NCBI GenBank assembly: GCA_051648945.1
Contig: JBOFGC010000414.1
Coordinates: 1 to 43,965, forward strand
Length of the DNA stretch: 43,965 bases
DNA from: Bacilli bacterium
GTDB taxonomy: Bacteria > Bacillota > Bacilli > JBOFGC01
Direction of reading: 5' to 3'
Part shown: in pieces, positions 1-43,965 of the stretch
Position numbering within the stretch: position 1 is the first letter of the stretch
How the letters are laid out: the number at the start of each line of letters is the position of its first letter
Program-made: the position numbers and the translations under genes
Notes under the pieces: model-generated
Seen by the model: only the letters and a program-made list of their open reading frames with translations
Told to the model about the DNA's origin: nothing
Database searches by the model: none

Positions 1-2
1 AA

Positions 3-782
3 ATGTCTATCAAACAACAACTGTTAGAAGCTGCTAAGACCATTAAGGGTACTGTACAGCTGGATAGCATTTTCGAATCTGCTGATCTATCTGCTGATAT
101 GAAAGTTAAGTTCCAGACAGTATTCGAAAGCGCGGTAAAAACTCAAGCGGTAGCTTTAGCCGAAACCCATATTTCAGAAATCGCTGAGAAATCAGAAGAG
201 ATGGTAGAATCTCGCGTGCAGGAAGAATTAACTGACCTGACCGAAACCCTTCACAAGTATCTTGACCACGTTGCTGGCAAGTGGCTGGAAGAAAACAAAG
301 AAGCTGTTTCTAACGGTATCAAAGTTGACATGTTCGAATCTCTGATGGTTGGCATGAAAGACTTGTTCGTTGAGCATAACGTAACTGTTCCCGAAGACGC
401 AGTTGATGTTGTTGCTGAACTGGAAGACGAAATCGCCGAATCTCGTGAAGAACTGAACGTTGCGATTAACGCGAAAGAAGCATTGATCAAAGAAATGAAC
501 ACAATGAAGCGCGACCACATGGTTGAGTCTGCAACTGCTGCATTGACCGAATCGCAAAAAGAAAAAGTCAAGTCTCTGATCGAAGGACTGGATTACGACG
601 AAGCATTTGACACTAAGTTATCTGCTATCGTTGAAATGACATCTAACGTTCAAGCGGCTGTAGTTGAGCCCACTACCCATGTCGAAGAGTCAATCACTCC
701 TAATTTCGAACAAGACGCTCCGGAAGTGATTGTCGAAGCGAAACAAGATACAGCTATGTCTGCATACCTGGCCGCTCTGTAA
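3..782 (+). CDS. 22: Prohead core scaffolding protein (T4 gp22 homologue)
   Basis: 259-aa acidic, helix-rich ORF. It aligns over its length with T4 gp22 as I recall it (LDSIFES, KWL.ENK, FVEHNV.VPE..VDVVAE, LTESQKEKV, KLSAIVEM). It lies directly upstream of the gp23 homologues, as in T4. Confidence 0.9.
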   Translation: MSIKQQLLEAAKTIKGTVQLDSIFESADLSADMKVKFQTVFESAVKTQAVALAETHISEIAEKSEEMVESRVQEELTDLTETLHKYLDHVAGKWLEENKEAVSNGIKVDMFESLMVGMKDLFVEHNVTVPEDAVDVVAELEDEIAESREELNVAINAKEALIKEMNTMKRDHMVESATAALTESQKEKVKSLIEGLDYDEAFDTKLSAIVEMTSNVQAAVVEPTTHVEESITPNFEQDAPEVIVEAKQDTAMSAYLAAL

Positions 783-802
783 TATAACGGGATTCTAATA
801 AA

Positions 803-2452
803 ATGAAGAATAAAGAAATTTTAAACAAGTGGAAGCCACTACTTGAGCACGAAAGCGCACCTGCCATCACTTCGATGAAGCGTCAAGACATCGTTTCCGC
901 TATTCTGGAAGCACAAGAGAAAGATATCGCACTGAACGCCGAAGGCGCTTATACCGATCCATTTGTTGTTTCTCAAATGAAGCATCTGGGCGGAGAGATG
1001 AACGAAGCTGTTGTTACTGGCGATCACAGCTACAATCCAACTCAAATTGCTCAGGGTGCTAACTCTGGTGCCGCTGTTGGTATCGGTCCTACCGTAATGG
1101 GTATGGTTAGACGTGCAATTCCTAACATGATCGCGTTTGATATCTGTGGTGTTCAGCCTATGACGGCACCAACGGGTCAAATCTTTACTCTGCGTGCTAT
1201 GTACGGAGAAGATCCACGCGCTCTGGAAGCGAGAGAAGCGTTCCATCCGTTAGCTGGTCCTAACGCTAGTTTCTCCGGTAAGACTGGTAAGCCTAAAGCG
1301 AACAACGCAGGAATCGATAACTGGGTTTCTATCTACGCAAACGGCGCTAATGTCGATGCTTCCGGTGATGCGAAGAAAATCTCTGCCGGTAAGATCAAGT
1401 TCTACAACTACGTAGACGGCAAGACTATTTACTTTATGAACGCGTCGGGTGCGGAAATCGATCTGTCTACACTTGCGGGAACTGTGAAAGACCCTACTGA
1501 AGCAGATGACGCTCTGATTAACGAGAAACTGGTTTCTGGTGATCTGGTAGAGATTTCAGAAGGCATGGCAACTAGCTACGCTGAATTGATGGAAGATTTC
1601 GATGGTTCTACTGGTAATCCATGGAACGAAATGTCTTTCCGCATCGACAAACAAACCGTCGAAGCTAAGTCTCGTCAACTGAAAGCACAGTACTCAATTG
1701 AACTGGCACAAGACCTGAAAGCTGTTCACGGCATCAACGCTGATAGCGAACTGTCTGGTATTCTGGCTACTGAAATCATGCTGGAAATCAACCGTGAAAT
1801 CCTGTTGTGGATTAACGCTACCGCTCAAGTTGGTAAAACTGGTTGGACTAATAATCACGGCGGTCAGCCTGGCGTATTCAACTTTGCAGATCCAATGGAC
1901 GTTCGTGGTGCTCGTTGGGCTGGTGAAAGTTATAAAGCTCTGATCATCCAGATTGACAAAGAAGCAAACGAAATTGCTCGTCAAACTGGTCGCGGCGCTG
2001 GTAACTTTATTGTTGCTTCTCGTAACTTAGTTGCAGCATTCGGTCACACTGACATGTTCATCTCTGCTGCTGCACAAGGCAAATCTACTGGTTTCGAAAC
2101 TGATACTAACCGTTCAGTATTCGCTGGTGTTCTGGCTGGCAAGTATCGCGTTTATATTGACCAATACGCTAAAGAAGATTACTTCACTGTTGGTTATAAG
2201 GGTGCTTCTGAAATGGACGCGGGTATTTACTACTCTCCGTACGTTGCGTTAACTCCTCTACGTGGTGCTGATCCGAAGAACTTCCAACCAGTATTAGGAT
2301 TTAAGACCCGTTATGCAATTGGGATCAATCCATTAGCCGATTCTTCTAAGAACAAAGGCTGGGGTTCTACCCAAATTTATAACGGTATGCCAACTCCAGA
2401 AATGTTCGGCAAGAACTGCTACTTCCGTCGTGTGTATGTTAAAGGTCTGTAA
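803..2452 (+). CDS. 23: Major capsid protein, gp23 paralogue 1
   Basis: 549 aa with strong end-to-end similarity to T4 gp23 (LNKWKPLLE, GDH.Y, GPTVMGMVRRAIPN.IAFDICGVQPM, NPWNEM.FRIDKQ..EAKSRQLKA.YSIELAQDL, RGARWAGES, YRVYIDQYAK.DYFTVGYKG, YFRRVYVKG). SD is GGGATTCTAATAAA-ATG. Confidence 0.95.
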   Translation: MKNKEILNKWKPLLEHESAPAITSMKRQDIVSAILEAQEKDIALNAEGAYTDPFVVSQMKHLGGEMNEAVVTGDHSYNPTQIAQGANSGAAVGIGPTVMGMVRRAIPNMIAFDICGVQPMTAPTGQIFTLRAMYGEDPRALEAREAFHPLAGPNASFSGKTGKPKANNAGIDNWVSIYANGANVDASGDAKKISAGKIKFYNYVDGKTIYFMNASGAEIDLSTLAGTVKDPTEADDALINEKLVSGDLVEISEGMATSYAELMEDFDGSTGNPWNEMSFRIDKQTVEAKSRQLKAQYSIELAQDLKAVHGINADSELSGILATEIMLEINREILLWINATAQVGKTGWTNNHGGQPGVFNFADPMDVRGARWAGESYKALIIQIDKEANEIARQTGRGAGNFIVASRNLVAAFGHTDMFISAAAQGKSTGFETDTNRSVFAGVLAGKYRVYIDQYAKEDYFTVGYKGASEMDAGIYYSPYVALTPLRGADPKNFQPVLGFKTRYAIGINPLADSSKNKGWGSTQIYNGMPTPEMFGKNCYFRRVYVKGL

Positions 2453-2458
2453 TCTATA

Positions 2459-2480
2459 GGGGTCGAAAGACCCCGTTTTT
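2459..2480 (+). terminator. Rho-independent terminator after gp23 copy 1
   Basis: GGGGTC-GAAA-GACCCC hairpin followed by GTTTTT, 7 nt after the stop codon. Confidence 0.8.
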
Positions 2481-2484
2481 CTCA

Positions 2485-2492
2485 CATAAATA
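2485..2492 (+). promoter_or_regulatory. Late-promoter-like box CATAAATA upstream of gp23 copy 2
   Basis: 7/8 match to the T4 late promoter TATAAATA, located 41 nt upstream of the ATG at 2533. It is followed by a CATAGATTA element that is also found upstream of copy 3. Confidence 0.35.
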
Positions 2493-2532
2493 CAACATAG
2501 ATTACACAGATTTTTAATTATAGGATTCTAAA

Positions 2533-4128
2533 ATGAAGAATAACGAAATTTTAAACAAGTGGACTCCGGTAATGGAACACGAAAGCGTTCCTGCAATTAC
2601 CAATTCACGTAAAGACATCGTTGCCGCTATTCTGGAAAGTCAAGCACGCGATATCGCTGCTGACCCGGATGGCATTTATACCGATGCATTCATCGTTTCT
2701 CAACTGAAACACGTTGGCGGTGAAATGAACGAAGCTGTTGTTACTGGCGATCATAGTTATACTCCAGATAACATTGCGGCTGGCAAGAATTCAGGTGCCG
2801 CTGTTGGTATCGGTCCTACCGTAATGGGTATGGTTAGACGTGCAATTCCTAACCTGATTGCCATGGACGTGTGTGGTGTTCAGCCTATGTCTCAGCCTAC
2901 TGGCCAAGTGTTCTCACTGCGTGCTCTGTACGGCGGCGACTTTAAATCCGCTGATGCGAAAGAAGCTTTCCATCCGATGATGAATCCTGATGCAGGTTTC
3001 TCTGGCGCACAACACGATTACTCTAAAAATCCTGCTGCGGCTTTCAAGAAGTATACGAAGGATACAGCAGTTGCGGTAAACGAAGTTGTTTATTTCGAAT
3101 ATGCAACCGGCGATAAAGTTTATTTACAAAACGTATCTACCGCTGCTTGGACTCCTGTCGCGGACGTGAATGGTGCAACTCCAACTCAAGATATCGAAGT
3201 TCTGTCTAAGATCGCTGATAGCACTTTAGTTGAAATCGCAGAAGGCATGGCAACTAGCTACGCTGAATTGTGTCAAAATTTCAACGGTTCACAAGATAAC
3301 CCTTGGAACGAAATGTCTTTCCGTATTGATAAGCAAACAGTTGAAGCGAAATCGCGTCAACTGAAAGCGCAATACTCAATCGAAATGGCGCAAGATTTGA
3401 GAGCTGTTCATGGTCTGAGTGTAGATGGCGAGTTATCGGCTATCCTAGCACAAGAAATTGTACAAGAAATCAACCGCGAAATCATCCTTTGGATCAACGC
3501 TACAGCTCAAATCGGCAAAACCGGTTGGACTAACAAAGCTGGCGGTAAAGCTGGTGTGTTCGATTTCGATGACGCTAACGATGTTCGTGGTGCTCGTTGG
3601 GCCGGCGAAAGTTATAAAGCCCTAATCGTTCAAATTGACAAAGAAGCAAATGAAATTGCTCGTCAGACCGGACGTGGTGCAGGTAACTTCATCATCGCTT
3701 CTCGTAACTTAGTTGCTGCTCTTGGACATACTGATATGTTCGTTTCTGTAGCTCAACAAGGCAAGTCAACCGGGTTCGAAACTGATACTAACCGTTCAGT
3801 GTTCGCAGGTGTGTTAGCCGGTAAGTATCGCGTGTATATCGATCAGTATGCTAAAGAAGATTATTTCACTTTAGGATACAAAGGCGCAAGCGAAATGGAT
3901 GCGGGTATTTACTACTCTCCATACGTTGCTATGACTCCTTTCCGCGGAACTCTGCCTAACAACTTCCAGCCTGTTATGGGCTTCAAGACCCGTTATGCAA
4001 TTGGCATCAATCCATTAGCTGACTCTGCGAAGCACAAAGGCTTCCAGCAGATCAACAACGGCATGCCAACTCCAGAAATGTTTGGCAAGAACTGCTACTT
4101 CCGTCGCGTGTATGTTAAAGGTCTGTAA
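2533..4128 (+). CDS. 23: Major capsid protein, gp23 paralogue 2
   Basis: 531 aa carrying the same gp23 motifs as copy 1. SD is AGGATTCTAAA-ATG. The central ~100 aa differ from copies 1 and 3. Confidence 0.95.
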   Translation: MKNNEILNKWTPVMEHESVPAITNSRKDIVAAILESQARDIAADPDGIYTDAFIVSQLKHVGGEMNEAVVTGDHSYTPDNIAAGKNSGAAVGIGPTVMGMVRRAIPNLIAMDVCGVQPMSQPTGQVFSLRALYGGDFKSADAKEAFHPMMNPDAGFSGAQHDYSKNPAAAFKKYTKDTAVAVNEVVYFEYATGDKVYLQNVSTAAWTPVADVNGATPTQDIEVLSKIADSTLVEIAEGMATSYAELCQNFNGSQDNPWNEMSFRIDKQTVEAKSRQLKAQYSIEMAQDLRAVHGLSVDGELSAILAQEIVQEINREIILWINATAQIGKTGWTNKAGGKAGVFDFDDANDVRGARWAGESYKALIVQIDKEANEIARQTGRGAGNFIIASRNLVAALGHTDMFVSVAQQGKSTGFETDTNRSVFAGVLAGKYRVYIDQYAKEDYFTLGYKGASEMDAGIYYSPYVAMTPFRGTLPNNFQPVMGFKTRYAIGINPLADSAKHKGFQQINNGMPTPEMFGKNCYFRRVYVKGL

Positions 4129-4137
4129 TTGACTTTC

Positions 4138-4155
4138 GAGGGCCGAAAGGCCCTC
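4138..4155 (+). terminator. GC hairpin after gp23 copy 2 (weak terminator, no U-tract)
   Basis: GAGGGCC-GAAA-GGCCCTC hairpin followed by TAAATAAAG rather than a T-run. Confidence 0.5.
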
Positions 4156-4162
4156 TAAATAA
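4155..4162 (+). promoter_or_regulatory. Late-promoter-like box CTAAATAA upstream of gp23 copy 3
   Basis: TAAATA core followed by the CATAGATTA element, 32 nt upstream of the ATG at 4194. This call is weaker than for the exact TATAAATA boxes elsewhere in the window. Confidence 0.3.
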
Positions 4163-4193
4163 AGCATAGATTATAGCCTAACAGGAATTTAAA

Positions 4194-5822
4194 ATGAATC
4201 AAAAGACCGAAATTCAAAATAAGTGGAAACCTCTGGTTGAAGCTGAAGGACTTCCAGAAATCGTAAGCGCCAGTAACAAAGATATCGTTGCTGCTATTCT
4301 AGAAAACCAAGATCGTGATATTCGCGAAAACGCTGTTTATCGTGACGAGTTTATCAGTGAGCAACTGACCGCGTTAGGTGAAGCTGTTGTTACTGGTGAC
4401 CACGGTTATGCTCCTACTGATATCGCGGCTGGTAAAAACTCCGGTGCGGCCGTTGGTGTAGGTCCTACCGTAATGGGCATGGTACGTCGTGCTATTCCTA
4501 ATATGATCGCATTCGACATTTGTGGCGTTCAGCCTATGGCTGCTCCTACTGGTCAAATCTTCAGTCTGCGTGCTATGTACGGTGCAAACCCTACAGATGC
4601 TAACGCTATGGAAGCATTTCATCCGATTGCTGGTCCTAACGTTAGTTGGTCTGGTGATACAGGTTCAGTGAAAGCTGGCGGCATCACAGGTCGCAACTTA
4701 TATGTTGCTGTTGGTGCAGATGGCACAAACGCAGGTACCACAGGTACCGCTGGTAAAGTTGCTGTTGGAAAGACAAAATTCTATCGTTTTGTTAACGGAC
4801 AGATCGTTTACCTGATGAACGCAGGAACCGCTGAGGTTGATCTTTCTGCTACGATCGCCGACGAGAACTCAACTGATGCAACTGATACGGCAATCCGTAC
4901 AGCAATTAGCTCAGGTACTCTTGTTGAGATTTCACAAGGTATGGCTACCAGTTATGCTGAACTGATGCAGGATTTCAACGGTTCTACTGGTAATCCATGG
5001 AACGAAATGTCTTTCCGTATCGACAAGCAAACTGTTGAAGCGAAATCACGTCAACTGAAAGCTCAATATTCTATTGAACTGGCACAAGACCTGATGGCCG
5101 TTCATGGTATCAGTGCTGACTCTGAACTGTCTAAAGTTCTGGCTACTGAAATCATGCTGGAAATCAACCGCGAAATCGTGTTATGGATCAATGCTACTGC
5201 TCAGGTAGGTAAGCGTGGATGGACCAACTTACACGGTGGACAACAAGGCGTGTTCAACTTTGCTGACCCTAATGATGTGCGCGGCGCTCGTTGGTCAGGC
5301 GAAAGTTACAAAGCGTTAATCATCCAGATTGATAAAGAAGCAAACGAAATTGCTCGTCAAACTGGTCGTGGTGCAGGTAACTTCATCATCGCTTCTCGTA
5401 ACTTAGTTGCTGCTCTTGGTCACACTGATATGATGGTTGGACCTGCTGCTATGGGTACCATCACCGGTATGAATACCAACACAAACAACTCAGTATTCGC
5501 TGGTGTGTTAGCTGGTAAGTATCGTGTTTATATCGACCAGTACGCTAAAGAAGATTACTTCACTGTTGGATACAAAGGTACATCTCAGATGGATGCCGGT
5601 ATCTACTACAGTCCATATGTGGCATTAACACCACTACGTGGATCTGATCCGAAGAACTTCCAGCCTGTTATGGGCTTCAAGACTCGTTATGCTATCGGCG
5701 TTAACCCATTAGCTAACGCATCGAAAACTAAAGGCTTTACGCAAATCAACAACGGTATGCCTGTTCCTGAAATGATGGGGAACAACTGCTACTTCCGTCG
5801 TGTATACGTTAAAGGTCTATAA
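4194..5822 (+). CDS. 23: Major capsid protein, gp23 paralogue 3
   Basis: 542 aa with the gp23 motifs, and closest of the three to the T4 N-terminus (NKWKPL.E.EGLPEI). SD is AGGAATTTAAA-ATG. Confidence 0.95.
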   Translation: MNQKTEIQNKWKPLVEAEGLPEIVSASNKDIVAAILENQDRDIRENAVYRDEFISEQLTALGEAVVTGDHGYAPTDIAAGKNSGAAVGVGPTVMGMVRRAIPNMIAFDICGVQPMAAPTGQIFSLRAMYGANPTDANAMEAFHPIAGPNVSWSGDTGSVKAGGITGRNLYVAVGADGTNAGTTGTAGKVAVGKTKFYRFVNGQIVYLMNAGTAEVDLSATIADENSTDATDTAIRTAISSGTLVEISQGMATSYAELMQDFNGSTGNPWNEMSFRIDKQTVEAKSRQLKAQYSIELAQDLMAVHGISADSELSKVLATEIMLEINREIVLWINATAQVGKRGWTNLHGGQQGVFNFADPNDVRGARWSGESYKALIIQIDKEANEIARQTGRGAGNFIIASRNLVAALGHTDMMVGPAAMGTITGMNTNTNNSVFAGVLAGKYRVYIDQYAKEDYFTVGYKGTSQMDAGIYYSPYVALTPLRGSDPKNFQPVMGFKTRYAIGVNPLANASKTKGFTQINNGMPVPEMMGNNCYFRRVYVKGL

Positions 5823-5830
5823 TGACACAA

Positions 5831-5850
5831 GGGGCCGAAAGGCCCCTTTT
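5831..5850 (+). terminator. Rho-independent terminator after gp23 copy 3
   Basis: GGGGCC-GAAA-GGCCCC hairpin followed by TTTT. Confidence 0.8.
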
Positions 5851-5891
5851 CACTAAATACAATAAAGAAACAATATTTGAGGCAACGGATT

Positions 5892-6224
5892 ATGCAGCAA
5901 ATTATTAAAGATGCCAAGTGTGATCCTGCAACTGGTAAATCTATTATCCTATCATACACTGTTAATAGCAGAAAGACAAGGACGACTTCCATTCAAATGG
6001 TCTCAACAGCAGACCAATCCGGAGTCGACACTCATTGCATTGGGTGGCTACAAGGCTCAAACGACAACATCAACTGGTTTAATATCGCAAAATTAGAAAC
6101 ACAAGGTCAGGATATCCAATACGACGGCGGACCCTTCGAAGCGTTGTGGGAATCTATGATATTTCGACTAGAGCAAACCGAAAATGCAACAGTCGATGTA
6201 TTCATTACACAAAGGGAAGCATAA
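5892..6224 (+). CDS. Small conserved protein, paralogue A, partner of a collagen-like fibre; function unknown
   Basis: 110 aa when started at the ATG at 5892 (GAGG SD 9 nt upstream; the ORF track uses a TTG at 5877). It is clearly paralogous to 9964-10296 (..R.TS.QMV......D......Q.SN....WFN.A.LET.G...Q.DGGP.EALWE). Its stop lies 3 nt before the next ATG. Confidence 0.75.
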   Translation: MQQIIKDAKCDPATGKSIILSYTVNSRKTRTTSIQMVSTADQSGVDTHCIGWLQGSNDNINWFNIAKLETQGQDIQYDGGPFEALWESMIFRLEQTENATVDVFITQREA

Positions 6225-6227
6225 TAA

Positions 6228-7946
6228 ATGGAACTTAATTACGATGCTATTATTGCTCCTATGAGAGGAGATGGCGGAACACCTATCGGTCAAGGTCCAA
6301 AGGGAGATCAGGGACCCGCTGGCCCTATGGGTCCACAAGGCCCTAAAGGAGACCCAGGCGGCGGAGGTGGCGCTCAGGGACCAAAGGGAGACAAAGGCGA
6401 TAAAGGCGACACTGGAGATCAAGGTCCAATTGGACCAGTGGGCCCACAAGGTTCTAGGGGAGATACAGGCGCAATAGGGCCAATTGGACCACAAGGTCCA
6501 ATTGGAACTAACGGACCCGCTGGACCAAAAGGCGACAACGGAAACGACGGAGTTGACGGTATACAGGGTCCGAAGGGCGACACTGGAGATCAAGGTCCAA
6601 AAGGCGATAAGGGTGACACCGGAGATCGAGGTCCTAAGGGTGAGTTAGGTGATGCTGGGCCACAAGGACCCGATGCAACTATCGTTACTTTCAATCAATC
6701 TGGACAGATTAAAGAATCGTTTACTAATATCTCTGTTTTCAAATTTGAAAACGACATTCAAGATATAACGTTTGACCCAAATGATCAAAAGACCGTTCGA
6801 ATTCCATTGGGTATCCCTGTTGTTAGTGGAGTCGGTTCTACTCCTGACGAAATAAAAGCCAAACTAGATCAAACTTATTCTCCGTCTGATAGTCTTGGTA
6901 AAATTGCATACATCGCAACTGCTCAAGTACAAGAATGGTGGGCGTGCGATGGAGAGTGGAAGGGATTAGGAAAGATCACCGATTTATCTAAGTATGAAGC
7001 TCTTTATAAGCGTTTCCCGAATGACATCAATAATAACAAACCGTCAACTAATGACTATCTAGATGCTTCTAGTGAAAAGAGTCTAGGAACATATGTGATG
7101 CTTATTAATGCAACTGCCGAGCACACTCCGGTTAAGCAAAAGGCATACGTTCTACATTCTATCGGAAGTGGTTCTATTAAGTTTGGCTCACAGACGCTAT
7201 TCTGTCCAGAAGACGAAAAGACATATATTCGCCATTGGTGGAAAGATAACAATAAATGGTCCGATTGGGAAGAGATTCAAACTCAGTACAGCTCTTCATC
7301 TGGATATGCTACGTTTCCTATGGAGTATCAAGATACTCATTACAAAGAGTTGACCAACACTTTAGCAAACGAATCTGGAATCTTTAAAGCTTATTCTGAT
7401 AAAGTTGGATTGCCTGTTGGGGATAACGGATCGCTGATTGTGATGCGGCTGCACGATGGGGAAGAACATCAGACGTACATAACTGATAATAGGTTGTATC
7501 ATCGTGTTACTAGCCCATTAAATCCAACAAATTGGAATACTGTAGGTAGTGGAGGCGGATCTAGCAACGTTGAAAGCATTTTGGATCTCAGAGACACCCC
7601 GACTGCATTCGGAGAAACTGGTAGTTATCTCAGAGTCGATGATACACAGACCGAGATGATCTGGCATAAGCCTGCTGTGTCTAGTGCAGTATATAGCACA
7701 AATAATAACTCGGAAGACTGCGTAAGTTCTGATGCTTCAAAAGGAATTTCCGGTACATTCAGAGCGGTTCCGACTTCTATAGGGACTATGCCATCTCAGT
7801 TCACGGAAGATGGCATTATGCATATAATCTGCACGCAAGATTTAGAGATGCAACACTTCATCAACGAACAAGGATCTTGTTTCAGAAAAATAACGAACGG
7901 AATACCGACTCCTTGGTCTGCGGTTGGACTTCCGTTCGTGATCTGA
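6228..7946 (+). CDS. Collagen-like repeat fibre protein (572 aa)
   Basis: About 136 aa of uninterrupted G-X-Y triplets (aa ~14-150) followed by a ~420-aa globular region. The C-terminal region shares motifs with the 1288-aa protein (WWACDGEW / WFACDGEEW; NKWSDW / SKWNDW). Confidence 0.85.
   Translation: MELNYDAIIAPMRGDGGTPIGQGPKGDQGPAGPMGPQGPKGDPGGGGGAQGPKGDKGDKGDTGDQGPIGPVGPQGSRGDTGAIGPIGPQGPIGTNGPAGPKGDNGNDGVDGIQGPKGDTGDQGPKGDKGDTGDRGPKGELGDAGPQGPDATIVTFNQSGQIKESFTNISVFKFENDIQDITFDPNDQKTVRIPLGIPVVSGVGSTPDEIKAKLDQTYSPSDSLGKIAYIATAQVQEWWACDGEWKGLGKITDLSKYEALYKRFPNDINNNKPSTNDYLDASSEKSLGTYVMLINATAEHTPVKQKAYVLHSIGSGSIKFGSQTLFCPEDEKTYIRHWWKDNNKWSDWEEIQTQYSSSSGYATFPMEYQDTHYKELTNTLANESGIFKAYSDKVGLPVGDNGSLIVMRLHDGEEHQTYITDNRLYHRVTSPLNPTNWNTVGSGGGSSNVESILDLRDTPTAFGETGSYLRVDDTQTEMIWHKPAVSSAVYSTNNNSEDCVSSDASKGISGTFRAVPTSIGTMPSQFTEDGIMHIICTQDLEMQHFINEQGSCFRKITNGIPTPWSAVGLPFVI
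6267..6675 (+). repeat. G-X-Y (collagen) triplet-repeat coding tract
   Basis: Continuous GXY periodicity. It contains a perfect 25-bp direct repeat, GGCGACACTGGAGATCAAGGTCCAA, at 6405-6429 and 6585-6609, spaced 180 nt apart and in frame. Confidence 0.9.
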
Positions 7947-7962
7947 AATATTAAGTTACGGA

Positions 7963-9948
7963 ATGACTATGAAAAGAAATATTGGAACCCAAGGAAAATT
8001 TGCAGCAATTGATGCAACAGGAAGATCGATTGAGTTCGTCGATCTTCCCCTACAACCAATCGTTGATGACATTACGGCGTTGCAAGACGCCGATGTTCAG
8101 TTATCTTCTAGAGTTGATGGCGTAGAAACTAAGGTATCAGATTTAGAAAATAAACCGAACCCCGCTTATAAGTTCATTGAATTATCGGATACTCCTGGAG
8201 GTTATCAACCAGGAAAACTTGTTGGTTATAATCTATCCGGAGATGCGTTGATTGCGTATGAAAATCGAGATGAATTCTCTAAGCTAAAAGACACACCATC
8301 GACATACACCGGACAAGCTACGAAAGTTCTAACTGTGAAGACAGACGAATCTGGATTAGAATTTACCAACTATCCAAACGTAGGTCAAATCATTCCTAGA
8401 ATTGATGACTTGGAAACGAGAGCCACAGATCTTGAGAATACAACAATCGATCTTTCTACTACTGTTGATGATACCGTTAGTAGAGTTGATGTGCTTGAGA
8501 GAAAACCAGATCCGGAATATAGTTTCAATGATTTGACTGACACCCCTGGTGGATATCAACCTGGTCAGCTTATCGGATACAACTTAGCCGGCGATGCGCT
8601 CATGGCTTATGATAGGAGAGACGCATTAACAGATTTAACGGACACTCCTGACGCTTACTTGGGGCAATCGACTAAAGTGTTGACTGTCAAGACTGACGAA
8701 TCTGGACTTGAGTTTACCGATTATCCTCCGGTAGCTAATATTCAGGATCAATTGAATGACCATGGTTATCGTATAAACATCATCGAGCCAGATCTTTCCG
8801 ATGCGAGAATTAGAATAACTGCGCTAGAAACAAGCCCTACTACATTCAAAGATTTATCGGATACGCCTAGTGACTTTACAGGTCAAGCAAGAAAAACGCT
8901 AACCGTTAATGATTCCGAGGATGGATTTGAGTTTGCGCCGTTTCCTAATGTTGGCAATCTTGAATATCGAGTTGATCGAGTAGAAACCGATGTGACTGGG
9001 TTAAATGACAGAGCTGATACATTGGAAACGGATGTTTCCGCTTTGATTGATACAACAGATACAATCGAAACTGAGGTTGGTGTAATTGGGCCAGGACTTT
9101 TAAAACTTAATACTGACTTACTGTCTGGTAATCAGCCATTGAAGCACAAAAGTTTAGGTGCCGCATTGAGACTTACTGGTGCTGCTATATTTCCTATAGC
9201 CTTTGTTGCCGCTGCTCCTATTGTGTTTTCTAGTAGAACCGGAGACTCGACGATGGTTCTACCAAAAATAGTAGGAGAGGATTCTACTGTATTAGCTGCG
9301 GACGAAGTTAGAAATGGGACAATTATTAGAATTGTTAAAATTGGTACTGGGAAATTAACAATAACTCCTTCCGCAGGACACTTTATTAATAGGGCTAACG
9401 TCAACTATGACTCTCATATTGTTCCTCTAAATGAAATTCATACATTTATGTCAGGAACATATGCAAATGGTAATAAGTGCTGGATGTACGTCGAGGCTGA
9501 TAGTCATACGTATGATGACGAAATATCTCCAACAAAGCTAAAAGCCTCGATTGTTGGTTTATCGACTGGCGAAACTCCTATTGGAAATAGAGGAATATCT
9601 TCGGGAGTTATTGAAAGCACGTTCAACATGCAAGACTATAGTGTAGCTATGAACGATCATATTATTTGCAGGCATACCGGAACTGCCCAAGGTAGAGTTT
9701 TTATGCCAGAAATAGTAGATTATGATGTAGTGTCATTGACAAATACTCAGGTTAGAACTGGTCGAGTTACTAGAGTTTATAACTACGGAACTAACGAGAT
9801 TGCATTAAGAAACGGAAAGATCGTCGAAAAAGATGGTACTGAAAATAGTGATTATACGTTAGCTCCTGGTGAGTTCGTTGAACTTTTTCCTACTAGCGGA
9901 AGTAGCAACCCTCGTTGGATTTTGTTATTCAAGCAGACATGTCTATAA
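7963..9948 (+). CDS. Fibre-like structural protein with internal tandem repeats (661 aa)
   Basis: A 117-aa unit (KP.P.Y.F..L.DTPGGYQPG.L.GYNL.GDAL.AY..RD....L.DTP..Y.GQ.TKVLTVKTDESGLEFT.YP) occurs twice, plus a third partial copy. Heptad-like D/E/T-rich linkers separate the units. The alternative ATG at 7969 has the better SD. Confidence 0.8.
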   Translation: MTMKRNIGTQGKFAAIDATGRSIEFVDLPLQPIVDDITALQDADVQLSSRVDGVETKVSDLENKPNPAYKFIELSDTPGGYQPGKLVGYNLSGDALIAYENRDEFSKLKDTPSTYTGQATKVLTVKTDESGLEFTNYPNVGQIIPRIDDLETRATDLENTTIDLSTTVDDTVSRVDVLERKPDPEYSFNDLTDTPGGYQPGQLIGYNLAGDALMAYDRRDALTDLTDTPDAYLGQSTKVLTVKTDESGLEFTDYPPVANIQDQLNDHGYRINIIEPDLSDARIRITALETSPTTFKDLSDTPSDFTGQARKTLTVNDSEDGFEFAPFPNVGNLEYRVDRVETDVTGLNDRADTLETDVSALIDTTDTIETEVGVIGPGLLKLNTDLLSGNQPLKHKSLGAALRLTGAAIFPIAFVAAAPIVFSSRTGDSTMVLPKIVGEDSTVLAADEVRNGTIIRIVKIGTGKLTITPSAGHFINRANVNYDSHIVPLNEIHTFMSGTYANGNKCWMYVEADSHTYDDEISPTKLKASIVGLSTGETPIGNRGISSGVIESTFNMQDYSVAMNDHIICRHTGTAQGRVFMPEIVDYDVVSLTNTQVRTGRVTRVYNYGTNEIALRNGKIVEKDGTENSDYTLAPGEFVELFPTSGSSNPRWILLFKQTCL

Positions 9949-9951
9949 ATA
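9944..9951 (+). promoter_or_regulatory. T4-type late promoter TATAAATA
   Basis: Exact TATAAATA 12 nt upstream of the ATG at 9964, overlapping the stop codon of the preceding gene. Confidence 0.55.
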
Positions 9952-9963
9952 ATAGGAAATAGT

Positions 9964-10296
9964 ATGCAGAAAATTATCACAAACGCCAAAGTGATCAACG
10001 GGAATATTATATATTCCCCTGTTTTCTACACTGGTAGAGCTAAACGCACTTCCGTGCAGATGGTAGTAAACTCAACCTCTGCTCAAGATAGCGACGCTAA
10101 AGCTTACATTCAGGTCTCAAATAATGGAGAAGAGTGGTTCAATGTAGCTATTTTAGAAACCGACGGAACAGGATTACAAAAGGATGGTGGACCATACGAA
10201 GCGTTATGGGAATACACCAGAATATTAATAGAGAAAACTCCAGAACACGGCCCAGGAAGGGTAAACGTCTACGCAACGATAAGAGAGACGACATAA
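9964..10296 (+). CDS. Small conserved protein, paralogue B, partner of a collagen-like fibre
   Basis: 110 aa, paralogous to 5892-6224 and in the same position immediately upstream of a collagen-like fibre gene. Confidence 0.75.
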   Translation: MQKIITNAKVINGNIIYSPVFYTGRAKRTSVQMVVNSTSAQDSDAKAYIQVSNNGEEWFNVAILETDGTGLQKDGGPYEALWEYTRILIEKTPEHGPGRVNVYATIRETT

Positions 10297-10309
10297 CAAG
10301 GAATGAATA

Positions 10310-13300
10310 ATGAAATTAGATGAACGCTTTATTATCGCACCAATTCGTTCCAAGGGGGGCCAACCTGGCCCTATTGGTCCACAGGGGCCGAAAGGTGAGA
10401 ACGGTGTTGACGGATTGCCCCCAGAACATGAGTGGGATGCAACGAAATTAAAGTTCAAAAACCCAGATGGCACTTGGGGACAAGAAGTCGATCTGAAGGG
10501 AGAAAAGGGAGATTCTGGTGGCTCTGTACCAGGACAAACTTCAATTCAGGTTGAAGACCAATCAGGAAATAAGAACGATTTGTCTGTCGTAAAATATAAA
10601 TCAAACTCCGAATTTATTAAATACGATCCTTCTGATACATCGTTGTCTATCAATGCGCCAGAAAGAGTGTTTGATATTAAATGGTCGGTTGATAAAGTTT
10701 CAGATTTGCCTAATGGAACTACTGCAATCGCAGGGTCGCTTGCATACGCGTTGGAAACCTCAAAAACTTATCAGTATAACGGAACTGCTTGGTTAGAAGT
10801 TGATTTTGAACATCATCCAATTTCCGCTATCGATCTAGACAAGATTTTAACTCCCGGAAAATGGATAACCGAAAAACTATCAATTGGATCTACCAGTATT
10901 GTGCTGGATTCAAAAGAAACATTTTTGGGAATTTATGATACATTAGACGATCTTGAGAAATCAAAAGCCGATAAGATTGCTGGGCAAACTTTTGCAATCG
11001 TTAAGTGTGCTAGTTCGAATAGACAACTAGAAACCAATAAGATGTTTGTGTTCACCGGTATTTCGGGAGGAGTAGATCTGTGGTCTCCTATTGAAGTTAG
11101 TGGAAACTTAATTTTATCGACAACTGGAAACTCGGCAGCTATTGGTGAATTTAAGAGTATCACCGCTGGTGATAACGTTACCATCGACTATGATACAACT
11201 AACAAAAATATCACAATTAAGTCACTTGGTCCAGGTGCACCCACAGATCTATCTGAATATCTGAAAGGCTCTAATGTTAGGAGTAAATTCCCAGCTAGTG
11301 ATTGGCTTGAAATTTCTTGGGATAGTCTTGGAAAGATTCTTAATGTCGGCGTAAAGAAACCAGACTTCGATAAAATGAATGATATTCTCGTTGCTGGAAA
11401 TAACATTAGTTTCGAAAAAGATGCTAGTGGATTCTTGAAGATTAATGCCGAAGCTCACGTAGATTTGACGAATTATGTAATGGGCGCTTTGACCGAAGGT
11501 CAAAATGGAATCAAAACTAACTTCGACCAAGCTAACCAAAAATTAACTTTGGGATATGAACCAAAATATGCCGACTTGGATTTATTAGTTGAGGCCGGAA
11601 ATAACATTACATTAGAACAAGGAACTGGAGAAAAGGTAAAGGTTAGTGCTGTAATTCCTCCTCCGATTCCTGTTGACCTGAGTGAGTATGCCAAGAAGTC
11701 TAACATTAAAATTCCTCTAGACGACTGGGGAACGACCGATGTTGTTGGCGAAGAAGTGCAATTAAAGATTAAACCTACAGCAACTCAATTTGCGGACATG
11801 ATTACTTCGAATGGAGACACAATCGCTATTGTCAATGGAAATCAAGTAGACTTGAAGCACAAAGATATGCGAAAGAAGTTGTATAACATCCTCACTAAGA
11901 AGAGTACGCAAAACGAAGCAATCCTTCAAGCAGGAAATCACATTCATCTTGATACAAGTGACACCGATAAAACTATCACGATAGTTTCTACGGCTCGTGA
12001 GTATGATAGTGCGTCTGTTGATGTGGTTCTTCCGTTAACGTCAACTTGGGATTCGACAAAAGATCAGAAAACAATCGAGTTGAATCTTGCCGAGTTTGCT
12101 AACTTAACCGATGCTGGTCATAGTAATGTTAAAGTTGAATACGATGGCGCGTCGCATAAATTGAAATACAACGTTGACCGTTCTTTGATTCCTGTTGTTG
12201 CCATTCAGAAAGACGCAAGTGGAAACGAAGAAAGTTTGGGTGTGTTGCAAATCAATAACTCTGGTAACAACTTAGTAATACAAGATGATTCAGGTCACCC
12301 AGGCAAGAAGCGGGCAGTCTTGACTCTGCCAGACTTTCCAACTCAGTTGACCGGCGAGTTCGGAACAGATACTGGTCCACTGACTAAGTTAATTCTGAAA
12401 GGTGAAGTTACAGAACAAGTCGCCTTTGATACAGTCAAAAACGAAATGACTATCAATCTCGACAAGTCTTATTATGTTGGAAAGCATGCAGATCAATCGA
12501 ATCTTCCTACTACAGGAATTGCGAACAAGTCGTTCGGATTTATTGGGTCTGGGAATGGATATGACAACATCCTGATGCACGATGGTACCAATTGGACTGC
12601 CCAATATCCTGTTACTGGAATGTTAGCTGTTGAATCTGGTGCTACCCCAACTTATAAAGTTGTGAAGCAGATCAAGATGAATCCAGCGGTTACGATTGAT
12701 GCGAATGGTGAGTTAACAATCAATCAAGGCGGTTTACAGTTTGTTCACAATGGACAAACCGATGGACTAAACTCTCTTGAGGTTGCTGGAACTGGAGTTA
12801 CGGCAGATTTCGATTCCGGGACAGGAGCATTGAAACTGAACATCGTTGCTGGAGGTTCGGGAACTGTATCCCCTCTCAAGGTCAGCAAAAAGACTCAAGA
12901 TGGTAGCGTGACAGAATACGACGACACACGAGTGTTACTGTTCGACGGAGACGTTGAGGGTATCACGGTCGAAGACATCACGACTGGCGGAAAGAAAGTA
13001 ACCGTTCCTACAGGAATCATTGTAGAAACCGATACGGATGTTACACAGTTGACAACTAAGTACGTTCCTGCTAAGTACAAGGGCAAGTTTGTTTTCAACT
13101 ACAGCAACGACGCGACTAATCGTCGATGGTTCGCATGTGACGGCGAAGAGTGGTTCACGATAGGAAGCGAGAATTTAACAAAAAGCTTACAAGATATTCT
13201 ATCTCGTTTGCCTGCTCGTATTCCTAAGGGAACAAGCTTAGACACAATCAAAGACAAAACTGGTTGGACTTATTTCGGAGAAACTGTAACAGGTCTTCCT

Positions 13301-14176
13301 GAGTATACAAAACACGACGGTTCTAAGATTATCATGCCGGGTCATGTAATGAACTTAGTCGAAACCGACGATAAAGTACATCAATCCTTCTTCCCTATTG
13401 GGGAATTGCAGTATCCTATGTATAGAAGTTGGGATTCTGTTAACTCAAAATGGAACGATTGGTCAAATGGCGACAACGAGTTGAAGTTACACAATTCAGA
13501 CCCAGATGCTCACGAATTGTTAATATTGCCTGCTATTTCCGCAACAACTAAGTCAAATTGGTTTAGCTTATATGACGATCGGCCTAATGCTTCACGAAAG
13601 GGAAATCTCCCTATCATGTTACTCAGTGATAGTACAGGTAAAGCGGATGTTAACACAAATCCTACAGGAAACGATCTTTATTCGTTAAATGTTCCTAGAA
13701 CAGGCACATACAATATCAGATATGTGTTCCAGTTATCGGGCGTTGCTACTTCTCATGGAACATTAACGTTATCGATCATAAAAAATAACACAACTGTGAT
13801 CAAAACGGCAGTGCAGAGTATCTCCACGTCTGGACAAATGTTCGACGCGTATGAAACTATGGCGACTGATATTCCATTGGCAGTTAATGATGCTATATCA
13901 TTTAAAGTTGAATATACAGGTTCTTCCACATGGACAGAGGATTTCCAGAAGAAATCTGCTCGAATTGATCCTATGAAAAATTATTTCGTTCTGGAACACA
14001 AAGATACGAAATCCGCAAGTCATATTGCCAACACATTCAGAACTGTTCTTGGTGGTCTAGCTATCACGAAAGGATACGAAGCGTTTGTTATGGCAGGAGA
14101 TGCGCAAGGGTCAGCTCCTCAGTTCGTTGAGGTTGTTGGTTCTATCTATAACGAAAATGTAGTTGTGATTAAATAA
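10310..14176 (+). CDS. Large fibre protein with a short N-terminal collagen-like segment (1288 aa)
   Basis: GXY segment at aa 15-38 (GGQPGPIGPQGPKGENGVDGLPP). Recurrent fibre-type motifs AG(N/D)N(I/V)(T/S).. appear (GDNVTIDYD, AGNNISFEKD, AGNNITLEQG, AGNHIHLDTS). Its C-terminal motifs are shared with the 572-aa protein. Confidence 0.85.
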   Translation: MKLDERFIIAPIRSKGGQPGPIGPQGPKGENGVDGLPPEHEWDATKLKFKNPDGTWGQEVDLKGEKGDSGGSVPGQTSIQVEDQSGNKNDLSVVKYKSNSEFIKYDPSDTSLSINAPERVFDIKWSVDKVSDLPNGTTAIAGSLAYALETSKTYQYNGTAWLEVDFEHHPISAIDLDKILTPGKWITEKLSIGSTSIVLDSKETFLGIYDTLDDLEKSKADKIAGQTFAIVKCASSNRQLETNKMFVFTGISGGVDLWSPIEVSGNLILSTTGNSAAIGEFKSITAGDNVTIDYDTTNKNITIKSLGPGAPTDLSEYLKGSNVRSKFPASDWLEISWDSLGKILNVGVKKPDFDKMNDILVAGNNISFEKDASGFLKINAEAHVDLTNYVMGALTEGQNGIKTNFDQANQKLTLGYEPKYADLDLLVEAGNNITLEQGTGEKVKVSAVIPPPIPVDLSEYAKKSNIKIPLDDWGTTDVVGEEVQLKIKPTATQFADMITSNGDTIAIVNGNQVDLKHKDMRKKLYNILTKKSTQNEAILQAGNHIHLDTSDTDKTITIVSTAREYDSASVDVVLPLTSTWDSTKDQKTIELNLAEFANLTDAGHSNVKVEYDGASHKLKYNVDRSLIPVVAIQKDASGNEESLGVLQINNSGNNLVIQDDSGHPGKKRAVLTLPDFPTQLTGEFGTDTGPLTKLILKGEVTEQVAFDTVKNEMTINLDKSYYVGKHADQSNLPTTGIANKSFGFIGSGNGYDNILMHDGTNWTAQYPVTGMLAVESGATPTYKVVKQIKMNPAVTIDANGELTINQGGLQFVHNGQTDGLNSLEVAGTGVTADFDSGTGALKLNIVAGGSGTVSPLKVSKKTQDGSVTEYDDTRVLLFDGDVEGITVEDITTGGKKVTVPTGIIVETDTDVTQLTTKYVPAKYKGKFVFNYSNDATNRRWFACDGEEWFTIGSENLTKSLQDILSRLPARIPKGTSLDTIKDKTGWTYFGETVTGLPEYTKHDGSKIIMPGHVMNLVETDDKVHQSFFPIGELQYPMYRSWDSVNSKWNDWSNGDNELKLHNSDPDAHELLILPAISATTKSNWFSLYDDRPNASRKGNLPIMLLSDSTGKADVNTNPTGNDLYSLNVPRTGTYNIRYVFQLSGVATSHGTLTLSIIKNNTTVIKTAVQSISTSGQMFDAYETMATDIPLAVNDAISFKVEYTGSSTWTEDFQKKSARIDPMKNYFVLEHKDTKSASHIANTFRTVLGGLAITKGYEAFVMAGDAQGSAPQFVEVVGSIYNENVVVIK

Positions 14177-14193
14177 TAAGGGCCTTCGGGTCC

Positions 14194-14201
14194 TATAAAA
14201 A
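14194..14201 (+). promoter_or_regulatory. Late-promoter-like box TATAAAAA
   Basis: 7/8 match to TATAAATA, directly after a weak GGGCC-TTCG-GGTCC hairpin (14180-14193) and 10 nt upstream of the ATG at 14212. Confidence 0.3.
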
Positions 14202-14211
14202 GGATTTTAAA

Positions 14212-14730
14212 ATGGCACAAAGACCTATCCCAATGCCTATTCTATCGCCATTCTACAACAGAGCGGTGATGGATGTTCATCTAAATAATTATGATATTGT
14301 TTATATCAAACCAATAGAAGATAAACTCGATGCAATTAAGCCTGTTGTTTTTGTTAAGTCGGATTTATCTGAGGTAGAAGTTCAAAAAATAAAGATTAGC
14401 GATCGGTCAAAAGCAACATATGATCCATTAGATAAATCACTTACATTGAATCTCGACACCAGTCCAGTAGGCGCGCTGAAATTTACAGACTTAATCGGTG
14501 TACCTAACTCTTATCCGAAAGACACAGATCTGAAAACAGGACATGCCGGAGTCACCGGCGCGGATGAAACATCCATGGTTCTGGTAGCAAAGAGTGATGG
14601 TATATATTTCGTTAACCATCCAGTCGGATCTGAGATTGAGCCTAGAAAATCGAGATCAAAACAGCAACAACAAGATATCATTGAGTCGCTGGAAGCGCGT
14701 ATATCTTTTCTAGAAAGCAAATTAAAATGA
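14212..14730 (+). CDS. Hypothetical structural protein (172 aa) with a C-terminal coiled-coil
   Basis: Good SD (AAGGA) and location within the fibre cluster. The C-terminus QQQQDIIESLEARISFLESKLK looks like a coiled-coil. I recognise no family for it. Confidence 0.6.
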   Translation: MAQRPIPMPILSPFYNRAVMDVHLNNYDIVYIKPIEDKLDAIKPVVFVKSDLSEVEVQKIKISDRSKATYDPLDKSLTLNLDTSPVGALKFTDLIGVPNSYPKDTDLKTGHAGVTGADETSMVLVAKSDGIYFVNHPVGSEIEPRKSRSKQQQQDIIESLEARISFLESKLK

Positions 14731-14746
14731 TAAGGATTTTCGTTTT

Positions 14747-16339
14747 ATGAGTACACCTCCGTTAATTAATTCGGGAATGATTCTATTTGATCCAAATCCA
14801 AATGGAACAGGTCCGATATTACCTCCTGGCCGACAAACTTGGCTAAATCAAAAAATATTAGATATCGATAAAGAGATTAAAGATCTAGAAGCGAGTGGAG
14901 TGAAGCCCGGAAAGGATGGGCATACCGTAGAGATGAAAATCGACGACTTTCCGGTAGACACTTCTATTCCTCCAGATCAAAGAAAGCCTGCAATTGTTTG
15001 GCGACTTGCTGCGCAACCAGGAGAGTCTGAATATACATGGAATCTACTTGTATATCGTGAAGATTTAATGGGGCCAAATGGTCCAGCGGGTCCAGCGGGT
15101 CCTCAAGGTCCTATGGGCGCACCAGGAAAGGATGGAGTCGGAGTAAACTTTCACGCGAGTGTTAGATACGAGGCAGATCTAGCAAAGACTCCTTCGGTAG
15201 TTGGCGATGCAATCCTTGTGACCGGGTCTGGTGACTTGTGGGTACTGACTACACTTCCATATAACAAAAAATCTAACTGGAAAAATCTTGGACACATCCA
15301 GGGACCTGCTGGACCTAGAGGATATACTGGTCCTAGAGGATACACTGGTCCACAAGGTCCCGCCGGAGGAGGCGGAATAGGTCAATTTATTCTACAGTGG
15401 ATTGTCGACTCCGCGACATCAGCGGCAATTTCTGCGGTGACATCCACTGTGATGGCGGAAATGACAGCAGCATTAGATACGTTGACTAATCAGTTAATGA
15501 GCGTAATGGAATCCACAGCCGAGAACGTCGTACAAGAAGCTCTAGATAAAGCGTGGGATGAACTCAAAGGCGATAAAGGCGAAAAGGGTGATAAAGGCGA
15601 CAACGGAAAGGACGGAAAGTCCGTTAAACTGGTAGGAAAATTCGCGTCTAAAGCCCAATTTATGGCAAAGTATCCGTTATTAACTGATAACGTAGGTGTT
15701 GCTGGATTATGTGGTGACGACCCGATGAAACCCAAAGAGTTATGGGCTATCACTCAAGATTCATCGGGAGTATTTCCTTATCCTCCTACATATACCAATC
15801 TTGGAGATATTCGGGGTCCTAAGGGAGAAGCGGCTCGATGGGAAATCTCAGTTCGAGATACTGCATTTACCGAAAAGATTAAAGTTGTTGTCGACTCAGA
15901 CATTGACCCTTCTGTTGCTAGTATGTACGTTAGAGACACGGATTCTATCGTATGCGAAGGACTCCACGGAAGTCAAATCGACCCGACTCAAGTTGGTCTA
16001 CGCTTTTCAATGAGACATCCAATTCCTAGACCCGCAAAGAAAGATGACCCATCTGGAAAGCCATCAACTGTAGATAAAGTGTTATCGAACGACGGCGAAA
16101 AATTAATCTGGATCGAAGCTCCGGAAGGCGGAAAGAAGTCAAAGGAAGAAATTTTACTCAAAGCTCCAGACCAAACCGTCTGGTCGATTACTGTTGATGA
16201 TTACGGTCGGTTGCATCAGAATCTTTCTACCGAAGCATCCGATAACACAGCAGAGAAACTCCAAGCCCCCAATGGAGGAGTTTACAATTTACATGTTGAC
16301 AATGAAGGCCAATTGCATGTAACAAAATCGATTTCATAA
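14747..16339 (+). CDS. Collagen-like repeat protein with three separate GXY segments (530 aa)
   Basis: GXY runs at aa 109-132, 186-210 and 274-291 (nt 15071-15142, 15302-15376, 15566-15619). A hydrophobic or helical segment lies between runs 2 and 3. Confidence 0.8.
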   Translation: MSTPPLINSGMILFDPNPNGTGPILPPGRQTWLNQKILDIDKEIKDLEASGVKPGKDGHTVEMKIDDFPVDTSIPPDQRKPAIVWRLAAQPGESEYTWNLLVYREDLMGPNGPAGPAGPQGPMGAPGKDGVGVNFHASVRYEADLAKTPSVVGDAILVTGSGDLWVLTTLPYNKKSNWKNLGHIQGPAGPRGYTGPRGYTGPQGPAGGGGIGQFILQWIVDSATSAAISAVTSTVMAEMTAALDTLTNQLMSVMESTAENVVQEALDKAWDELKGDKGEKGDKGDNGKDGKSVKLVGKFASKAQFMAKYPLLTDNVGVAGLCGDDPMKPKELWAITQDSSGVFPYPPTYTNLGDIRGPKGEAARWEISVRDTAFTEKIKVVVDSDIDPSVASMYVRDTDSIVCEGLHGSQIDPTQVGLRFSMRHPIPRPAKKDDPSGKPSTVDKVLSNDGEKLIWIEAPEGGKKSKEEILLKAPDQTVWSITVDDYGRLHQNLSTEASDNTAEKLQAPNGGVYNLHVDNEGQLHVTKSIS

Positions 16340-16353
16340 CAAGGAAGTAGCTA

Positions 16354-18177
16354 ATGCCTATTGTTAATAACAGAAGTTTCGTTTATCAAGAAACTCCTAA
16401 TGATTATAGTGATATCAAACAAACGATCAAGGGTCAGCAAATGCTGACTCTTAAAAAGTTCCAGGGTCAATCTCCAACATCAGGAGAAAGTCCTGACTAT
16501 TACGGACAAATCGGGGCGGGTAGTAAGCCTGATGGTTCTCCTACAGTTTGGATTTCAAACGCTGGTCCAAACTCAGTAAACGGATGGGATCAGATTTCAA
16601 CCGGACCTTATAGTGATGAGTTTGCGAATAAAGATAAAGCTAATAACTTTTCTAATCTTAGTCAAACTATTTTGAATAAGCAGATTCCTTATGTGGACCA
16701 AGGTTATATTTCTGTTGATCACGTGCCTATTAAAGGTCAAGGTCATATCTACATCGACGCATCCGTTGTAGACCAACCGCGAGTGCATATCGCTATGGTT
16801 GCAACAGGTGGTGGGTATCAGTGGGTTCAAATTACAGACCACACCGAACTCGATAATATCGCTATGAAAAACACACAGAACAACTTTAAGGATGGAAGAC
16901 AAACTATTATTAATCAGTCTATCGCGTCTATTAATCCTAGTCTTAGTAAGCCGCTAGCTCCTGTTCGTTCAGGCGAGATGTTCTTGAAGAAGGGCGATTC
17001 GACTAAAGGAGAAAAACCTGCGCTTTGGATCTCAACATCCACAGCAACAGGCGCGTTTGAATGGGTTCCAGTTTCGGCTTCGTTGGATCAAGATATCGTT
17101 TATAGAAACGTCAAGAATAACTTCACTGAGTTTAATCAAACTATAGTGGGTAAACAAATCATGTCGTTTGCCTCTAGAGGAGATCAACCGCCATCTGGAT
17201 ATAAGCCGGATTATGATGGTCAGATGTATATCGCGTTCAAAACACTATCGACCGGAACAAAAGACGCGGCCGTTTGGGTAGCAAATGGAAATACGTGGGT
17301 TCCTTTATCCGCAAACTTAGACCCATCAAAAGTTGCAATGAAGGATAAAGAGAATGAATTCACGAACGCGAGTCAGACTATCAAAACTGGAACCGAGTCT
17401 AGTCAGATTACTGGTGCTAGAATTAAATTGGGTGACCAATCCCCAATTGCGGATAGTTCCTATAAAGCTACTATGTTAGGTGAAGTCTGCGTTTATAAAA
17501 ACGATTCCGTCGTTCCTTCTGAAATCTCGGTGTGGTTAGCTATTAGCATTAATCCTAGTCCAACAACAAACGCCGGCGAGTGGACGATGATTTATTCTTC
17601 CAAGATGGATTATACCAAAATGGCAAGAACAGATTTGGGCAACACGTTCGAAAAAGGCCAAAGGATTATTGGAGCCACAAATAAACCTCAGGATGTGGTG
17701 ACTGCTAGATTCGAATATGATGACACTCCTAAAAACAAATACAGAGCACTGAACGTTGGAGAGTTGTTTATTACAGATCAGGAGCAGCCTGGAGGAGCTC
17801 CCGATGAGATTGATGTTTGGATGGCACATAAACCCAACGACCCGTCGTCGTGGGTGAAAATATACGATAAACCAATTGATAAAATTGTTCGTTCTAACGA
17901 AGAAACTTTCTTCACCGACAAATTGTTCTTGGGTGCACCTAGTAACACAAAGAGACTCAGAATAAATGGCGCAAGAGAAGCAAAAGGAACGGTTTATAAC
18001 ACCACGATGCCTTTGCAACTGGGAGAAACTGTGATGTGTGAAGTTGTTGAAGGAAGCAAAACATATATCGTAATCTATATGTGTGCTATGGATCAGAGTT
18101 CAACTCCAGAAGGACAAAAGTCAAGAAAGAATTGGATTGAGATTGGAAGAAGATTAAAATCCGAACTCGTTCATTAA
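16354..18177 (+). CDS. Repeat-array structural protein (607 aa, about 7 units of ~85 aa)
   Basis: Repeated unit: ..(K/R).(x)NNF(T/S)..(Q)TI.G.qi ... PDY.GQ.Y ... .(V/L)W(I/V) ... W..(I/L/V)(S/Y). It is paralogous to the next ORF and has an AAGGAAG SD. Confidence 0.8.
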   Translation: MPIVNNRSFVYQETPNDYSDIKQTIKGQQMLTLKKFQGQSPTSGESPDYYGQIGAGSKPDGSPTVWISNAGPNSVNGWDQISTGPYSDEFANKDKANNFSNLSQTILNKQIPYVDQGYISVDHVPIKGQGHIYIDASVVDQPRVHIAMVATGGGYQWVQITDHTELDNIAMKNTQNNFKDGRQTIINQSIASINPSLSKPLAPVRSGEMFLKKGDSTKGEKPALWISTSTATGAFEWVPVSASLDQDIVYRNVKNNFTEFNQTIVGKQIMSFASRGDQPPSGYKPDYDGQMYIAFKTLSTGTKDAAVWVANGNTWVPLSANLDPSKVAMKDKENEFTNASQTIKTGTESSQITGARIKLGDQSPIADSSYKATMLGEVCVYKNDSVVPSEISVWLAISINPSPTTNAGEWTMIYSSKMDYTKMARTDLGNTFEKGQRIIGATNKPQDVVTARFEYDDTPKNKYRALNVGELFITDQEQPGGAPDEIDVWMAHKPNDPSSWVKIYDKPIDKIVRSNEETFFTDKLFLGAPSNTKRLRINGAREAKGTVYNTTMPLQLGETVMCEVVEGSKTYIVIYMCAMDQSSTPEGQKSRKNWIEIGRRLKSELVH

Positions 18178-18194
18178 TGGTTAAAGGAATAATC

Positions 18195-19697
18195 ATGCCA
18201 TACGATAAGAGTGTTGTTTATAGAGAGACTCCTAATAATTTCACAGACGTCCATCAGATGATGGGCGGTTCTCAAATTGTCTCTATTAAAATATTTGCTG
18301 GACCAGGACCAGATAAAAGTCCCGATTATTTGGGACAACTTGGAATGCATATGAAAAACGACGGTAGCGTTGTTTTATGGGTTTCTAGAATGTTTAAAGG
18401 GTATCTGGACTGGGATATTGTCTCCAGTCCAACCGATCTACCACTTCCAGATAACGCGGTTAGAGAGGATTCGGATAATGAATTTAGTGTGTATGAGCAA
18501 AAGATTCAAGGTTCTCAGATCGCATCGGTGACTCACGGAACACATGCCGCGGACAAGGAACCTATTAAAGGGGAGGGTCATATCTACGTCCGAGATAATG
18601 AATACACTCCAGAGGTGTATGTTGCGTTTAACAAATCATCCGGGTTGGATTGGACCAGAGTTGCGAATCACGAGATACTAGATAGTATTGTTTATAGAGA
18701 TTTATCGAACAACTTCACAGACGATGCACAGACTATCAATGGAGTTCCGATTGGTACAGTATCGACCAGTATACTAGACCCAGTTGCTTCCAAAATTGAA
18801 CCTGCTCGTTCTGGTGAGATTTGGATTCAATCTAGCAAGGCAACTACCACTAGATTCCCTCGTATGTGGATATCGAAGGACCTGTCGATTCCAGACGTAT
18901 CCCACTGGGAAGAGATTAGTTCTTCTGCTGGAGGAGTTCCAGCTAACGTAGCTATAACAGATAAGCCTAATAATTTCACAAATCTAAAACAAGAGATCAA
19001 CGGCAAGCGAGTTCTATCGTTCGTGGATGGAGGAGATAAAACTCCAGAGCAATCTAAGTTATCCGCGGATTACGACGGTCAGTTGTATGTAGCAGTAAGA
19101 GGAGATGACCCTGCGATCTGGATCGCAAAAGGAAATAAGTGGCTGCCTATTCTTTCTAACGTTGTTGTGACGAATAGAGTCAATCGATTCGTTCCTCTTC
19201 AAGAAATGGGAACAGGTAACCGAGTTGTTAGAATCATCGGCGCAAGTCAAGGAACTGTTAATCCACTGAGTGTAAATTTAGTTCCGTTAACAGATGGTGA
19301 AATCTACGTACAGACTATCGACCATCCGACCGGTGGATTTGATAGAAATGTTTGGGTAGCTGCCGAAGGCGGAGACACGACATCTTGGATGAAGGTGTTT
19401 GATGATAAGAATCACACGATAGCAAGAACTAACGAAACTAACCATTTCGAAAATAAAGTTCAATATCTTGGATACGAATCTGATTTGTCTAAAGAGTCTA
19501 TCGTGGGAGCTAGACAATATAATCTCGACAATCCTACATCATCTGATAGTCCCAACAACTATACTCCTCACAGAACAGGAGAAATCATCGTTCTTCAAGA
19601 AGAAGAACAAGGAGAGATGTTCTGGGTTACATACATGGGAATAGTACAAGGAAATAAAAAAGCATGGACTGAACTCAGTCATGTTAAAATTCCGTAA
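18195..19697 (+). CDS. Repeat-array structural protein, paralogue (about 500 aa, about 6 units)
   Basis: MPYDKSVVYRETPNNFTD aligns with MPIVNNRSFVYQETPNDYSD of the previous ORF, and the same repeat unit is used. The ATG at 18195 has an AAAGGA SD. The track start at 18177 forms a TAATG overlap and cannot be excluded. Confidence 0.8.
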   Translation: MPYDKSVVYRETPNNFTDVHQMMGGSQIVSIKIFAGPGPDKSPDYLGQLGMHMKNDGSVVLWVSRMFKGYLDWDIVSSPTDLPLPDNAVREDSDNEFSVYEQKIQGSQIASVTHGTHAADKEPIKGEGHIYVRDNEYTPEVYVAFNKSSGLDWTRVANHEILDSIVYRDLSNNFTDDAQTINGVPIGTVSTSILDPVASKIEPARSGEIWIQSSKATTTRFPRMWISKDLSIPDVSHWEEISSSAGGVPANVAITDKPNNFTNLKQEINGKRVLSFVDGGDKTPEQSKLSADYDGQLYVAVRGDDPAIWIAKGNKWLPILSNVVVTNRVNRFVPLQEMGTGNRVVRIIGASQGTVNPLSVNLVPLTDGEIYVQTIDHPTGGFDRNVWVAAEGGDTTSWMKVFDDKNHTIARTNETNHFENKVQYLGYESDLSKESIVGARQYNLDNPTSSDSPNNYTPHRTGEIIVLQEEEQGEMFWVTYMGIVQGNKKAWTELSHVKIP

Positions 19698-19700
19698 AAT

Positions 19701-19726
19701 AAAAAAGGAGCCTTCGGGCTCCTTTT
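19701..19726. terminator. Bidirectional rho-independent terminator
   Basis: AAAAAA-GGAGCC-TTCG-GGCTCC-TTTT between convergent genes. Confidence 0.85.
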
Positions 19727-19736
19727 GTCATAAATA

Positions 19737-20489
19737 TTAAGATCCTGTAAACGGACCAAATACTTTAATAGGCACACCTTTGCATGTTTTCGTGTCGATC
19801 TGATGTCTATATCCATTTCGACTATCGGTAGCGATTAAACTTGTTGTGCCAAAGAACAATGCCAGTAAAGGAATTGTTACAGGATTTTTTAGCAACTCGG
19901 TCTGAAACGCGACTGGTGTATCTGCGTTGTTTCCTGCTAAAATCTCATTTGCGGCATCGATTGCATCCCAACGAACATGAGCATAAGACAACCCATGAAA
20001 CTCAATCCATTGTGCCTTATATAAAGTATCTGGATTGAAGCCGACAGGAATAACATTCACTGCAACATCGACTTCACCGGACTCGGTTTCCGTGCTGTCT
20101 GTTTCTGTTACTTTGCACTTATACTTTCCAGCGTCGCTTGCCGCGCATTTGTCAATCACTAGACGTTGTGTTGTTTGTCCTGCAATTGCGTTGCCGTCCT
20201 TTGTCCAAGAATAAGTGACGGTTTCCGGATCAGGAATGTCTTCTAGTTTCGCATAAAGTGCGATCTCCGCTCCTACAATCGTGTTGACGCTGGCTGGCTC
20301 AATCGTCACCACTTTCGCACGAGGAATAATAGAGCGCATGTTCAGTTGAGAACTCATTTCTGAAACCATATTATCGATAGTTTTTGATGTGATGTTAACA
20401 CCTAACTCTTCTGCGTATTCTTTCATCGCAACCTTGGCTTTGGCTGTCGATAATAATTTAATTTGTTCAATCCTTTGTAAATCAATCAT
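19737..20489 (-). CDS. Ig-like (I-set type) domain protein, possible Hoc-like capsid decoration protein
   Basis: The central segment TYSWTKDGNAIAGQTTQRLVIDKCAASDAGKYKCKVTE is a classic Ig I-set signature (W..., DxGxYxC). It sits next to gene 24, as hoc does in T4, and has an exact late promoter 34 nt upstream. The capsid-decoration role is inferred. Confidence 0.6.
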   Translation of the reverse strand: MIDLQRIEQIKLLSTAKAKVAMKEYAEELGVNITSKTIDNMVSEMSSQLNMRSIIPRAKVVTIEPASVNTIVGAEIALYAKLEDIPDPETVTYSWTKDGNAIAGQTTQRLVIDKCAASDAGKYKCKVTETDSTETESGEVDVAVNVIPVGFNPDTLYKAQWIEFHGLSYAHVRWDAIDAANEILAGNNADTPVAFQTELLKNPVTIPLLALFFGTTSLIATDSRNGYRHQIDTKTCKGVPIKVFGPFTGS

Positions 20490-20502
20490 GATTTTATTCC
20501 TA

Positions 20503-20510
20503 TATAAATA
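20503..20510 (+). promoter_or_regulatory. T4-type late promoter TATAAATA for gp24
   Basis: Exact TATAAATA 46 nt upstream of the ATG at 20557. Confidence 0.65.
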
Positions 20511-20523
20511 CCATTAGTATATT

Positions 20524-20531
20524 TATTTATA
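20524..20531 (-). promoter_or_regulatory. T4-type late promoter TATAAATA for the Ig-domain gene
   Basis: Plus-strand TATTTATA reads as TATAAATA on the minus strand, 34 nt upstream of the ATG at 20489. It sits back-to-back with the plus-strand box. Confidence 0.6.
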
Positions 20532-20556
20532 ACACCTAATAATGGGACCTTTAACA

Positions 20557-21780
20557 ATGTCTAATATTCTTAACGAGTTGATCCAAGAATCGACTGTATC
20601 TGCCAATATCGACTTAGGACGTCCACAGTTACTTGCATTGACTCGCGCGGTCAACGAGTTGATTTATACGGACTTAGTTGCTATTCAAAAAACAAAAACA
20701 CCAATCGCCACCCTTCTAGGTATGCGCTATAAGAACAGAGATGGAGAGATGACATTCCGTACTCCTGCAACGTATGGCGGCTTGTACGGAGACAGAAGTA
20801 AGGTTACGTTGGAACTATCATCAAATCTTTTATCTTTCGCAAAAGATGACGTGTTCAAATATCAAAGTGTTGTATATCAAGCAATCGAAGCTGTTAATTT
20901 GCAAGATCTTGGCGGCGGCGACGACATTGATAAACAACTAGCACTTGCTTTGATGATAAATAAAGTTCGTATCATGTCGGACGCAGGCGAAACTGGAACA
21001 ATGGAATACATTGAGCCTTCTGAGTCTATGTTAACAATCAACCGTTGGAAAATCGAAGCTAAGACAAGAAAGTTGAAATCTGAAGTATCTCACGAATTCA
21101 TTCAAGACTTAAAAGCAAATGGCCTGGACGCTGATAACGTGATCAGACAAATGCTGGCACATGAGATCGCAGATGAAATAAATAGAGATGTTATGCAGAA
21201 ATTGCAGACTGTATCCATTCGTCATGTTTCTCCAACAACTGCTTCTGGCATTTATTTCGCTGGCGGATCGACTGATGACCCTATCAAAGGTCGTACACTG
21301 TACCGTATTGTTGCTGAAATGGCAAGACAATTGCAGTCAGAAACGTCGTTTGATGCAACTTATGTTCTTTGTTCACCTAGAGTTGCAGGATTACTGACAT
21401 CATCTGGATGGTTGAAGGGCGATCCTACAATGCGTAGATTGTATGCAGGAACGTTAACAGATGGTCTGAAAGTTTATGTAGATACTGTGTCTAGATTTGA
21501 TTATCTGGTAGTAGGAACAAAACAAACGATGGACGAACTGGAATCTATCGGTTCTCTATTCTACACTCCTTACGTCGAACAAGACGATGTAGGATTTACG
21601 ATTGTAAATAGTCCAGAAGATTTACAACCTCGTTATATGTGTATGGCTCGTTATGGATTATCCGTTAACCCATACACAACATCAACAGAAAATGAACAAA
21701 TCAACGCCGGTGATAACTGGAACGAATTGGCTGGTAAGTCAAAGTACAGTCGTTTCGTCGGTGTAGTGTTCGGTAGTTAA
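20557..21780 (+). CDS. 24: Capsid vertex protein (T4 gp24 homologue)
   Basis: MSNILNELIQEST...GRPQLLALTRA...LIY.D.VA.Q.T..P aligns with the T4 gp24 N-terminus (MAKINELLREST..GRPNLVALTRA). Further matches include INRWK.EAK.RKLK, LYRIV.EM, SGWLK and RYGLSVNPYT. The track start at 20542 lacks an SD. Confidence 0.9.
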   Translation: MSNILNELIQESTVSANIDLGRPQLLALTRAVNELIYTDLVAIQKTKTPIATLLGMRYKNRDGEMTFRTPATYGGLYGDRSKVTLELSSNLLSFAKDDVFKYQSVVYQAIEAVNLQDLGGGDDIDKQLALALMINKVRIMSDAGETGTMEYIEPSESMLTINRWKIEAKTRKLKSEVSHEFIQDLKANGLDADNVIRQMLAHEIADEINRDVMQKLQTVSIRHVSPTTASGIYFAGGSTDDPIKGRTLYRIVAEMARQLQSETSFDATYVLCSPRVAGLLTSSGWLKGDPTMRRLYAGTLTDGLKVYVDTVSRFDYLVVGTKQTMDELESIGSLFYTPYVEQDDVGFTIVNSPEDLQPRYMCMARYGLSVNPYTTSTENEQINAGDNWNELAGKSKYSRFVGVVFGS

Positions 21781-21800
21781 AAACAAAAATAGGACTTAAT

Positions 21801-22220
21801 ATGACAAGTAAAATTGTTGACAAGGAAGTCCTAGAAACCCAGGAAGGGATTGAAACATCGGCCGAAAAGCCAAAGCGCAAGACTCGCGCACCTAAAATTG
21901 ATTCTCGTGATGAACCAGTCGATCCTCCAATTGACCCGCCGGTGGAGCCGCCTGTAGTTCCTGAAGAACCAATTCGTATCGACGTTCCGTTTAATGTGAT
22001 GAACGCAATCTTAGCAGAAGTTACTGCTGGCAAAACAATCACAGAAGCGGTTAAAGTCGATTCCCGTGTTGCTACGCTATTTGCAGATCATCCTTATATC
22101 ATCGCCCGAGAATCTCGTAACTCGTTTTTCTATGCGCTGAAAGAGGGTGTTGAGCCTAAAGCTACTCGGTCATATGATGGTGTTTGGTCACAACCAGTAT
22201 CGTATGCACTAGACAAATAA
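21801..22220 (+). CDS. Hypothetical protein with a Pro-rich linker (139 aa)
   Basis: SD is TAGGAC. The protein has a charged N-terminus, then DPPIDPPVEPPVVPEEP, then a folded C-terminal half. It is the last gene of the late block, and I recognise no family. Confidence 0.55.
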   Translation: MTSKIVDKEVLETQEGIETSAEKPKRKTRAPKIDSRDEPVDPPIDPPVEPPVVPEEPIRIDVPFNVMNAILAEVTAGKTITEAVKVDSRVATLFADHPYIIARESRNSFFYALKEGVEPKATRSYDGVWSQPVSYALDK

Positions 22221-22223
22221 AAC

Positions 22224-22248
22224 AAAGGAGCCTTCGGGCTCCTTTTTT
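22224..22248. terminator. Bidirectional rho-independent terminator
   Basis: AAA-GGAGCC-TTCG-GGCTCC-TTTTTT between convergent genes. Confidence 0.85.
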
Positions 22249-22250
22249 AA

Positions 22251-22829
22251 TTACATAAACAAACTCAAGTCGGTTTCTCCTAGTCCACACACTTTCATGA
22301 TGAACTCACGATCGATTGGGTCTGATATATTATACACGGGAATATCACGCTTAACCGAAATATTAACCGCAGTACGGGTCCCTCCTTTCACCGAACGTCC
22401 ACTCTTGGGAGCATAACAAACGACTAGATCGACTGGAGTGTTCAGGTCGTGTCCTAGAACTTGAAAGCAATTCCGTGTATGTGCCGCTCGTGCGAATCCA
22501 CTTAGTGGCCAATTAGGATGAATCTTTGAAATAATACTTTCTGCTTCGTCGATTAAATCTTCGTGATAATCCTGTAGTGTGTAATATTCTTCCCAATCTG
22601 GTCGACTGTTGAATCCACTATACGGTAAAATTATATTCGATAAATGCGTTGCGGATTGTTGTTGATACGCTAGTTCCGCCGCCGTGTCTGAACCATTAGC
22701 TCCACCAGAGAATAACTGGGTACCGTTTAACGCGAACTTAGTCGCGATATTAAACAAGTCGCGGTACCGTTCAACTGGGAGCACTCGGCTCCCAATAATA
22801 GCAACGCGTTTGATGTCACTTAGTTGCAT
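22251..22829 (-). CDS. DprA/Smf-like (SLOG superfamily) Rossmann-fold protein
   Basis: VAIIGSR..., SGGANGSDTAAE (DprA: GGA.GID..AH) and a C-terminal segment APKSGRSVKGGTRTAVNISVKRDIPVY (DprA: SGSLITA..A.E.GR.VFA.P). The start is placed at MQLSDIK (22829) rather than the track start. Confidence 0.55.
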   Translation of the reverse strand: MQLSDIKRVAIIGSRVLPVERYRDLFNIATKFALNGTQLFSGGANGSDTAAELAYQQQSATHLSNIILPYSGFNSRPDWEEYYTLQDYHEDLIDEAESIISKIHPNWPLSGFARAAHTRNCFQVLGHDLNTPVDLVVCYAPKSGRSVKGGTRTAVNISVKRDIPVYNISDPIDREFIMKVCGLGETDLSLFM

Positions 22830-23136
22830 ACAGATTCCGTAGCATGTCTGCCATTGTTCCGGTAGCTTCTTCGTATCGCTGAGTTTTCTTTGGAGCACTC
22901 ACGACCTTTTCTTTCTTGACGACAGGCTTCTTAACCACTATCGTTTGTTTGCGATGACGAACACGACTTTTCAAATGCGAACGAATAATATCCAGGTCTT
23001 CGTCAGACGCGCCGTACGGTTCAATGATCGCAGCAACGAGTTTGTCGTCGTGATCGTTCTCGCGGTCTAGAATCATAGATAGTTGAACTACTTTATCTTT
23101 ACCCAGTTTCTCGCCTAGTACTTTAATATCGGTCAT
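22816..23136 (-). CDS. Hypothetical protein with a Lys-rich C-terminus
   Basis: ORF in the operon. The ATG at 23136 forms a TAATG overlap with the stop of the HD gene. I recognise no family. Confidence 0.5.
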   Translation of the reverse strand: MTDIKVLGEKLGKDKVVQLSMILDRENDHDDKLVAAIIEPYGASDEDLDIIRSHLKSRVRHRKQTIVVKKPVVKKEKVVSAPKKTQRYEEATGTMADMLRNLYATK

Positions 23137-23603
23137 TAGTTCCATCCCATTTGAGTCATTACGTTAACGATTGTCATGTGCGCTTGGTGATACCATTGCA
23201 TGCGTTTAAGATCTTTTTCTGTCAGTCCTTTCAATCGTCGAATGTCGCTATTATGACGTAAGTCTGCCAGTTTTACAATACACGCGTCTCGATTTTGCAA
23301 CACACGGTTCAAACTTTCTTCTTTCTTTTCGCCTGGTCGTTTTGTTACAGCATCAACCCCAACAACAACACGTTCGCTGAATCCAAATCGTCGTAGATCC
23401 TCTAACGATACTGGAGTGTCCTCCACGACATCATGCAGAATCGCGATTGTCATGATCTCGCAATCGTCGGAACGGGTGTATCGCATCACCTTCAGAGGAT
23501 GAAGAAAGTAAGGATTGCCTCCTTTGTCAAATTGGTTCATATGTTCGTTTGCTGCAATCGAGAATGCTAGTGCAAGCATTCGTGCGTTGTTGTCTGTGTG
23601 CAT
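23136..23603 (-). CDS. Small alarmone hydrolase, RelA/SpoT-type HD domain ((p)ppGpp/(p)ppApp hydrolase-like)
   Basis: GNPYFLHPLKV...IAILHDVVEDT...VKLADLRHN reproduces the SpoT hydrolase motifs (H.., HD, ED, ADR.HN) in a 155-aa single-domain protein. It has a strong SD, GAGGAG. Confidence 0.85.
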   Translation of the reverse strand: MHTDNNARMLALAFSIAANEHMNQFDKGGNPYFLHPLKVMRYTRSDDCEIMTIAILHDVVEDTPVSLEDLRRFGFSERVVVGVDAVTKRPGEKKEESLNRVLQNRDACIVKLADLRHNSDIRRLKGLTEKDLKRMQWYHQAHMTIVNVMTQMGWN

Positions 23604-23628
23604 GATGTCTCCTCTTCAATATGTAGCT

Positions 23629-23656
23629 AGTATATACCTATCGATTTTTATGTCAA
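23629..23656 (-). promoter_or_regulatory. Sigma70-type early promoter (TTGACA-16-TATACT)
   Basis: On the minus strand, TTGACA lies at 23656-23651 and TATACT at 23634-23629. The promoter sits immediately downstream of a terminator and 25 nt upstream of the ATG at 23603. Confidence 0.65.
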
Positions 23657-23683
23657 CAAAAAAGGAGCCCGAAGGCTCCTTTT
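23657..23683 (-). terminator. Rho-independent terminator
   Basis: GGAGCC-TTCG-GGCTCC (minus-strand reading) followed by TTTTTT, abutting the stop of the 231-aa gene. Confidence 0.8.
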
Positions 23684-24377
23684 ATTTCAGAATAATATAT
23701 GTAGAGTTCATCGACTCGCGGACGACAACCTCGCCATTCTTTTGAATGTAGTAAATCAGGGACATCAACTCTTGATGGTATTTGTTACTATGTGCGGCGA
23801 TTTTCCACATAGAGCCTAGTTTAACGATCTCGTCGATAATCCAGTATCCTATTGTGGTGCACTCTCGACCGTCCGGCGTGCGCATCGACAGTTCGAATGA
23901 AGGTCTGAACATATCATTAAGGATAACGTCTCCAGACGACGCTGCTGAAACCTCAACACTGATCTCTTTCGCTTTGGTCGCACCAATATGTGTGCTGATT
24001 AATTTCGCGGGCACGATAGGAGCTACGTCCATATCGGCGACTTCTTTGGCAGAGTATTCTCCTTTCTCGTCGTTGACATTAGGTAGATTCAGCTTAGGCT
24101 GATAGCTGATAATCGACTTATCGCCATTCATGATATCGTGAGGAGTAACGTTAGTTCGCTTGAATCCCGCTGCCTTTAGTTTTTCCATCGCGATTTCTTC
24201 TTCGCGTTTCTTGGCAATCCGCTCTTCCGCGACGCGTGCAATACGATCAAACGAATAGTTTTTAGGCGCGGTCACTTCAAATTCAGTTTCAATATATTCG
24301 AGTAACGCGTTTTTCGCTTCCTCTTTAGATGGAATCTTTTTCAGTAGTGCAACTTTATCATAATCTAAAAATGACAT
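23682..24377 (-). CDS. Hypothetical protein (231 aa)
   Basis: AAGGA SD and its own downstream terminator. I recognise no family. Confidence 0.55.
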   Translation of the reverse strand: MSFLDYDKVALLKKIPSKEEAKNALLEYIETEFEVTAPKNYSFDRIARVAEERIAKKREEEIAMEKLKAAGFKRTNVTPHDIMNGDKSIISYQPKLNLPNVNDEKGEYSAKEVADMDVAPIVPAKLISTHIGATKAKEISVEVSAASSGDVILNDMFRPSFELSMRTPDGRECTTIGYWIIDEIVKLGSMWKIAAHSNKYHQELMSLIYYIQKNGEVVVRESMNSTYIILK

Positions 24378-24398
24378 TATAAATCCTTATAAAATAGT

Positions 24399-24420
24399 GA
24401 AGCGCCAATCAAGGCGCTTC
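24399..24420 (-). terminator. Hairpin, possible terminator
   Basis: GAAGCGCC-N6-GGCGCTTC followed on the minus strand by ACTATTTTAT. Confidence 0.45.
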
Positions 24421-24429
24421 TTGTATTTA

Positions 24430-24723
24430 TTACCAAATAACGTTGATAGTAAAGCGATTATTTGTTTCTGTTTGAGAAACTGAGAATCCCTCTTCTCGTA
24501 GTTTGCTGATGATCTGTTCGAGGTAGTGATTTTCTTCTACCTTAATCGAGCACACACAACAAGAAGCGGGTTCGTCTGCGACTGCCGACACTTCAATGCG
24601 CGCGTAAATTCGAGCCACTGCATTATCTACAATTTTTCGTTGATTCGCTTTCATTAGATCGCGAATCTGATCCGCTTTCTTACGATGAGGATTAGCACAA
24701 AATGAATCTATTCGACGGGACAT
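24430..24723 (-). CDS. Hypothetical protein (97 aa)
   Basis: ORF lying 2 nt downstream of the ATP-grasp gene's stop. I recognise no family. Confidence 0.5.
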   Translation of the reverse strand: MSRRIDSFCANPHRKKADQIRDLMKANQRKIVDNAVARIYARIEVSAVADEPASCCVCSIKVEENHYLEQIISKLREEGFSVSQTETNNRFTINVIW

Positions 24724-24725
24724 TA

Positions 24726-25943
24726 TTAATCTTTCTCCACTACATGAGGAATAAAACGTGAGTTATTTTGGGTGATGCAAGTGTCATCTTCACGAATGCC
24801 AAGCGCGACTGCATCTTCTCCTACCATCCATACACCGAGCATCGGGTATTTACCATCGATAGGTTCCCATTCGATATACTTCTGAACGACCCAGCCGCCG
24901 TCATCATATTCGCCTTGACTTGAGGCGACTTCGGTCATGTTGTTGTAATCGATAATCAGTATATTCGAACCTTCACGAGAAAGCAATGGTTTATGTACCC
25001 ATTTGCCTTGTAGTTCGCCTGATTCTGCCCAAGTGACCGCTGTCTCGCCAACAAACGCAGGGACTAAGTTTTCACAATGTGGGTGACGTTCCCATAACAA
25101 AGCAAGTAACGCTTTATTAGAAAGCAACATTTTCCACGATGGTTCAATCCACTGAGTGTCTGATTTGCAAATGTGCTCGCCGAATGCGTCATCGAACATC
25201 CACTCCCATGGATACAACTTGAAGCACGCGTCGATTTTGTTTTCGTCTGGGTCTGTGAACTCAACGCCATTCCAACCAATCTGATCCATAGGAATAGTAA
25301 CTGCATCGATTCCGGCTTGCGCTGCAAGATCTGCCATGTAGCAAACAGTAGAGAAGTCGTCTACTTGATCAAATGCTGCAAAGTGTACTTTATTAGGGAC
25401 CTTGTTGTATTTGCTGTGTAAGTCTTTCCAGTGACGAATCAAAGAATCGTGTAAATCGTTAAACTGGAACGTACTCGGAGGAAATACGCCGGATTGTTGA
25501 TTCTCAAAGAACCACTGCCACTGAGTTAACCCTGTTTCGATCAACGTAGTAGGAGTATCTGCGTTGTATTCTAGTAACTTAGGCACGCCATCCTGCATAA
25601 CGAAATCGAAGCGACCATACACGGCCCACTCGTCATCCTCCCACGAATCGATGATATGTTGACGAGCTTCTTCTGGGATAAAGAATAAATCGAACCATTT
25701 GTTGCGTACCGCTGTTGGAGCGATTTCCAGTAACCACGTGATTGATTCTAGCGCTATACAATGAATCGTGTTGCCAGCGTGCTCCAGAGCTTCCTGCTCG
25801 GTTTGAGTGAGGCTATAGTAAACCGGTTGCTCCATAGCTTCGTTCCAATATGGACCATTTTCGGTAGTAGACCACATTACACCATGTTCGATTTCTACGT
25901 TTTCTTTCCAGTTTTTACGAGCCGCGATTGGTAAACGTTTCAT
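24726..25943 (-). CDS. Glutathionylspermidine-synthase-family ATP-grasp protein (YgiC/YjfC-like)
   Basis: End-to-end similarity to E. coli YgiC as I recall it (RFDF......PKLLEYNADTPT, KLYPWEWM, WIEP.WK...SNKALL.LLWE..P.. NL.PA, KP..SREG.N, GIRED....TQN.SRF.PH). Confidence 0.85.
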   Translation of the reverse strand: MKRLPIAARKNWKENVEIEHGVMWSTTENGPYWNEAMEQPVYYSLTQTEQEALEHAGNTIHCIALESITWLLEIAPTAVRNKWFDLFFIPEEARQHIIDSWEDDEWAVYGRFDFVMQDGVPKLLEYNADTPTTLIETGLTQWQWFFENQQSGVFPPSTFQFNDLHDSLIRHWKDLHSKYNKVPNKVHFAAFDQVDDFSTVCYMADLAAQAGIDAVTIPMDQIGWNGVEFTDPDENKIDACFKLYPWEWMFDDAFGEHICKSDTQWIEPSWKMLLSNKALLALLWERHPHCENLVPAFVGETAVTWAESGELQGKWVHKPLLSREGSNILIIDYNNMTEVASSQGEYDDGGWVVQKYIEWEPIDGKYPMLGVWMVGEDAVALGIREDDTCITQNNSRFIPHVVEKD

Positions 25944-25952
25944 TTTATTTCC

Positions 25953-26528
25953 TTATGATGCTGATGAACCACGAGCGGAGGCGCTGAAACCACCACGTGT
26001 TGATACTGCCGCGCGAGTAGACGAAACCGTTGCAACGCCGGGACGAGCTGTCGCTGTTGAACGACTCAGGGACGACTTGCCAAATGCTGCGCCATTGCCT
26101 GATGCTGTTACCATATGACCGCGCATTGAACCGTCTTTGTCGCGTCGTGCGTCGCTCATGTATAACGGACGAGACGATGCTTGTGCGTTGTTAATATTAG
26201 ACGAGATATTTCCCATCATGTAACCCATCATCATGGGCATCCACATACTGGTAGTTGTTCCGTCTGAGTTTTTGATTTCTTGTCGTGTGCAAGAATCGCC
26301 AAACTGAGCCGAGCATTGGGTGTTATCTTCGAACTTGGGCGCAACGTCTTGATGCATTTCTTGCGCGACTTTGAATTGCATCTCACAGTAGGGAAAGTCC
26401 ATACCTGCCGCTACACACTCGTCGATACTGCGAGCCGACAGTACATCGACTCGTTCTTCTTGTTCGCATCCGGTTAACGTCAGTGCAACAAACGTTGCCA
26501 TAATACCAGACTTTAACGTTTTGTTCAT
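25953..26528 (-). CDS. DUF1190/YgiB-like lipoprotein
   Basis: Signal peptide with lipobox LTLTG|C. Shared motifs with E. coli YgiB include C..QFGDSC (YgiB: C.AEFGEGQC), MWMPMMMGYMMG (YgiB: FWMPLMAGYMMG) and a C-terminal TRGGF. It lies directly upstream of the YgiC-like gene, as in the enterobacterial ygiBC pair. Confidence 0.75.
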   Translation of the reverse strand: MNKTLKSGIMATFVALTLTGCEQEERVDVLSARSIDECVAAGMDFPYCEMQFKVAQEMHQDVAPKFEDNTQCSAQFGDSCTRQEIKNSDGTTTSMWMPMMMGYMMGNISSNINNAQASSRPLYMSDARRDKDGSMRGHMVTASGNGAAFGKSSLSRSTATARPGVATVSSTRAAVSTRGGFSASARGSSAS

Positions 26529-26540
26529 TTCAATTATTCC

Positions 26541-27023
26541 TTATTTACGAAAATGCACTGGCGATGTGTGACGTAGAACGCCCACAAAATATTCCTTCGA
26601 GTTCGCGATGTTTGTCTTTTCCATTTCTTCGTGTAGTCGTAGGCGCATGCTGTTAGCTAAGTATTGAAGCATAATGCGATAGCCGGGGGTTTTCATTCCA
26701 TTGTTCGCGTCGACCATTTCCTTCTCCTCTGAAATATCAGTGAAGTGTGGATTCAAACGAAAATGAGGATAATCGTTTTTGTAATAAGTCTCGATATATT
26801 CGCGCATATGTTCGAAGCTGAAAGTAGTGATTTGTTTACCTTCATGGCGATTCTTCGTTGTCTTGAACGTGCTTCCATCGGTCACGACAATAAAATCCGA
26901 AATCTTCAAATATGTCATCACACTAGAGCAACGATACTCGCCTTCGCGATATTCCGCAGTTGGACCAGTGAACATACGGCCAGCGATGCAATACATAGTG
27001 GTGTGTGGTTTGAACTTTTTCAT
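26541..27023 (-). CDS. Hypothetical protein (160 aa)
   Basis: First ORF of the minus-strand operon, with a GGAG SD. I recognise no family. Confidence 0.5.
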   Translation of the reverse strand: MKKFKPHTTMYCIAGRMFTGPTAEYREGEYRCSSVMTYLKISDFIVVTDGSTFKTTKNRHEGKQITTFSFEHMREYIETYYKNDYPHFRLNPHFTDISEEKEMVDANNGMKTPGYRIMLQYLANSMRLRLHEEMEKTNIANSKEYFVGVLRHTSPVHFRK

Positions 27024-27067
27024 GAGAACTCCGTTTATAGACTACCAAAAGTGATGTATAATATACA

Positions 27068-27075
27068 GATAAATA
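27068..27075 (+). promoter_or_regulatory. Late-promoter-like box GATAAATA upstream of uvsW
   Basis: 7/8 match to TATAAATA, 55 nt upstream of the ATG at 27130. T4 uvsW is expressed late. Confidence 0.3.
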
Positions 27076-27090
27076 ACTAACTAAGCATAT

Positions 27091-27119
27091 ATTGTATATA
27101 TCGTTTTCTAAGAAATCAA
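27091..27119 (-). promoter_or_regulatory. Sigma70-type promoter candidate (TTGATT-17-TACAAT)
   Basis: On the minus strand, TTGATT lies at 27119-27114 and TACAAT at 27096-27091, in the divergent intergenic region upstream of 27023. Confidence 0.4.
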
Positions 27120-27129
27120 GAGGTTTTTA

Positions 27130-28635
27130 ATGTGTGATATCACAATTTTAGCTCAAGACTTTTCGTTCGTTAAAGTTGAAGCTGATTATAACATAATTTG
27201 CGAAATGCGCGACTACTTTTCGTTTGAAGTTGACGGCTACAAATTTAATCCGCGTTTTCGCGCGGGGTTCTGGGACGGCAAGATTCGTCTCATGGAGCTG
27301 GATGGTACACTACCTGTCGGTCTCGTGTCAATGGCTAAAATGTTTGCATCTAACATGGATTATGAAATTTCTATCGATCCTCGTCTAGATGTTAAGCCTC
27401 AGTTAACACGAAGTGAATTCGACCAGTGGGTAGGCAGTTTAGATATATACGCTGGCAATACTAAAATCGACCCTCACTGGTATCAAGGCGATTCTGTTTT
27501 TCATGCTATTAACAAACGTCGAGCTACATTGAACTTGCCAACGTCGGCTGGTAAATCTCTGATTCAAGCATTATTGAGTCGCTGGTTCTTAGAGAATTAC
27601 GAAAGTAAAGTATTAGTTATCGTTCCCACAACATCACTCGTTAATCAAATGCAAGACGACTTTGTTGATTATCGTTTGTTCCCTCGACAAGCTATCGGTC
27701 TAATGGGCGGAGGCAAGAAAAACTTTTGCTCGCCTGATTCTGTTGTTGTTGTGAGTACATGGCAGACTGCTGTTAAGCAATCACCGGAGTGGTTCAAGCA
27801 ATTCGGTATGTTGTTAGTTGATGAGTGTCACTTATCTACAGGCAAATCGATTTCTACGCTTGTTAAAAATATGCGTCACTGTGAGTACAAGTTTGGTCTG
27901 TCTGGATCGCTGAAAGACGGCAAAGCTAACGTACTACAATATATCGGGATGTTCGGTGATGTATTCAGGCCAGTCGATACTGCGAAATTGATGGAAGATG
28001 GACAAGTCGCTCAACTCGAAGTTAAGTCCGTGATGATCAAGTATCCAGATGAAGAATGTGCTAAATATTCTAGTCTAGACTACGCACAAGAAATAAAAGT
28101 AATCACGAACCATAAAAAGAGAAATCTTTGGGTGTGTGCTTTAGCTCAGAAATTAGCTCAACGGGATGAAAACGTGTTACTTCTATTCAAGCACACAGCT
28201 CACGGTAAGATGATGTATGACCATTTGAAAGCTAAGTACGGCGACAAAGTGCATTACATCTCAGGCGAGACGAAATCGGAAACACGTGTTGCATTAAGAG
28301 GCACTGCCGAAAATGACACTGGACTTATTATCGTCGCATCGTATGGCGTACTGAGTACCGGTGTTTCTATTAAACGTTTGCATCACTTAATATTCAGCCA
28401 TCCGATCAAGTCAAAAGTTACCGTGTTGCAGTCGATTGGTCGTGTTCTGCGTAAGCATGGCACCAAGACGGAAGCTATTGTATGGGATCTATGTGACATA
28501 CTAGCACAGCGCACCAAGACCGGCGCAAAGAATCCGTACAAGAAAATCAACTATGCGTTCAAACATGCGTTAGAGCGAATTAAACGTTACAACGAGGAAA
28601 AATTCTCGTATAAAATTATTAAGGTAGAGTTATGA
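27130..28635 (+). CDS. uvsW: UvsW RNA-DNA/DNA helicase (SF2)
   Basis: Collinear with T4 UvsW (DFS.V....., FSFE.DGY.FNPRFR...WDG.IRL, PHWYQ.D.VF....RR..LNLPTSAG.SLIQALL, DECHL.TGKSIS, GLSGSL.DGKAN..QY.GMFG, IIVASYGV.STG.S.K.LHH, LQ.IGRVLRKHG.KT). SD is AGAGG. Confidence 0.95.
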   Translation: MCDITILAQDFSFVKVEADYNIICEMRDYFSFEVDGYKFNPRFRAGFWDGKIRLMELDGTLPVGLVSMAKMFASNMDYEISIDPRLDVKPQLTRSEFDQWVGSLDIYAGNTKIDPHWYQGDSVFHAINKRRATLNLPTSAGKSLIQALLSRWFLENYESKVLVIVPTTSLVNQMQDDFVDYRLFPRQAIGLMGGGKKNFCSPDSVVVVSTWQTAVKQSPEWFKQFGMLLVDECHLSTGKSISTLVKNMRHCEYKFGLSGSLKDGKANVLQYIGMFGDVFRPVDTAKLMEDGQVAQLEVKSVMIKYPDEECAKYSSLDYAQEIKVITNHKKRNLWVCALAQKLAQRDENVLLLFKHTAHGKMMYDHLKAKYGDKVHYISGETKSETRVALRGTAENDTGLIIVASYGVLSTGVSIKRLHHLIFSHPIKSKVTVLQSIGRVLRKHGTKTEAIVWDLCDILAQRTKTGAKNPYKKINYAFKHALERIKRYNEEKFSYKIIKVEL

Positions 28636-28904
28636 TTGGGTTTAAGACTTTTTTGAAAGAAGAAACAGAACAGAAAGCCGCTGCTGGTCCTAAGGCCAGC
28701 ATCGAAAGTATTCTAGCTAAGATTCAATCCGTTCAAACGGAAGAGGGACTGGGTGAGTTAGAGAAGTACTACGCTCGTCGTTCTAAAGAGGCAGAAGTTG
28801 GCGAGAGTGATGATATCACCGTAAGGGATGCAATCTCTGGTCGTCGTGCTGAAATCAAGGCAGCGAAAGCAGAAGCAGAAGCTGGCGAAGAAGAGCAAGT
28901 ATAA
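28632..28904 (+). CDS. Small acidic helical protein in the UvsW.1 position
   Basis: ATGA overlap with the uvsW stop. It is 90 aa and E/A/K-rich. The assignment rests on position only. Confidence 0.45.
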   Translation: MIGFKTFLKEETEQKAAAGPKASIESILAKIQSVQTEEGLGELEKYYARRSKEAEVGESDDITVRDAISGRRAEIKAAKAEAEAGEEEQV

Positions 28905-28905
28905 G

Positions 28906-28931
28906 AAAAGGGAGCCGTTAGGCTCCCTTTT
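28906..28931. terminator. Bidirectional rho-independent terminator
   Basis: AAAA-GGGAGCC-GTTA-GGCTCCC-TTTT between convergent genes. Confidence 0.85.
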
Positions 28932-28934
28932 CGT

Positions 28935-29363
28935 TTAGAATTCACATACTGCATCGAGTAGTGATTGCATGCGCTTGTCTTGCTCTGCTTTCATCTTCTT
29001 GGTAATTTCTACCATAACGCGATTGTAAGCTTTGCGATCCATTACTTTGCCTTCGTCGTTCGCGATACCCAGAATGGTGATTTCGTGGGCATTCACTGTG
29101 AAATCACGATACATTGTACGATGATACACAACAAACGTAATATCTTTCAGGATTAGCAGACCAGCACCGCTTTGCTTTCCTTTGATATCCAGACCACACG
29201 CTTTCAATGTAGATACACTAACTTTACCGCGTTTTGTGTTCAGTGGCTTCTTACTAGCGCCAGTGCCGCCAAACATATCGATAATATCACTCATCTCAAA
29301 ACCCATAGCAGATACAGTTTTGCCGATGTAAGTTTGTGCCATTTTCAGAGTAATCATAGACAT
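28935..29363 (-). CDS. Hypothetical protein (142 aa)
   Basis: The ATG at 29363 has an AAGGA SD, while the track start at 29381 does not. It is the second gene of a two-gene early unit. Confidence 0.5.
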   Translation of the reverse strand: MSMITLKMAQTYIGKTVSAMGFEMSDIIDMFGGTGASKKPLNTKRGKVSVSTLKACGLDIKGKQSGAGLLILKDITFVVYHRTMYRDFTVNAHEITILGIANDEGKVMDRKAYNRVMVEITKKMKAEQDKRMQSLLDAVCEF

Positions 29364-29406
29364 TGTTGTTTTCCTTCTCAAAAGTAAAAATTATATGTAG
29401 TTGAAA

Positions 29407-29931
29407 TTAAAAGAATGATTTTCCAGAACCGAATGCAACTGTGTTCAGTGTTCCCGCTCGTTGTCCACGAAACGCGTCTTCGAAAAGTTGACGAAGTTCA
29501 AACTCTTCAATAGGCTTAACTTTTGGCTTAGGTTGAACAACTTGCTGTGTGCCGTAAACTTCAATGTTGTCTGCTTCCAGTTTCATAGCCAAGTTCAGCC
29601 ATTCGGTACGAGACATCACGTAATTAACATCCAATGCGACGACTTCTGGCTTAATGTCAACCGACTTCATCCAATCGACAACTTTAGATACATCGTTTGG
29701 CTCGGCGACTTCGATAATACCAACAGTTCCAAAATCGGCGATAGTCATTTTGATTCGAGTGGCAAACGGCAACATCGTTTCAGTTGCGCCATAACGAGAA
29801 CTATTAAACTTTTCAGCGATATGTCGAGCAGATTCGGTTGTTACGATCAATCGAGTGCAGTTTTTGTTTTTTACCAAATCAACGAGTTGAGTTGTTTTGC
29901 CTTGACCCGCTGTAGTTGCGATAACGTGCAT
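29407..29931 (-). CDS. P-loop NTPase-like protein (174 aa)
   Basis: N-terminal Walker A-like ATTAGQGKTT and a possible Walker B, VVALDV. It has an AAGGAA SD and a sigma70 promoter ~45 nt upstream. The family is unknown. Confidence 0.5.
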   Translation of the reverse strand: MHVIATTAGQGKTTQLVDLVKNKNCTRLIVTTESARHIAEKFNSSRYGATETMLPFATRIKMTIADFGTVGIIEVAEPNDVSKVVDWMKSVDIKPEVVALDVNYVMSRTEWLNLAMKLEADNIEVYGTQQVVQPKPKVKPIEEFELRQLFEDAFRGQRAGTLNTVAFGSGKSFF

Positions 29932-29972
29932 AATGTTTCCTTCTTAAATGTCGTTGTTGTTTCGATGTGGTT

Positions 29973-30000
29973 ATAATAACAGGATTGATTTTAGCGTCAA
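29973..30000 (-). promoter_or_regulatory. Sigma70-type early promoter (TTGACG-16-TATTAT) with an A-rich UP-like element
   Basis: On the minus strand, TTGACG lies at 30000-29995 and TATTAT at 29978-29973, preceded by AAAATAATTTGAAAAAGATG. It is part of a ~90-bp cassette repeated at 35788-35880. Confidence 0.65.
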
Positions 30001-30028
30001 CATCTTTTTCAAATTATTTTAAAAAGAA

Positions 30029-30050
30029 AAAGGAGCCCGAAGGCTCCTTT
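30029..30050 (-). terminator. Rho-independent terminator
   Basis: GGAGCC-TTCG-GGCTCC followed by TTTTTCTTTTT (minus-strand reading), directly after the stop at 30053. Confidence 0.8.
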
Positions 30051-30052
30051 GA

Positions 30053-30235
30053 TTACATGATCATCTGTACTTCAGCAATAGCGTCGGTCGCAGATTCATT
30101 AAGACGTTCTGACATTTCTTTGTGCATCGCGTGGCAAGTACACGGATGAACGTATTCAGATTCGCTGATTTTGATTTCTAGTCCAAACTCGATAGGAGTT
30201 TTACAGACTGCACAAACTAACATTTCTTTACCCAT
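30053..30235 (-). CDS. Small Cys/His-rich protein (60 aa), possible zinc-binding
   Basis: CAVC...HPCTCH arrangement. The SD is weak, and the ORF is in the uvsY.-x position. Confidence 0.4.
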   Translation of the reverse strand: MGKEMLVCAVCKTPIEFGLEIKISESEYVHPCTCHAMHKEMSERLNESATDAIAEVQMIM

Positions 30236-30252
30236 ACTAGGATTACACTCTA

Positions 30253-30645
30253 TTATTTATGTAAGAATAATGATTTGATTCGGTCGCCGTCGAACTCGAA
30301 TCCATTCGCTTGGCAATGAGCACGAACTGTTTTCATAGCTTCGCCGATGTGTTTCGCGTCTTTGATCAGACCTTTGATAGTATCATCGTCAAGCTCAGGT
30401 GGCATAATAAATTGCAGTGCTTCGATTTGAGCTTCCAGTCCTTCGGTTGGCAAACCTCGTTCGGTTACCACACCTAAATTGAATCGGAGTGATTTGATAT
30501 GACCGCGGGCAACCTCAACTACATTCTTGTTGCTCATGTCGCCTGATTTCTGTACGTCGCCAATAAGGCATTGTAGAGAAATCTGAGTATTTTTATCACG
30601 CAGTTTACGTGCAACTTGTAGTTTTTGTTTAGCTAGTTCAAACAT
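30253..30645 (-). CDS. GatB/YqeY-like domain protein (130 aa)
   Basis: The ATG at 30645 has a strong AAGGAAAC SD and an ATGTTTGA overlap with the upstream stop. The C-terminal half resembles YqeY (L..I..L..(Y/F).P..L....(I/L)..LI........MG/MK.V). This is a moderate-confidence motif-level call. Confidence 0.4.
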   Translation of the reverse strand: MFELAKQKLQVARKLRDKNTQISLQCLIGDVQKSGDMSNKNVVEVARGHIKSLRFNLGVVTERGLPTEGLEAQIEALQFIMPPELDDDTIKGLIKDAKHIGEAMKTVRAHCQANGFEFDGDRIKSLFLHK

Positions 30646-30844
30646 TATTGTTTCCTTCTTTAATAGCGAATGTGTATCCTTTAACAAATGAGGATACGAT
30701 CAAATCAATTACATGTTCTTTATGAAAAGAGAGGTTAGGGTCGATATTCTTCTCCAACGCTTCCTTTAATTCATTAACGACCCGATTCAAGGACTCGTTG
30801 GTCGATGATGTGCTTGATGGCAAATCCTCGATTTTTAACTCCAT
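30638..30844 (-). CDS. Hypothetical protein (68 aa) overlapping the uvsY 3' end
   Basis: Strong SD (AAGGAG, 6-nt spacing) before the only ATG. It overlaps uvsY by 71 nt in another frame. Confidence 0.45.
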   Translation of the reverse strand: MELKIEDLPSSTSSTNESLNRVVNELKEALEKNIDPNLSFHKEHVIDLIVSSFVKGYTFAIKEGNNNV

Positions 30845-31181
30845 CTAAAGCTCCTTTACAAAACTCAATCATGATTTCAATAACAGCCATAGCGGTGTCA
30901 GCTTTCATGACATCCGTATCTGCTGGGATAACTGATCTTAACTCAGTCTTATCGTATTGGTCAAGACAAATTTCATCGCCTCGTCCAGTGTAGTAATCTA
31001 AACGAGCTTTCAACGCTTTGACTTTATCGTTGCTCAATTTCTTCTGTTGTACTTTCAACTCGACTAGATAACGTAGCCACTTGCCATGTAGAACAGGATT
31101 ATTCGCTGCTTCGTACTGTAGATCTGTTAGATTAATTGGTAAGTCTTTTGTTAGTTCGTCTTTTAATTCTGTTAGTGTCAT
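30774..31181 (-). CDS. uvsY: UvsY recombination mediator
   Basis: MTLTELKDEL.KD..I....LQYEAANNP.L..KWL......K..L...KV.ALKARLDYYTGRGD...........(E/M).....ALD..K.RGFAIKHI is collinear with T4 UvsY. The ATG at 31181 has an AAAGGAAC SD. Confidence 0.92.
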   Translation of the reverse strand: MTLTELKDELTKDLPINLTDLQYEAANNPVLHGKWLRYLVELKVQQKKLSNDKVKALKARLDYYTGRGDEICLDQYDKTELRSVIPADTDVMKADTAMAVIEIMIEFCKGALDGVKNRGFAIKHIIDQRVLESGR

Positions 31182-31207
31182 ATTAGTTCCTTTCACTAGA
31201 TAGACAT

Positions 31208-31235
31208 ATTATACACTATAAAACTGAGAAATCAA
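31208..31235 (-). promoter_or_regulatory. Sigma70-type promoter (TTGATT-16-TATAAT) upstream of uvsY
   Basis: On the minus strand, TTGATT lies at 31235-31230 and TATAAT at 31213-31208. Confidence 0.55.
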
Positions 31236-31244
31236 CAACTGAAA

Positions 31245-31263
31245 TCTGATGCGTAGCATCAGA
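31245..31263 (-). terminator. Perfect 8-bp hairpin (TCTGATGC-GTA-GCATCAGA), possible terminator or RNA element
   Basis: Perfect inverted repeat followed on the minus strand by TTTCAG only, so the U-tract is weak. Confidence 0.35.
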
Positions 31264-31301
31264 ATATTGTCTTTGTCTATACTATATAACTATTATAGAA
31301 A

Positions 31302-31550
31302 CTAATGAACAAATTTATTTCTGTACACGACGACATTTCGATTTGCGTCTTTCATTATCCGCGAACGTTGTGTTTGTTTATACATCAAAAACGAGGTGGA
31401 AGATATCCAGAGAGACGATATCACAACAATCACTATAACACACGTTTTACAAGGACACCTGTTCCTGTTGATTCCTCCGAATATAACAAACACAACCGAA
31501 CAGAACGTTAATGGAATCAAAATAATGTAGCCAAACATAAAGTATACCAT
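31302..31550 (-). CDS. Possible small two-TM membrane protein (82 aa from the ATG at 31550)
   Basis: Two hydrophobic stretches (VYFMFGYIILIPLTFCSVVFVIFGG; CVIVIVVISSLWISSTSFLMY) and a basic C-terminal tail. The SD is weak and the ORF lies just downstream of a terminator. Confidence 0.35.
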   Translation of the reverse strand: MVYFMFGYIILIPLTFCSVVFVIFGGINRNRCPCKTCVIVIVVISSLWISSTSFLMYKQTQRSRIMKDANRNVVVYRNKFVH

Positions 31551-31575
31551 GTTTCCAACGTTGAAATATCGAAAC

Positions 31576-31597
31576 AAAAAAGGAGCCTTCTGGCTCC
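31576..31597 (-). terminator. Rho-independent terminator after the porin gene
   Basis: GGAGCC-AGAA-GGCTCC followed by TTTTTT (minus-strand reading). Confidence 0.8.
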
Positions 31598-31615
31598 TGT
31601 TGGTTATCGGTTTAC

Positions 31616-32365
31616 TTAGAAATTGAATTTTGCGGTGTAGATAACACCATTTGCGCGTCCGTTAGTGCCCAGACGATTGTCTGCATAACGATACTGAACA
31701 CCGGTGCTTACGCGAGGACTGATATGCCACCAAGCGGCTACTGCACCATTAACACCAAACTCTTTAGCATCGCCGGAAAGTTTCAGGTAGTCAGCGTTGC
31801 GTGCAAACGTCAGTTCGTTCCAGTTCGTGATTTGGAACTTTTCTTCGCCGATGTTGAAGTCATACATTGCTGTCCAACCCATCATGCCGCCGTTTAGGCC
31901 ACTGAAGCGCTCGGTATTGAAGTCTGCGTTATGAGTAGACAACTGAACACCAATGAACGGACGGAACGAGAACGACTCATGACGCATTTGGTACGATAGA
32001 CCCAATACTGTATCAGTTGCTTTAAAATCTTTACTCAGGAACGCGAACGTCTGATGATACACTGCCAGATTCTCTACTTTCGTATTCAGAGTCGTAACAC
32101 CTTTCATAGACACTTGCATATCTTCAACTTTGCCATACGATGCGAAGTTTTCGAAATCAACGAATCCGTAGATGTCACCGAACTCGTTACCTGCACCGCC
32201 TTCCAACTCAATAAAATCGAAGTCTTTCAGGTGGCCACCGCGCTGACTTGTGCCATCAGACCAATCAACTTTATTTACTGAAATGTTACCAAAAGAATAA
32301 CCTGCGTTTGCGCTTAGTGATACTGATGCCAGTGCGATACCTACAACTGCTAAAAACTTTTTCAT
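31616..32365 (-). CDS. Tsx/OmpK-family outer-membrane channel protein, phage-encoded
   Basis: Signal peptide MKKFLAVVGIALASVSLSANA|G. FDFIELEGGAGNEFGDIYGFVDFENF parallels OmpK YLEMEFGGRSGIFDLYGYVDVFNL. The sequence shows an alternating beta-strand pattern, and the C-terminal ...YTAKFNF matches the OMP terminal-Phe signature (Tsx ends GYNF, OmpK ends TYKF). SD is AAGGAAG. Confidence 0.75.
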   Translation of the reverse strand: MKKFLAVVGIALASVSLSANAGYSFGNISVNKVDWSDGTSQRGGHLKDFDFIELEGGAGNEFGDIYGFVDFENFASYGKVEDMQVSMKGVTTLNTKVENLAVYHQTFAFLSKDFKATDTVLGLSYQMRHESFSFRPFIGVQLSTHNADFNTERFSGLNGGMMGWTAMYDFNIGEEKFQITNWNELTFARNADYLKLSGDAKEFGVNGAVAAWWHISPRVSTGVQYRYADNRLGTNGRANGVIYTAKFNF

Positions 32366-32388
32366 TTTGCTTCCTTGTTTGTATAAGA

Positions 32389-32414
32389 TGGAGTTAGTAT
32401 ACACCAACTCCATG
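32389..32414 (-). other. Intercistronic hairpin between glyA and the porin gene
   Basis: ATGGAGTT-N10-AACTCCAT, an 8-bp perfect stem with no U-tract. Confidence 0.4.
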
Positions 32415-32424
32415 GTAAAGTAAA

Positions 32425-33648
32425 TTATTTTGCGAAATTAAGTGCGATGTTAATGATTTCTTTGCGAGCTTCTTCAATCACAACGTCGTCGCCCTGGCTC
32501 TCCAGAACGTCTGCCGCTAATCCCATGATACGAGAGATATGATAAGAATCTAAGCCGCGTGTTGTCACTGCCGCTAGTCCAATGCGAATACCAGACGTTT
32601 GGAACGGGCTACGAGCGTCATTTGGAACTGAGTTCTTATTGACGATAATACCAGCACGACTTAACCATTCTTCCGCTTGCTTACCGGTGTATTCTTTGTC
32701 CGATAAATCGACCAAGAACATATGGTTTTCGGTGCCGCCACTCACGACATTGAAACCGCGGTCAATGAAAATTTCAGCAGACATCGAAGCATGACTACGA
32801 ACGTCAAACATATAGAAACGATATTCTGATGTGTTTGCTTCTTTTAGTGCTACAGCTTTAGCTGCGATCACGTGCATCAATGGACCGCCTTGAGTTCCCG
32901 GGAACACAGATGAATTCAATTTCTTGTAGAATTCTTCCGGTTGACCTTTACTCAGAATCATGCCACCACGAGGACCACGCAACGTTTTGTGAGTAGTAGT
33001 TGTTACTACATCTGCATGCTCAAGAGGCGACTCCATCAGTCCTGCTGCTACGAATCCTGCAAAGTGAGCCATGTCTACCATCAGATAAGCGCCAACATCG
33101 TTTGCAATCTCACGGAATCGTTTGAAGTCGATAACACGCGAATACGCAGAGTAACCAACAACAATCAGTTCAGGCTGACATTCACTTGCAAGTCGTGCAA
33201 CTTCTTCATAGTCGATCATGCCGTCGTCGTTAAGCCCGTAGCTAACAAACTCGTAATTCTTGCCTGAGAAGTTAACAGGTGAACCGTGAGTTAGATGACC
33301 ACCATCGGATAATTTCATACCCAGGATCGTATCGTTGTTGCGCAGCAATGCAGAATATACAGCCGCGTTTGCTTGTGAACCGGAGTGTGGTTGAACGTTA
33401 ACATAATCACAATCAAACAGTTCTTTCGCACGGTCAATAGCTAGTTGCTCAATTTCATCAACAACATTGCAGCCGCCATAATAACGCTTACCAGGAAATC
33501 CCTCAGCATATTTGTTAGTCAACACTGAGCCTTGAGCTTCTTGTACATCAGCAGAAACGTAGTTCTCTGATGCAATCAGACAAATTTCTTCAGCTTGGCG
33601 TAGTTCTTCTTTCTTGATTAAGTGAGCAATTACTGGATCGTACAACAT
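32425..33648 (-). CDS. glyA: Serine hydroxymethyltransferase
   Basis: [38 protein letters not shown], the PLP-lysine context [14 protein letters not shown], and GTQGGPL.H.IAAKAV are canonical SHMT motifs. The ATG at 33648 has an AAGGA SD. Confidence 0.95.
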
Positions 33649-33678
33649 TATTATTTCCTTCATCTAAACAGTAGGGAG

Positions 33679-33706
33679 AGTATAACATCTCCCTACTAAA
33701 AGTCAA
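33679..33706 (-). promoter_or_regulatory. Sigma70-type promoter (TTGACT-16-TATACT) embedded in a hairpin
   Basis: On the minus strand, TTGACT lies at 33706-33701 and TATACT at 33684-33679. The spacer and -10 overlap the inverted repeat AGTAGGGAGA-N8-TCTCCCTACT (33670-33697). Confidence 0.55.
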
Positions 33707-33719
33707 CTAATTATTTCTA

Positions 33720-35168
33720 TTAGCCGAAGATTTCTTCGTATGTATTTGCTTGCTCAGGTCCTTTATCGAAACGAATCTGTTTAGCAACACCCAAGAACAA
33801 ACGATATGGAGCTTCGCCCGGTTTCTGATTTTTACGTTTCAGTGCGCCGTTGCATTGCATTTCCAGTACAACTTCGCCTGATTCCAGTGTCTCTCGCATA
33901 TGATACAGTTTCTTACGGTTCATGTCCGGGAGATCTTTCAACGGAATATCAACAAACACACCATCATCGATTTCTTCTTGTACCTTACAAGTGAAACCAG
34001 AGCCACAGTTATTCTGAATCAGACCACACTTAGAACGAACGACAACACCTCCAATCATCTCTGGGTCTTTCTCGTGTTCGTACCAACCGACAACAATCAA
34101 ATCGATGTCAATCACTTCTTTGAACTTAACCTGATTCGCAGAGCGTTTGAACTCCCAGAATCCGTTAATGTTCTTCAGGATGATGCCTTCGAGTCCCATA
34201 TCAACGTAGCGACGATATACTTTACGAGCTTCATCCAAACTATTAACAACGGTCGTCTCGATCAGCTCAAGATGTGAATCGTTAATTTGATGTAACAGGT
34301 ATTCGGCAGTCAGTAAACGATCTTTGTAAGTAACGGCGTTTGCGTTACGACCCCAGTAAGAATCAACGTCAATCGAATCCCAACACTGAAAATGAATACA
34401 CTCAGCTTCCTCTGGAGTGATTGTACCGCCATCTTGTGCTTTCGCGATAATACCATTACCGGTAGTTCGTTCTTCAACGTCTTTCGTTTCCGGCGAATCT
34501 CCCAGTAGAGAATCCATGAACGATTCTGTTTTCTTAGGCTTATACACTAACTCACCGTCGATAACAAAGTCGATTCCGCTTTCTGTGTGATATTTCAACA
34601 CAGCATCGAGAATTGGCTTAATCCCAACGTAAGTCTTACCATTGCGCGACCAAGCTGTTACTTCACCTTTCTCTGCAACAAGCATACAGCGAACGCCATC
34701 AGCTTTCAACTGAGCATAAGCAGGGAACTTAATCTTAGCAATCGCTTTTTCGCTATAAGATGAAGCCGTCATGCATGGCTGTTCTGGAATCAAACCTTTC
34801 CAGATCTTATTCGCGCTGGAGCCAGACGCACCGACTTCCAGGTCACGTTTAATCACACTTGCCAACACAGTAGCATCACTTTCACTCAACATCGACAGGA
34901 GCTTACGTAGAGCGTCTACCGCTGTGTTGCCTGTTAGTTCACGAGTTGCAAATTGCTTACGCAGTGTGTTGAACGCGACATCTAACCCAATCTCTCCCAT
35001 ATACTCAGTCACTACAGGAATCTTTTTCAATCCGTAAGTGATTCGAGTGTTATATGCCATCTCAAACGTATCACGCAGTAGCACGTTATTCATGTGTTTC
35101 TTTAGAATAGCTAATTTCGCTTTTGAACCGCGTGCTGTTTTAATCGACTGTAGAATCGTGTTGATCAT
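33720..35168 (-). CDS. 30: ATP-dependent DNA ligase (T4 gp30 homologue)
   Basis: Collinear with T4 DNA ligase: MI..IL..I.........KQ.IL.K; LTGN.A...L; GLIPEQP.M.ASSY; the adenylation motif FPA.AQLKADG.RC; IDGELVY; GLEGIILKN..G.WE..RS.N..KFKEVID.DL.IVG.Y.H.KDP. The ends also match. Confidence 0.95.
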   Translation of the reverse strand: MINTILQSIKTARGSKAKLAILKKHMNNVLLRDTFEMAYNTRITYGLKKIPVVTEYMGEIGLDVAFNTLRKQFATRELTGNTAVDALRKLLSMLSESDATVLASVIKRDLEVGASGSSANKIWKGLIPEQPCMTASSYSEKAIAKIKFPAYAQLKADGVRCMLVAEKGEVTAWSRNGKTYVGIKPILDAVLKYHTESGIDFVIDGELVYKPKKTESFMDSLLGDSPETKDVEERTTGNGIIAKAQDGGTITPEEAECIHFQCWDSIDVDSYWGRNANAVTYKDRLLTAEYLLHQINDSHLELIETTVVNSLDEARKVYRRYVDMGLEGIILKNINGFWEFKRSANQVKFKEVIDIDLIVVGWYEHEKDPEMIGGVVVRSKCGLIQNNCGSGFTCKVQEEIDDGVFVDIPLKDLPDMNRKKLYHMRETLESGEVVLEMQCNGALKRKNQKPGEAPYRLFLGVAKQIRFDKGPEQANTYEEIFG

Positions 35169-35757
35169 TCTTTAGTTCCATGTTTTGTTTAATTTCAGAA
35201 TACCACTTAGGGATTCCGCGTGTCCAGATTTGCTGGGTTTCTACTTGACGTACTCGCCATCCTAACTTACGTTCAGCGTAGCAGGTACGAACAACAATAT
35301 GATAAGCGTCTTTGTGATCGCAATCGTGATATGAGTGAATCGTGACACCTAACATCAGATTGCCGTAACCGTAGCAGTTGATACGAACAGGACGACTCTC
35401 TCCTCGCTTCTGTGCATCAACAATATCTAATACATTTTGTTCACAGATTGTACCTAGTTTACATAGAATCTGAACAAACTCATCGAACGGAAACTCACGA
35501 TCGCCCAAGCGTTCAATTACATGCATATCAATTAAGATACGAGGCACAACATTACGCTCGTGTGTCTTAGGAAAGAATTCTGATGAAATCTTATTTCCTA
35601 GGTCACGAATATGACGACGGTTGAAATATTTGTTAGTCCCTAGTTCGAATCCAACATCGATATCGATATCATGGCGTTTCGCTAGTTTCTTCAACTTGTT
35701 CAGTTTCTTTTCGTCTTGCTCAGATAAAACTTTAACTTCGGCGATTTCGTTGTTCAT
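35140..35757 (-). CDS. Hypothetical protein (205 aa)
   Basis: The ATG at 35757 has a GAGGAA SD and lies downstream of the predicted promoter. The track start at 35802 would precede the transcription start. It overlaps the ligase start by 29 nt. Confidence 0.5.
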   Translation of the reverse strand: MNNEIAEVKVLSEQDEKKLNKLKKLAKRHDIDIDVGFELGTNKYFNRRHIRDLGNKISSEFFPKTHERNVVPRILIDMHVIERLGDREFPFDEFVQILCKLGTICEQNVLDIVDAQKRGESRPVRINCYGYGNLMLGVTIHSYHDCDHKDAYHIVVRTCYAERKLGWRVRQVETQQIWTRGIPKWYSEIKQNMELKNDQHDSTVD

Positions 35758-35800
35758 AATGTATTCCTCATTTAATGTATTGTTTGCTTTCGATGTGGTC

Positions 35801-35828
35801 ATAATAGCAGGATTGATTTTCGCGTCAA
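35801..35828 (-). promoter_or_regulatory. Sigma70-type early promoter (TTGACG-16-TATTAT), second copy of the cassette
   Basis: On the minus strand, TTGACG lies at 35828-35823 and TATTAT at 35806-35801. The flanks are near-identical to 29960-30050. Confidence 0.65.
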
Positions 35829-35854
35829 CATCTTTTTCAAATTATTTTAAAAAG

Positions 35855-35880
35855 AAAAAAGGAGCCCGAAGGCTCCTTTT
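35855..35880 (-). terminator. Rho-independent terminator
   Basis: GGAGCC-TTCG-GGCTCC followed by TTTTTTCTTTTT (minus-strand reading), after the stop at 35882. Confidence 0.8.
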
Positions 35881-35881
35881 A

Positions 35882-36202
35882 TTATTCTGCAACTACAACA
35901 ACTGGCTTAGGATTACCCTTGCCGAAAGTTGAGTTCTGTACACGAATCAGCGCACGTTCAACAGCTTTGATCATCGCATATACGCGACCGCTGTTAGTCA
36001 TAGACTCTTTACCAATAGGAGTACTACGACGAGGTGCATTGGCAGCAGATAGCGCTTTCAGTGCAGCTTGTGCGATAGTGTCTTCTGGATGCTTAACCAG
36101 ATGACGCTCCAGTTTTAGTTTACGGTTAGCTTTCCAAGTTTGGTCTTTCTTGTAAACTTCGTAACGGTCTTTTTGATTCTTAGAGGTGCTTTTCTTAGCC
36201 AT
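35882..36202 (-). CDS. Hypothetical basic protein (106 aa)
   Basis: K/R-rich N-terminus (MAKKSTSKNQKDRYEVYKKDQTWKANRKLKLERH) and an AGGAAAT SD. I recognise no family. Confidence 0.5.
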   Translation of the reverse strand: MAKKSTSKNQKDRYEVYKKDQTWKANRKLKLERHLVKHPEDTIAQAALKALSAANAPRRSTPIGKESMTNSGRVYAMIKAVERALIRVQNSTFGKGNPKPVVVVAE

Positions 36203-36255
36203 TTTTTATTTCCTAGTCATTGCCGTAGAAGTCATAACAACCACGGTTGATAAAT

Positions 36256-36298
36256 CGGGACAGAAATGGGTAAACAAATTTCCATCTTCCCTGTCCCG
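36256..36298 (-). other. Long imperfect hairpin in the intergenic region
   Basis: CGGGACAG(AAATGG)...(CCATCTTC)CCTGTCCCG, lying between the stop at 36305 and the start at 36202. There is no clear U-tract. Confidence 0.4.
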
Positions 36299-36304
36299 CA
36301 TATA

Positions 36305-36595
36305 TTACTTAGTCACTGCAACTTTCAGTGAGTGATAAGCGGTGTTTTGAGCGTTCTTACTCAGAGTTTTAGCGTACTTGAAATAGTCGCTATATGCTTC
36401 CAACTCCAACATCAATGCGCCAGCTTTAGCAATGCCGCGATAGCGATTATGCGTGACTAGCTTATGAAGCACTGCAATTACATCAATCGATGCGCCGCAA
36501 TGTTCTACGTTAGCGTTGAAGAAATCTGAACGATGAACTTTCAGGACGGAGTCAATCAGAGATTGTAGGGTGGCAGTGCGAGTCATTTCGACCAT
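36305..36595 (-). CDS. Small protein in the rIII/31.x position, possibly rIII-like
   Basis: TAATG overlap with the gp31 stop. The motifs GASIDV and (F/L)KYAK.L resemble my recollection of T4 RIII. This rests on memory and needs checking. Confidence 0.35.
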   Translation of the reverse strand: MVEMTRTATLQSLIDSVLKVHRSDFFNANVEHCGASIDVIAVLHKLVTHNRYRGIAKAGALMLELEAYSDYFKYAKTLSKNAQNTAYHSLKVAVTK

Positions 36596-36957
36596 TATAG
36601 AGCCTTAAAAATTGCTTGGATATTCTTCCAATGTGTTGAAACTAATTGTCGACCATCAGATTCTTTAATCTCTCCGGCAACAACGCGAGGGTCAGGAACA
36701 TTCGCAATTCTTCCGTTAGGAATAAGAACGATCTTCCCGAATAACATAGAAACAGCTAAATCTGGAACAGCATTACCAACAGAGATAACCTCGCCGACTT
36801 TAGGGATTTCACCCATTTCTAATTTGCCGATTACGATTCCGCCTGCTGATTTAATTTCACTGCCAGCGCGAGCTGCTTGTACTTCAATAATTATACTTTC
36901 GTCAAATGCTATTGGATATTCTTTGGTTTTATTCAACTCATTACTTTTAATAAGCAT
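36595..36957 (-). CDS. 31: Co-chaperonin for GroEL (T4 gp31 homologue)
   Basis: GIVIGK...GEIPKVGEVISVGNAVPD, IPNGRIANVPDPRVVAG and LVSTHWKNIQAIFKAL parallel T4 gp31 [43 protein letters not shown] and FVTCHYKAIPCLYK. The ATG at 36957 has an AAGGAAAC SD. Synteny is cd-31 as in T4. Confidence 0.8.
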   Translation of the reverse strand: MLIKSNELNKTKEYPIAFDESIIIEVQAARAGSEIKSAGGIVIGKLEMGEIPKVGEVISVGNAVPDLAVSMLFGKIVLIPNGRIANVPDPRVVAGEIKESDGRQLVSTHWKNIQAIFKAL

Positions 36958-37020
36958 CTTTGTTTCCTTGTTGTCTCTCAATGCAGTTATAATAACACAA
37001 CACCGAGAGACAATAAACAA

Positions 37021-37557
37021 TTATTTCAAAAATTTATTCTGAATCGTTATTTTATTCCAGTTGATCTTTTGTAGTGGCAGCATACTCAATTTCTGAATAT
37101 TCAAGTGTCCACGTATGATGTTCGACCATGACACATCGTTCTTGTCGTAGTCTTGTAGATATCGCAGATTGCGAATGCCAGATTGGGCAATCGCTTTTGC
37201 ACAATCGGAACACGGAGCAACAGTCACATACATAGTGGCGCCTTCAATCGAGCGACCTTTACGTGCAGCACTGATGATAGCGTTGATTTCTGCATGTACT
37301 TCGTTTTTGCGTGACCACTCACTATGTAACTTTCGAGACTCTTCGTCTTTCAACCGAATAGAACCATTGGTGTGATAGTCTGCCCATCCTTGAGTGCAAC
37401 AATAATCATCGCAGTTGTCATGACCGGAAGGAGTGCCATTGCATCCGGTAGAAATAATCTCACCGTCTTTCTCGATAACAGCGCCGACTTTCCAAGAACA
37501 ACAGTGAGATTCTTGCGAAACTAACACTGCGATTTGCATTAATGTATTGCCTTTCAT
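37021..37557 (-). CDS. cd: dCMP deaminase
   Basis: Near-collinear with T4 Cd: LQIA.LVSQES.CCSWKVGAVIEK.G.IISTG.NG.P.G; the zinc motifs VHAE.NAI and PC.DCAKAIAQSGI; SIEGATMYVT. Confidence 0.95.
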   Translation of the reverse strand: MKGNTLMQIAVLVSQESHCCSWKVGAVIEKDGEIISTGCNGTPSGHDNCDDYCCTQGWADYHTNGSIRLKDEESRKLHSEWSRKNEVHAEINAIISAARKGRSIEGATMYVTVAPCSDCAKAIAQSGIRNLRYLQDYDKNDVSWSNIIRGHLNIQKLSMLPLQKINWNKITIQNKFLK

Positions 37558-37829
37558 TAACGACCCCGAACGTTGTAAACTGGCATCCAGTTAATTGAAT
37601 TGAACTTGTCAACAAAGAACGCGAACTCCCGAATAGGAATACCGTTAGGATGACACACTTTGACGTTGGTAGTTTCTCCCACAGACTCAACGTCGATTCG
37701 GACGTTATGTCCTTTTAATGCTAAACGACGCTGATACTCTGGAAGAAACTCCCGAAGAATTTTCTCTTGCATTTCGTATAACATCGCCGAATTGCCAAAC
37801 ACACGATACGCTTCACTAAAGTCACTCAA
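37557..37829 (-). CDS. Hypothetical protein (90 aa, TTG start)
   Basis: The TTG at 37829 is preceded by a strong AAGGAG SD at 7-nt spacing. Its stop forms a TAATG overlap with the cd start. Confidence 0.5.
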   Translation of the reverse strand: MSDFSEAYRVFGNSAMLYEMQEKILREFLPEYQRRLALKGHNVRIDVESVGETTNVKVCHPNGIPIREFAFFVDKFNSINWMPVYNVRGR

Positions 37830-38157
37830 CTTTGATCTCCTTTGTTTGTCCTACTAAGATTGAACACAACCGATAATTGATAGTATCACGAATTCGCATA
37901 TCTTCAAAGAATTTCTTTTGGTTGATATAATCTTTATTGTACCACGGATTAGGCACATCGATAACACTAAACATTTTCTTTTGTTTCACGTATCGAGGTT
38001 GCTCTAAGTCGCGAGTCAGTCGATTGCGAATAGCGTTCAGATTATGCTCTGCGGTTTCTTTGTTCCCATAAGCCAATAACTGTGAATGTTGGGATACGAG
38101 ATTGACCTCGTATCCATCAAAGTCAGTGTAATATAATACAAAGAATTTATTGTACAT
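37822..38157 (-). CDS. Hypothetical protein (111 aa)
   Basis: The ATG at 38157 forms a TAATG overlap with the pseT stop. I recognise no family. Confidence 0.5.
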   Translation of the reverse strand: MYNKFFVLYYTDFDGYEVNLVSQHSQLLAYGNKETAEHNLNAIRNRLTRDLEQPRYVKQKKMFSVIDVPNPWYNKDYINQKKFFEDMRIRDTINYRLCSILVGQTKEIKVE

Positions 38158-39053
38158 TAAAAATCTCCACGTGCGCATTGGAAAACTTTCAGACCTTTCT
38201 TACGCCACATGTCGACAACTTTCTGACGATCATCAAACACGCCCATGATATCGAATCGTCCTAGACCCGCGTGTTCAAAAAGCTCATCTTTCACGATATC
38301 ATCTGAGCGCCAGTCGTCGTTTTCGCGCATGAACAAGAAATCATAACTAACACAATGCATATTCAACCAAGCGATGGTGTCTTCCTGTGCAGCTTTGGTG
38401 CGACCACTCATGATTGCGATTGTATGTCCTGCGGCATGCAATGCATTGACCACATGAATCACATTTAGATCTGACTCGTCATTCAGTACCGAAGTCATAT
38501 CAAATGGATTACGACCATGCATATGTGCAAGTGTGCCGTCGATATCAACAATATACATTTGACCCATCGGATTAGCAGGACGAACGTAAGGAACAGGCAA
38601 CCAGTAATTCACTTGCTCTGGGAAGTTCGTTTCGAATTTTTCGATTTGACGACGAATTGCTTCCTCTGGAATATGACAAACACGACGAGCATTACGTTTT
38701 AGTGCGTCGGCGAGTGAAATCGGGAAGTACACAACTTCAAATTCCGCTTTATGGCTTTTTGCAAAATCTCGCCATTTTTCCCAATCGCTAGGATTCAGGT
38801 TAGTGTCAGAAACGATGATGCTATTACCAGAAGCGAGTGACCAGATAGCTCGTGTGTTCTGAATAATCGTAACGTCTTTCTCTGTTTGTTTGTTGAATTT
38901 ATATTCGAGTAAAGATGGAAGCTTTGTTACTTCCAAACGAATGTCGTCTCGGTTCAGATTAACGAAAGAAGGATTCTCTTTCAACAGCTCCATCGCGTAT
39001 GTTGTTTTACCGGCAGACGATGCACCGACAGTCAAAATTACTTTCTTGCTCAT
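38157..39053 (-). CDS. pseT: Polynucleotide 5'-kinase/3'-phosphatase
   Basis: Collinear with T4 PseT: a P-loop G.S.AGKTT (T4: GCPGSGKST), NRDD.R, SDTNLNP, the phosphatase motif DIDGTLA (T4: DVDGTLA), SGR, DDR..VV.MWR..G...(W/F)Q.A.GDF at the C-terminus. There is an ATGA overlap with the upstream stop. Confidence 0.93.
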   Translation of the reverse strand: MSKKVILTVGASSAGKTTYAMELLKENPSFVNLNRDDIRLEVTKLPSLLEYKFNKQTEKDVTIIQNTRAIWSLASGNSIIVSDTNLNPSDWEKWRDFAKSHKAEFEVVYFPISLADALKRNARRVCHIPEEAIRRQIEKFETNFPEQVNYWLPVPYVRPANPMGQMYIVDIDGTLAHMHGRNPFDMTSVLNDESDLNVIHVVNALHAAGHTIAIMSGRTKAAQEDTIAWLNMHCVSYDFLFMRENDDWRSDDIVKDELFEHAGLGRFDIMGVFDDRQKVVDMWRKKGLKVFQCARGDF

Positions 39054-39346
39054 TTCACACACTCCTGTAAATTGCAGATAATCACGCGTTGCTTTTCGAT
39101 ATACGATGCAAGCTTCTCTAACCACTGACGATGCTTAATGCTGTCGTCGTAACTAAGTGAGATGTATACTACATCATCCTTTTCTTTCTGTATAGTACTT
39201 TTTGTAATTACTTTCCATTTCACGTTCGCGGGTTCAACAGCAGCGGGCAAAGGATAGTTCACCCGCTTCAACTCGATATGTTGATTTGTTGTACAACCGG
39301 AAAGTAATACTAATGCCAACAGGATGGATCGTTTCCGGTAATGCAT
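39050..39346 (-). CDS. Outer-membrane spanin subunit (o-spanin, T4 PseT.2 position)
   Basis: Lipoprotein signal with lipobox LLSG|C. It is 98 aa, and its 5' end overlaps the preceding TM/coiled-coil gene by 37 nt. It lies adjacent to pseT, as do the T4 spanins. Confidence 0.75.
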   Translation of the reverse strand: MHYRKRSILLALVLLSGCTTNQHIELKRVNYPLPAAVEPANVKWKVITKSTIQKEKDDVVYISLSYDDSIKHRQWLEKLASYIEKQRVIICNLQECVK

Positions 39347-39660
39347 GACATTCGTTCCTCAAATGTGCTAAATGATTTTTCGATCAACGCTTCGGTGATT
39401 TCAGGTTTAGCGAGTAGCGTCTTGGTACGATTCTTCATTGATTCTAATTTAAAGATTCGTGTTGCTTCATCTTCCGTTATTTGGTTAGTTTTTGTTGTGT
39501 ATTGATTGAGTAACGTTACTTGCTCATCTACGTGAGTGACCAACGCTCGAATCGTTTGATTCTTTTCATCGATCTGCTGTTCGTACTCTTGAAACTTAGA
39601 TATACACAATCCGAACACGACTATTCCTAACAACGCCGAAACTATAACTTTTACATTCAC
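39310..39660 (-). CDS. Inner-membrane spanin subunit (i-spanin, T4 PseT.3 position)
   Basis: N-terminal TM (VIVSALLGIVVFGLCI) followed by a heptad-rich helical periplasmic domain. Gene order and overlap are typical of two-component spanins. Confidence 0.75.
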   Translation of the reverse strand: MNVKVIVSALLGIVVFGLCISKFQEYEQQIDEKNQTIRALVTHVDEQVTLLNQYTTKTNQITEDEATRIFKLESMKNRTKTLLAKPEITEALIEKSFSTFEERMSCITGNDPSCWH

Positions 39661-40166
39661 AATAAGACTCCTGTCCGTTGAAGATATTTAATTTTACTAA
39701 GAATTGTGTTTTTGTAGTTCTGACCAGCAGTCGAACTCCAGTTATTGCCTGCGTAATAAGATGCGATTGCTTTGTTTAGGTTTCCTTTATGCCTACCCAT
39801 CCAGTAATCTAGTTCCAACATCGCTTGTTGTGCGGCATAGTCATCTTCCGTTACTAAACGATAAGACAATTTAACTTTGTCTTCTGGTTTAGTAATACCA
39901 TGACGACGTGCTACAGAACTAAGTAGATTGTGATAAACGCCGTATGCAGGACCCGCAAAGTTTACTTTATTTTTCCCAGCAGAGCTTTCTTGCCATGCTA
40001 TCGCAGCTAGTACCCATCCGTAACCTCGATCTGCACCCTCGAAGTATGCCGCGCGTAATGTTTTGATTTGTTCTTGGTCGAAGCGCACACTTTTGTTAGT
40101 ACTTACACTAGCATGCGCTAGACTCGTCGACAATAAAAAGATTGATATAATAATTTTCTTGAACAT
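39657..40166 (-). CDS. Secreted lytic transglycosylase (SLT-domain) protein
   Basis: Cleavable-looking signal MFKKIIISIFLLSTSLAHA|S. SLT-type motifs are AIAWQESS (catalytic E-S), AYGVYH and ASYYAGNNW. The ATG at 40166 has a GGAG SD. The gene is directly upstream of the spanins. Confidence 0.6.
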   Translation of the reverse strand: MFKKIIISIFLLSTSLAHASVSTNKSVRFDQEQIKTLRAAYFEGADRGYGWVLAAIAWQESSAGKNKVNFAGPAYGVYHNLLSSVARRHGITKPEDKVKLSYRLVTEDDYAAQQAMLELDYWMGRHKGNLNKAIASYYAGNNWSSTAGQNYKNTILSKIKYLQRTGVLL

Positions 40167-40226
40167 GATTTTACTCCATTTATAAAAGAATACGGACAAG
40201 TATACACTTGTCCGTTTGTGTGTCAA

Positions 40227-41579
40227 CTAAAGAAAATGAGCAAAGTAACGAGCGCGAGTTAATCCGACGTAATCTAACTGACGGCGAATCTTCTCATCGC
40301 AGTATTCATCCAATCCGGAGCGTAGAATGAATACGCCATCGTACGTGCTGCCTTGCGATTTATGAAACGTACACGCAGCGGCTCCTTTAACATCAGTGAA
40401 CTTGTTTTTCAAATCCCAAAATTTACTCCACATATCACGCATCTTGTATTTACTAGCACCAGTTCGAGACATCCGCTTGTAATGCATCGCGGTGTAGTGC
40501 AAATACGTGTCGAGTTCAGCACGAGAGCTTTCATCGACGATAACGTTGATAGGATACGTCTGGTCGCCTTTTTTATTCCGTAAGTATATCTTGTAATACT
40601 CTACATGAATCGGGTCAAGGCCATCGTACTCCGGTAACCTGAATGTCTCGATAATCTTTTCGATGCTCGATGTGTTGCACTGGTTGTCCTGTACAATTTG
40701 AACAGTCTCGCCATTATGAAACACGGGCTCGGTGATTTTCATTCCTTTAGATCGCAGTTCACGACTGACGGGCTGTTGCATCACTAAGTATTCACCGCGA
40801 ATAAACGGTTCAGTTGTATTGTAGATTCGCTGACGAATAATGTCGTTCAGTTTGTCTACCGTTTTATTTGTATAAGCGATGATCTTATATTTCAGCATAT
40901 CTTCAGGCACTTTCACGTATTTCCAGTAAGTGCGCATCAAGTCAGATAGTGAGTTGTGTTTAAAAACTCCCTCTTCCTCATTCTTAACGAAGTGATACGG
41001 AATCCCGCCTTCTTTACGAACGTGCGTTGATACCTGAATAATAGGACTATCTTTTCCCTGTCGAACGATTTCTTTCAGAATGATTCGTTCGAATTGGTCA
41101 CTAAAGAAAATAGGACTAATGATACCAGGATCGTTCTTTACTGGTTGCAACTGATACGGATCGCCTAGACCAAAAATACGACAACTAGGCGGCACAGTAT
41201 TAACCATAATTTGAAACAGTTGTCCGTCTACCATAGACGCTTCATCTAGTACAAGGATATCGACTTCACTCAAATCAGGAATTCCTGTCTGATCGAATAC
41301 AACTTGGTCCTCGTATGTATCAGCGCTGATTCTCAGAATCGAATGAATCGTGTGCGCATCGACGTTTAACGTTTCTTGTATAACTTCTTTCGCTGCGTGA
41401 GTAGGCGCACAGTATATAATTCGTTTATCTGGGAATGCACTCAGTAATTGACGAAGTAATGTGGTCTTGCCTGTACCCGCTGCCCCACAGATAATGAAAT
41501 TGTGATGTGTCATGGTAAGTCGGAACAAGCCCGACTTTTGACATTCTGTTAACTCAAACGGCACAGCATTAACGGTCAT
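40227..41579 (-). CDS. dda: Dda-type SF1B (RecD-like) DNA helicase
   Basis: Collinear with T4 Dda: L.E.Q, G.AGTGKTTL, APTHAAK, T(I)HS.L.I, DE.SM.D..LF, (I/F)G.GD..Q..PV, TNK.VDKLN.IIR..I, FHK.QG.(S/T), YVG.TR.R. Confidence 0.93.
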   Translation of the reverse strand: MTVNAVPFELTECQKSGLFRLTMTHHNFIICGAAGTGKTTLLRQLLSAFPDKRIIYCAPTHAAKEVIQETLNVDAHTIHSILRISADTYEDQVVFDQTGIPDLSEVDILVLDEASMVDGQLFQIMVNTVPPSCRIFGLGDPYQLQPVKNDPGIISPIFFSDQFERIILKEIVRQGKDSPIIQVSTHVRKEGGIPYHFVKNEEEGVFKHNSLSDLMRTYWKYVKVPEDMLKYKIIAYTNKTVDKLNDIIRQRIYNTTEPFIRGEYLVMQQPVSRELRSKGMKITEPVFHNGETVQIVQDNQCNTSSIEKIIETFRLPEYDGLDPIHVEYYKIYLRNKKGDQTYPINVIVDESSRAELDTYLHYTAMHYKRMSRTGASKYKMRDMWSKFWDLKNKFTDVKGAAACTFHKSQGSTYDGVFILRSGLDEYCDEKIRRQLDYVGLTRARYFAHFL

Positions 41580-42039
41580 ATTTTACCACTTCGATAATCA
41601 TGTTACTTGAGTTGGATTCGATGATTTTACGAATCACCTCCCAATCACCACCTGCGATTCCTGCGCCAATCATAGGAATAAAAATAGTAGGCTTAACTTC
41701 GCTAATTGAGAACATATCGTTCAGACGACGAAACGACGCTTCGATAAACTCATAACTATAATTGCGACCAGGATAGAACTGGGTGTATAAGTTATAAATC
41801 GTTACGCTGCCGACTTTCGCAATACTGAACTTACCTGCTAAATTGTGACTGCCTTCTTTCTCTAACATCACACGATCAGCACGAGGAGATTCAGGAAAAG
41901 TCTGCGTTACTTGTCCAGCGATTCCGCTTGCCATTGCACCAAAGCAATTACAGCCGTGTGCGAAAATGAAAGGTTTGTTTTCTGCTTTCGCATCTAACGC
42001 CATTTGAATCAAGTCGCCGGTAATTCGTTCGCGTAACAT
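41569..42039 (-). CDS. Macro-domain protein (TARG1/Poa1p-like clade; T4 Tk.4-type)
   Basis: GDL......(F/L)AHGCNC.G.M.SGIA, .IYNLYTQ and IPMIGAGIAGGDWE.(I/V) parallel the TARG1 motifs GDLF..SLAHCIS.DC.MGAGIA, YIYYLITK and MPRIGCGLDRL.WE. Confidence 0.7.
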   Translation of the reverse strand: MLRERITGDLIQMALDAKAENKPFIFAHGCNCFGAMASGIAGQVTQTFPESPRADRVMLEKEGSHNLAGKFSIAKVGSVTIYNLYTQFYPGRNYSYEFIEASFRRLNDMFSISEVKPTIFIPMIGAGIAGGDWEVIRKIIESNSSNMIIEVVKYDR

Positions 42040-42042
42040 AAT

Positions 42043-42438
42043 TTACTCCACGTTGTAATGTTCTAGTTCATATCGACGATTTTTAATCTCGTCGTGTATA
42101 AGGTGCATCTTATCATAAATTGACGCTTGGTCAATCAAATTATGCAAATCGATATGCATTCGACTCAATTGATAAAACACATCCTCGTCGACGATTCCGA
42201 TACCGTCGCATTCTACAATCTTACCGTGGCGAATGCAATAGCCTTGTTCGCTTTGTAGAATCTTACCAACTAAGTCAAGAATATAACACTCACGCAAGTA
42301 AGCACTGTCAAATGTCTTTCCAGTCATCGACTCAAATTCTTCGCCATTCATCTCCGAGAAATCATCGTGTAGTTCCGTGTATTCTCGGAGCGCATGAAAG
42401 TTGTGCCAGTGAATCTCGAATTTTTCTTTGAGTGTCAT
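42043..42438 (-). CDS. Hypothetical protein (131 aa)
   Basis: The ATG at 42438 has a GGAG SD. The track ATG at 42450 abuts a GC hairpin (42451-42466). I recognise no family. Confidence 0.5.
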   Translation of the reverse strand: MTLKEKFEIHWHNFHALREYTELHDDFSEMNGEEFESMTGKTFDSAYLRECYILDLVGKILQSEQGYCIRHGKIVECDGIGIVDEDVFYQLSRMHIDLHNLIDQASIYDKMHLIHDEIKNRRYELEHYNVE

Positions 42439-42470
42439 TGTGTTCTCCATAGGGCCCGAAGGCCCTTTTA

Positions 42471-43622
42471 TTATCGACGAACGTACATTTCAGGTACGAG
42501 TTCTTTCCAGTATTTCTGAACTAACTGTTTCGAGCTTTCTAAAATTGAACTGTATGATTGATCTGCATAAGCCCACATTGTTACCATAAACGACATATTA
42601 TCAGATTTGCCAAACTGAATCAATGCTTTTTCTGCATACGACTTGCGATCTAAATGTTTGTTTTCATCCAAAAACTGAACAGCGTTTGAAAATACAGCAC
42701 TCAGACGGCCAATATATGCACGTTCCAAATCATCGATTTTCTTCAATGCGTTAGGATTAGTCGACACGGTAGCACGTAGATCGTCTGATGTCTCGTCAAA
42801 GCAACACTGTAACACTTGCTGATTAGAGTTGATACGGTCACGGAATGCATGCTTTTCGAAGTACCACTTGGTCTTAATTTTTGTGCGACCGTTTGCGGTG
42901 TATACGACGTATCCCTCAATTCCTACTTGTTCTTGTGTGTCGTTTATCCACTCATCGCTACCCATACTAGCAGGATACACTGCTGCCATATAAGGACGTA
43001 GAATTGGGTCGTTGAATATCTCAGTGATAGGAACGTATTCGCCGGTTTCGTTATTTCGTACGTTCAGAATAACCAATCGGTCTTCTGGATAAGATAGAAC
43101 GTTTAGATTTGATGGACCAACGAACTCACAGTTAGCGGTGTATCCATCAATCGACAATTCGCGCAAACGCTGTTTGAGTTCGTAATGATCGTTCAGCCAG
43201 ATTTTCGCCTTGACCGCAACATCAGTGTGCATAGACGACATTGATTTCAAATCTAAGTATCCGCAATCTGCGAACGTCGAGATGATACTACCGTCTAATT
43301 TTTCACCAATATATTCGCAATCATCCCAGTTAATACCAACCGCATTCTTTTCGCCAACGTTGAAGAATTTCTCCATCGGACGACATGCGATACGAACAGC
43401 CTTGTCGTTTTGGTCTAACTCAAACATTACACCGCGACATTCTTTTGCGTCTTTCTGTTCCCAATCACACGCGGATGAAATGAGATATCCGAATACACGC
43501 ATTTTGGTTCCCATGCCCGTAACGTAATCTGCATATTGAAACTGAATGCCACGATTGTCGCACATTTTCATTAAGTTGTTATAAAGATTAGTTACAGACT
43601 TGTTAACTCGAACCTTTTTCAT
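42471..43622 (-). CDS. rnlA: RNA ligase 1 (T4 gp63/RnlA homologue)
   Basis: Collinear with T4 RnlA: L(Y/F)NNLM..C, ECRG.MFE.D, RIA.RPMEKFFN, the adenylation-lysine context (I/L).(E/T)K.DGS., DG(Y/F)TAN.EFV.P.N..VL.Y, ILLNVR.NETGEY, LRPY, IEGYV. Confidence 0.92.
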   Translation of the reverse strand: MKKVRVNKSVTNLYNNLMKMCDNRGIQFQYADYVTGMGTKMRVFGYLISSACDWEQKDAKECRGVMFELDQNDKAVRIACRPMEKFFNVGEKNAVGINWDDCEYIGEKLDGSIISTFADCGYLDLKSMSSMHTDVAVKAKIWLNDHYELKQRLRELSIDGYTANCEFVGPSNLNVLSYPEDRLVILNVRNNETGEYVPITEIFNDPILRPYMAAVYPASMGSDEWINDTQEQVGIEGYVVYTANGRTKIKTKWYFEKHAFRDRINSNQQVLQCCFDETSDDLRATVSTNPNALKKIDDLERAYIGRLSAVFSNAVQFLDENKHLDRKSYAEKALIQFGKSDNMSFMVTMWAYADQSYSSILESSKQLVQKYWKELVPEMYVRR

Positions 43623-43925
43623 TTAGTTCTCCAAGAAAGCTAAGGTCGTCGTTTCGACCTTATTATAATAATTGACAGCTCTTGCTATCGTGTCTCCATG
43701 ACAAGCTTTGGGTTTACACGTACAACCTAAACGCTTACCTGCCATGGATTTTAATTCGTCTACAGTGATGATTCCGTCATTTAGCATATTGATAAAGTGA
43801 ATTTCATACATCGCTAATGCTTGAGTGAGGGGCATATTCTTATGTGGATTTCCCCACTTGGTGCCCCTCTGAATGTCGATGTCGTATTCAGTTTTGTATT
43901 TGTTTACGACAACACATCGACTCAT
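43623..43925 (-). CDS. DUF4326-like small protein (100 aa)
   Basis: Pattern RG.KWGNP....., then ....L.GK.LGC.CKP..CHGD matches the DUF4326 family signature as I recall it. It is contiguous with rnlA (TAA immediately followed by ATG). Confidence 0.45.
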   Translation of the reverse strand: MSRCVVVNKYKTEYDIDIQRGTKWGNPHKNMPLTQALAMYEIHFINMLNDGIITVDELKSMAGKRLGCTCKPKACHGDTIARAVNYYNKVETTTLAFLEN

Positions 43926-43965
43926 GCAGACATTTTACCTTTCAACACACCGTGGTGTTTATAAT

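Follow-up and report, generated by a model that had tools for sequence, protein, structure and literature searches.

Three tandem gp23-type capsid genes point to an ancient triplication in a lineage of uncultured T4-like phages

Comparison of sequences indicates that a lineage of uncultured T4-like phages has an ancient triplication of the gene for the major capsid protein, gp23. The window, i.e. the whole 43,965-nucleotide stretch of DNA analysed (contig JBOFGC010000414.1), carries three intact gp23-type genes in tandem (Table 1). The preferred reading, to which a probability of roughly 55% is given, is that their products are made together and serve as hexamer subunits of a single capsid with a mixed surface, and without strictly fixed positions for the individual paralogues. 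T4 is the reference for the building of a large prolate HK97-type shell from one protein by quasi-equivalence, and a natural lineage keeping three hexamer-type gp23 genes under selection is an unexpected departure from the T4 rule. No earlier description of a tandem gp23 triplication was found in the literature. The phage host is probably Aeromonas or Plesiomonas.

Table 1. Features of the window relevant to the gp23 array
Feature	Position	Strand	Evidence or remark
gp22-type prohead scaffolding protein	3-782	+	PF25623 T4_CASP, E 3e-77
gp23 paralogue 1, 549 aa	803-2452	+	PF07068, E 4.7e-115
Variable block of copy 1, aa 136-247, 112 aa	1208-1543	+	distal I-domain linker and insertion domain, long type
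Hairpin GGGGTC-GAAA-GACCCC, then T-run, terminator-like	2459-2474	+	dG -12.6 kcal/mol, z -3.0
CATAAATA, late-promoter-like, ahead of copy 2	2485-2492	+	7/8 match to T4 TATAAATA
Leader motif ATAGATTACACAGATTT, ahead of copy 2	2497-2513	+	
gp23 paralogue 2, 531 aa	2533-4128	+	PF07068, E 1.5e-116
Variable block of copy 2, aa 135-231, 97 aa	2935-3225	+	different insertion-domain type, of T4 length
Hairpin GAGGGCC-GAAA-GGCCCTC	4138-4155	+	dG -15.9 kcal/mol, z -4.2
TCTAAATA, late-promoter-like, after second hairpin	4154-4161	+	7/8 match
Leader motif CATAGATTATAG, ahead of copy 3	4165-4176	+	
gp23 paralogue 3, 542 aa	4194-5822	+	PF07068, E 1.3e-113
Variable block of copy 3, aa 131-242, 112 aa	4584-4919	+	long type, like copy 1
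Hairpin AGGGGCC-GAAA-GGCCCCT, ends array	5830-5847	+	dG -17.1 kcal/mol, z -4.3
CTAAATA, after third hairpin	5853-5859	+	
Exact TATAAATA, before gp24	20503-20510	+	
gp24-type vertex protein, single	20542-21780	+	PF07068, E 3.5e-88

The coordinates and lengths of the three reading frames are exactly those of the original prediction, which took them to be full-length homologues of gp23. This is borne out by Pfam Gp23 (PF07068), which is matched over almost its entire profile (positions 5-375 of 376 covered; 385, 390 and 381 bits vs a cut-off of 24.4; E 1e-113 to 1e-116). Identity to T4 gp23 is ~60% for all three, and residues 4-549 of copy 1 are colinear with T4 gp23 residues 7-521, propeptide and N-arm included. 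The N-terminus is alignable in all three copies, gp24 being without a long propeptide and N-arm. On these sequence comparisons the three ORFs are confirmed as true gp23-type major capsid genes; because gp23-type propeptide, N-arm and length are all kept, all three look like hexamer subunits, and a hexamer-forming role in the virion shell is the one suggested. A gp24-like identity was considered for the three and is ruled out, with 24-28% identity to the window's gp24, a length of 531-549 aa and the propeptide present. Among themselves the copies are 69-75% identical in protein (copy 2 vs copy 1, 72% by MAFFT and 69% by tblastn; copy 3 vs copy 1, 74% and 73%), and in DNA long identical tracts are lacking. 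‘Near-identical’, as first applied to the C-terminal half, was too strong, the real values being about 85-90% in protein and 73-83% in DNA, the latter also the overall range between copies. A spacer of 20 nt separates gp22 from copy 1. The gene with the features of a gp24 type (about 410-430 aa, no long propeptide, low identity to gp23) is the one ending at 21780. It had been placed at 20557-21780 as a separate gp24 and this stands: the reading frame is open from 20542, and translation probably starts at the ATG at 20557, for a protein of 407 aa that equals one orthologue in length.

The array is also present in seven independent metagenomic contigs (L001, L036, L037, L038, L039, L040 and L041) drawn from IMG/VR, ENA, NCBI and Logan; the window gp24 is 64-65% identical to that of L037 and L040. 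There are exactly three copies in each of the three complete arrays, with at least two or three in those that are cut, and in L001, L036 and L038 the order is gp20-67-68-21-22 and then the gp23 array. The multi-gp23 clade is monophyletic (99% bootstrap), and orthology within it is positional: copy 1 is orthologous to L036_1 (94% bootstrap), copy 2 to L039_y and L041_y (96%), and copy 3 to the last copy of L037, L039, L040 and L041 (99%). The three cores of L001 and of L038 cluster weakly by genome (40-42% bootstrap), and independent duplications in these two are not formally excluded. The contrast originally drawn with a single gp23 in other phages of the type is upheld by a copy-number survey, about 57 other T4-like loci each having one; a gp23-specific peptide probe detected no second gp23 among 2000 isolate phage records.

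The window, a contig assembled from a metagenome, was wrongly binned as ‘Bacilli bacterium’, which gives some footing to the idea that the array is an artefact, i.e. mis-assembled population variants of a single locus, as the original prediction had itself allowed, or that it includes two pseudogenes in decay. However, the seven independent assemblies show positional orthology, and the eight contigs, from various projects and assemblers, agree in architecture and in the layout of the spacers. Strain variants would not be as diverged as these copies are, and every copy is intact and under purifying selection. For practical purposes the artefact reading is refuted. Sixteen copies, 15 of them full-length and one nearly so at 440 aa, are all free of stop codons, and five shorter gp23 fragments of the clade also read open.

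The lattice-forming core of all three copies is under strong purifying selection. Core dN/dS is 0.07-0.14 across orthologue groups (copy 1, 0.095; copy 2, 0.09-0.12; copy 3, 0.08-0.09), that of the variable block is 0.2-0.5, with 0.17 between the two long-type blocks, and the best pair, L040_z vs L041_zp, gives 0.067 for the core and 0.218 for the block; these are rough values, as most pairs have a dS at or close to saturation. Pertinent here is whether triplication only raises or secures supply, with the differences between copies being neutral drift in a tolerant domain. A T4 head needs about 930 copies of gp23, its most abundant virion protein, the block tolerates change everywhere and the cores are nearly interchangeable, all of which would suit an effect of dosage. 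Against it, dosage repeats are usually homogenised or lost, yet here the copies have only the DNA identities given above, with dS about 1 or more, and the orthologue groups have been kept; the block, too, is still under purifying selection. Given the lack of a second gp23 in the 2000 isolate records, extra dosage is evidently not generally useful, and as an explanation for the array it is considered very improbable.

Divergence between copies is concentrated in aa about 136-247. The limits of the block, set from the conservation profile and the identity matrix, are within a few bases of those first drawn, and its assignment to the surface insertion domain holds, as it aligns with T4 gp23 ~133-220, which is the I domain and part of the linker. 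The T4 I domain forms exposed bumps on the capsid surface and rests on the adjacent subunit within its capsomer (PMC9958956, PMC9546572). That the three copies would present three different outer faces is correct only in part. The block of copy 2 is distinct, with 24-26% identity to those of copies 1 and 3, but the latter two are of the same type and not unrelated (43% identity and a common insertion of ~10 aa). With copies 1 and 3 carrying the same I-domain type, the window thus holds two block types and a variant. Nor is block divergence special to paralogues, as in single-copy T4-like phages the block is also the fastest-evolving part of gp23 (23-35% identity vs 64-70% for the core). Full-length AF2 models of copies 1 and 2 are poor (pLDDT 58 and 50), though in both the block has the highest local confidence and is predicted to be a compact domain, with a strand-strand-helix-strand order in each. 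In the copy 1 model it is the best predicted part (pLDDT 72-89 over most of aa 171-250), and in that of copy 2 aa 171-235 have pLDDT 64-79. The further suggestion that distinct faces serve for docking of the products of downstream fibre genes is unsupported; in Krischvirus phages, which have a single gp23, a homologue of the first downstream gene occupies the corresponding space between gp23 and gp24.

Some of the block's history appears not to be that of the gene containing it. Over the whole block copy 3 is 29-43% identical to its orthologues, in central 40-aa windows it has 38-48% identity to copy 1 vs 8-28% to the orthologues, and it groups with W_1 (window copy 1) and L001_2 (88% bootstrap). 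By these measures the I-domain block of W_3 (window copy 3) is W_1-like, and the block has been exchanged between copies. The C-terminal 150 aa of copy 2 are nearest to copy 1, which indicates gene conversion. Fixed differences that set the three orthologue groups apart are found at only 13 positions of the core, and the cores of the three copies look interchangeable.

These features bear directly on a very different possibility, an ordered lattice of three components in which each paralogue has defined places and replaces quasi-equivalent conformers, in the way that gp24 took the place of gp23 at the pentamers. One form would have homo-hexamers of each kind in separate parts of a prolate head (caps, midsection, beside vertices or portal), and another defined hetero-hexamers, e.g. 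(ABC)2, in the skewed prohead hexamer. Consistent with either are the constancy of three copies in all three complete arrays and the retention of orthologue groups (94-99%) over long divergence, together with the precedent of gp23 giving rise to gp24, a duplicate specialised for a lattice position. As a clamp on the adjacent subunit, the I domain could, where it differs between paralogues, encode partner choice and sort the proteins into homo-hexamers. However, the paucity of group-specific fixed positions in the interface-forming core, the swapping of I-domain blocks and C-terminal segments between positions without gene loss, and the sharing of one I-domain type by window copies 1 and 3 all tell against a strict order. 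In addition, T4, KVP40 and phage 65, in each of which a single gp23 is seen, make normal to very long heads from that one protein. An ordered lattice is accordingly regarded as rather unlikely. Against free mixing, the exact number of copies in 3/3 complete arrays and the positional orthology would be better suited to non-redundant, position-specific roles.

Each copy had been credited with its own Shine-Dalgarno (SD) sequence and a following GC stem with a GAAA loop. SD-like GGGA or AGGA is indeed present 8-11 nt upstream of each ATG, and the three hairpins were located, with z scores, computed vs shuffled sequences, of -3.0 to -4.3. An AGGA-type SD precedes the ATG in every internal spacer of the clade, TAAATA is in 13/13 of them, exact TATAAATA is in spacers L039_y>z and L040_y>z, and a G+C-rich hairpin directly follows the stop in all except one. 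These hairpins are at the same place with GNRA, UUCG or similar short loops, and the stem sequences differ. The leader motif ATAGATTACACAGATTT has its complement at the end of copy 1 (2441-2457), such that an outer stem would enclose the hairpin and the promoter-like motif (duplex dG -17.6; z -5.1 from 300 shuffles), and comparable outer pairing is found in the L036, L037 and L039 spacers. The effective number of codons (ENC) of the three copies, 38.5, 41.6 and 39.3 respectively, is the lowest of 27 window genes (43-61 for the remainder), with RSCU correlations between copies of 0.86-0.92, and high expression of all three is implied by this codon bias. Codon bias and promoter-like motifs are indirect signs of expression.

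Separate promoter-like motifs for copies 2 and 3 could also be taken to favor alternative shells, in which one paralogue or a subset is used per host or condition, and the others are spares for changing the exposed surface, e.g. as a fit to different hosts or environments or as protection from factors that bind the surface. In keeping with this, divergence is concentrated in an exposed domain that is fast-evolving in all T4-like phages. However, there is no sign of a switch, with neither an invertible segment nor meaningful inverted repeats beside the promoter-like motifs, and strong codon bias and late signals of a constitutive kind are common to all three copies. Spares would presumably also give no escape from dominant capsid sensors, because any recognised copy would still trigger them. 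Alternation of shells is deemed quite improbable. A programmed variation cassette, whether a DGR or an invertible or phase-variable locus, was rejected, as the only direct repeats are the paralogues, which are 73-83% identical; a scan of ~40 window ORFs, covering all but a few of <100 aa, gave no reverse transcriptase, invertase or recombinase.

The protease sites in the three copies are where they were originally drawn (a slash denotes the predicted cut). In copy 1 the prohead protease is predicted to cut at EMNE68/A69, releasing a propeptide of aa 1-68 (nt 803-1006); the equivalents are EMNE67/A68 in copy 2 and, with a shorter propeptide, ALGE62/A63 in copy 3. The T4 site given for comparison, EAE/IGGDHGY, was not right: T4 gp23 is cut after E65, and its mature form therefore begins AEIGGDH. 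In alignment mature T4 gp23 (456 residues) starts opposite A69 of copy 1, and MNE/A, MNE/A and LGE/A of copies 1-3 are at the position of T4 LTE/A, E65/A66. The E and A of the putative hydrophobic-x-E/A cleavage pattern are invariant in 54 homologues. The short (A/S)LxE/A junction of copy 3 is common to the third copy of L038 and L001, and junction type is a mark of copy 3 throughout the clade.

To return to the preferred reading of a single capsid with mixed hexamer subunits, all three gp23 proteins would be produced jointly and late. Copy 1 would be transcribed by read-through from gene 22, and copies 2 and 3 would additionally have their own late-promoter-like ATAAATA motifs, with a stable tetraloop hairpin ending each gene. 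All three proteins would polymerise on the gp22 scaffold to give the hexamers of a single head, with the single gp24 providing pentamers, and a propeptide of ~62-68 residues would be removed from all three at the conserved xxE/A. The core would be held almost interchangeable, while the surface insertion domain diverges fast and is sometimes swapped between copies, so that the outer bumps may be a mixture of two or three kinds. We infer co-expression, co-assembly in one particle and the mixed arrangement, as well as any benefit of having three copies.

Several known systems offer parallels. T4 gp23 and gp24 share with the window copies the HK97 fold plus insertion domain and are two paralogues in one capsid, a pair that the window has too. 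However, gp24, which is held to derive from duplication of gene 23, has an identity of about 21-28% with gp23, and its N-terminus is shortened by just 10 residues. The two-component Family 2B encapsulin of Streptomyces lydicus is a precedent for a mixed HK97-fold shell, the behavior judged most likely here, but it is a small cellular nanocompartment without scaffold, protease or DNA packaging, and its two components are without sequence relation to gp23. Pseudo-symmetric capsids built from paralogues, i.e. those of picornaviruses (VP1-3, P=3), two-MCP sphaerolipoviruses and giant viruses with MCP paralogues, have duplicated genes supplying subunits for positions elsewhere filled by quasi-equivalence of one protein. 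These differ in having jelly-roll folds in place of HK97 and a fixed order shown by structures. Were an ordered lattice nevertheless the case, no HK97-fold virus before it would have exchanged conformational switching of one hexamer protein for gene triplication, and its shell would be to tailed phages what the pseudo-T=3 shell is to picornaviruses. Like the capsid proposed here, the HK97-fold capsid of Mycobacterium phage Jabs (T=9) has more than one major capsid protein, namely two, but with a gp23/gp24 kind of split and not several hexon-type paralogues (doi 10.64898/2026.07.24.740622).

The array is a natural experiment on the tolerance of HK97-fold lattices for mixed subunits, on the contribution of the insertion domain to capsomer clamping and exposed surface, and on how structural paralogues such as gp24 start to specialise. 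T4 heads serve as display and delivery particles, and naturally tolerated alternative insertion domains are design information in that regard. From a practical perspective, g23 amplicons are a standard marker of T4-type phage diversity, and as the usual primers flank exactly the variable block, each genome of the clade would count as three phage types.

Three open reading frames occupy exactly the coordinates originally given for the tandem major capsid genes, and the claim that all are full-length gp23 homologues is borne out, with the Pfam Gp23 profile covered almost end to end by each copy (E 1e-113 to 1e-116) and residues 7-521 of T4 gp23 aligned by copy 1. Identity to copy 1 is 72% for copy 2 and 74% for copy 3, and the window's gp24-type vertex-protein gene shares only 24-28% identity with the three. 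Description of the C-terminal half as near-identical was an overstatement, the values between copies being ~85-90% for protein and 73-83% for DNA. With regard to prohead cleavage, the predicted E68↓A69 of copy 1 and its equivalents in the other two stand, and it is the T4 site used for comparison that had been misplaced: from the alignment of copy 1 with T4 gp23, cleavage of the latter is after E65, giving AEIGGDH as the mature N-terminus.

Coordinates of the features discussed (positions in the window)
Feature	Position	Strand	Remarks
gp22-type scaffold gene	3-782		upstream of copy 1
gp23 copy 1	803-2452	+	549 aa, Pfam Gp23 match
Complementary pair, spacer 1>2	2441-2457 with 2497-2513		duplex dG -17.6, z -5.1
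gp23 copy 2	2533-4128	+	531 aa, Pfam Gp23 match
Complementary pair, spacer 2>3	4120-4137 with 4169-4184		weaker, not significant (p 0.06)
gp23 copy 3	4194-5822	+	542 aa, Pfam Gp23 match
Interval between gp23 array and gp24	5892-19697	+	~13.8 kb, nine same-strand genes
Paralogous 110-aa proteins	5892-6224, 9964-10296		39% identical, phrog_16217; each precedes a fibre-like gene
Collagen-repeat proteins	6228-7946, 14747-16339	+	
Long fibre-like proteins	7963-9948, 10310-14176	+	
Ig-domain protein	19737-20489	-	250 aa, divergent from gp24
Back-to-back exact TATAAATA	20503 (+), 20524 (-)	+/-	within 20503-20531
Host-like auxiliary genes	24726-26528, 31616-33663	-	
gp31/Cpn10-like match	36595-37020		weak

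Seven other contigs encode proteins with above 65% identity to copy 1. The array is complete, with three copies, in L001 (IMG/VR) and L038 (ENA, 45 kb); there are at least three copies in L039 (NCBI 'Aeromonas veronii' MAG) and L041 (Logan), and at least two in L036 (NCBI 'Plesiomonas' MAG), L037 and L040 (both Logan), so that no clade contig on which copy number can be assessed has fewer than two gp23 copies. The dataset is one of sequence only, from eight metagenomic contigs, three with complete arrays. Mis-assembly of a single gp23 locus, one of the circumstances named in advance as fatal to the proposal, is contradicted by this recurrence, and an artefactual origin of the array is excluded for practical purposes. 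Elsewhere gp23 is single, in ~57 other T4-like loci from IMG/VR, JGI metagenomes, GTDB genomes and one ENA contig (a few being duplicated between collections); the JGI metagenome contigs and GTDB genomes yielded no new clade member and 22 further T4-like loci, each with a single gp23. A probe of 71 aa from the gp23-specific N-arm region matched 2000 INPHARED phage records at exactly 2000 places, and a second gp23 is accordingly absent from all the sequenced isolates that it covered. Two other metagenomic T4-like contigs, L043 (OEQT01000254.1, 10001-12320) and L057 (4-2371), have gp23 matches of ~2.3 kb versus 1.6 kb, and in Aeromonas phage Ah1 (MG250483, 146478-148087) the gp23 annotation is divided into 23_1 and 23_2. 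Single-copy gp23 genes with an insertion or a frameshift may explain these cases; with L043, tblastn gave one contiguous gp23 copy.

Conservation collapses at aa 136-247 of copy 1. The block reported as barely alignable is indeed so, identity between the window's copies being 24-43% there versus 77-82% in the core, and its placement is also upheld, since it aligns with T4 gp23 133-220, the insertion domain and its linkers. In T4 this domain, of ~60 residues, projects from the outer surface as a globular bump and rests on a neighbouring subunit of the same capsomer, and its linkers contribute to the Soc site (PMC9958956, PMC9546572). The corresponding block is also the fastest-evolving part of gp23 in single-copy phages, with 23-35% versus 64-70% identity. 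Copies 1 and 3 have one common long type of block, with 43% identity, a common insertion and 88% bootstrap. In AF2 models that were poor at full length (pLDDT 58 and 50, pTM 0.38 and 0.33) the block is the most confident part, with copies 1 and 2 alike in the order strand, strand, helix, strand, and Foldseek searches with these poor models led again to T4 gp23, at low TM scores. No obvious electrostatic difference distinguishes the window's three blocks, whose pI values are alike and whose net charge is -3 to -5.

Descent was approached with a neighbour-joining tree of the core (aa 136-247 left out, Kimura distances), in which the array clade is monophyletic at 99%. In the window's sub-clade the copies cluster by position rather than by genome: copy 1 of the window groups with the first copy of L036 (94%), copy 2 with one copy each of L039 and L041 (L039_y and L041_y; 96%), and copy 3 with the last copies of L037, L039, L040 and L041 (99%). 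Cores of L001 and L038 cluster by genome weakly, at 40-42% support. The propeptide junction is a short (A/S)LxE↓A in third copies and ..KHLGGExxE↓A in first and second copies, the one exception being the second copy of L001, where it is short and intermediate. Because of the positional groups and the junction that sets third copies apart, the triplication is most likely older than the whole clade, its record blurred by conversion. Core dN/dS (Nei-Gojobori) is 0.07-0.14 per orthologue group, a rough estimate with dS ~1 or more for most pairs, and 0.067 for the least saturated pair; at 0.2-0.5 the variable block is still constrained. Long identical DNA tracts between copies are absent. The central block of the window's copy 3 (aa 141-260) is nearest to copy 1 and to the second copy of L001, with flanks nearest to its own orthologues, and the last 150 aa of copy 2 are nearest to copy 1; these patterns indicate that segments have moved between copies. 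Fixed differences between orthologue groups number only 13 in the core, and group-specific positions (355, 360, 364, 382) do not track insertion-domain type, though recombination would confound such a co-variation test.

Judged from sequence, the array consists of three gp23-type genes, old, intact, selected and codon-optimised, whose differences lie mainly in an exposed domain. All three products would be made late and would join gp24 in building a single head. The favoured arrangement there, at a probability of roughly 0.55, is a mixture with weak order or none, because so few core positions are group-fixed and because insertion-domain and C-terminal segments have evidently passed from one position to another. 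A three-component lattice of strict order would best account for why exactly three copies persist, and is nevertheless considered unlikely. That the copies serve purely for dosage is very improbable, fitting neither their age nor the lack of duplicates in the 2000 isolates.

Features pertinent to expression are similar for the three genes. Their effective numbers of codons (38.5, 41.6 and 39.3) are the lowest of 27 window genes, the others being at 43-61, with similar codon preferences in all three. A scheme in which only one copy is used at a time fits this equal bias poorly and would have to operate without any switch, in that analysis of direct and inverted repeats and domain scans of about 40 window ORFs led to rejection of a DGR or invertible switch; it is regarded as quite doubtful. 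The gap from gene 22 to copy 1 is 20 nt, without a promoter-like motif. Across the clade's 13 internal spacers the layout is largely conserved, starting at the stop codon and followed by a G+C hairpin whose short loop is GNRA, UUCG or similar, then (N)ATAAATA(C), a leader motif in the window's sub-clade, an AGGA-type SD and ATG. The GC stem with GAAA loop noted earlier after each of the window's copies is present (dG -12.6 to -17.1 kcal/mol, z -3.0 to -4.3). The leader motif, (T/C)AGATTAC, is degenerate in L038 and absent from L001. An exact TATAAATA precedes gp24 and, divergently within the same 52-nt gap, the Ig-domain gene, which points to use of T4-type late promoters by the phage. The 3' end of a gp23 copy, from its last codons through the stop (..GGTCTGTAATCTAT), is complementary to the leader motif that precedes the next copy (ATAGATTACACAGATTT), with z about -3 in spacers of L036, L037 and L039 and no significance in those of L001 or L038. 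On a read-through transcript, this pairing would give a long outer stem with the late-promoter-like motif and the GAAA hairpin inside it, perhaps serving in processing or coupling.

Among known systems the nearest is gp23/gp24 itself, in which duplication led to separate hexamer and pentamer proteins, and phage Jabs (doi 10.64898/2026.07.24.740622) shows a split of this type. HK97-fold paralogues can make mixed shells with irregular tiling, as in a two-component encapsulin. The literature searched yielded no account of a T4-like phage with several gp23 genes of the hexamer type.

The fibre-like genes between the array and gp24 may specify tail fibres or head fibres; two ORFs of that interval, 607 and 506 aa long, match no family. 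In L001, L037, L038, L039 and L040 the array is followed directly by a gene for a phrog_16217-type homologue, and one is likewise the first gene after the single gp23 of some Krischvirus phages, e.g. Brandy (MZ504876), with hypothetical genes between it and gp24. Identification of the small ORF after the array as Soc was discarded, as it is not Soc-like and no solved relative was found. The Ig-domain protein is possibly a Hoc-like decoration protein, and for its counterpart in L037 there are weak matches to Inh_N and Ig_2.

With gp22, gp23, gp24, UvsW, UvsY, DNA ligase, Dda, Rnl1, PNK and dCMP deaminase, the window is a T4-like phage fragment, and its deposition in a 'Bacilli bacterium' MAG is a binning error; relatives are in 'Plesiomonas sp.' and 'Aeromonas veronii' MAGs. 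INPHARED has no near-identical phage, the best DNA identity being 74% over parts. The host is probably Aeromonas or Plesiomonas, as read from the MAG bin labels and the nearest isolates, Aeromonas phages with best protein matches of ~60%. The auxiliary genes specify a glutathionylspermidine synthase-like protein with DUF1190, a Tsx-type nucleoside channel homologue and serine hydroxymethyltransferase, and the host might be recognised from their nearest cellular relatives.

Follow-up and report, generated by a model that had tools for sequence, protein, structure and literature searches.

The window analysed here is the whole 43,965-nucleotide stretch of DNA from an uncultured T4-like phage. 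Nine consecutive plus-strand open reading frames, A to I, fill exactly positions 5892–19697 (13.8 kb), with intergenic gaps of −1 to 35 nt. Their upstream flank consists of gp22 and three gp23 paralogues, the third of which borders the cluster; downstream come a Hoc/Inh-like gene and gp24. The features are as follows.

803–2452, 2533–4128 and 4194–5822, plus strand: three tandem paralogues of gp23 (major capsid protein), context
5831–5859, plus strand: hairpin GGGGCCGAAAGGCCCC, then a TAAATA box, in the intergenic sequence 5′ of A
5892–6224, plus strand: A, 110-aa all-beta small protein of the phrog_16217 family, paralogue of D
6228–7946, plus strand: B, 572-aa collagen-like fibre (Pfam Collagen) with N-terminal motif MELNYDAIIAPMRGDGG
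7963–9948, plus strand: C, fibre of 661 aa: five DTP-type units, coiled-coil segments, and a globular domain at the C-terminus
9944–9951, plus strand: T4-type late promoter box TATAAATA, 13 nt upstream of D
9964–10296, plus strand: D, small beta protein of 110 aa and the paralogue of A
10310–14176, plus strand: E, 1288-aa fibre with N-terminal motif MKLDERFIIAPIRSKGG and a collagen run at residues 17–37
14180–14193, then 14194–14201, plus strand: UUCG-loop hairpin, then late-promoter-like box TATAAAAA, upstream of F
14212–14730, plus strand: F, 172 aa, with a single DTP-type unit and a coiled coil at the C-terminus
14747–16339, plus strand: G, 530 aa, with three collagen segments, a helical segment in the middle and a tandem motif at the C-terminus
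16354–18177, plus strand: H, 607 aa, about seven small beta domains in an array with N-(N/x)-F-x3-Q-x-I linkers (repeat map)
18177–19697, plus strand: I, 506 aa, paralogue of H, with a start codon that overlaps the H stop codon
19703–19726, no strand: palindromic GC-rich hairpin between A and T runs
19737–20489, minus strand: Hoc/Inh-like gene, Inh-like N-terminus and one Ig domain (Pfam, PHROG)
20542–21780, plus strand: gp24 vertex protein (phrog_138, E 9.5e-101)

The gp23 paralogues are 66–73% identical to one another and about 55–60% identical to those of cultured T4-like phages, diverging mainly at roughly residues 150–250. Each copy has a GAAA-loop hairpin on its 3′ side, then a TAAATA late-promoter-like box, and the arrangement 5′ of A matches. 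The cluster is split into three late sub-operons, A-B-C, D-E and F-G-H-I, and gp24 has its own TATAAATA box at 20503. The hairpin at 19703–19726 is likely a bidirectional terminator that closes both the plus-strand unit and the Hoc/Inh-like gene converging on it. For the latter gene, Pfam gave Ig_3, Ig_2 and I-set, and PHROG gave Hoc-like (1e-11) and Inh (1e-7).

This layout agrees with the original prediction of nine plus-strand genes between the last gp23 and the Hoc-like gene and gp24; its claim of fibre-type genes inside the head module is borne out, and they are late genes. Its inventory held in part. Three proteins do carry G-X-Y runs (B, residues 23–149; E, 17–37; G, 109–132, 186–212 and 275–292), with Pfam Collagen above its cut-off for B only (55.9 bits versus 27.2), but one of them, E, is itself the 1288-aa fibre that had been counted separately. 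The two small partner proteins are A and D, and the ninth gene, F, is neither collagen-like nor of the A/D type. The DTP-repeat fibre is C, with units at 76, 110, 193, 227 and 300; the AGNN-type repeats are present in E as four AG(N/D)(N/H)(I/V) units; and the two repeat-array paralogues are H and I (32% identity, E 1e-66), with units of about 71–96 aa. A–I are not chance reading frames, since counterparts of these genes recur in unchanged order in at least five related T4-like metagenomic contigs. Gene by gene against L001, the sole relative so compared, protein identity to the window was 48–73%.

As paralogues, A and D share 39% identity (E 5e-20), and A matches phrog_16217 with E 3.9e-5. 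The family is rare, with 17 clusters among 1.84 billion representatives. Homologues of A lie directly 3′ of gp23 in JK32, Brandy and 44RR2.8t, and homologues of D (65–70% identical) precede every E homologue in relatives. An hhalign comparison of D with F5/8-type-C repeats gave a probability of 92.6% over 46 columns, and from these columns and one sub-threshold Pfam hit, A/D is probably a minimal discoidin/galactose-binding-like sandwich. The AF2 model of D is all-beta (pLDDT 65) and had no structural match in the PDB.

A motif, M-x-L-x3-A-(I/V)-I, occupies the first 10–15 residues of B, E, the B-C fusions described below, a 572-aa protein of JK32, 44RR ORF163w and the Orisa lipase. After the motif comes a stretch rich in Gly and Ser, and each of these proteins is preceded by an A/D homologue. 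In SU10-like contigs, E-like proteins have neither the motif nor an A/D gene. The founding unit of the cluster is an A/D protein of about 100 aa, always accompanied by a downstream protein bearing the motif, and A-B-C and D-E are paralogous units of small beta protein plus fibre. We propose A as the adaptor or partner of fibre B(+C).

B and C are fused in relatives into proteins of 1155–1609 aa, where C forms the distal half of the fibre. The globular region of B is partly homologous to E 863–1124 (hhalign E versus B, probability 97%). C matches the phrog_11660 'tail protein' family (E 1e-20) and coiled-coil Pfam fragments, and has homologous segments in 977-aa and 694-aa proteins of the contigs L002 and L010. 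At its C-terminus E carries a conserved domain, about 330 aa long, with homology to the 572-aa protein of JK32 (91% probability in hhalign, E 9e-7) and to the C-terminal parts of 859- and 866-aa SU10-like contig proteins; residues 30–121 of E match tail-fibre segments of ICP2 and N4-like podoviruses. Between them, B, C, E and G show collagen runs, DTP repeats, coiled coils and matches to PHROG tail-fibre families.

In the last sub-operon, F (52% identical in L001) aligns through residues 51–135 to residues 30–108 of the L002 977-aa protein and through 84–147 to residues 63–120 of the L010 694-aa protein, and corresponds to the N-terminal part of C-like proteins of SU10-like phages. G, a collagen/coiled-coil stalk, is 73% identical in a T4-like relative and 44% identical over its full length (1–529) in an SU10-like podovirus. 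H found nothing in Pfam, PHROG, PDB or INPHARED, and only 16 relatives among 5.8 billion proteins. Its AF2 model resembles beads on a string (pLDDT 60), and among the Foldseek hits of this low-confidence model were models labelled phage 'tail/tail fibre' (PhiPA3, 3.9e-11) and, at the margin, lectins of the beta-propeller type. I is 70% identical in a relative. Overall, G, H and I reach 67–73% identity in phage comparisons that give 39–48% for ligase, dda and rnlA; H and I are as conserved as core virion proteins, and G, H and I would be under functional constraint. The T4-like myoviruses and the SU10/7-11-like podoviruses exchange G and H as a cassette.

The near-empty interval between genes 23 and 24 assumed by the original prediction holds for T4, but not for Aeromonas phages 44RR2.8t and 31 or six Krischvirus-type phages, where a smaller homologous module occupies it. 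As in the window, 44RR2.8t and 31 (ORF162w/163w) and some Krischvirus phages (Shigella phage JK32, JK32_00159–00163; Brandy; G2248) have an A/D protein directly after gp23 and a partner with the same N-terminal motif. In all of these cultured phages the module coexists with gp34–37. In JK32 the 572-aa protein with the E C-terminal domain is followed by coiled-coil fibre-like proteins. These modules differ in being 1.2–5 kb and having a single unit, and they lack a collagen stalk, a DTP fibre and the F-G-H-I set; the window has two units plus the four-gene cassette (13.8 kb) and three gp23 copies. The cluster is not wholly unprecedented, its founding unit already being present in cultured phages. 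All of these interval genes are annotated as hypothetical, and the literature searched held no reported function for the cultured versions. Aeromonas phage 25 retains only truncated remnants of the A/D unit, and the 21 matching records do not include RB49. In Pseudomonas phages Orisa and Orimi the A/D-plus-partner unit lies after lysis genes, among spike-like genes and not beside the capsid gene, and the Orisa partner is a GDSL-type lipase/esterase.

E-like, C/F-like, G and H proteins recur in SU10/7-11-like podoviruses directly after duplicated capsid genes. Three SU10-like contigs (L002, L010 and L015) carry the cassette in this slot, where their cultured relatives have only small genes, and that of L015 also holds SASA-esterase and LamG (lectin-domain) proteins. 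The synteny evidence is ambiguous in these phages, because the slot is also directly upstream of adaptor and tail-fibre genes.

It is very improbable that the cluster is the phage's sole long-tail-fibre locus, moved into the head module. E is about the size of T4 gp34, and the window itself holds no gp34–38; however, none of A–I matched the gp34–37 PHROG families, and A/D-partner units after gp23 coexist with gp34–37 elsewhere in the JK32 and 44RR2.8t genomes. The suggested synteny check bore fruit in a relative rather than in the window's own genome. The 64-kb contig ERR5094873_108, whose backbone is syntenic with the window (about 25 orthologues, only about 50% identical), carries the cluster and, about 30 kb apart, a true gp34 and a gp35-like connector beside rnh. 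This gp34 is 37% identical to that of JK32 (E 3e-180) and matches phrog_972 with E = 0. Since a syntenic relative holds both on one contig, the relocated-locus case that had been set against the original prediction is largely refuted. The attachment site of the cluster fibres would differ from that of gp34.

SPP1 gp12, about 64 aa long with eight G-X-Y triplets, is encoded by a gene adjoining the capsid gene, and the Vibrio phages phiSt2 and phiGrn1 are KVP40-like relatives of T4. The remark in the original prediction that it knew of no collagen-stalked head-fibre system in a T4-like phage needs qualifying: gp12 is a collagen-like trimer on the capsid surface (PMC7602432), and head fibres have been seen on phiSt2 and phiGrn1 (PMC7602432, PMC12796354). 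The comparison of gp12 with the cluster covered their shared collagen motif, and gp12 differs in being tiny and having neither distal domains nor a partner protein. In SU10, gp10 fills the position behind the capsid genes; predictions liken it to the N-domain of the phi29 head fibre and to the minor capsid protein of epsilon15 (PMC9509320). Accessory trimeric fibres of the phi29 gp8.5/SU10 gp10 type are thought to help adsorption and to be dispensable (PMC7602432, PMC9509320). Both genes lie right after the major capsid protein gene, as the cluster does, but neither sequence nor fold similarity to the cluster was detected; gp8.5 is an Ig-like base with a helix-turn-helix supercoil, not collagen, and SU10 gp10 was not seen on the capsid. 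In T4, the gene for Hoc, an adhesin of elongated shape, lies near gp24 (PMC9958956). Hoc and Soc are, like the cluster, non-essential accessory proteins of the head module, but Hoc is a monomeric string of Ig domains for which the window has its separate Hoc/Inh-like gene, and A–I show no Ig, Hoc or Soc similarity, nor any recognisable capsid-binding domain. T4 gp34–37 are likewise long multi-subunit fibres with repeat-rich shafts; they differ in genomic position, with true gp34 and gp35 elsewhere in the lineage, and no homology was found.

We are fairly confident that the cluster encodes accessory fibres of the virion, made on top of the long tail fibres. The fuller reading, accessory late virion fibres or adhesins on top of gp34–37 with a lean towards the capsid, falls somewhat short of an even chance. 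The capsid surface is the single most likely place of attachment, tentatively chosen, with the neck or tail the next likeliest and a doubtful but serious candidate; no virion association at all is least likely, and improbable.

It is possible, if doubtful, that these are extra tail, baseplate or collar fibres, a second and third receptor-binding set that widens host range as in multi-fibre myoviruses and lies behind the capsid genes by coincidence. All annotated sequence or fold relatives, including those from PHROG and BFVD, are named tail or tail-fibre proteins, and E 30–121 matches the ICP2 and N4-like tail fibres, but such labels are mostly inferred, not measured. The SASA-esterase and LamG proteins of L015 are typical of tail spikes, the Orisa unit sits with spike-like genes after baseplate and lysis genes, and the SU10-like cassette also directly precedes adaptor and tail-fibre genes; yet the slot directly after capsid genes recurs in two unrelated phage groups. 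The T4-type docking sites are already taken by gp34 and gp12, with no new baseplate adaptor visible in the cluster, and G and H are kept full-length in both a myovirus and podoviruses, although the tails of the two kinds of phage have no docking partner in common. The slow evolution of G, H and I is also unlike that of typical receptor-binding tips. Such core-like conservation equally argues against non-virion products, namely late, lysis-released or cell-associated glycan binders or enzymes in a mobile accessory cassette (matrix or mucus binders, or superinfection blockers), which we consider improbable. The A/D unit is dispensable, judging from phage 25 and RB49, its family resembles a carbohydrate-binding fold, and the Orisa esterase is encoded after lysis genes. 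However, particle-borne fibres typically have such long stalks of collagen, coiled coil and repeats, the cluster lies between essential head genes behind gp23-type late signals, and no signal peptides or lysis-related domains were noticed by inspection, made without a dedicated predictor.

As accessory virion fibres, the products would probably be trimeric. A/D may dock or assemble the N-terminal peptide of its partner, the rest of which would use a collagen triple helix, DTP repeats and coiled coils to carry a distal binding domain that varies; F-G-H-I would form a second kind of unit, with stalk G and beta-domain arrays H and I. Reversible first-contact binding to host surface glycans or the gut environment, the host probably being Aeromonas or Plesiomonas-like bacteria, could raise the encounter rate ahead of tail-fibre engagement. 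The AF2 models of D and H (pLDDT 60–65, low confidence) are uninformative on location, a question that is testable because cultured carriers exist. The lean towards the head draws on the position right after the capsid genes, seen for the cluster in the window's lineage, for the smaller A/D-partner unit in the T4-like Biquartavirus and Krischvirus and for the cassette in L002, L010 and L015, and on the parallels of SU10 gp10 and SPP1 gp12. The fibre reading draws on the collagen runs, DTP repeats, coiled coils, PHROG tail-fibre families and Foldseek of the H model.

The nine genes between gp23 and gp24, designated A to I, form a real, large and conserved cluster, which is an expanded version of a little-known gp23–gp24 interval module joined to a cassette that podoviruses also carry. 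Its products are very probably accessory virion fibres, additional to the long tail fibres. The window, a contig of 43,965 bp, comes from an uncultured T4-like myovirus and was placed in a MAG labelled 'Bacilli bacterium', almost certainly through a binning error. Relatives, likewise mis-binned phage contigs, were found in MAGs labelled Plesiomonas, Aeromonas veronii and Cetobacterium, which points to a fish-gut habitat and to a host of the Aeromonas or Plesiomonas type. The window gp23 shares just about 55–60% identity with that of any cultured phage. The gene order runs gp22, three gp23 paralogues, A to I on the plus strand, a convergent Hoc/Inh-like Ig gene and gp24, then DprA-like, HD-domain, inh, glutathionylspermidine synthase, uvsW and uvsY, followed by a Tsx-like porin, methyltransferase, ligase, cd, pseT, dda and rnlA.

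Features surrounding the cluster in the window (coordinates, strand, description)
803–5822, plus strand: three tandem gp23 paralogues, mutual identity 66–73%
19737–20489, minus strand: Hoc/Inh-like gene, chimera-like, combining an Inh-like N-terminus with one Ig domain and a C-terminal region
22251–25943, minus strand: DprA-like, HD-domain phosphohydrolase and glutathionylspermidine synthase genes, between gp24 and uvsW
23682–24377, minus strand: separate full inh gene, 3 kb downstream of the Hoc-like gene
31616–32413, minus strand: Tsx-family nucleoside channel (Pfam Channel_Tsx, 2.7e-28)

The gp23 copies diverge mainly at about residues 150–250, the surface insertion-domain region in T4 gp23, and copies 1 and 3 carry an extra insertion of ~13 residues there. 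Every related T4-like contig ends at the gp23 region, consistent with a repeated gene at this point. The sets of Inh/Hoc-like paralogues at the Hoc/Inh-like position vary among the relatives.

The nine consecutive plus-strand ORFs described at 5892–19697 in the original prediction were confirmed, with spacings of −1 to 35 nt, as were all of its repeat features (G-X-Y, DTP, AGNN-type, and the unit arrays of H and I). Its inventory needs one correction, for F, which is neither collagen-like nor of the A/D type; F (172 aa) comprises a single DTP-type unit and a terminal coiled coil. Five DTP units are present in C and four AG(N/D)(N/H)(I/V) units in E, while H and I are paralogous arrays of ~71–96-aa units (32% identity, E 1e-66), and A and D, each of 110 aa, are paralogues at 39% identity. 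Protein B, with about 42 G-X-Y triplets at residues 23–149, exceeds the Pfam PF01391 threshold (55.9 bits against 27.2). Three G-X-Y runs of 6–9 triplets each are found in G, which scores under the PF01391 cut-off (22.9 bits), and a single run of 7 triplets (residues 17–37) in E, with no Pfam match.

Gene A starts 69 nt past the third gp23 copy. A GAAA-loop hairpin and a TAAATA box come after every gp23 copy, and matching elements precede A; D has a perfect T4 late box, TATAAATA, 13 nt upstream, a UUCG hairpin and TATAAAAA lie upstream of F, and I is followed by a palindromic terminator. The positions of these signals divide the cluster into three units: A-B-C, D-E and F-G-H-I. The pairs A-B and D-E are paralogous, with A resembling D, and B and E alike at the N-terminus and in one globular region. 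All T4-like relatives encode B and C as a single fusion protein of 1155–1609 aa, which argues that the two make up one fibre. A recent foreign insertion was rejected, as the GC content of the cluster (0.38–0.47) is the same as that of the remaining window.

The order A-like, B-C, D, E, F, G, H, I, gp24 is kept in seven contigs (L001, L011–L013 and L016–L018), which represent at least four distinct related T4-like phages. Against one of these relatives, ERR5094873_108 (64 kb), the window has about 25 syntenic backbone orthologues at 36–72% identity. G, H and I are 67–73% identical, matching gp24 (69%) and UvsW (72%), and so behave as constrained structural parts. E (48%) and F (52%) are less similar, and E, F, B and C behave as variable parts. 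Ligase, dda, pseT and rnlA share just 39–48% identity between the two phages.

The same relative bears on whether the cluster is a displaced tail-fibre locus. The cluster lies at one end of its contig (L001), and two tail-fibre genes lie ~30 kb away, divergent from rnh and adjoining dsbA, gp33 and gp59. The first encodes a gp34 of 1170 aa (37% identity to JK32 gp34 over 963 residues, E 3e-180; phrog_972, E = 0) and the second a gp35-type connector (phrog_1154, 7e-40). The notion that the cluster is the sole tail-fibre locus, relocated, was rejected as extremely improbable, because gp34 and gp35 coexist with it in this relative. Complete gp34–37 loci are also present elsewhere in the JK32 and 44RR2.8t genomes. 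Homology to gp34–37 is absent from A to I, none of which matches phrog_972, phrog_1154 or related families, and the cluster sits between gp23 and gp24 rather than at the T4 tail-fibre position (divergent from rnh, after gp33/gp59/gp32). By synteny, the window contig probably ends a few kb (about 6 kb) before its own rnh-adjacent gp34/gp35 locus; a gp35 alignment search of GTDB genomes for the tail-fibre locus of the window MAG gave no match.

The A/D family links the cluster to cultured phages. It corresponds to phrog_16217, a family with no function label (A, 3.9e-5; D, 5.4e-6; JK32 homologue, 3.4e-20), with matches in 21 cultured phage records. In Aeromonas phages 44RR2.8t and 31, a 95-aa A/D homologue lies directly 3' of gp23, followed by a 288-aa protein beginning MILNPKAVLNN...SGSSG and then gp24. 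Six Krischvirus-type phages (JK32, Brandy and others) have the homologue after gp23, then a 572-aa protein that begins MKLNPDAVINAGSVGGG and shares homology with the C-terminal domain of E over its last 300 residues (hhalign probability 91%), and then two coiled-coil proteins. Aeromonas phage 25 retains a decayed copy of the module between gp23 and gp24 (L007 3050–3469), where ORF153w and ORF154w comprise a truncated A/D N-terminal part and a C-terminal remnant of the partner; that only truncated remnants survive indicates that the unit is dispensable. In four small Pseudomonas myoviruses (Orisa, Orimi), the homologue follows lysis genes instead of adjoining the capsid gene, and precedes a GDSL-type esterase with a similar N-terminus, MELGVGAFQSGSG. 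Orisa01 (L020 8926–13916) also encodes a 134-aa protein with the esterase-type N-terminus, and in these myoviruses a collagen-like protein and a 627-aa protein, by its sequence a putative beta-helix tailspike, come after the esterase. The pairing of the A/D homologue with a motif-bearing esterase shows a two-gene unit portable beyond T4-like phages. An upstream A/D gene accompanies the N-terminal motif in every case, and the E-like proteins of SU10-like phages lack both, from which we infer that A/D handles the partner N-terminus as an adaptor or assembly factor. Our literature search on genes of the gp23–gp24 interval in RB49-like and Aeromonas phages, and on T4-like head fibres, returned no paper on these genes.

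The family is rare, with 17 clusters at 50% identity among 1.84 billion representatives, and its members are nearly all stand-alone proteins of ~100–110 aa; a word-indexed search with D gave just four close homologues. A/D is a probable minimal galactose-binding-like (discoidin-like) sandwich, as three observations suggest. The A/D profile matches P0027, a protein of seven F5/8-type-C (discoidin) domains (1.3e-11); the Orisa homologue scores 18.8 bits (E 0.0018) against PF00754 (F5/8 type C), below the cut-off of 28.2; and hhalign to the discoidin repeats gave a probability of 92.6% (E 4.5e-7) across only 46 of 111 columns, at the (G/V)SNDG-x2-W core. A, D and the JK32 and 44RR homologues have no PF00754 match. 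For D, AF2 gave an all-beta sandwich with modest confidence (pLDDT 65), and no PDB entry matched this model with E below 1, a weak negative for a low-confidence model. Homology of A/D to Soc or Hoc was rejected, no similarity having been found.

Podoviruses share the second component, the G-H cassette. Among 5.8 billion proteins, just 16 are related to H, the distant ones in SU10/7-11-like podovirus contigs (L002–L004, L010 and L015). These contigs carry two or three capsid-gene copies, then E-like, C/F-like, G and H genes, with conserved small genes, an SU10-type adaptor and the usual tail fibre downstream of H. Podovirus G and H are 44% and 32% identical to the window proteins, both over the full length. 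Conservation from the first residue between a myovirus and podoviruses implies that G and H probably contact fellow cassette proteins and not a virion site peculiar to one lineage; anchoring is likely to be the role of the N-termini of the E-like and C/F-like proteins, which are lineage-specific. In the cultured relatives, Aeromonas phage APT65 and Salmonella phage 7-11, this slot contains just two or three small genes. In L015, an IMG/VR contig of 124.9 kb with the cassette, two LamG lectin-domain proteins (11919–14402 and 16153–18321) lie between the capsid genes and the adaptor gene; one of them also matches a sialate O-acetylesterase-like (SASA) domain, at a score short of the threshold. 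Modelling of H with AF2 (pLDDT 60, pTM 0.21) gave only marginal matches to beta-propeller lectins (probability 0.16), which offer a hint of such a fold at most.

Other searches with the cluster proteins returned little. An exact look-up of H found nothing, IMG/VR single-protein scans with H and E found no close relatives, and 50,697 phage records searched by megablast with the complete cluster yielded no match. In tblastn against cultured phages, C, G, H and the globular part of B had no match and E had short N-terminal matches only; PDB sequence searches with C, E and H yielded nothing meaningful.

Two to four tandem capsid-gene copies are routine in SU10/7-11-like podoviruses, some with C-terminal Ig (Big_1) domains, and parallel the triple gp23 of the window.

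Tandem capsid genes in podovirus loci (locus, coordinates)
L002, an SU10-like contig: 1–2839
L015, the LamG-encoding contig: 78–3016
L008, phage APT65: 6243–10437
L009, phage 7-11: 5631–8407

The original prediction had raised the possibility of head fibres. That idea outlived the relocated-locus alternative, owing to the gp34 and gp35 of the relative, but is unproven. We consider that the proteins may well be carried on the capsid, while stopping short of calling this probable. The slot directly 3' of the capsid genes recurs in two unrelated phage groups, with the genes adjacent to a capsid gene in the window, JK32, Brandy and 44RR2.8t and the G-H cassette so placed in three SU10-like contigs, and the gp34 site is already occupied. 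The Vibrio phages phiSt2 and phiGrn1 are KVP40-like relatives of T4. Capsid fibres are documented on both and on 7-7-1 (PMC12796354). The cluster occupies the same slot as the phi29 head-fibre gene, right after the major capsid gene (PMC7602432, PMC9509320), and SU10 gp10, encoded in the equivalent slot after the capsid genes, has a predicted likeness to both the base of the phi29 head fibre and the minor capsid protein of epsilon15 (PMC9509320). SPP1 provides a precedent for a collagen-like capsid binder (PMC7602432).

Several observations count against the capsid, and a position on the tail or neck is a credible reading, if a somewhat doubtful one. All annotated relatives are labelled tail proteins, the esterase and lectin proteins of L015 resemble tail spikes, the slot in SU10-like phages also borders tail genes, and the Orisa A/D unit does not adjoin a capsid gene. 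Moreover, A to I match no Pfam or PHROG decoration family and contain no recognised capsid-binding domain; that the proteins are not virion-borne at all we regard as improbable, and a share of the probability was assigned to none of these readings. The fullest form of the capsid reading, a multi-component coat of long head fibres in T4-like and SU10/7-11-like phages, modular and exchangeable between unrelated capsid lineages, is rather unlikely. In such a coat, discoidin-like A/D, seated on the gp23 lattice, would bind the collagen-stalked fibres by their conserved N-terminal peptide, the portable G-H(-I) cassette would add lectin-like bead arrays, and the three gp23 surface variants could act as distinct docking lattices.

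If capsid-borne, the cluster would give the T4 superfamily its first genetically defined head-fibre system of several proteins and would show head-surface adhesion modules moving between myoviruses and podoviruses, with implications for host finding or mucus adhesion by gut phages and for the engineering of T4-type capsid display. If the products are extra tail fibres, the analysis still defines a rare two-gene unit of A/D and a motif-bearing partner, which couples a small beta protein to very different effectors (fibres, an esterase), and a G-H cassette nearly without relatives among 5.8 billion proteins. The function of the gp23–gp24 interval genes is directly testable in the cultured phages 44RR2.8t, 31, JK32 and Brandy.

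In T4, the baseplate-hub genes 25–54 are located between uvsY and gene 30. In the window (region 27130–35168) these genes are absent from that interval, and uvsY (30774–31196) is followed by the Tsx-like gene, methyltransferase and ligase; dda lies between pseT and rnlA. The rnlA genes of the window (42471–43622) and of a relative (L022 10001–11125) are 39% identical, compared with ~70% for G, H, I, gp24 and UvsW between those phages, reflecting either fast rnlA evolution or a head region swapped between backbones. The Tsx-like gene is 59% identical to the relative's copy (L022 19803–20561), and an outer-membrane porin gene of this kind is unusual for a lytic T4-like phage.

What the first reader, a model, noticed from the sequence alone, without database searches (positions are those of the whole stretch)
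16354..19697. Two tandem paralogues built from 6-7 copies of an ~85-aa repeat I cannot assign to a family
Seen: both proteins open with MP....(S)(F/V)VY(Q/R)ETPN(D/N)(Y/F)(S/T)D and then iterate a unit. The unit is a polar lead-in, (N/E)N(N/E)F(T/S/K)..(Q)(T)I.G.(Q)I, roughly 20 variable residues, a (P)DY.GQ(L/M/I)(Y/G) or SGE(M/I)(F/W) core, a short variable loop, .(V/L/I)W(I/V/L)(S/A)..., and ...W..(I/V/L). Examples are NNFSNLSQTILNKQI, NNFKDGRQTIINQSI, NNFTEFNQTIVGKQI, NEFTNASQTIKTG, NNFTDDAQTINGVPI and NNFTNLKQEINGKRV. The two genes are coupled by either the TAATG overlap or an 18-nt gap. They end at a strong bidirectional terminator next to the Hoc-like gene. Inference: these are strings of small beta-domains and could be elongated decoration or fibre proteins.
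Basis: partly seen in the sequence, partly recalled or inferred. Interest (0 to 1): 0.6.

Follow-up and report, generated by a model that had tools for sequence, protein, structure and literature searches.

The report
New repeat domain in phage fibres
Two neighbouring late genes of an uncultured T4-like phage encode proteins made only of 7 and 6 copies of a previously undescribed ~80-residue domain, and they most likely form the beaded outer part of an extra virion fibre whose inner part is the collagen-like protein encoded just upstream.

Summary
ORF A (16354-18177, 607 aa) and ORF B (true start 18195, 500 aa) are paralogues (32% identity, E 9e-68). A has 7 and B has 6 copies of a 71-96-aa unit with the pattern N-x-F...Q-x-I-x-G...G-(E/Q)...W...W.

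The unit matches nothing in Pfam, PHROGs, NCBIfam, PDB sequences or PDB folds. It is absent from 50,697 deposited phage genomes. A unit profile finds only 61 clusters among 1.84 billion, about 34 of them with the complete unit.

Context gives the function. In 9 of 9 independent loci, on at least three phage backbones, the unit protein directly follows a ~480-540-aa collagen-like protein. One of the nine is a single fused gene. Relatives append coiled coils, the T4 gp37 trimerisation region or Ig domains behind 3-8 N-terminal units.

I read A and B as bead-string subunits of a trimeric, multi-protein virion fibre in the late operon s110-f1288-p172-c530-A-B. The same bin holds a canonical gp34-37 tail-fibre locus, so this fibre is accessory. 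Whether it is anchored on the tail or the head is unresolved.

A and B evolve as slowly as core genes and have no hypervariable tip. This is a new domain family in a known kind of protein. An earlier scan note covers the whole fibre cluster on this same stretch; nothing was found on other DNA.

The parts
16354..18177 (+). Gene A: 607 aa, 7 units, no other domain
   Evidence: ORF. RBS AAGGAAG lies 7 nt upstream of the start. There are 9 full-length orthologues at 62-70% identity.
18195..19697 (+). Gene B: 500 aa, 6 units. The alternative upstream ATG at 18177 is probably not used.
   Evidence: Orthologues are 499-501 aa; the one read in full (L001) begins MP.
16381..16623 (+). Unit A1 (aa 10-90). 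It is preceded by the conserved N-terminal peptide MP....S-F-V-Y-Q-E.
16624..16860 (+). Unit A2 (aa 91-169)
16861..17097 (+). Unit A3 (aa 170-248)
17098..17334 (+). Unit A4 (aa 249-327). This is the unit that was modelled.
17335..17622 (+). Unit A5 (aa 328-423). It has no counterpart in B.
17623..17886 (+). Unit A6 (aa 424-511). It is the least conserved unit among orthologues (55% identity).
17887..18174 (+). Unit A7 (aa 512-607), divergent, with a basic C-terminus
   Evidence: 49 bits to the unit profile
18216..18458 (+). Unit B1
18459..18689 (+). Unit B2
18690..18950 (+). Unit B3
18951..19163 (+). Unit B4
19164..19421 (+). Unit B5 (corresponds to A6)
19422..19694 (+). Unit B6 (corresponds to A7)
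14747..16339 (+). c530: a 530-aa protein with interrupted collagen segments. It is the obligate upstream partner and the proposed inner segment of the fibre.
   Evidence: Collagen hit. It is 44% identical to its counterpart in an SU10-like contig. It is fused to units in P0054.
14212..14730 (+). p172: a 172-aa protein with a C-terminal coiled coil, a possible connector
   Evidence: It is similar to the N-terminus of the 977/694-aa proteins of the SU10-like module.
10310..14176 (+). f1288: a 1288-aa fibre protein with N-terminal collagen. Its C-terminal domain (aa 927-1250) is shared with the other phage backbones.
9964..10296 (+). s110: a small protein (phrog_16217), first gene of the operon
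9944..9951 (+). T4-type late promoter box TATAAATA, the only one on the + strand between 9944 and 20503
19703..19726 (.). Bidirectional intrinsic terminator that closes the operon

Best explanation
A and B are late-expressed structural proteins of the virion. Each is a string of 7 or 6 small, autonomously folding, mostly beta domains ('beads'), joined by a conserved lead-in (N-N-F-T-x3-Q-T-I-x-G-x2-I).

Three chains probably run side by side as a trimer. This trimer would form the outer segment of a multi-protein fibre. Its inner segment would be the collagen-like protein c530 encoded immediately upstream. Further in would be p172 and the 1288-aa fibre protein of the same operon.

The joint is proposed to be non-covalent. 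It would link the conserved N-terminal peptide of A/B (M-x(2-7)-(F/V)-V-Y-(Q/R)-E-T-P-N-x-(F/Y)) to the small C-terminal hairpin domain of c530. The logic is the same as the gp36-gp37 joint of the T4 long tail fibre.

A and B keep the same N-terminus. They are therefore most simply alternative outer segments for the same dock, giving two fibre forms. This last step is the least certain.

The phage bin also carries a canonical gp34-gp37 locus, so this fibre is accessory. My odds for its anchor are about 50:50 between tail/neck and head.

Shown: the repeat, the paralogy, the synteny, the fusion, the late-operon signals and the autonomous fold prediction. Inferred: trimer state, the joint, the role of B and the location on the virion.
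For: (1) The repeat and the paralogy are real.

(2) The operon has a late promoter at 9944 and a terminator at 19703-19726, with no other TATAAATA box between them on the + strand.

(3) In 9 of 9 independent loci the unit protein directly follows a c530 homologue. These loci are the window, L001, L002/3, L004, L005, L006, L007 and L008, plus the fused gene in L009. In four of them (L002, L005, L006, L008) the stop and start codons overlap by one base.

(4) In P0054/L009 the c530-like N-terminal region (E 2e-41) is fused in one polypeptide to three units (E 3e-26), followed by a coiled coil. The fusion lacks exactly the c530 C-terminal hairpin domain and the free N-terminal peptide of the unit protein.

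(5) In 28 of 31 family representatives the first unit starts within 13 residues of the N-terminus. After 3-8 units the C-termini diverge: coiled coils; gp37_trimer PF20744 (P0048 at 32.9 bits against a cut-off of 21.7, and also P0086); Big_2; and, in P0046, a C-terminal part that reads like a tailspike beta-helix (my own reading of the sequence; no Pfam hit).

(6) The whole module is shared between T4-like and SU10-like contigs, namely the f1288 C-terminal domain, p172, c530 and the unit protein. The N-termini of the first protein are specific to each backbone.

(7) AlphaFold2 gives one compact domain per unit (pLDDT 82.5). In the monomeric full-length model the lead-ins are of low confidence, which would fit segments that are only ordered in an oligomer.

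(8) The weak BFVD fold hits are dominated by tail-fibre and collagen-like proteins.
Against: - There is no experimental or multimer-model evidence for a trimer.
- The unit folds on its own in silico, so a monomeric bead string is possible.
- A and B have no distinct tip domain and no hypervariable region. Between the window phage and L001 they are 67-70% identical, like gp24 (69%) and UvsW (72%). By contrast f1288 is 48% and the Hoc-like protein 24% identical. This is unlike typical receptor-binding ends.
- Canonical long tail fibre genes lie on contig C564 of the same bin, so the fibre is not needed as the main adsorption organelle.
- In both the T4-like and the SU10-like backbones the cassette lies next to the major capsid genes. 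This would fit a head fibre equally well.
- The fold-search hits are below significance, or they come from a low-confidence model.
- That C564 and C414 belong to one phage is inferred only from the shared bin, similar GC content and single-copy T4 markers.
Confidence: 0.62

Rival explanations
1. A and B are monomeric, Hoc-like capsid decoration proteins. On this reading each is a single chain of independent beta domains projecting from the head, and it is not physically joined to the collagen-like protein.
For: The genes lie in the head block between gene 23 (three paralogues) and gene 24, next to an Ig-domain Hoc-like gene. In SU10-like contigs the cassette follows the capsid genes. The unit is predicted to fold autonomously. 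A and B evolve slowly and lack a variable tip.
Against: The pairing with a c530 homologue holds in 9 of 9 loci, and one locus is a fusion gene. Relatives continue into coiled coils and the gp37 trimerisation region, which are oligomeric fibre elements. A and B lie in one late operon with three other fibre proteins.
Confidence: 0.12
2. Each protein closes into a single 6- or 7-bladed beta-propeller, for example a lectin-like receptor-binding head, rather than an extended string.
For: The unit numbers 6 and 7 are typical of propellers. The weak tail of the unit-profile search matches only the C-terminal half of the unit (profile positions 25-78). Those hits are SBBP, NHL and BNR propeller proteins.
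Against: The unit is about 80 aa, twice the size of a propeller blade. The full-length AlphaFold2 model does not close (pTM 0.22). Family members have anywhere from 2 to 8-9 units, always N-terminal and followed by coiled coils. No propeller Pfam model hits A, B or any of the 61 units even at E<=10. Foldseek against PDB finds no propeller.
Confidence: 0.04
3. A and B are arranged in series or as a mixed trimer rather than as alternatives. Either B docks on the end of A to extend the fibre, or the two chains co-trimerise.
For: A and B always occur together in the T4-like group and co-diverge: winA pairs with P0004 and winB pairs with P0019, and both of those come from the L001 phage. They are separated by only 17 nt.
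Against: The C-terminus of A shows no similarity to the c530 C-terminal hairpin domain that is the proposed dock. A has one unit more than B, so a mixed trimer would be out of register. SU10-like phages manage with one copy.
Confidence: 0.15

Closest known systems
T4 long tail fibre chain gp34-gp35-gp36-gp37
   Same: Several consecutive late genes each encode one segment of a trimeric fibre, joined end to end through N-terminal docking peptides. The gene order runs from a long anchor protein through a small connector and a mid-size segment to the outer segment. Some relatives of A/B end in the gp37 trimerisation region PF20744.
   Different: A, B, c530 and f1288 show no similarity to gp34-37 families. 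A real gp34-37 locus lies elsewhere in the same bin. A and B lack a tip domain and are not hypervariable. The segment upstream is collagen-like.
Collagen-like phage and prophage tail-fibre proteins (PF01391-containing)
   Same: The partner c530 and the neighbours f572 and f1288 carry Gly-X-Y runs interrupted by small globular modules. BFVD fold hits of the unit are weakly enriched in such proteins.
   Different: A and B themselves contain no Gly-X-Y tract. The unit profile does not hit any collagen-like protein of the window.
SU10 (Kuravirus) long tail fibre gp12/gp13, a proximal trimer plus a distal trimer (PMC9509320)
   Same: Both are two-protein trimeric fibres with a joint. Distant homologues of A occur in SU10-like contigs.
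   Different: In those contigs the cassette lies before the adaptor gene. It comes in addition to the usual fibre gene after the adaptor (Peptidase_S74 protein) and the Gp10_C protein further downstream. It is therefore not the gp12/gp13 pair.
Hoc and other Ig-string head decoration proteins
   Same: Both are strings of small beta domains encoded in the head gene block. A Hoc-like Ig protein is the next gene on the opposite strand.
   Different: There is no Ig, PKD or Big match in A/B. The domain is about 80 aa with its own signature. A/B are obligately paired with a collagen-like protein.
Beta-propeller blades (SBBP, NHL, BNR, Reg_prop)
   Same: The C-terminal half of the unit (G-E-x-Y...W...W, three strands) gives weak profile matches to propeller proteins.
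   Different: Only half the unit matches, and only at E 1e-7 to 1e-3 summed over many blades. There is no Pfam propeller hit in A/B. The copy number is variable and there is no ring closure.

Membership tests
Any Pfam-A / PHROG / NCBIfam repeat or domain family | A significant profile match of the whole protein or of a single unit | tested here: not met
   Pfam at E<=1 on A and B gave 0 families. PHROGs gave 0 and NCBIfam gave 0. Scanning 61 single units against Pfam at E<=10 found no family in more than 2 units, with a best E of 0.04.
Proteins of known structure (PDB) | Sequence-profile or fold similarity to a solved chain | tested here: not met
   hmmsearch with the full-length alignment gave 0 hits. 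With the unit alignment the best E was 0.25, to designed trefoils. Foldseek of the unit model (pLDDT 82.5) gave a best E of 0.23 and TM below 0.4.
T4 gp37 / gp36 distal long tail fibre | gp37_trimer (PF20744), the gp37 C-terminal needle, or Phage_T4_gp36 (PF03903) | tested here: not met
   There is no hit in A/B or anywhere in the bin for PF03903 or PF20744. PF20744 is present only in distant family members P0048 and P0086, behind their units.
Collagen-like fibre proteins | Runs of Gly-X-Y (PF01391) | tested here: not met
   A and B have none. The neighbour c530 has three short runs.
Hoc-like / Ig-domain decoration | Tandem Ig, I-set, PKD or Big domains | tested here: not met
   There are no Ig-type hits in A/B. 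The adjacent gene 19737-20489 does have them.
Beta-propeller | 4-10 blades of about 40-50 aa closing into a ring, with a fixed blade number within a family | tested here: not met
   The unit is about 80 aa. Copy number is 2-8 across the family. The full-length model is not closed, although it is of low confidence (pTM 0.22).
The new unit family itself (working definition) | An ~80-aa unit with N-x-(F/Y) at positions 7-9, Q at 14, G at about 18-21, an invariant G-(E/Q/H) before strand 1, (W/Y)-x-(A/S) in strand 2 and an invariant W in strand 3 | tested here: met
   All 13 window units match the 33-unit profile at 49-80 bits (these units were in the training set). Independent single-unit HMMs cross-hit well above the shuffled controls. 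The same unit was found in 28 further units of four other loci.
The new unit family itself (working definition) | The gene sits directly downstream of a c530-type collagen-like gene, or is fused to it | tested here: met
   This holds in 9 of 9 loci.

The most novel reading that the evidence does not exclude
The c530-A/B fibre, and with it the whole 14-kb fibre cluster between genes 23 and 24, may be anchored on the capsid rather than the tail. That would make this a T4-like phage with long, collagen-stalked, beaded head fibres. Such fibres might dock on one of the three diverged major-capsid paralogues encoded just upstream. Each of the 6-7 beads might carry a weak sugar-binding site, so that the fibre works as a multivalent adhesion device with a conserved target rather than as a host-range determinant.
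Probability: 0.25. Interest if true: 0.7.

Novelty: new variant of a known kind. Interest (0 to 1): 0.45.

Why it matters
Phage fibres decide what a phage sticks to, yet a large share of fibre sequence in metagenomes has no domain assignment.

This finding defines a compact, recognisable new building block: an ~80-aa unit with a clear signature, about 34 cluster representatives, and copy numbers from 2 to 8-9. It also defines a portable two-gene cassette, a collagen-like protein plus a unit protein. That cassette has moved between at least three unrelated phage backbones and exists once as a single fused gene. This gives a concrete, testable example of how fibre segments are joined non-covalently and how such joints are created or lost by gene fission or fusion.

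The fibre is additional to the canonical T4 tail fibres, sits in the head-gene block beside three capsid paralogues, and evolves like a core gene. This raises a question about what accessory, non-variable fibres are for. A profile of the unit would let annotation pipelines label these proteins.

Tried and rejected
- hhalign self-comparison of the orthologue alignment returned no off-diagonal hits. I used per-unit HMMs against shuffled controls instead.
- megablast and tblastn of A, c530 and P0031 against 50,697 phage records found no match.
- The IMG/VR scan found nothing with alignment A1. It could not run with the unit alignment, which has no sufficiently conserved 7-10-column stretch.
- Foldseek against PDB found nothing for the unit model. 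Foldseek against BFVD with the unit model found nothing at E<=1e-3.
- Foldseek against BFVD with the full-length model gave E down to 1e-11, but with TM about 0.1 and rmsd 27-40 Å from a model of pLDDT 54. I treat that only as a hint that the protein looks like other fibre predictions.
- I looked for the unit in the other fibre proteins of the window and found nothing.
- I tried to resolve when A and B duplicated. The tree is a polytomy of the A group, the B group, the SU10-like single copies and the long forms.
- I tried to search the longer source contig of L001 for gp34, but the record is not held.
I found no Pfam C1q hit at E<=1 and did not pursue it further.
- I read the A1002 chain-like fibre paper (PMC13730344). 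It describes a different design, with dimers docked on a rope protein, and is not a relative.
Full report
**What is in the sequence**

The window is a 44-kb contig of a divergent T4-like phage. It is contig C414, the largest contig of a 2.6-Mb, 579-contig metagenome bin.

The stretch holds two co-directional ORFs. A runs from 16354 to 18177 (607 aa). B can be read from 18177 through the TAATG overlap, giving 506 aa. However, the nine full-length B orthologues are 499-501 aa, and the one read in full (L001) begins MP like the window's MPYDK form. ATG 18195 also has AAAGGA upstream. B is therefore 500 aa, with a 17-nt gap after A.

A and B share 31.7% identity over 496 residues (E 9e-68). A second alignment, shifted by one repeat, scores E 8e-30.

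**The repeat**

Anchoring on the N-N-F motif divides A into 7 units of 79-96 aa and B into 6 units of 71-91 aa. The consensus of 61 units from seven loci is:

(V/A)-x-(T/K)-(D/N)-x2-N-N-F-T-x3-Q-x-I-x-G-x-Q-I ... G-x2-S-P ... P-x3-G-(E/Q)-x-Y-I ... (W/Y)-x-(A/S) ... W-x2-I

One Gly and one Trp are invariant. The Asn is nearly so, and the Phe (F/Y) is nearly so in the 33-unit subset alignment.

To test against chance I built one HMM per unit from the 13-sequence orthologue alignment. I then searched A, B and 200 shuffled copies.

- Units 1-4 hit one another at 7-34 bits.
- Units 5 and 6 hit each other at 19-24 bits.
- The best shuffled score was 3.6-5.9 bits.
- Unit 7 is marginal by this test (6-9 bits), but it keeps the invariant residues and scores 49 bits against the pooled unit profile.

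The score matrix gives the correspondence A1=B1, A2=B2, A3=B3, A4=B4, A6=B5 and A7=B6. A5 is extra. There is no DNA-level repeat, so the duplications are old.

**Not a known family**

- Pfam at E<=1, PHROGs and NCBIfam give nothing for A or B.
- 61 single units scanned against Pfam at E<=10 give no recurrent family.
- Profiles of the full-length and unit alignments find no PDB sequence.
- AlphaFold2 on full-length A is poor (pLDDT 54). It still shows one small beta domain per unit at pLDDT 64-76, separated by low-confidence lead-ins.
- One unit modelled with the 61-unit alignment gives a compact domain (pLDDT 82.5, pTM 0.67). It has three short strands in the lead-in and a three-stranded meander at residues 43-69.
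- Foldseek finds no PDB neighbour (best E 0.23).
- In BFVD there are only sub-threshold hits (best E 2.4e-3), mostly minor tail, hyaluronidase and collagen-repeat proteins.

**Rarity**

- Only 16 clusters for A and 13 for B were found in 5.8 billion proteins. All are unnamed. Three come from MAGs labelled Plesiomonas or Aeromonas veronii.
- No match exists in 50,697 deposited phage genomes or in IMG/VR.
- A unit profile run against 1.84 billion cluster representatives finds 61 proteins at E<=1e-3.
- About 34 of these carry the complete unit, in 2-8 copies.
- The remainder match only the C-terminal half of the unit. They are SBBP, NHL and BNR propeller proteins. I take this as generic beta-meander resemblance.

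**Context**

The + strand has a T4 late-promoter box at 9944 and none again until 20503. A strong bidirectional terminator lies at 19703-19726. The inferred late operon is:

- s110
- f1288, a fibre protein with N-terminal collagen
- p172
- c530, with interrupted collagen segments
- A
- B

The operon belongs to a fibre cluster inserted between three tandem gene-23 paralogues and gene 24.

In every locus I could fetch, the unit protein directly follows a c530 homologue.

| Locus | Backbone | c530 homologue | Unit protein |
|---|---|---|---|
| Window | T4-like | 530 aa | A and B |
| L001 | T4-like | 533 aa, 73% identical to c530 | A and B forms |
| L002/L003, L005, L006 | SU10-like podophage | 528-529 aa, 43-44% identical | one copy |
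| L004, L007 | short contigs | present | 766-774-aa forms with 8-9 units |
| L008 | third backbone (DNA polymerase A, thymidylate synthase) | 476 aa, E 2e-18 | 722 aa: 3 units, coiled coil, gp37_trimer |
| L009 | not determined | fused into the same gene | 964-aa fusion protein |

The SU10-like cassettes lie between the capsid genes and the adaptor gene. In four loci (L002, L005, L006, L008) the stop and start codons overlap by one base, which implies coupled translation.

**The fusion gene**

P0054 (L009) is a single 964-aa protein. Residues 45-331 match c530 (E 2e-41). Residues 361-630 are three units (E 3e-26 to A). A coiled coil and a C-terminal domain follow.

The fusion lacks precisely the roughly 65-residue C-terminal hairpin domain of c530 and the free N-terminal peptide of the unit protein. 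Those two elements are therefore the likely non-covalent joint in the split version.

**Family architecture**

In 28 of 31 representatives the first unit starts within 13 residues of the N-terminus, usually with M-x(2-4)-V-V-Y-Q-E-T-x-N-N-F-T. After 3-8 units the proteins diverge:

- coiled coils;
- the T4 gp37 trimerisation region (P0048 at 32.9 bits against a cut-off of 21.7; also P0086);
- Big_2 domains;
- in P0046, a C-terminal part that reads like a tailspike beta-helix (my own reading of the sequence; it has no Pfam hit).

This is the usual layout of a fibre protein: a conserved N-terminal shaft and a variable distal end. A and B are the extreme case, with units only.

The module is larger than two genes.

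- f1288 residues 927-1250, p172, part of f661, c530 and A all have counterparts in the SU10-like gene order 859-977-529-615.
- The N-termini of the first protein differ between backbones. This is what one expects if only that end contacts the virion.

**Interpretation**

I conclude that A and B are outer, bead-string segments of a trimeric multi-protein fibre docked on c530. This is analogous in logic, but not in sequence, to the gp34-35-36-37 chain of T4.

Several observations temper this.

1. Contig C564 of the same bin encodes a canonical gp34 (phrog_972, 1054 bits), a gp35-type connector and several gp36/37-type distal subunits. C360 encodes gp9, gp10 and gp19. T4 markers are single-copy in the bin. 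The fibre studied here is therefore accessory.
2. Between the window phage and the L001 phage, A (67%), B (70%) and c530 (73%) are as conserved as gp24 (69%) and UvsW (72%). By contrast f1288 is 48%, p172 is 52% and the Hoc-like protein is 24% identical.
3. Among orthologues B has no variable unit (67-78% identity per unit). In A only unit 6 dips, to 55%. These are not typical host-range tips.
4. In both backbones the cassette lies next to the capsid genes. Attachment to the head is therefore as plausible as attachment to the tail or neck.
5. The relation between A and B is not resolved. They may be alternatives for one dock, arranged in series, or mixed in one trimer. They co-diverge, and the duplication is old.

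**Rivals**

- A monomeric Hoc-like decoration fits the gene position and the autonomous fold. It does not fit the obligate collagen partner, the fusion gene or the coiled-coil relatives.
- A closed 6/7-bladed propeller fits the copy numbers and the weak propeller hits. It does not fit the 80-aa unit size, the variable copy number, the unclosed model or the absence of any propeller profile match.

**Verdict**

This is a new domain family and a new portable fibre cassette within a known kind of protein, the phage fibre. It is of moderate interest. Its interest would rise if the fibre proves to be a head fibre linked to the three capsid paralogues.

Noticed in passing
window 803-5822: Three tandem intact gp23-type major capsid paralogues (549, 531 and 542 aa), each matching phrog_138 at E about 1e-154. 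A gp24-like protein lies at 20542-21780, and its best database hits are annotated as capsid vertex protein (45% identity).
   Followed up: partly
G000 contig C564, 4959-22627 (locus L010): A canonical T4 long-tail-fibre locus lies in the same bin. It has gp34 (1171 aa, phrog_972, 1054 bits), a gp35-type connector and at least five gp36/37-type distal-subunit genes. Two of these share the N-terminus MANLKSGTLIGGN, which suggests alternative distal fibres.
   Followed up: partly
window 7963-9948 (f661), aa 430-510: The C-terminal domain of f661 is homologous to the C-terminal tip domain of the distant unit proteins L009_964 (aa 878-958, E 1e-6) and L008_722 (aa 637-714). f661 residues 52-159 match an internal part of the SU10-like 977-aa protein (48% identity). 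Fibre domains appear to be shuffled among these proteins.
   Followed up: no
window 16130-16336 (c530 C-terminus): The last ~65 residues of c530 contain two copies of a ~22-aa hairpin-like motif (LKAPDQTVWSITVDDYGRLHQNLS and LQAPNGGVYNLHVDNEGQLHVTKS). The SU10-like homologue also has two copies, the L008 homologue has one, and the fusion protein P0054 has none.
   Followed up: partly
window 18177-19697: The public gene call for B in the source record is only 350 aa (P0025: 100% identity, 70% coverage). The deposited annotation therefore truncates this gene.
   Followed up: no
G000 as a whole: Of the five longest contigs of the bin (26-44 kb), four look like parts of one T4-like phage: C414, C564 and C360, and probably C83 (judged only from a weak gp23 hit, GC content and size). 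C498 is bacterial (RNA polymerase, EF-G, EF-Tu). The median contig is 3.4 kb and overall GC is 39%. The phage is therefore much better assembled than the bacterium it was binned with, and the binning says little about the host.
   Followed up: partly
window 5877-6224 and 9964-10296: Two paralogous small proteins (phrog_16217, 115 and 110 aa) each sit immediately upstream of a fibre gene that starts with M-(E/K)-L-(N/D)...I-A-P-x-R..G-G followed by collagen. They may be fibre assembly or attachment factors.
   Followed up: no
loci L002, L005 (SU10-like contigs): These SU10-like phages carry the four-gene fibre module between the capsid genes and the adaptor gene. This comes in addition to the usual fibre gene after the adaptor (Peptidase_S74, 1036-2241 aa) and a Gp10_C protein further downstream. 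SU10 itself has only gp10 at that position (PMC9509320).
   Followed up: partly

Follow-up and report, generated by a model that had tools for sequence, protein, structure and literature searches.

The gene pair considered here lies on the minus strand of the window, i.e., the whole stretch of 43,965 nucleotides that was analysed, and its source is a divergent T4-like phage. The two ORFs, as read from the sequence, encode a lipoprotein of 191 aa (25953..26528) and then a ligase of 405 aa (24726..25943); they are separated by 9 nt (GGAAATAAA), and an AAGGA Shine-Dalgarno-like sequence is found inside this gap. Both ORFs, as well as every motif quoted for them in the initial annotation, are present as described. 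The features of the locus, from the promoter side to the terminator side, are the following:

27091..27119, minus strand: candidate sigma-70-like promoter, TTGATT-17-TACAAT (consensus scan, 9/12 matches; a consensus match only)
26541..27023, minus strand: ORF160, first gene of the transcription unit (no family match; not conserved alongside the pair)
25953..26528, minus strand: DUF1190 (YgiB/YjfM-type) lipoprotein, 191 aa (PF06693, PHROG 3739)
26466..26528, minus strand: signal peptide and lipobox (MNKTLKSGIMATFVALTLTG followed by C, i.e., Cys21), read from the sequence; the Cys is invariant in alignments A1 and A4
25986..25997, minus strand: RGGF motif, residues 178–181 (G179 and G180 invariant)
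24726..25943, minus strand: putative YgiC/YjfC-type ATP-grasp peptide-polyamine ligase, 405 aa, without N-terminal amidase domain (PF03738)
25563..25613, minus strand: catalytic R111-x-D113 ... E125-x-N127 motif (GRFDF...LLEYNADTPT), from the alignment with E. coli GspS
24430..24723, minus strand: ORF97, last gene of the transcription unit (no family match; not conserved alongside the pair)
24399..24420, no strand assigned: bidirectional GC-rich hairpin terminator (terminator scan: 8-bp stem with 6 GC pairs, then a T-rich tail)

The promoter candidate sits within the 106 bp that separate the divergent ORF160 and uvsW, the hairpin terminator divides the transcription unit from an inh-like gene, and the TATAAATA late motif is not found near the pair. 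With a sigma-70-like promoter on the 5' side and a hairpin terminator on the 3' side, the early-type operon proposed in the initial annotation appears plausible, and the two genes are probably transcribed together from a host-type (early) promoter. ORF160 and ORF97 were considered as further members of the module and rejected: neither has a match in Pfam, NCBIfam, PHROG or PADLOC, and neither is conserved in related phage loci, in which ORF160 finds weak similarity only (L004, E = 0.08; L006, E = 4e-4) and ORF97 has no tblastn match. Likewise, phmmer searches for YjfI, YjfJ, YjfK, YjfL, Band-7, K+ channels, homospermidine synthase and SprT returned nothing among all window ORFs at E ≤ 1, and neither PspA, CesT/Tir, DUF350, DUF2491 nor a channel gene was detected across the 44 kb. 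A role in anti-phage defence was rejected for want of a PADLOC match. Finally, a megablast search against 50,697 phage records found no close DNA relatives of the locus, and a peptide-pattern scan of IMG/VR with the ligase found none either.

The two proteins and their families

Both family assignments of the initial annotation, i.e., a DUF1190 protein and a GspS-family ATP-grasp enzyme, are borne out by profile searches. The ligase matches PF03738 (GSP_synth) with E = 2.5e-112 and 376 bits (cut-off 29.3) over profile positions 2–371 of 371, as well as PHROG 6215 (E = 4e-130), and it contains the motifs LLEYNADTPT, KLYPWEWM, SNKALLALLWE and GIREDDTCITQNNSRF. Its residues R111, D113, E125, N127, K277, K318 and R323 align to R316, D318, E330, N332, K498, K533 and R538 of GspS, which we take to be catalytic and ATP/Mg2+ residues, and all seven are invariant, the first four in GspS, YgiC, YjfC and the window ligase alike. 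In direct comparisons, the ligase is 35% identical to YgiC (E = 1e-75) and 34% identical to YjfC, and among PDB structures it matches YgiC (7UK8, E = 8e-68) and YjfC (7UK6, E = 1e-63), then TryS (E = 5e-27) and GspS (2IO7, E = 1e-19). Moreover, the alignments with YgiC and YjfC run from end to end, whereas GspS and TryS align through their synthetase parts only, the NCBIfam equivalog for the bifunctional GspSA (NF007801) reaches 103.5 bits where 882 are required, and an amidase domain is missing. On these comparisons, the window ligase is of the YgiC/YjfC type, with a single synthetase domain, and much nearer to YgiC and YjfC than to either GspS or TryS. It lacks a signal peptide and requires ATP.

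The statement of the initial annotation that the substrates of YgiC and YjfC remain unclear is dated. A 2025 TolC review (PMC11762307) credits them with peptide-spermidine ligase activity, citing Pederick et al. 2023, and describes them as devoid of glutathionylspermidine synthetase activity, citing Sui et al. 2012; RefSeq naming now follows, the two E. coli proteins being called peptide-spermidine ligases. Their physiological peptide substrate is still listed as open in the same review.

A profile search, which the initial annotation had named as a test of its assignment, places the 191-aa protein inside DUF1190 (PF06693, E = 9.8e-28, 97.9 bits for a cut-off of 22, profile positions 7–156 of 159), and it also matches PHROG 3739. 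Its motifs (the LTLTG/C lipobox with Cys21, CSAQFGDSC, MWMPMMMGYMMG and TRGGF) are collinear with those of E. coli YgiB, to which it is 26% identical in a direct comparison (E = 2e-13), and C21, C38, C48, C72, C80, P98, G102 and G180 are invariant in alignment A4. All the hallmarks of DUF1190 are thus found in the window lipoprotein, namely the lipobox, four Cys, a W-x-P Met-rich segment and a C-terminal RGGF(G). The match to the NCBIfam equivalog for enterobacterial YgiB (NF008655) stays at 74.3 bits, below the cut-off of 223, and the protein is best classified as a member of the DUF1190 family, not as an orthologue of YgiB. Its layout comprises a signal peptide with lipobox, a folded core with the four Cys and the Met-rich segment, and a disordered C-terminal tail; in an AF2 model of modest confidence (mean pLDDT 56), core residues ~31–140 reach a pLDDT of 61–83 and the tail is disordered. 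The residue at lipobox position +2 is Glu, as in YgiB, the predicted lipidation being a sequence signal. That the Met-rich segment might be a transmembrane helix, in which case the tail would have been cytoplasmic, was rejected: it has only ~12 hydrophobic residues, it forms beta-strands of a folded domain in the AF2 model and it is absent from the short partners of other phyla. Foldseek found no structural relatives of DUF1190 in the PDB (best E = 0.45), and its sole significant match in a viral library is a sequence homologue. As for YgiB itself, it is induced by Cpx (bioRxiv 10.1101/2021.12.13.472529) and builds up in a tail-specific-protease mutant (PMC13435647).

Co-inheritance of the pair in phages

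In a neighbour-joining tree with bootstrap, the ligase sits in a clade of 37 members (100% bootstrap), which is placed outside the gammaproteobacterial YgiC/YjfC clade and in which all 11 members of known genomic context are phage-borne. Identity to cellular homologues is about 35–45% for the ligase, with best values of about 40–45%, and at most 38% for its partner. Such a phage-only clade and such low cellular identities led us to reject a recent host-to-phage capture of ygiBC, and indicate that the pair has long been resident in phages. Where the initial annotation spoke of a phage copy of ygiB-ygiC, the families stand but the copying of a host ygiBC does not; similarly, the phylogenies against cellular homologues that it had called for speak for co-inheritance but not for a recent host origin. 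The deep nodes of the ligase tree are poorly supported (bootstrap of 35% or less), and the nearest cellular ligases (Verrucomicrobiota, Acidobacteriota, Bacteroidota) and the nearest cellular partners (Gammaproteobacteria) belong to differing phyla, so that no donor can be named.

Distances between ligases and distances between partners are correlated in a mirror-tree/Mantel analysis (r = 0.75, a value reached by 0/2000 permutations), also when the phage clade is left out (r = 0.80, again 0/2000), and the six nearest neighbours of the window are identical loci for both proteins. The pair is kept in 11/11 sampled loci of the phage clade, always with the DUF1190 gene upstream of the ligase gene, at differing genome positions. 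By these measures the two genes are co-inherited, in line with the earlier proposal of a pair that moves as one and whose products probably cooperate.

The pair is also found, in one version or another, in Acinetobacter T4-likes, Ralstonia RSL1, Achromobacter Motura and Ochrobactrum phage OC; the phage lineages with a version of it number at least six, and PHROGs holds families for both proteins. Other members of the bacterial operon can stand beside it in phages, i.e., Band_7 (44RR, L101), a K+ channel (LAh_8, L103, DSS3_VP1) and homospermidine synthase (Motura), and either gene can occur singly: a YgiB-like lipoprotein without the ligase in Escherichia phage A4 and Citrobacter phage Moon (PMC4319498), and the ligase without an RGGF partner in DSS3_VP1, Pseudomonas Amme-3 and Bacillus PK-3. 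The pair is not new, having been annotated in Aeromonas T4-like phages since 2003–2006, when ORF093c and ORF096c of 44RR2.8t were published, and a “YgiB-like lipoprotein” was reported in phage Moon in 2015 (PMC4319498). As a phage gene pair, the window thus offers one more, rather divergent, case of a module annotated in dozens of phage genomes. That phages kept this two-gene core and shed or swapped the rest of the bacterial membrane-stress operon argues that ligase and lipoprotein would form a functional unit.

The RGGFG tail and possible roles of the pair

After its RGGF motif, the window lipoprotein ends in 10 Ser/Ala/Gly-rich residues (SASARGSSAS). Among 60 partner proteins, RGGF is present in 55, the distance from the motif to the C-terminus has a median of 11 aa (IQR 9–12), and the final residue, although not strictly conserved (S, G, E or A), is Ser or Gly in 52. 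Across 92 ligase loci sampled from bacterial phyla and phages, the upstream ORF carries a [RKS]GG[FYW] tail in 68, versus 0.34% of background frames, and the loci without it mostly feature variant tails (e.g., HGGFG, RSGFG, RGGLG); in nearly all 92, the partner is a small secreted protein ending in RGGFG and ~11 Ser/Gly-rich residues. Partners from Verrucomicrobia, Bacteroidota and RSL1/Motura lack the Cys/Met domain and keep the lipobox and the tail. The constrained tail length and the Ser/Gly end correspond to the geometry expected for a docking site followed by a C-terminal acceptor, and the disorder of the tail in the AF2 model suggests that it would be accessible. Its near-universal presence at ligase loci makes the RGGFG tail a concrete candidate, one that can be tested, for the substrate that YgiC/YjfC-type ligases use physiologically.

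The initial annotation suggested that the enzyme might modify a periplasmic substrate, which overlooks topology: the ligase is ATP-dependent and without a signal peptide, whereas the partner is secreted. Every partner examined bears an N-terminal signal, lipobox or anchor, and is thus predicted to be extracytoplasmic, so that any modification by a cytoplasmic ligase would have to precede export. To our knowledge, there is no precedent for such a modification of lipoproteins before export, and the predicted topology argues against a simple enzyme–substrate relationship of the two proteins.

The best explanation overall, which we consider reasonably probable, is that of a two-gene accessory cassette, long maintained in T4-like and some other phages, whose genes function as a unit. 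Gene 2 would encode a cytoplasmic YgiC/YjfC-type ATP-grasp ligase which, by homology, would turn the C-terminal carboxylate of a peptide into an acyl-phosphate and amidate it with spermidine or a related polyamine. Gene 1 would encode its cognate partner, a lipoprotein exported by Sec/Lol, whose small periplasmic domain is rich in Cys and Met and which ends in a disordered tail made of RGGF(G) and ~10 small residues. In bacteria, the counterpart of this unit belongs to a membrane-stress and polyamine operon, together with DUF350, a K+ channel and either PspA or Band-7. In the version that we prefer, the ligase would dock on the RGGFG of the partner precursor and polyaminate its C-terminus before or during export, yielding a cationic-tailed envelope lipoprotein that may alter envelope or channel behaviour during infection. 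Stated in full, i.e., that the RGGFG-tailed lipoproteins (DUF1190 and its short relatives) are the physiological substrate of YgiC/YjfC-type ligases, that their C-terminus is amidated with spermidine before export in an undescribed modification, and that several phage lineages deploy it early, altering envelope charge, channels or stress signalling, this proposal is a tentative possibility. Against the explanation stand the phages with one gene of the pair and the varying last residue of the tail. Should the tail not be the substrate, the lipoprotein might be the envelope-side component of a pathway in which some other peptide is modified by the ligase. An effect of the module on envelope integrity, efflux or polyamine pools, if there is one, may also be relevant to the conditioning of Gram-negative hosts by T4-like phages.

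The coupling of the two proteins might be more indirect, the DUF1190 lipoprotein being a periplasmic sensor or scaffold for metals or envelope stress and the ligase conjugating spermidine to a peptide or metabolite of the cytoplasm unrelated to the lipoprotein, e.g., so that pools of free polyamine or thiols stay buffered while phage DNA is being synthesised and packaged; in that case, RGGFG would serve as a motif for contact with, or sorting to, some other component of the envelope (DUF350 or a channel, for instance). A partner that is always secreted and a cytoplasmic ligase would fit this scheme, as would the homospermidine synthase that adjoins the ligase in Achromobacter phage Motura, the phages with a single gene of the pair, the four invariant Cys and the Met-rich segment, which suit the label of “metal-chelating lipoprotein” (PMC11237479), and the peroxide sensitivity and slight copper sensitivity of a ygiB deletion strain (bioRxiv 10.1101/2021.12.13.472529). 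We nevertheless find it rather doubtful, as it explains neither why the tail, and not the Cys/Met domain, is kept wherever the ligase occurs, nor why the distance from motif to C-terminus is constrained.

Phage-encoded lipoproteins commonly mediate exclusion (e.g., T5 Llp), and the lipoprotein could itself be the effector, acting by superinfection exclusion or receptor masking in the envelope, with the ligase as an accessory modifier or even dispensable. The phages Moon and A4, which keep only the YgiB-like lipoprotein, the seemingly early expression of the genes and the adjacency of E. coli ygiBC to tolC, a known phage receptor (PMC11762307), would agree with such a role; it becomes improbable when one considers that, outside phages, the pair is widespread across many phyla as a housekeeping-type module and that no sampled locus of the phage clade has dispensed with the ligase (11/11). 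Even less credible, indeed very improbable, is a genuine glutathionylspermidine synthetase that would provide thiol protection during infection. At face value, the Pfam name GSP_synth, the annotation “glutathionylspermidine synthase” in many, if not most, GenBank phage records and the acyl-phosphate and Mg2+ residues common to GspS and the window ligase all point to this activity, but identity is 25% to E. coli GspS vs. 35% to YgiC, the PDB matches differ accordingly (1e-19 vs. 8e-68), the GspSA equivalog score (103.5 bits) lies far below its cut-off (882), the amidase domain is absent and YgiC and YjfC are themselves described as lacking this synthetase activity (Sui et al. 2012, as cited in PMC11762307). 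Altogether, the pair is real, and its two products probably work together.

Comparison with known systems

With E. coli GspSA and trypanothione synthetase, the window ligase has in common the fold of the ATP-grasp superfamily and the residues of acyl-phosphate chemistry; GspSA differs by its CHAP amidase domain, and glutathione is not used by the closest characterised homologues of the window ligase, according to the TolC review (PMC11762307).

The E. coli pairs YgiB–YgiC (PDB 7UK8/7UKA) and YjfM–YjfC (7UK6/7UK7) share with the window the two Pfam families, the gene order and the tight coupling, a collinear arrangement of lipobox, four Cys, W-x-P Met-rich segment and RGGF tail, the conserved catalytic residues and a single ligase domain without amidase. 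Identities are only 35%/34% for the ligase (YgiC/YjfC) and 26%/20% for the partner (YgiB/YjfM), the window has neither a tolC neighbour nor yjfIJKL genes, and 10 residues follow RGGF in the window vs. 24 in YgiB. Gene order and tight coupling are those of ygiBC, as initially annotated, but the spacing resembles the bacterial one without matching it (9 nt vs. 5 nt in ygiB-ygiC and 2 nt in yjfM-yjfC). A larger bacterial operon with PspA, K+ channel, DUF350, DUF1190 and ligase was described by Ravi et al. 2024 (PMC11237479); such PspA/Band-7–K+ channel–DUF350–DUF1190–DUF2491–ligase operons count about seven components, and the window has only two of them, i.e., the DUF1190 and ligase core.

Known phage counterparts are the Aeromonas T4-likes (44RR2.8t ORF096c/ORF093c; phages 25, 31, Aes012 and phiAS4) and Lahexavirus LAh_8 (gp033/gp032). 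In several of these phages small ORFs lie between the lipoprotein and ligase genes, and extra proteins are found: the Aeromonas T4-likes add a small pilin-like protein as well as a lipoprotein of the Band_7 type, and the LAh phages a K+-channel pore protein. The pair occupies the tk–rI region in the Aeromonas phages and the uvsW–inh region in the window. The DUF1190 gene is upstream of the ligase gene in all of them, as in the window, and the window ligase, which is 52–55% identical to those of the Aeromonas T4-likes and 43% to that of LAh, falls with theirs in the same clade (100% bootstrap).

The gene pair and its transcription unit

The pair of ligase and lipoprotein genes, which the initial annotation read as a phage copy of the bacterial ygiB-ygiC pair, is confirmed in the window: both reading frames lie where they had been placed and every motif quoted for them was found. 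The observation thus stands, while its interpretation is supported in part.

27130..28635, divergent: UvsW helicase, upstream of the unit
27119..27091: sigma-70-like site TTGATT-17-TACAAT (consensus match)
26541..27023, minus strand: ORF160, first gene of the unit
25953..26528, minus strand: DUF1190 lipoprotein gene, 191 aa
24726..25943, minus strand: ligase gene, 405 aa
24430..24723, minus strand: ORF97, last gene of the unit
24399..24420, after ORF97: strong hairpin terminator
Downstream of the pair, same strand: Inh-like prohead-protease inhibitor, HD phosphohydrolase, DprA-like protein

The four-gene unit runs from the promoter-like site through ORF160, the DUF1190 gene, the ligase gene and ORF97 to the terminator, with 9 nt between the DUF1190 and ligase genes and an AAGGA ribosome-binding sequence inside this gap. 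Given the sigma-70-like site, and since a scan of the window found no TATAAATA late-promoter motif near the unit, transcription early or by the host polymerase is plausible from consensus matches. The only three TATAAATA (T4 late-promoter) motifs found in the whole 44 kb are no more than expected by chance, and two of them face each other between divergent genes (20503-20510, plus strand; 20524-20531, minus strand). ORF160 and ORF97 have no family matches (Pfam, NCBIfam, PHROG, PADLOC) and are not conserved among related phages, so that the functional core is the DUF1190–ligase pair; the 44-kb window encodes none of the bacterial operon's other members. Downstream of the module, two perfect bidirectional GC-rich hairpin terminators (22224..22245 and 24399..24420) bound a block holding the Inh-like gene, the HD phosphohydrolase, a 109-aa ORF and the DprA-like gene. 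Lipoprotein-like features also mark a second ORF, 98 aa long (39050..39346, minus strand; MHYRKRSILLALVLLSG|CTTNQ...); unrelated to DUF1190, it could be a spanin or an exclusion-type lipoprotein. The window belongs to a T4-like phage. Because its UvsW shares only 57–61% identity with the nearest cultured relatives (T4-likes of Serratia, Citrobacter and Cronobacter) and megablast against 50,697 phage records returned no close DNA relative, the phage is a divergent, uncultured, Straboviridae-like one.

In profile searches, the 191-aa protein is a DUF1190 (PF06693; E=9.8e-28, 97.9 bits vs. a cut-off of 22), as initially assigned, and the 405-aa protein a GSP_synth (PF03738; E=2.5e-112, entire profile covered). 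PHROGs families exist for both (3739 for the former; 6215, “glutathionylspermidine synthase”, for the latter). In comparisons with E. coli K-12, identity is 35% between the ligase and YgiC (E=1e-75) and 26% between the lipoprotein and YgiB (E=2e-13); the two lipoproteins are collinear in their lipobox, Cys pairs, Met-rich segment and TRGGF.

The ligase and its RGGFG-tailed partners

Over its whole length, the ligase can be aligned with two E. coli proteins that have been crystallised, YgiC (7UK8, E=8e-68) and YjfC (7UK6, E=1e-63), whereas GspS and trypanothione synthetase are much weaker matches, through their synthetase parts only. It lacks the amidase domain and fails the NCBIfam equivalog model of bifunctional GspSA (103 bits vs. 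a cut-off of 882). Residues R111, D113, E125, N127, K277, K318 and R323 are conserved and correspond in the alignment to R316, D318, E330, N332, K498, K533 and R538 of GspS, which we take to be the Mg2+/ATP/acyl-phosphate residues. RefSeq now names both ygiC and yjfC “peptide--spermidine ligase”, and the “glutathionylspermidine synthase” label common on phage genes in GenBank is probably wrong. YgiC and YjfC, a 2025 review states, have no glutathionylspermidine synthetase activity and do have peptide-spermidine ligase activity, their physiological substrate being still open (PMC11762307); the initial remark that their substrates are unclear therefore holds for the physiological substrate, not for the chemistry.

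The DUF1190 protein is made of the following parts:

N-terminus: signal peptide and lipobox (LTG|C21)
Four invariant cysteines
Conserved W-x-P Met-rich stretch
Residues 178–181: C-terminal RGGF, then ten small residues

An AlphaFold2 model built from a 21-sequence alignment predicts, with moderate confidence, a folded core (residues ~31–105 and 119–140, pLDDT 61–83) and disorder over the last ~45 residues; Foldseek against the PDB found no solved structure resembling the core. The idea of the Met-rich stretch as a membrane helix was rejected, this stretch being modelled as beta-strands within the core. YgiB is predicted to be a lipoprotein of the outer membrane; it is induced through Cpx in Citrobacter rodentium, and a deletion strain is sensitive to peroxide and slightly so to copper (bioRxiv 10.1101/2021.12.13.472529); its level is 3–4-fold up in a tail-specific-protease (tsp) mutant (PMC13435647). 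Ravi et al. describe DUF1190 as a “metal-chelating lipoprotein” of PspA/Band-7–K+ channel–DUF350–ligase operons (PMC11237479).

An alignment of the small upstream ORFs of ligase genes taken from highly diverse sources, including two Verrucomicrobial proteins without Pfam match, left just the lipobox Cys and, in the C-terminal RGGF(G), the GG as invariant positions. Among 92 ligase loci (12 phage and 80 bacterial, from many phyla), 68 have [RKS]GG[FYW] within the last 35 residues of the upstream same-strand ORF, vs. a background of 18 of 5306 other reading frames (0.34%). Among the 24 exceptions, the upstream ORF of most contains a closely similar motif (HGGFG, RSGFG, RGGLG, TGGFG), three have an SRGGFG protein ~3 kb away on the opposite strand, two are truncated upstream and one has nothing. 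The motif is RGGF in 55 of 60 partners and is followed by G in 57; past it, the tail has a median of 11 residues (IQR 9–12; 69% Ser/Gly/Ala) and ends with Ser or Gly in 52. Every partner examined bears an N-terminal signal, lipobox or anchor. Pfam DUF1190 is therefore the long version, proteobacterial and phage, of a far wider family: secreted proteins that accompany YgiC-type ligases and carry an RGGFG tail. No earlier description of the tail was found in the searchable literature, a search that did not extend to the key biochemical paper, and priority is uncertain.

At the N-terminus, too, the partners resemble one another to an unusual degree from phylum to phylum (M-K-[KR]-S-x-x-[IV]-x-L-V-L..., then the lipobox; loci L010–L094 and phage loci). 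The conservation exceeds that of an ordinary signal peptide, and this stretch could serve for recognition, in the manner of a leader. In Verrucomicrobia (L010, Nibricoccus sp., 7239..10288; L011, 7675..9423), the ligase is flanked by DUF350, DUF4178 and a short RGGFG lipoprotein, which shows that the operon core reaches well beyond Proteobacteria.

Co-inheritance and distribution in phages

A neighbour-joining tree built from 127 ligases (374 columns, 200 bootstraps) puts the window ligase into a 37-member clade (100% support), whose other members include Lahexavirus phages, Aeromonas T4-likes and uncultured T4-like contigs. This phage clade lies outside the gammaproteobacterial YgiC/YjfC clade, the deeper nodes being poorly supported. 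Among cellular ligases, the best matches are those of Verrucomicrobiota, Acidobacteriota, Bacteroidota and Planctomycetota (36–45% identity); among cellular partners, they are gammaproteobacterial (34–38%), enterobacterial YgiB reaching at most about 32%. The acquisition of the pair by phages is old, and no cellular donor can be named. The RSL1 and Motura ligases cluster together (99% support) and those of OC and DSS3_VP1 with proteobacterial sequences, which implies several independent phage acquisitions. In the 60 loci with both proteins, ligase and partner distances are correlated (Mantel r=0.75, reached by 0 of 2000 permutations; r=0.80 once the phage clade is left out), and the six nearest neighbours of the window are the same loci for both. 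DUF1190 precedes the ligase in 11/11 sampled phage-clade loci, at differing genome positions and sometimes with small ORFs inserted. Co-inheritance of the two genes is strong, in line with the common origin presumed at the outset; of the two outcomes named there as speaking against the initial reading, a 191-aa protein outside DUF1190 and genes of unrelated origin, neither was obtained.

Deposited phage records were matched by tblastn in 138 cases for the ligase and 43 for DUF1190, with arrangements such as these:

Aeromonas T4-likes (44RR2.8t, 25, 31, others): DUF1190 upstream of ligase near tk/rI, plus Band_7 lipoprotein
Lahexavirus (LAh_8): K+-channel pore protein, DUF1190, ligase
Acinetobacter T4-likes: DUF1190 gp007 near ligase, weak but significant (23.3 bits vs. 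a cut-off of 22)
Ralstonia RSL1, Achromobacter Motura: short lipobox+RGGFG protein directly upstream of ligase; in Motura, also homospermidine synthase
Ochrobactrum phage OC: complete DUF1190, SprT-like protein, ligase
Roseophage DSS3_VP1: K+ channel adjoining ligase

The 44RR ORFs were listed in a 2006 table (PMC1524935) and a “YgiB-like lipoprotein”, role unassigned, was reported from phage Moon in 2015 (PMC4319498). The window pair is therefore not the first of its type; it is a divergent new example of a module already annotated in many phages.

Several loci deserve separate mention. In Motura (L096, 318..4128), four genes stand in a row, encoding a substrate-binding protein (gp276), homospermidine synthase (gp275), the lipobox+RGGFG protein (gp274) and the ligase (gp273), a direct link of the module to polyamine synthesis within one phage, where the amine used may be homospermidine. 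In OC (L095, 1981..4161), a SprT-like metallopeptidase-domain protein, p241, separates the DUF1190-like lipoprotein p242 (...SRGGFGARAISVAG) from the ligase p240; it could be a protease that processes the tail, or its place there could be coincidence. The LAh_8 ligase (L003, 4001..5209) is annotated as two CDS (gp032, 338 aa; gp031, 59 aa), which suggests a frameshift or stop near its C-terminus in this isolate; in the sister phages LAh_6, LAh_9 and 4_4572, it is a single tblastn piece. Escherichia phage A4 has a YgiB-like lipoprotein without nearby ligase (L100, 3956..4507; tail TRNGFGSS...), and Citrobacter phage Moon likewise has the lipoprotein only (PMC4319498); such enterobacterial phages may rely on host YgiC or YjfC. 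In Pseudomonas phage vB_PpuM-Amme-3, a divergent ligase (25% identity to that of the window) has a lipobox protein encoded ~550 nt upstream (L098, 1482..2117). This protein contains a segment very rich in Met and a Ser-rich tail that ends in GG, without RGGF, and may be a degenerate or alternative partner. Finally, K+-channel proteins stand directly beside the ligase or pair in three unrelated phages (L097, DSS3_VP1, 2002..4161; L003, 3076..3450; L103, 4074..4436), one with a TVGYGD filter and C-terminal domain, two as Ion_trans_2 pore-only proteins; they resemble the K+ channel of the bacterial operon.

Proposed function

Ligase and lipoprotein probably form a functional unit acting on envelope or polyamine homeostasis early in infection. 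The analysis shows the families of both proteins, the intact catalytic residues, the co-transcriptional arrangement, co-inheritance and the near-universal tail signature; the literature adds the peptide-spermidine ligase chemistry of the E. coli homologues (PMC11762307) and the membrane-stress operon setting (PMC11237479). The phage ligase would join a polyamine by an amide bond to the C-terminus of a peptide, for which the partner's own tail would be the leading candidate. This tail is disordered, stands at a fixed distance from a conserved docking-like motif and has a small last residue, comparable to the terminal Gly of glutathione; as a by-product of the comparison, that phages keep a minimal core of ligase and RGGFG lipoprotein also points to this tail as the missing substrate. 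Since the partner is exported, it would need to be modified ahead of Sec export or in the course of it, and this topology is the main obstacle to the tail as substrate, a specific model that we hold to be possible rather than probable.

In the main rival reading, which we find somewhat doubtful, the coupling is indirect and the lipoprotein serves as a sensor for the envelope or for metals. Both further readings are less likely than this coupling: a lipoprotein serving purely in superinfection exclusion is improbable, and a true glutathionylspermidine synthetase, as the PHROG label has it, more improbable still.
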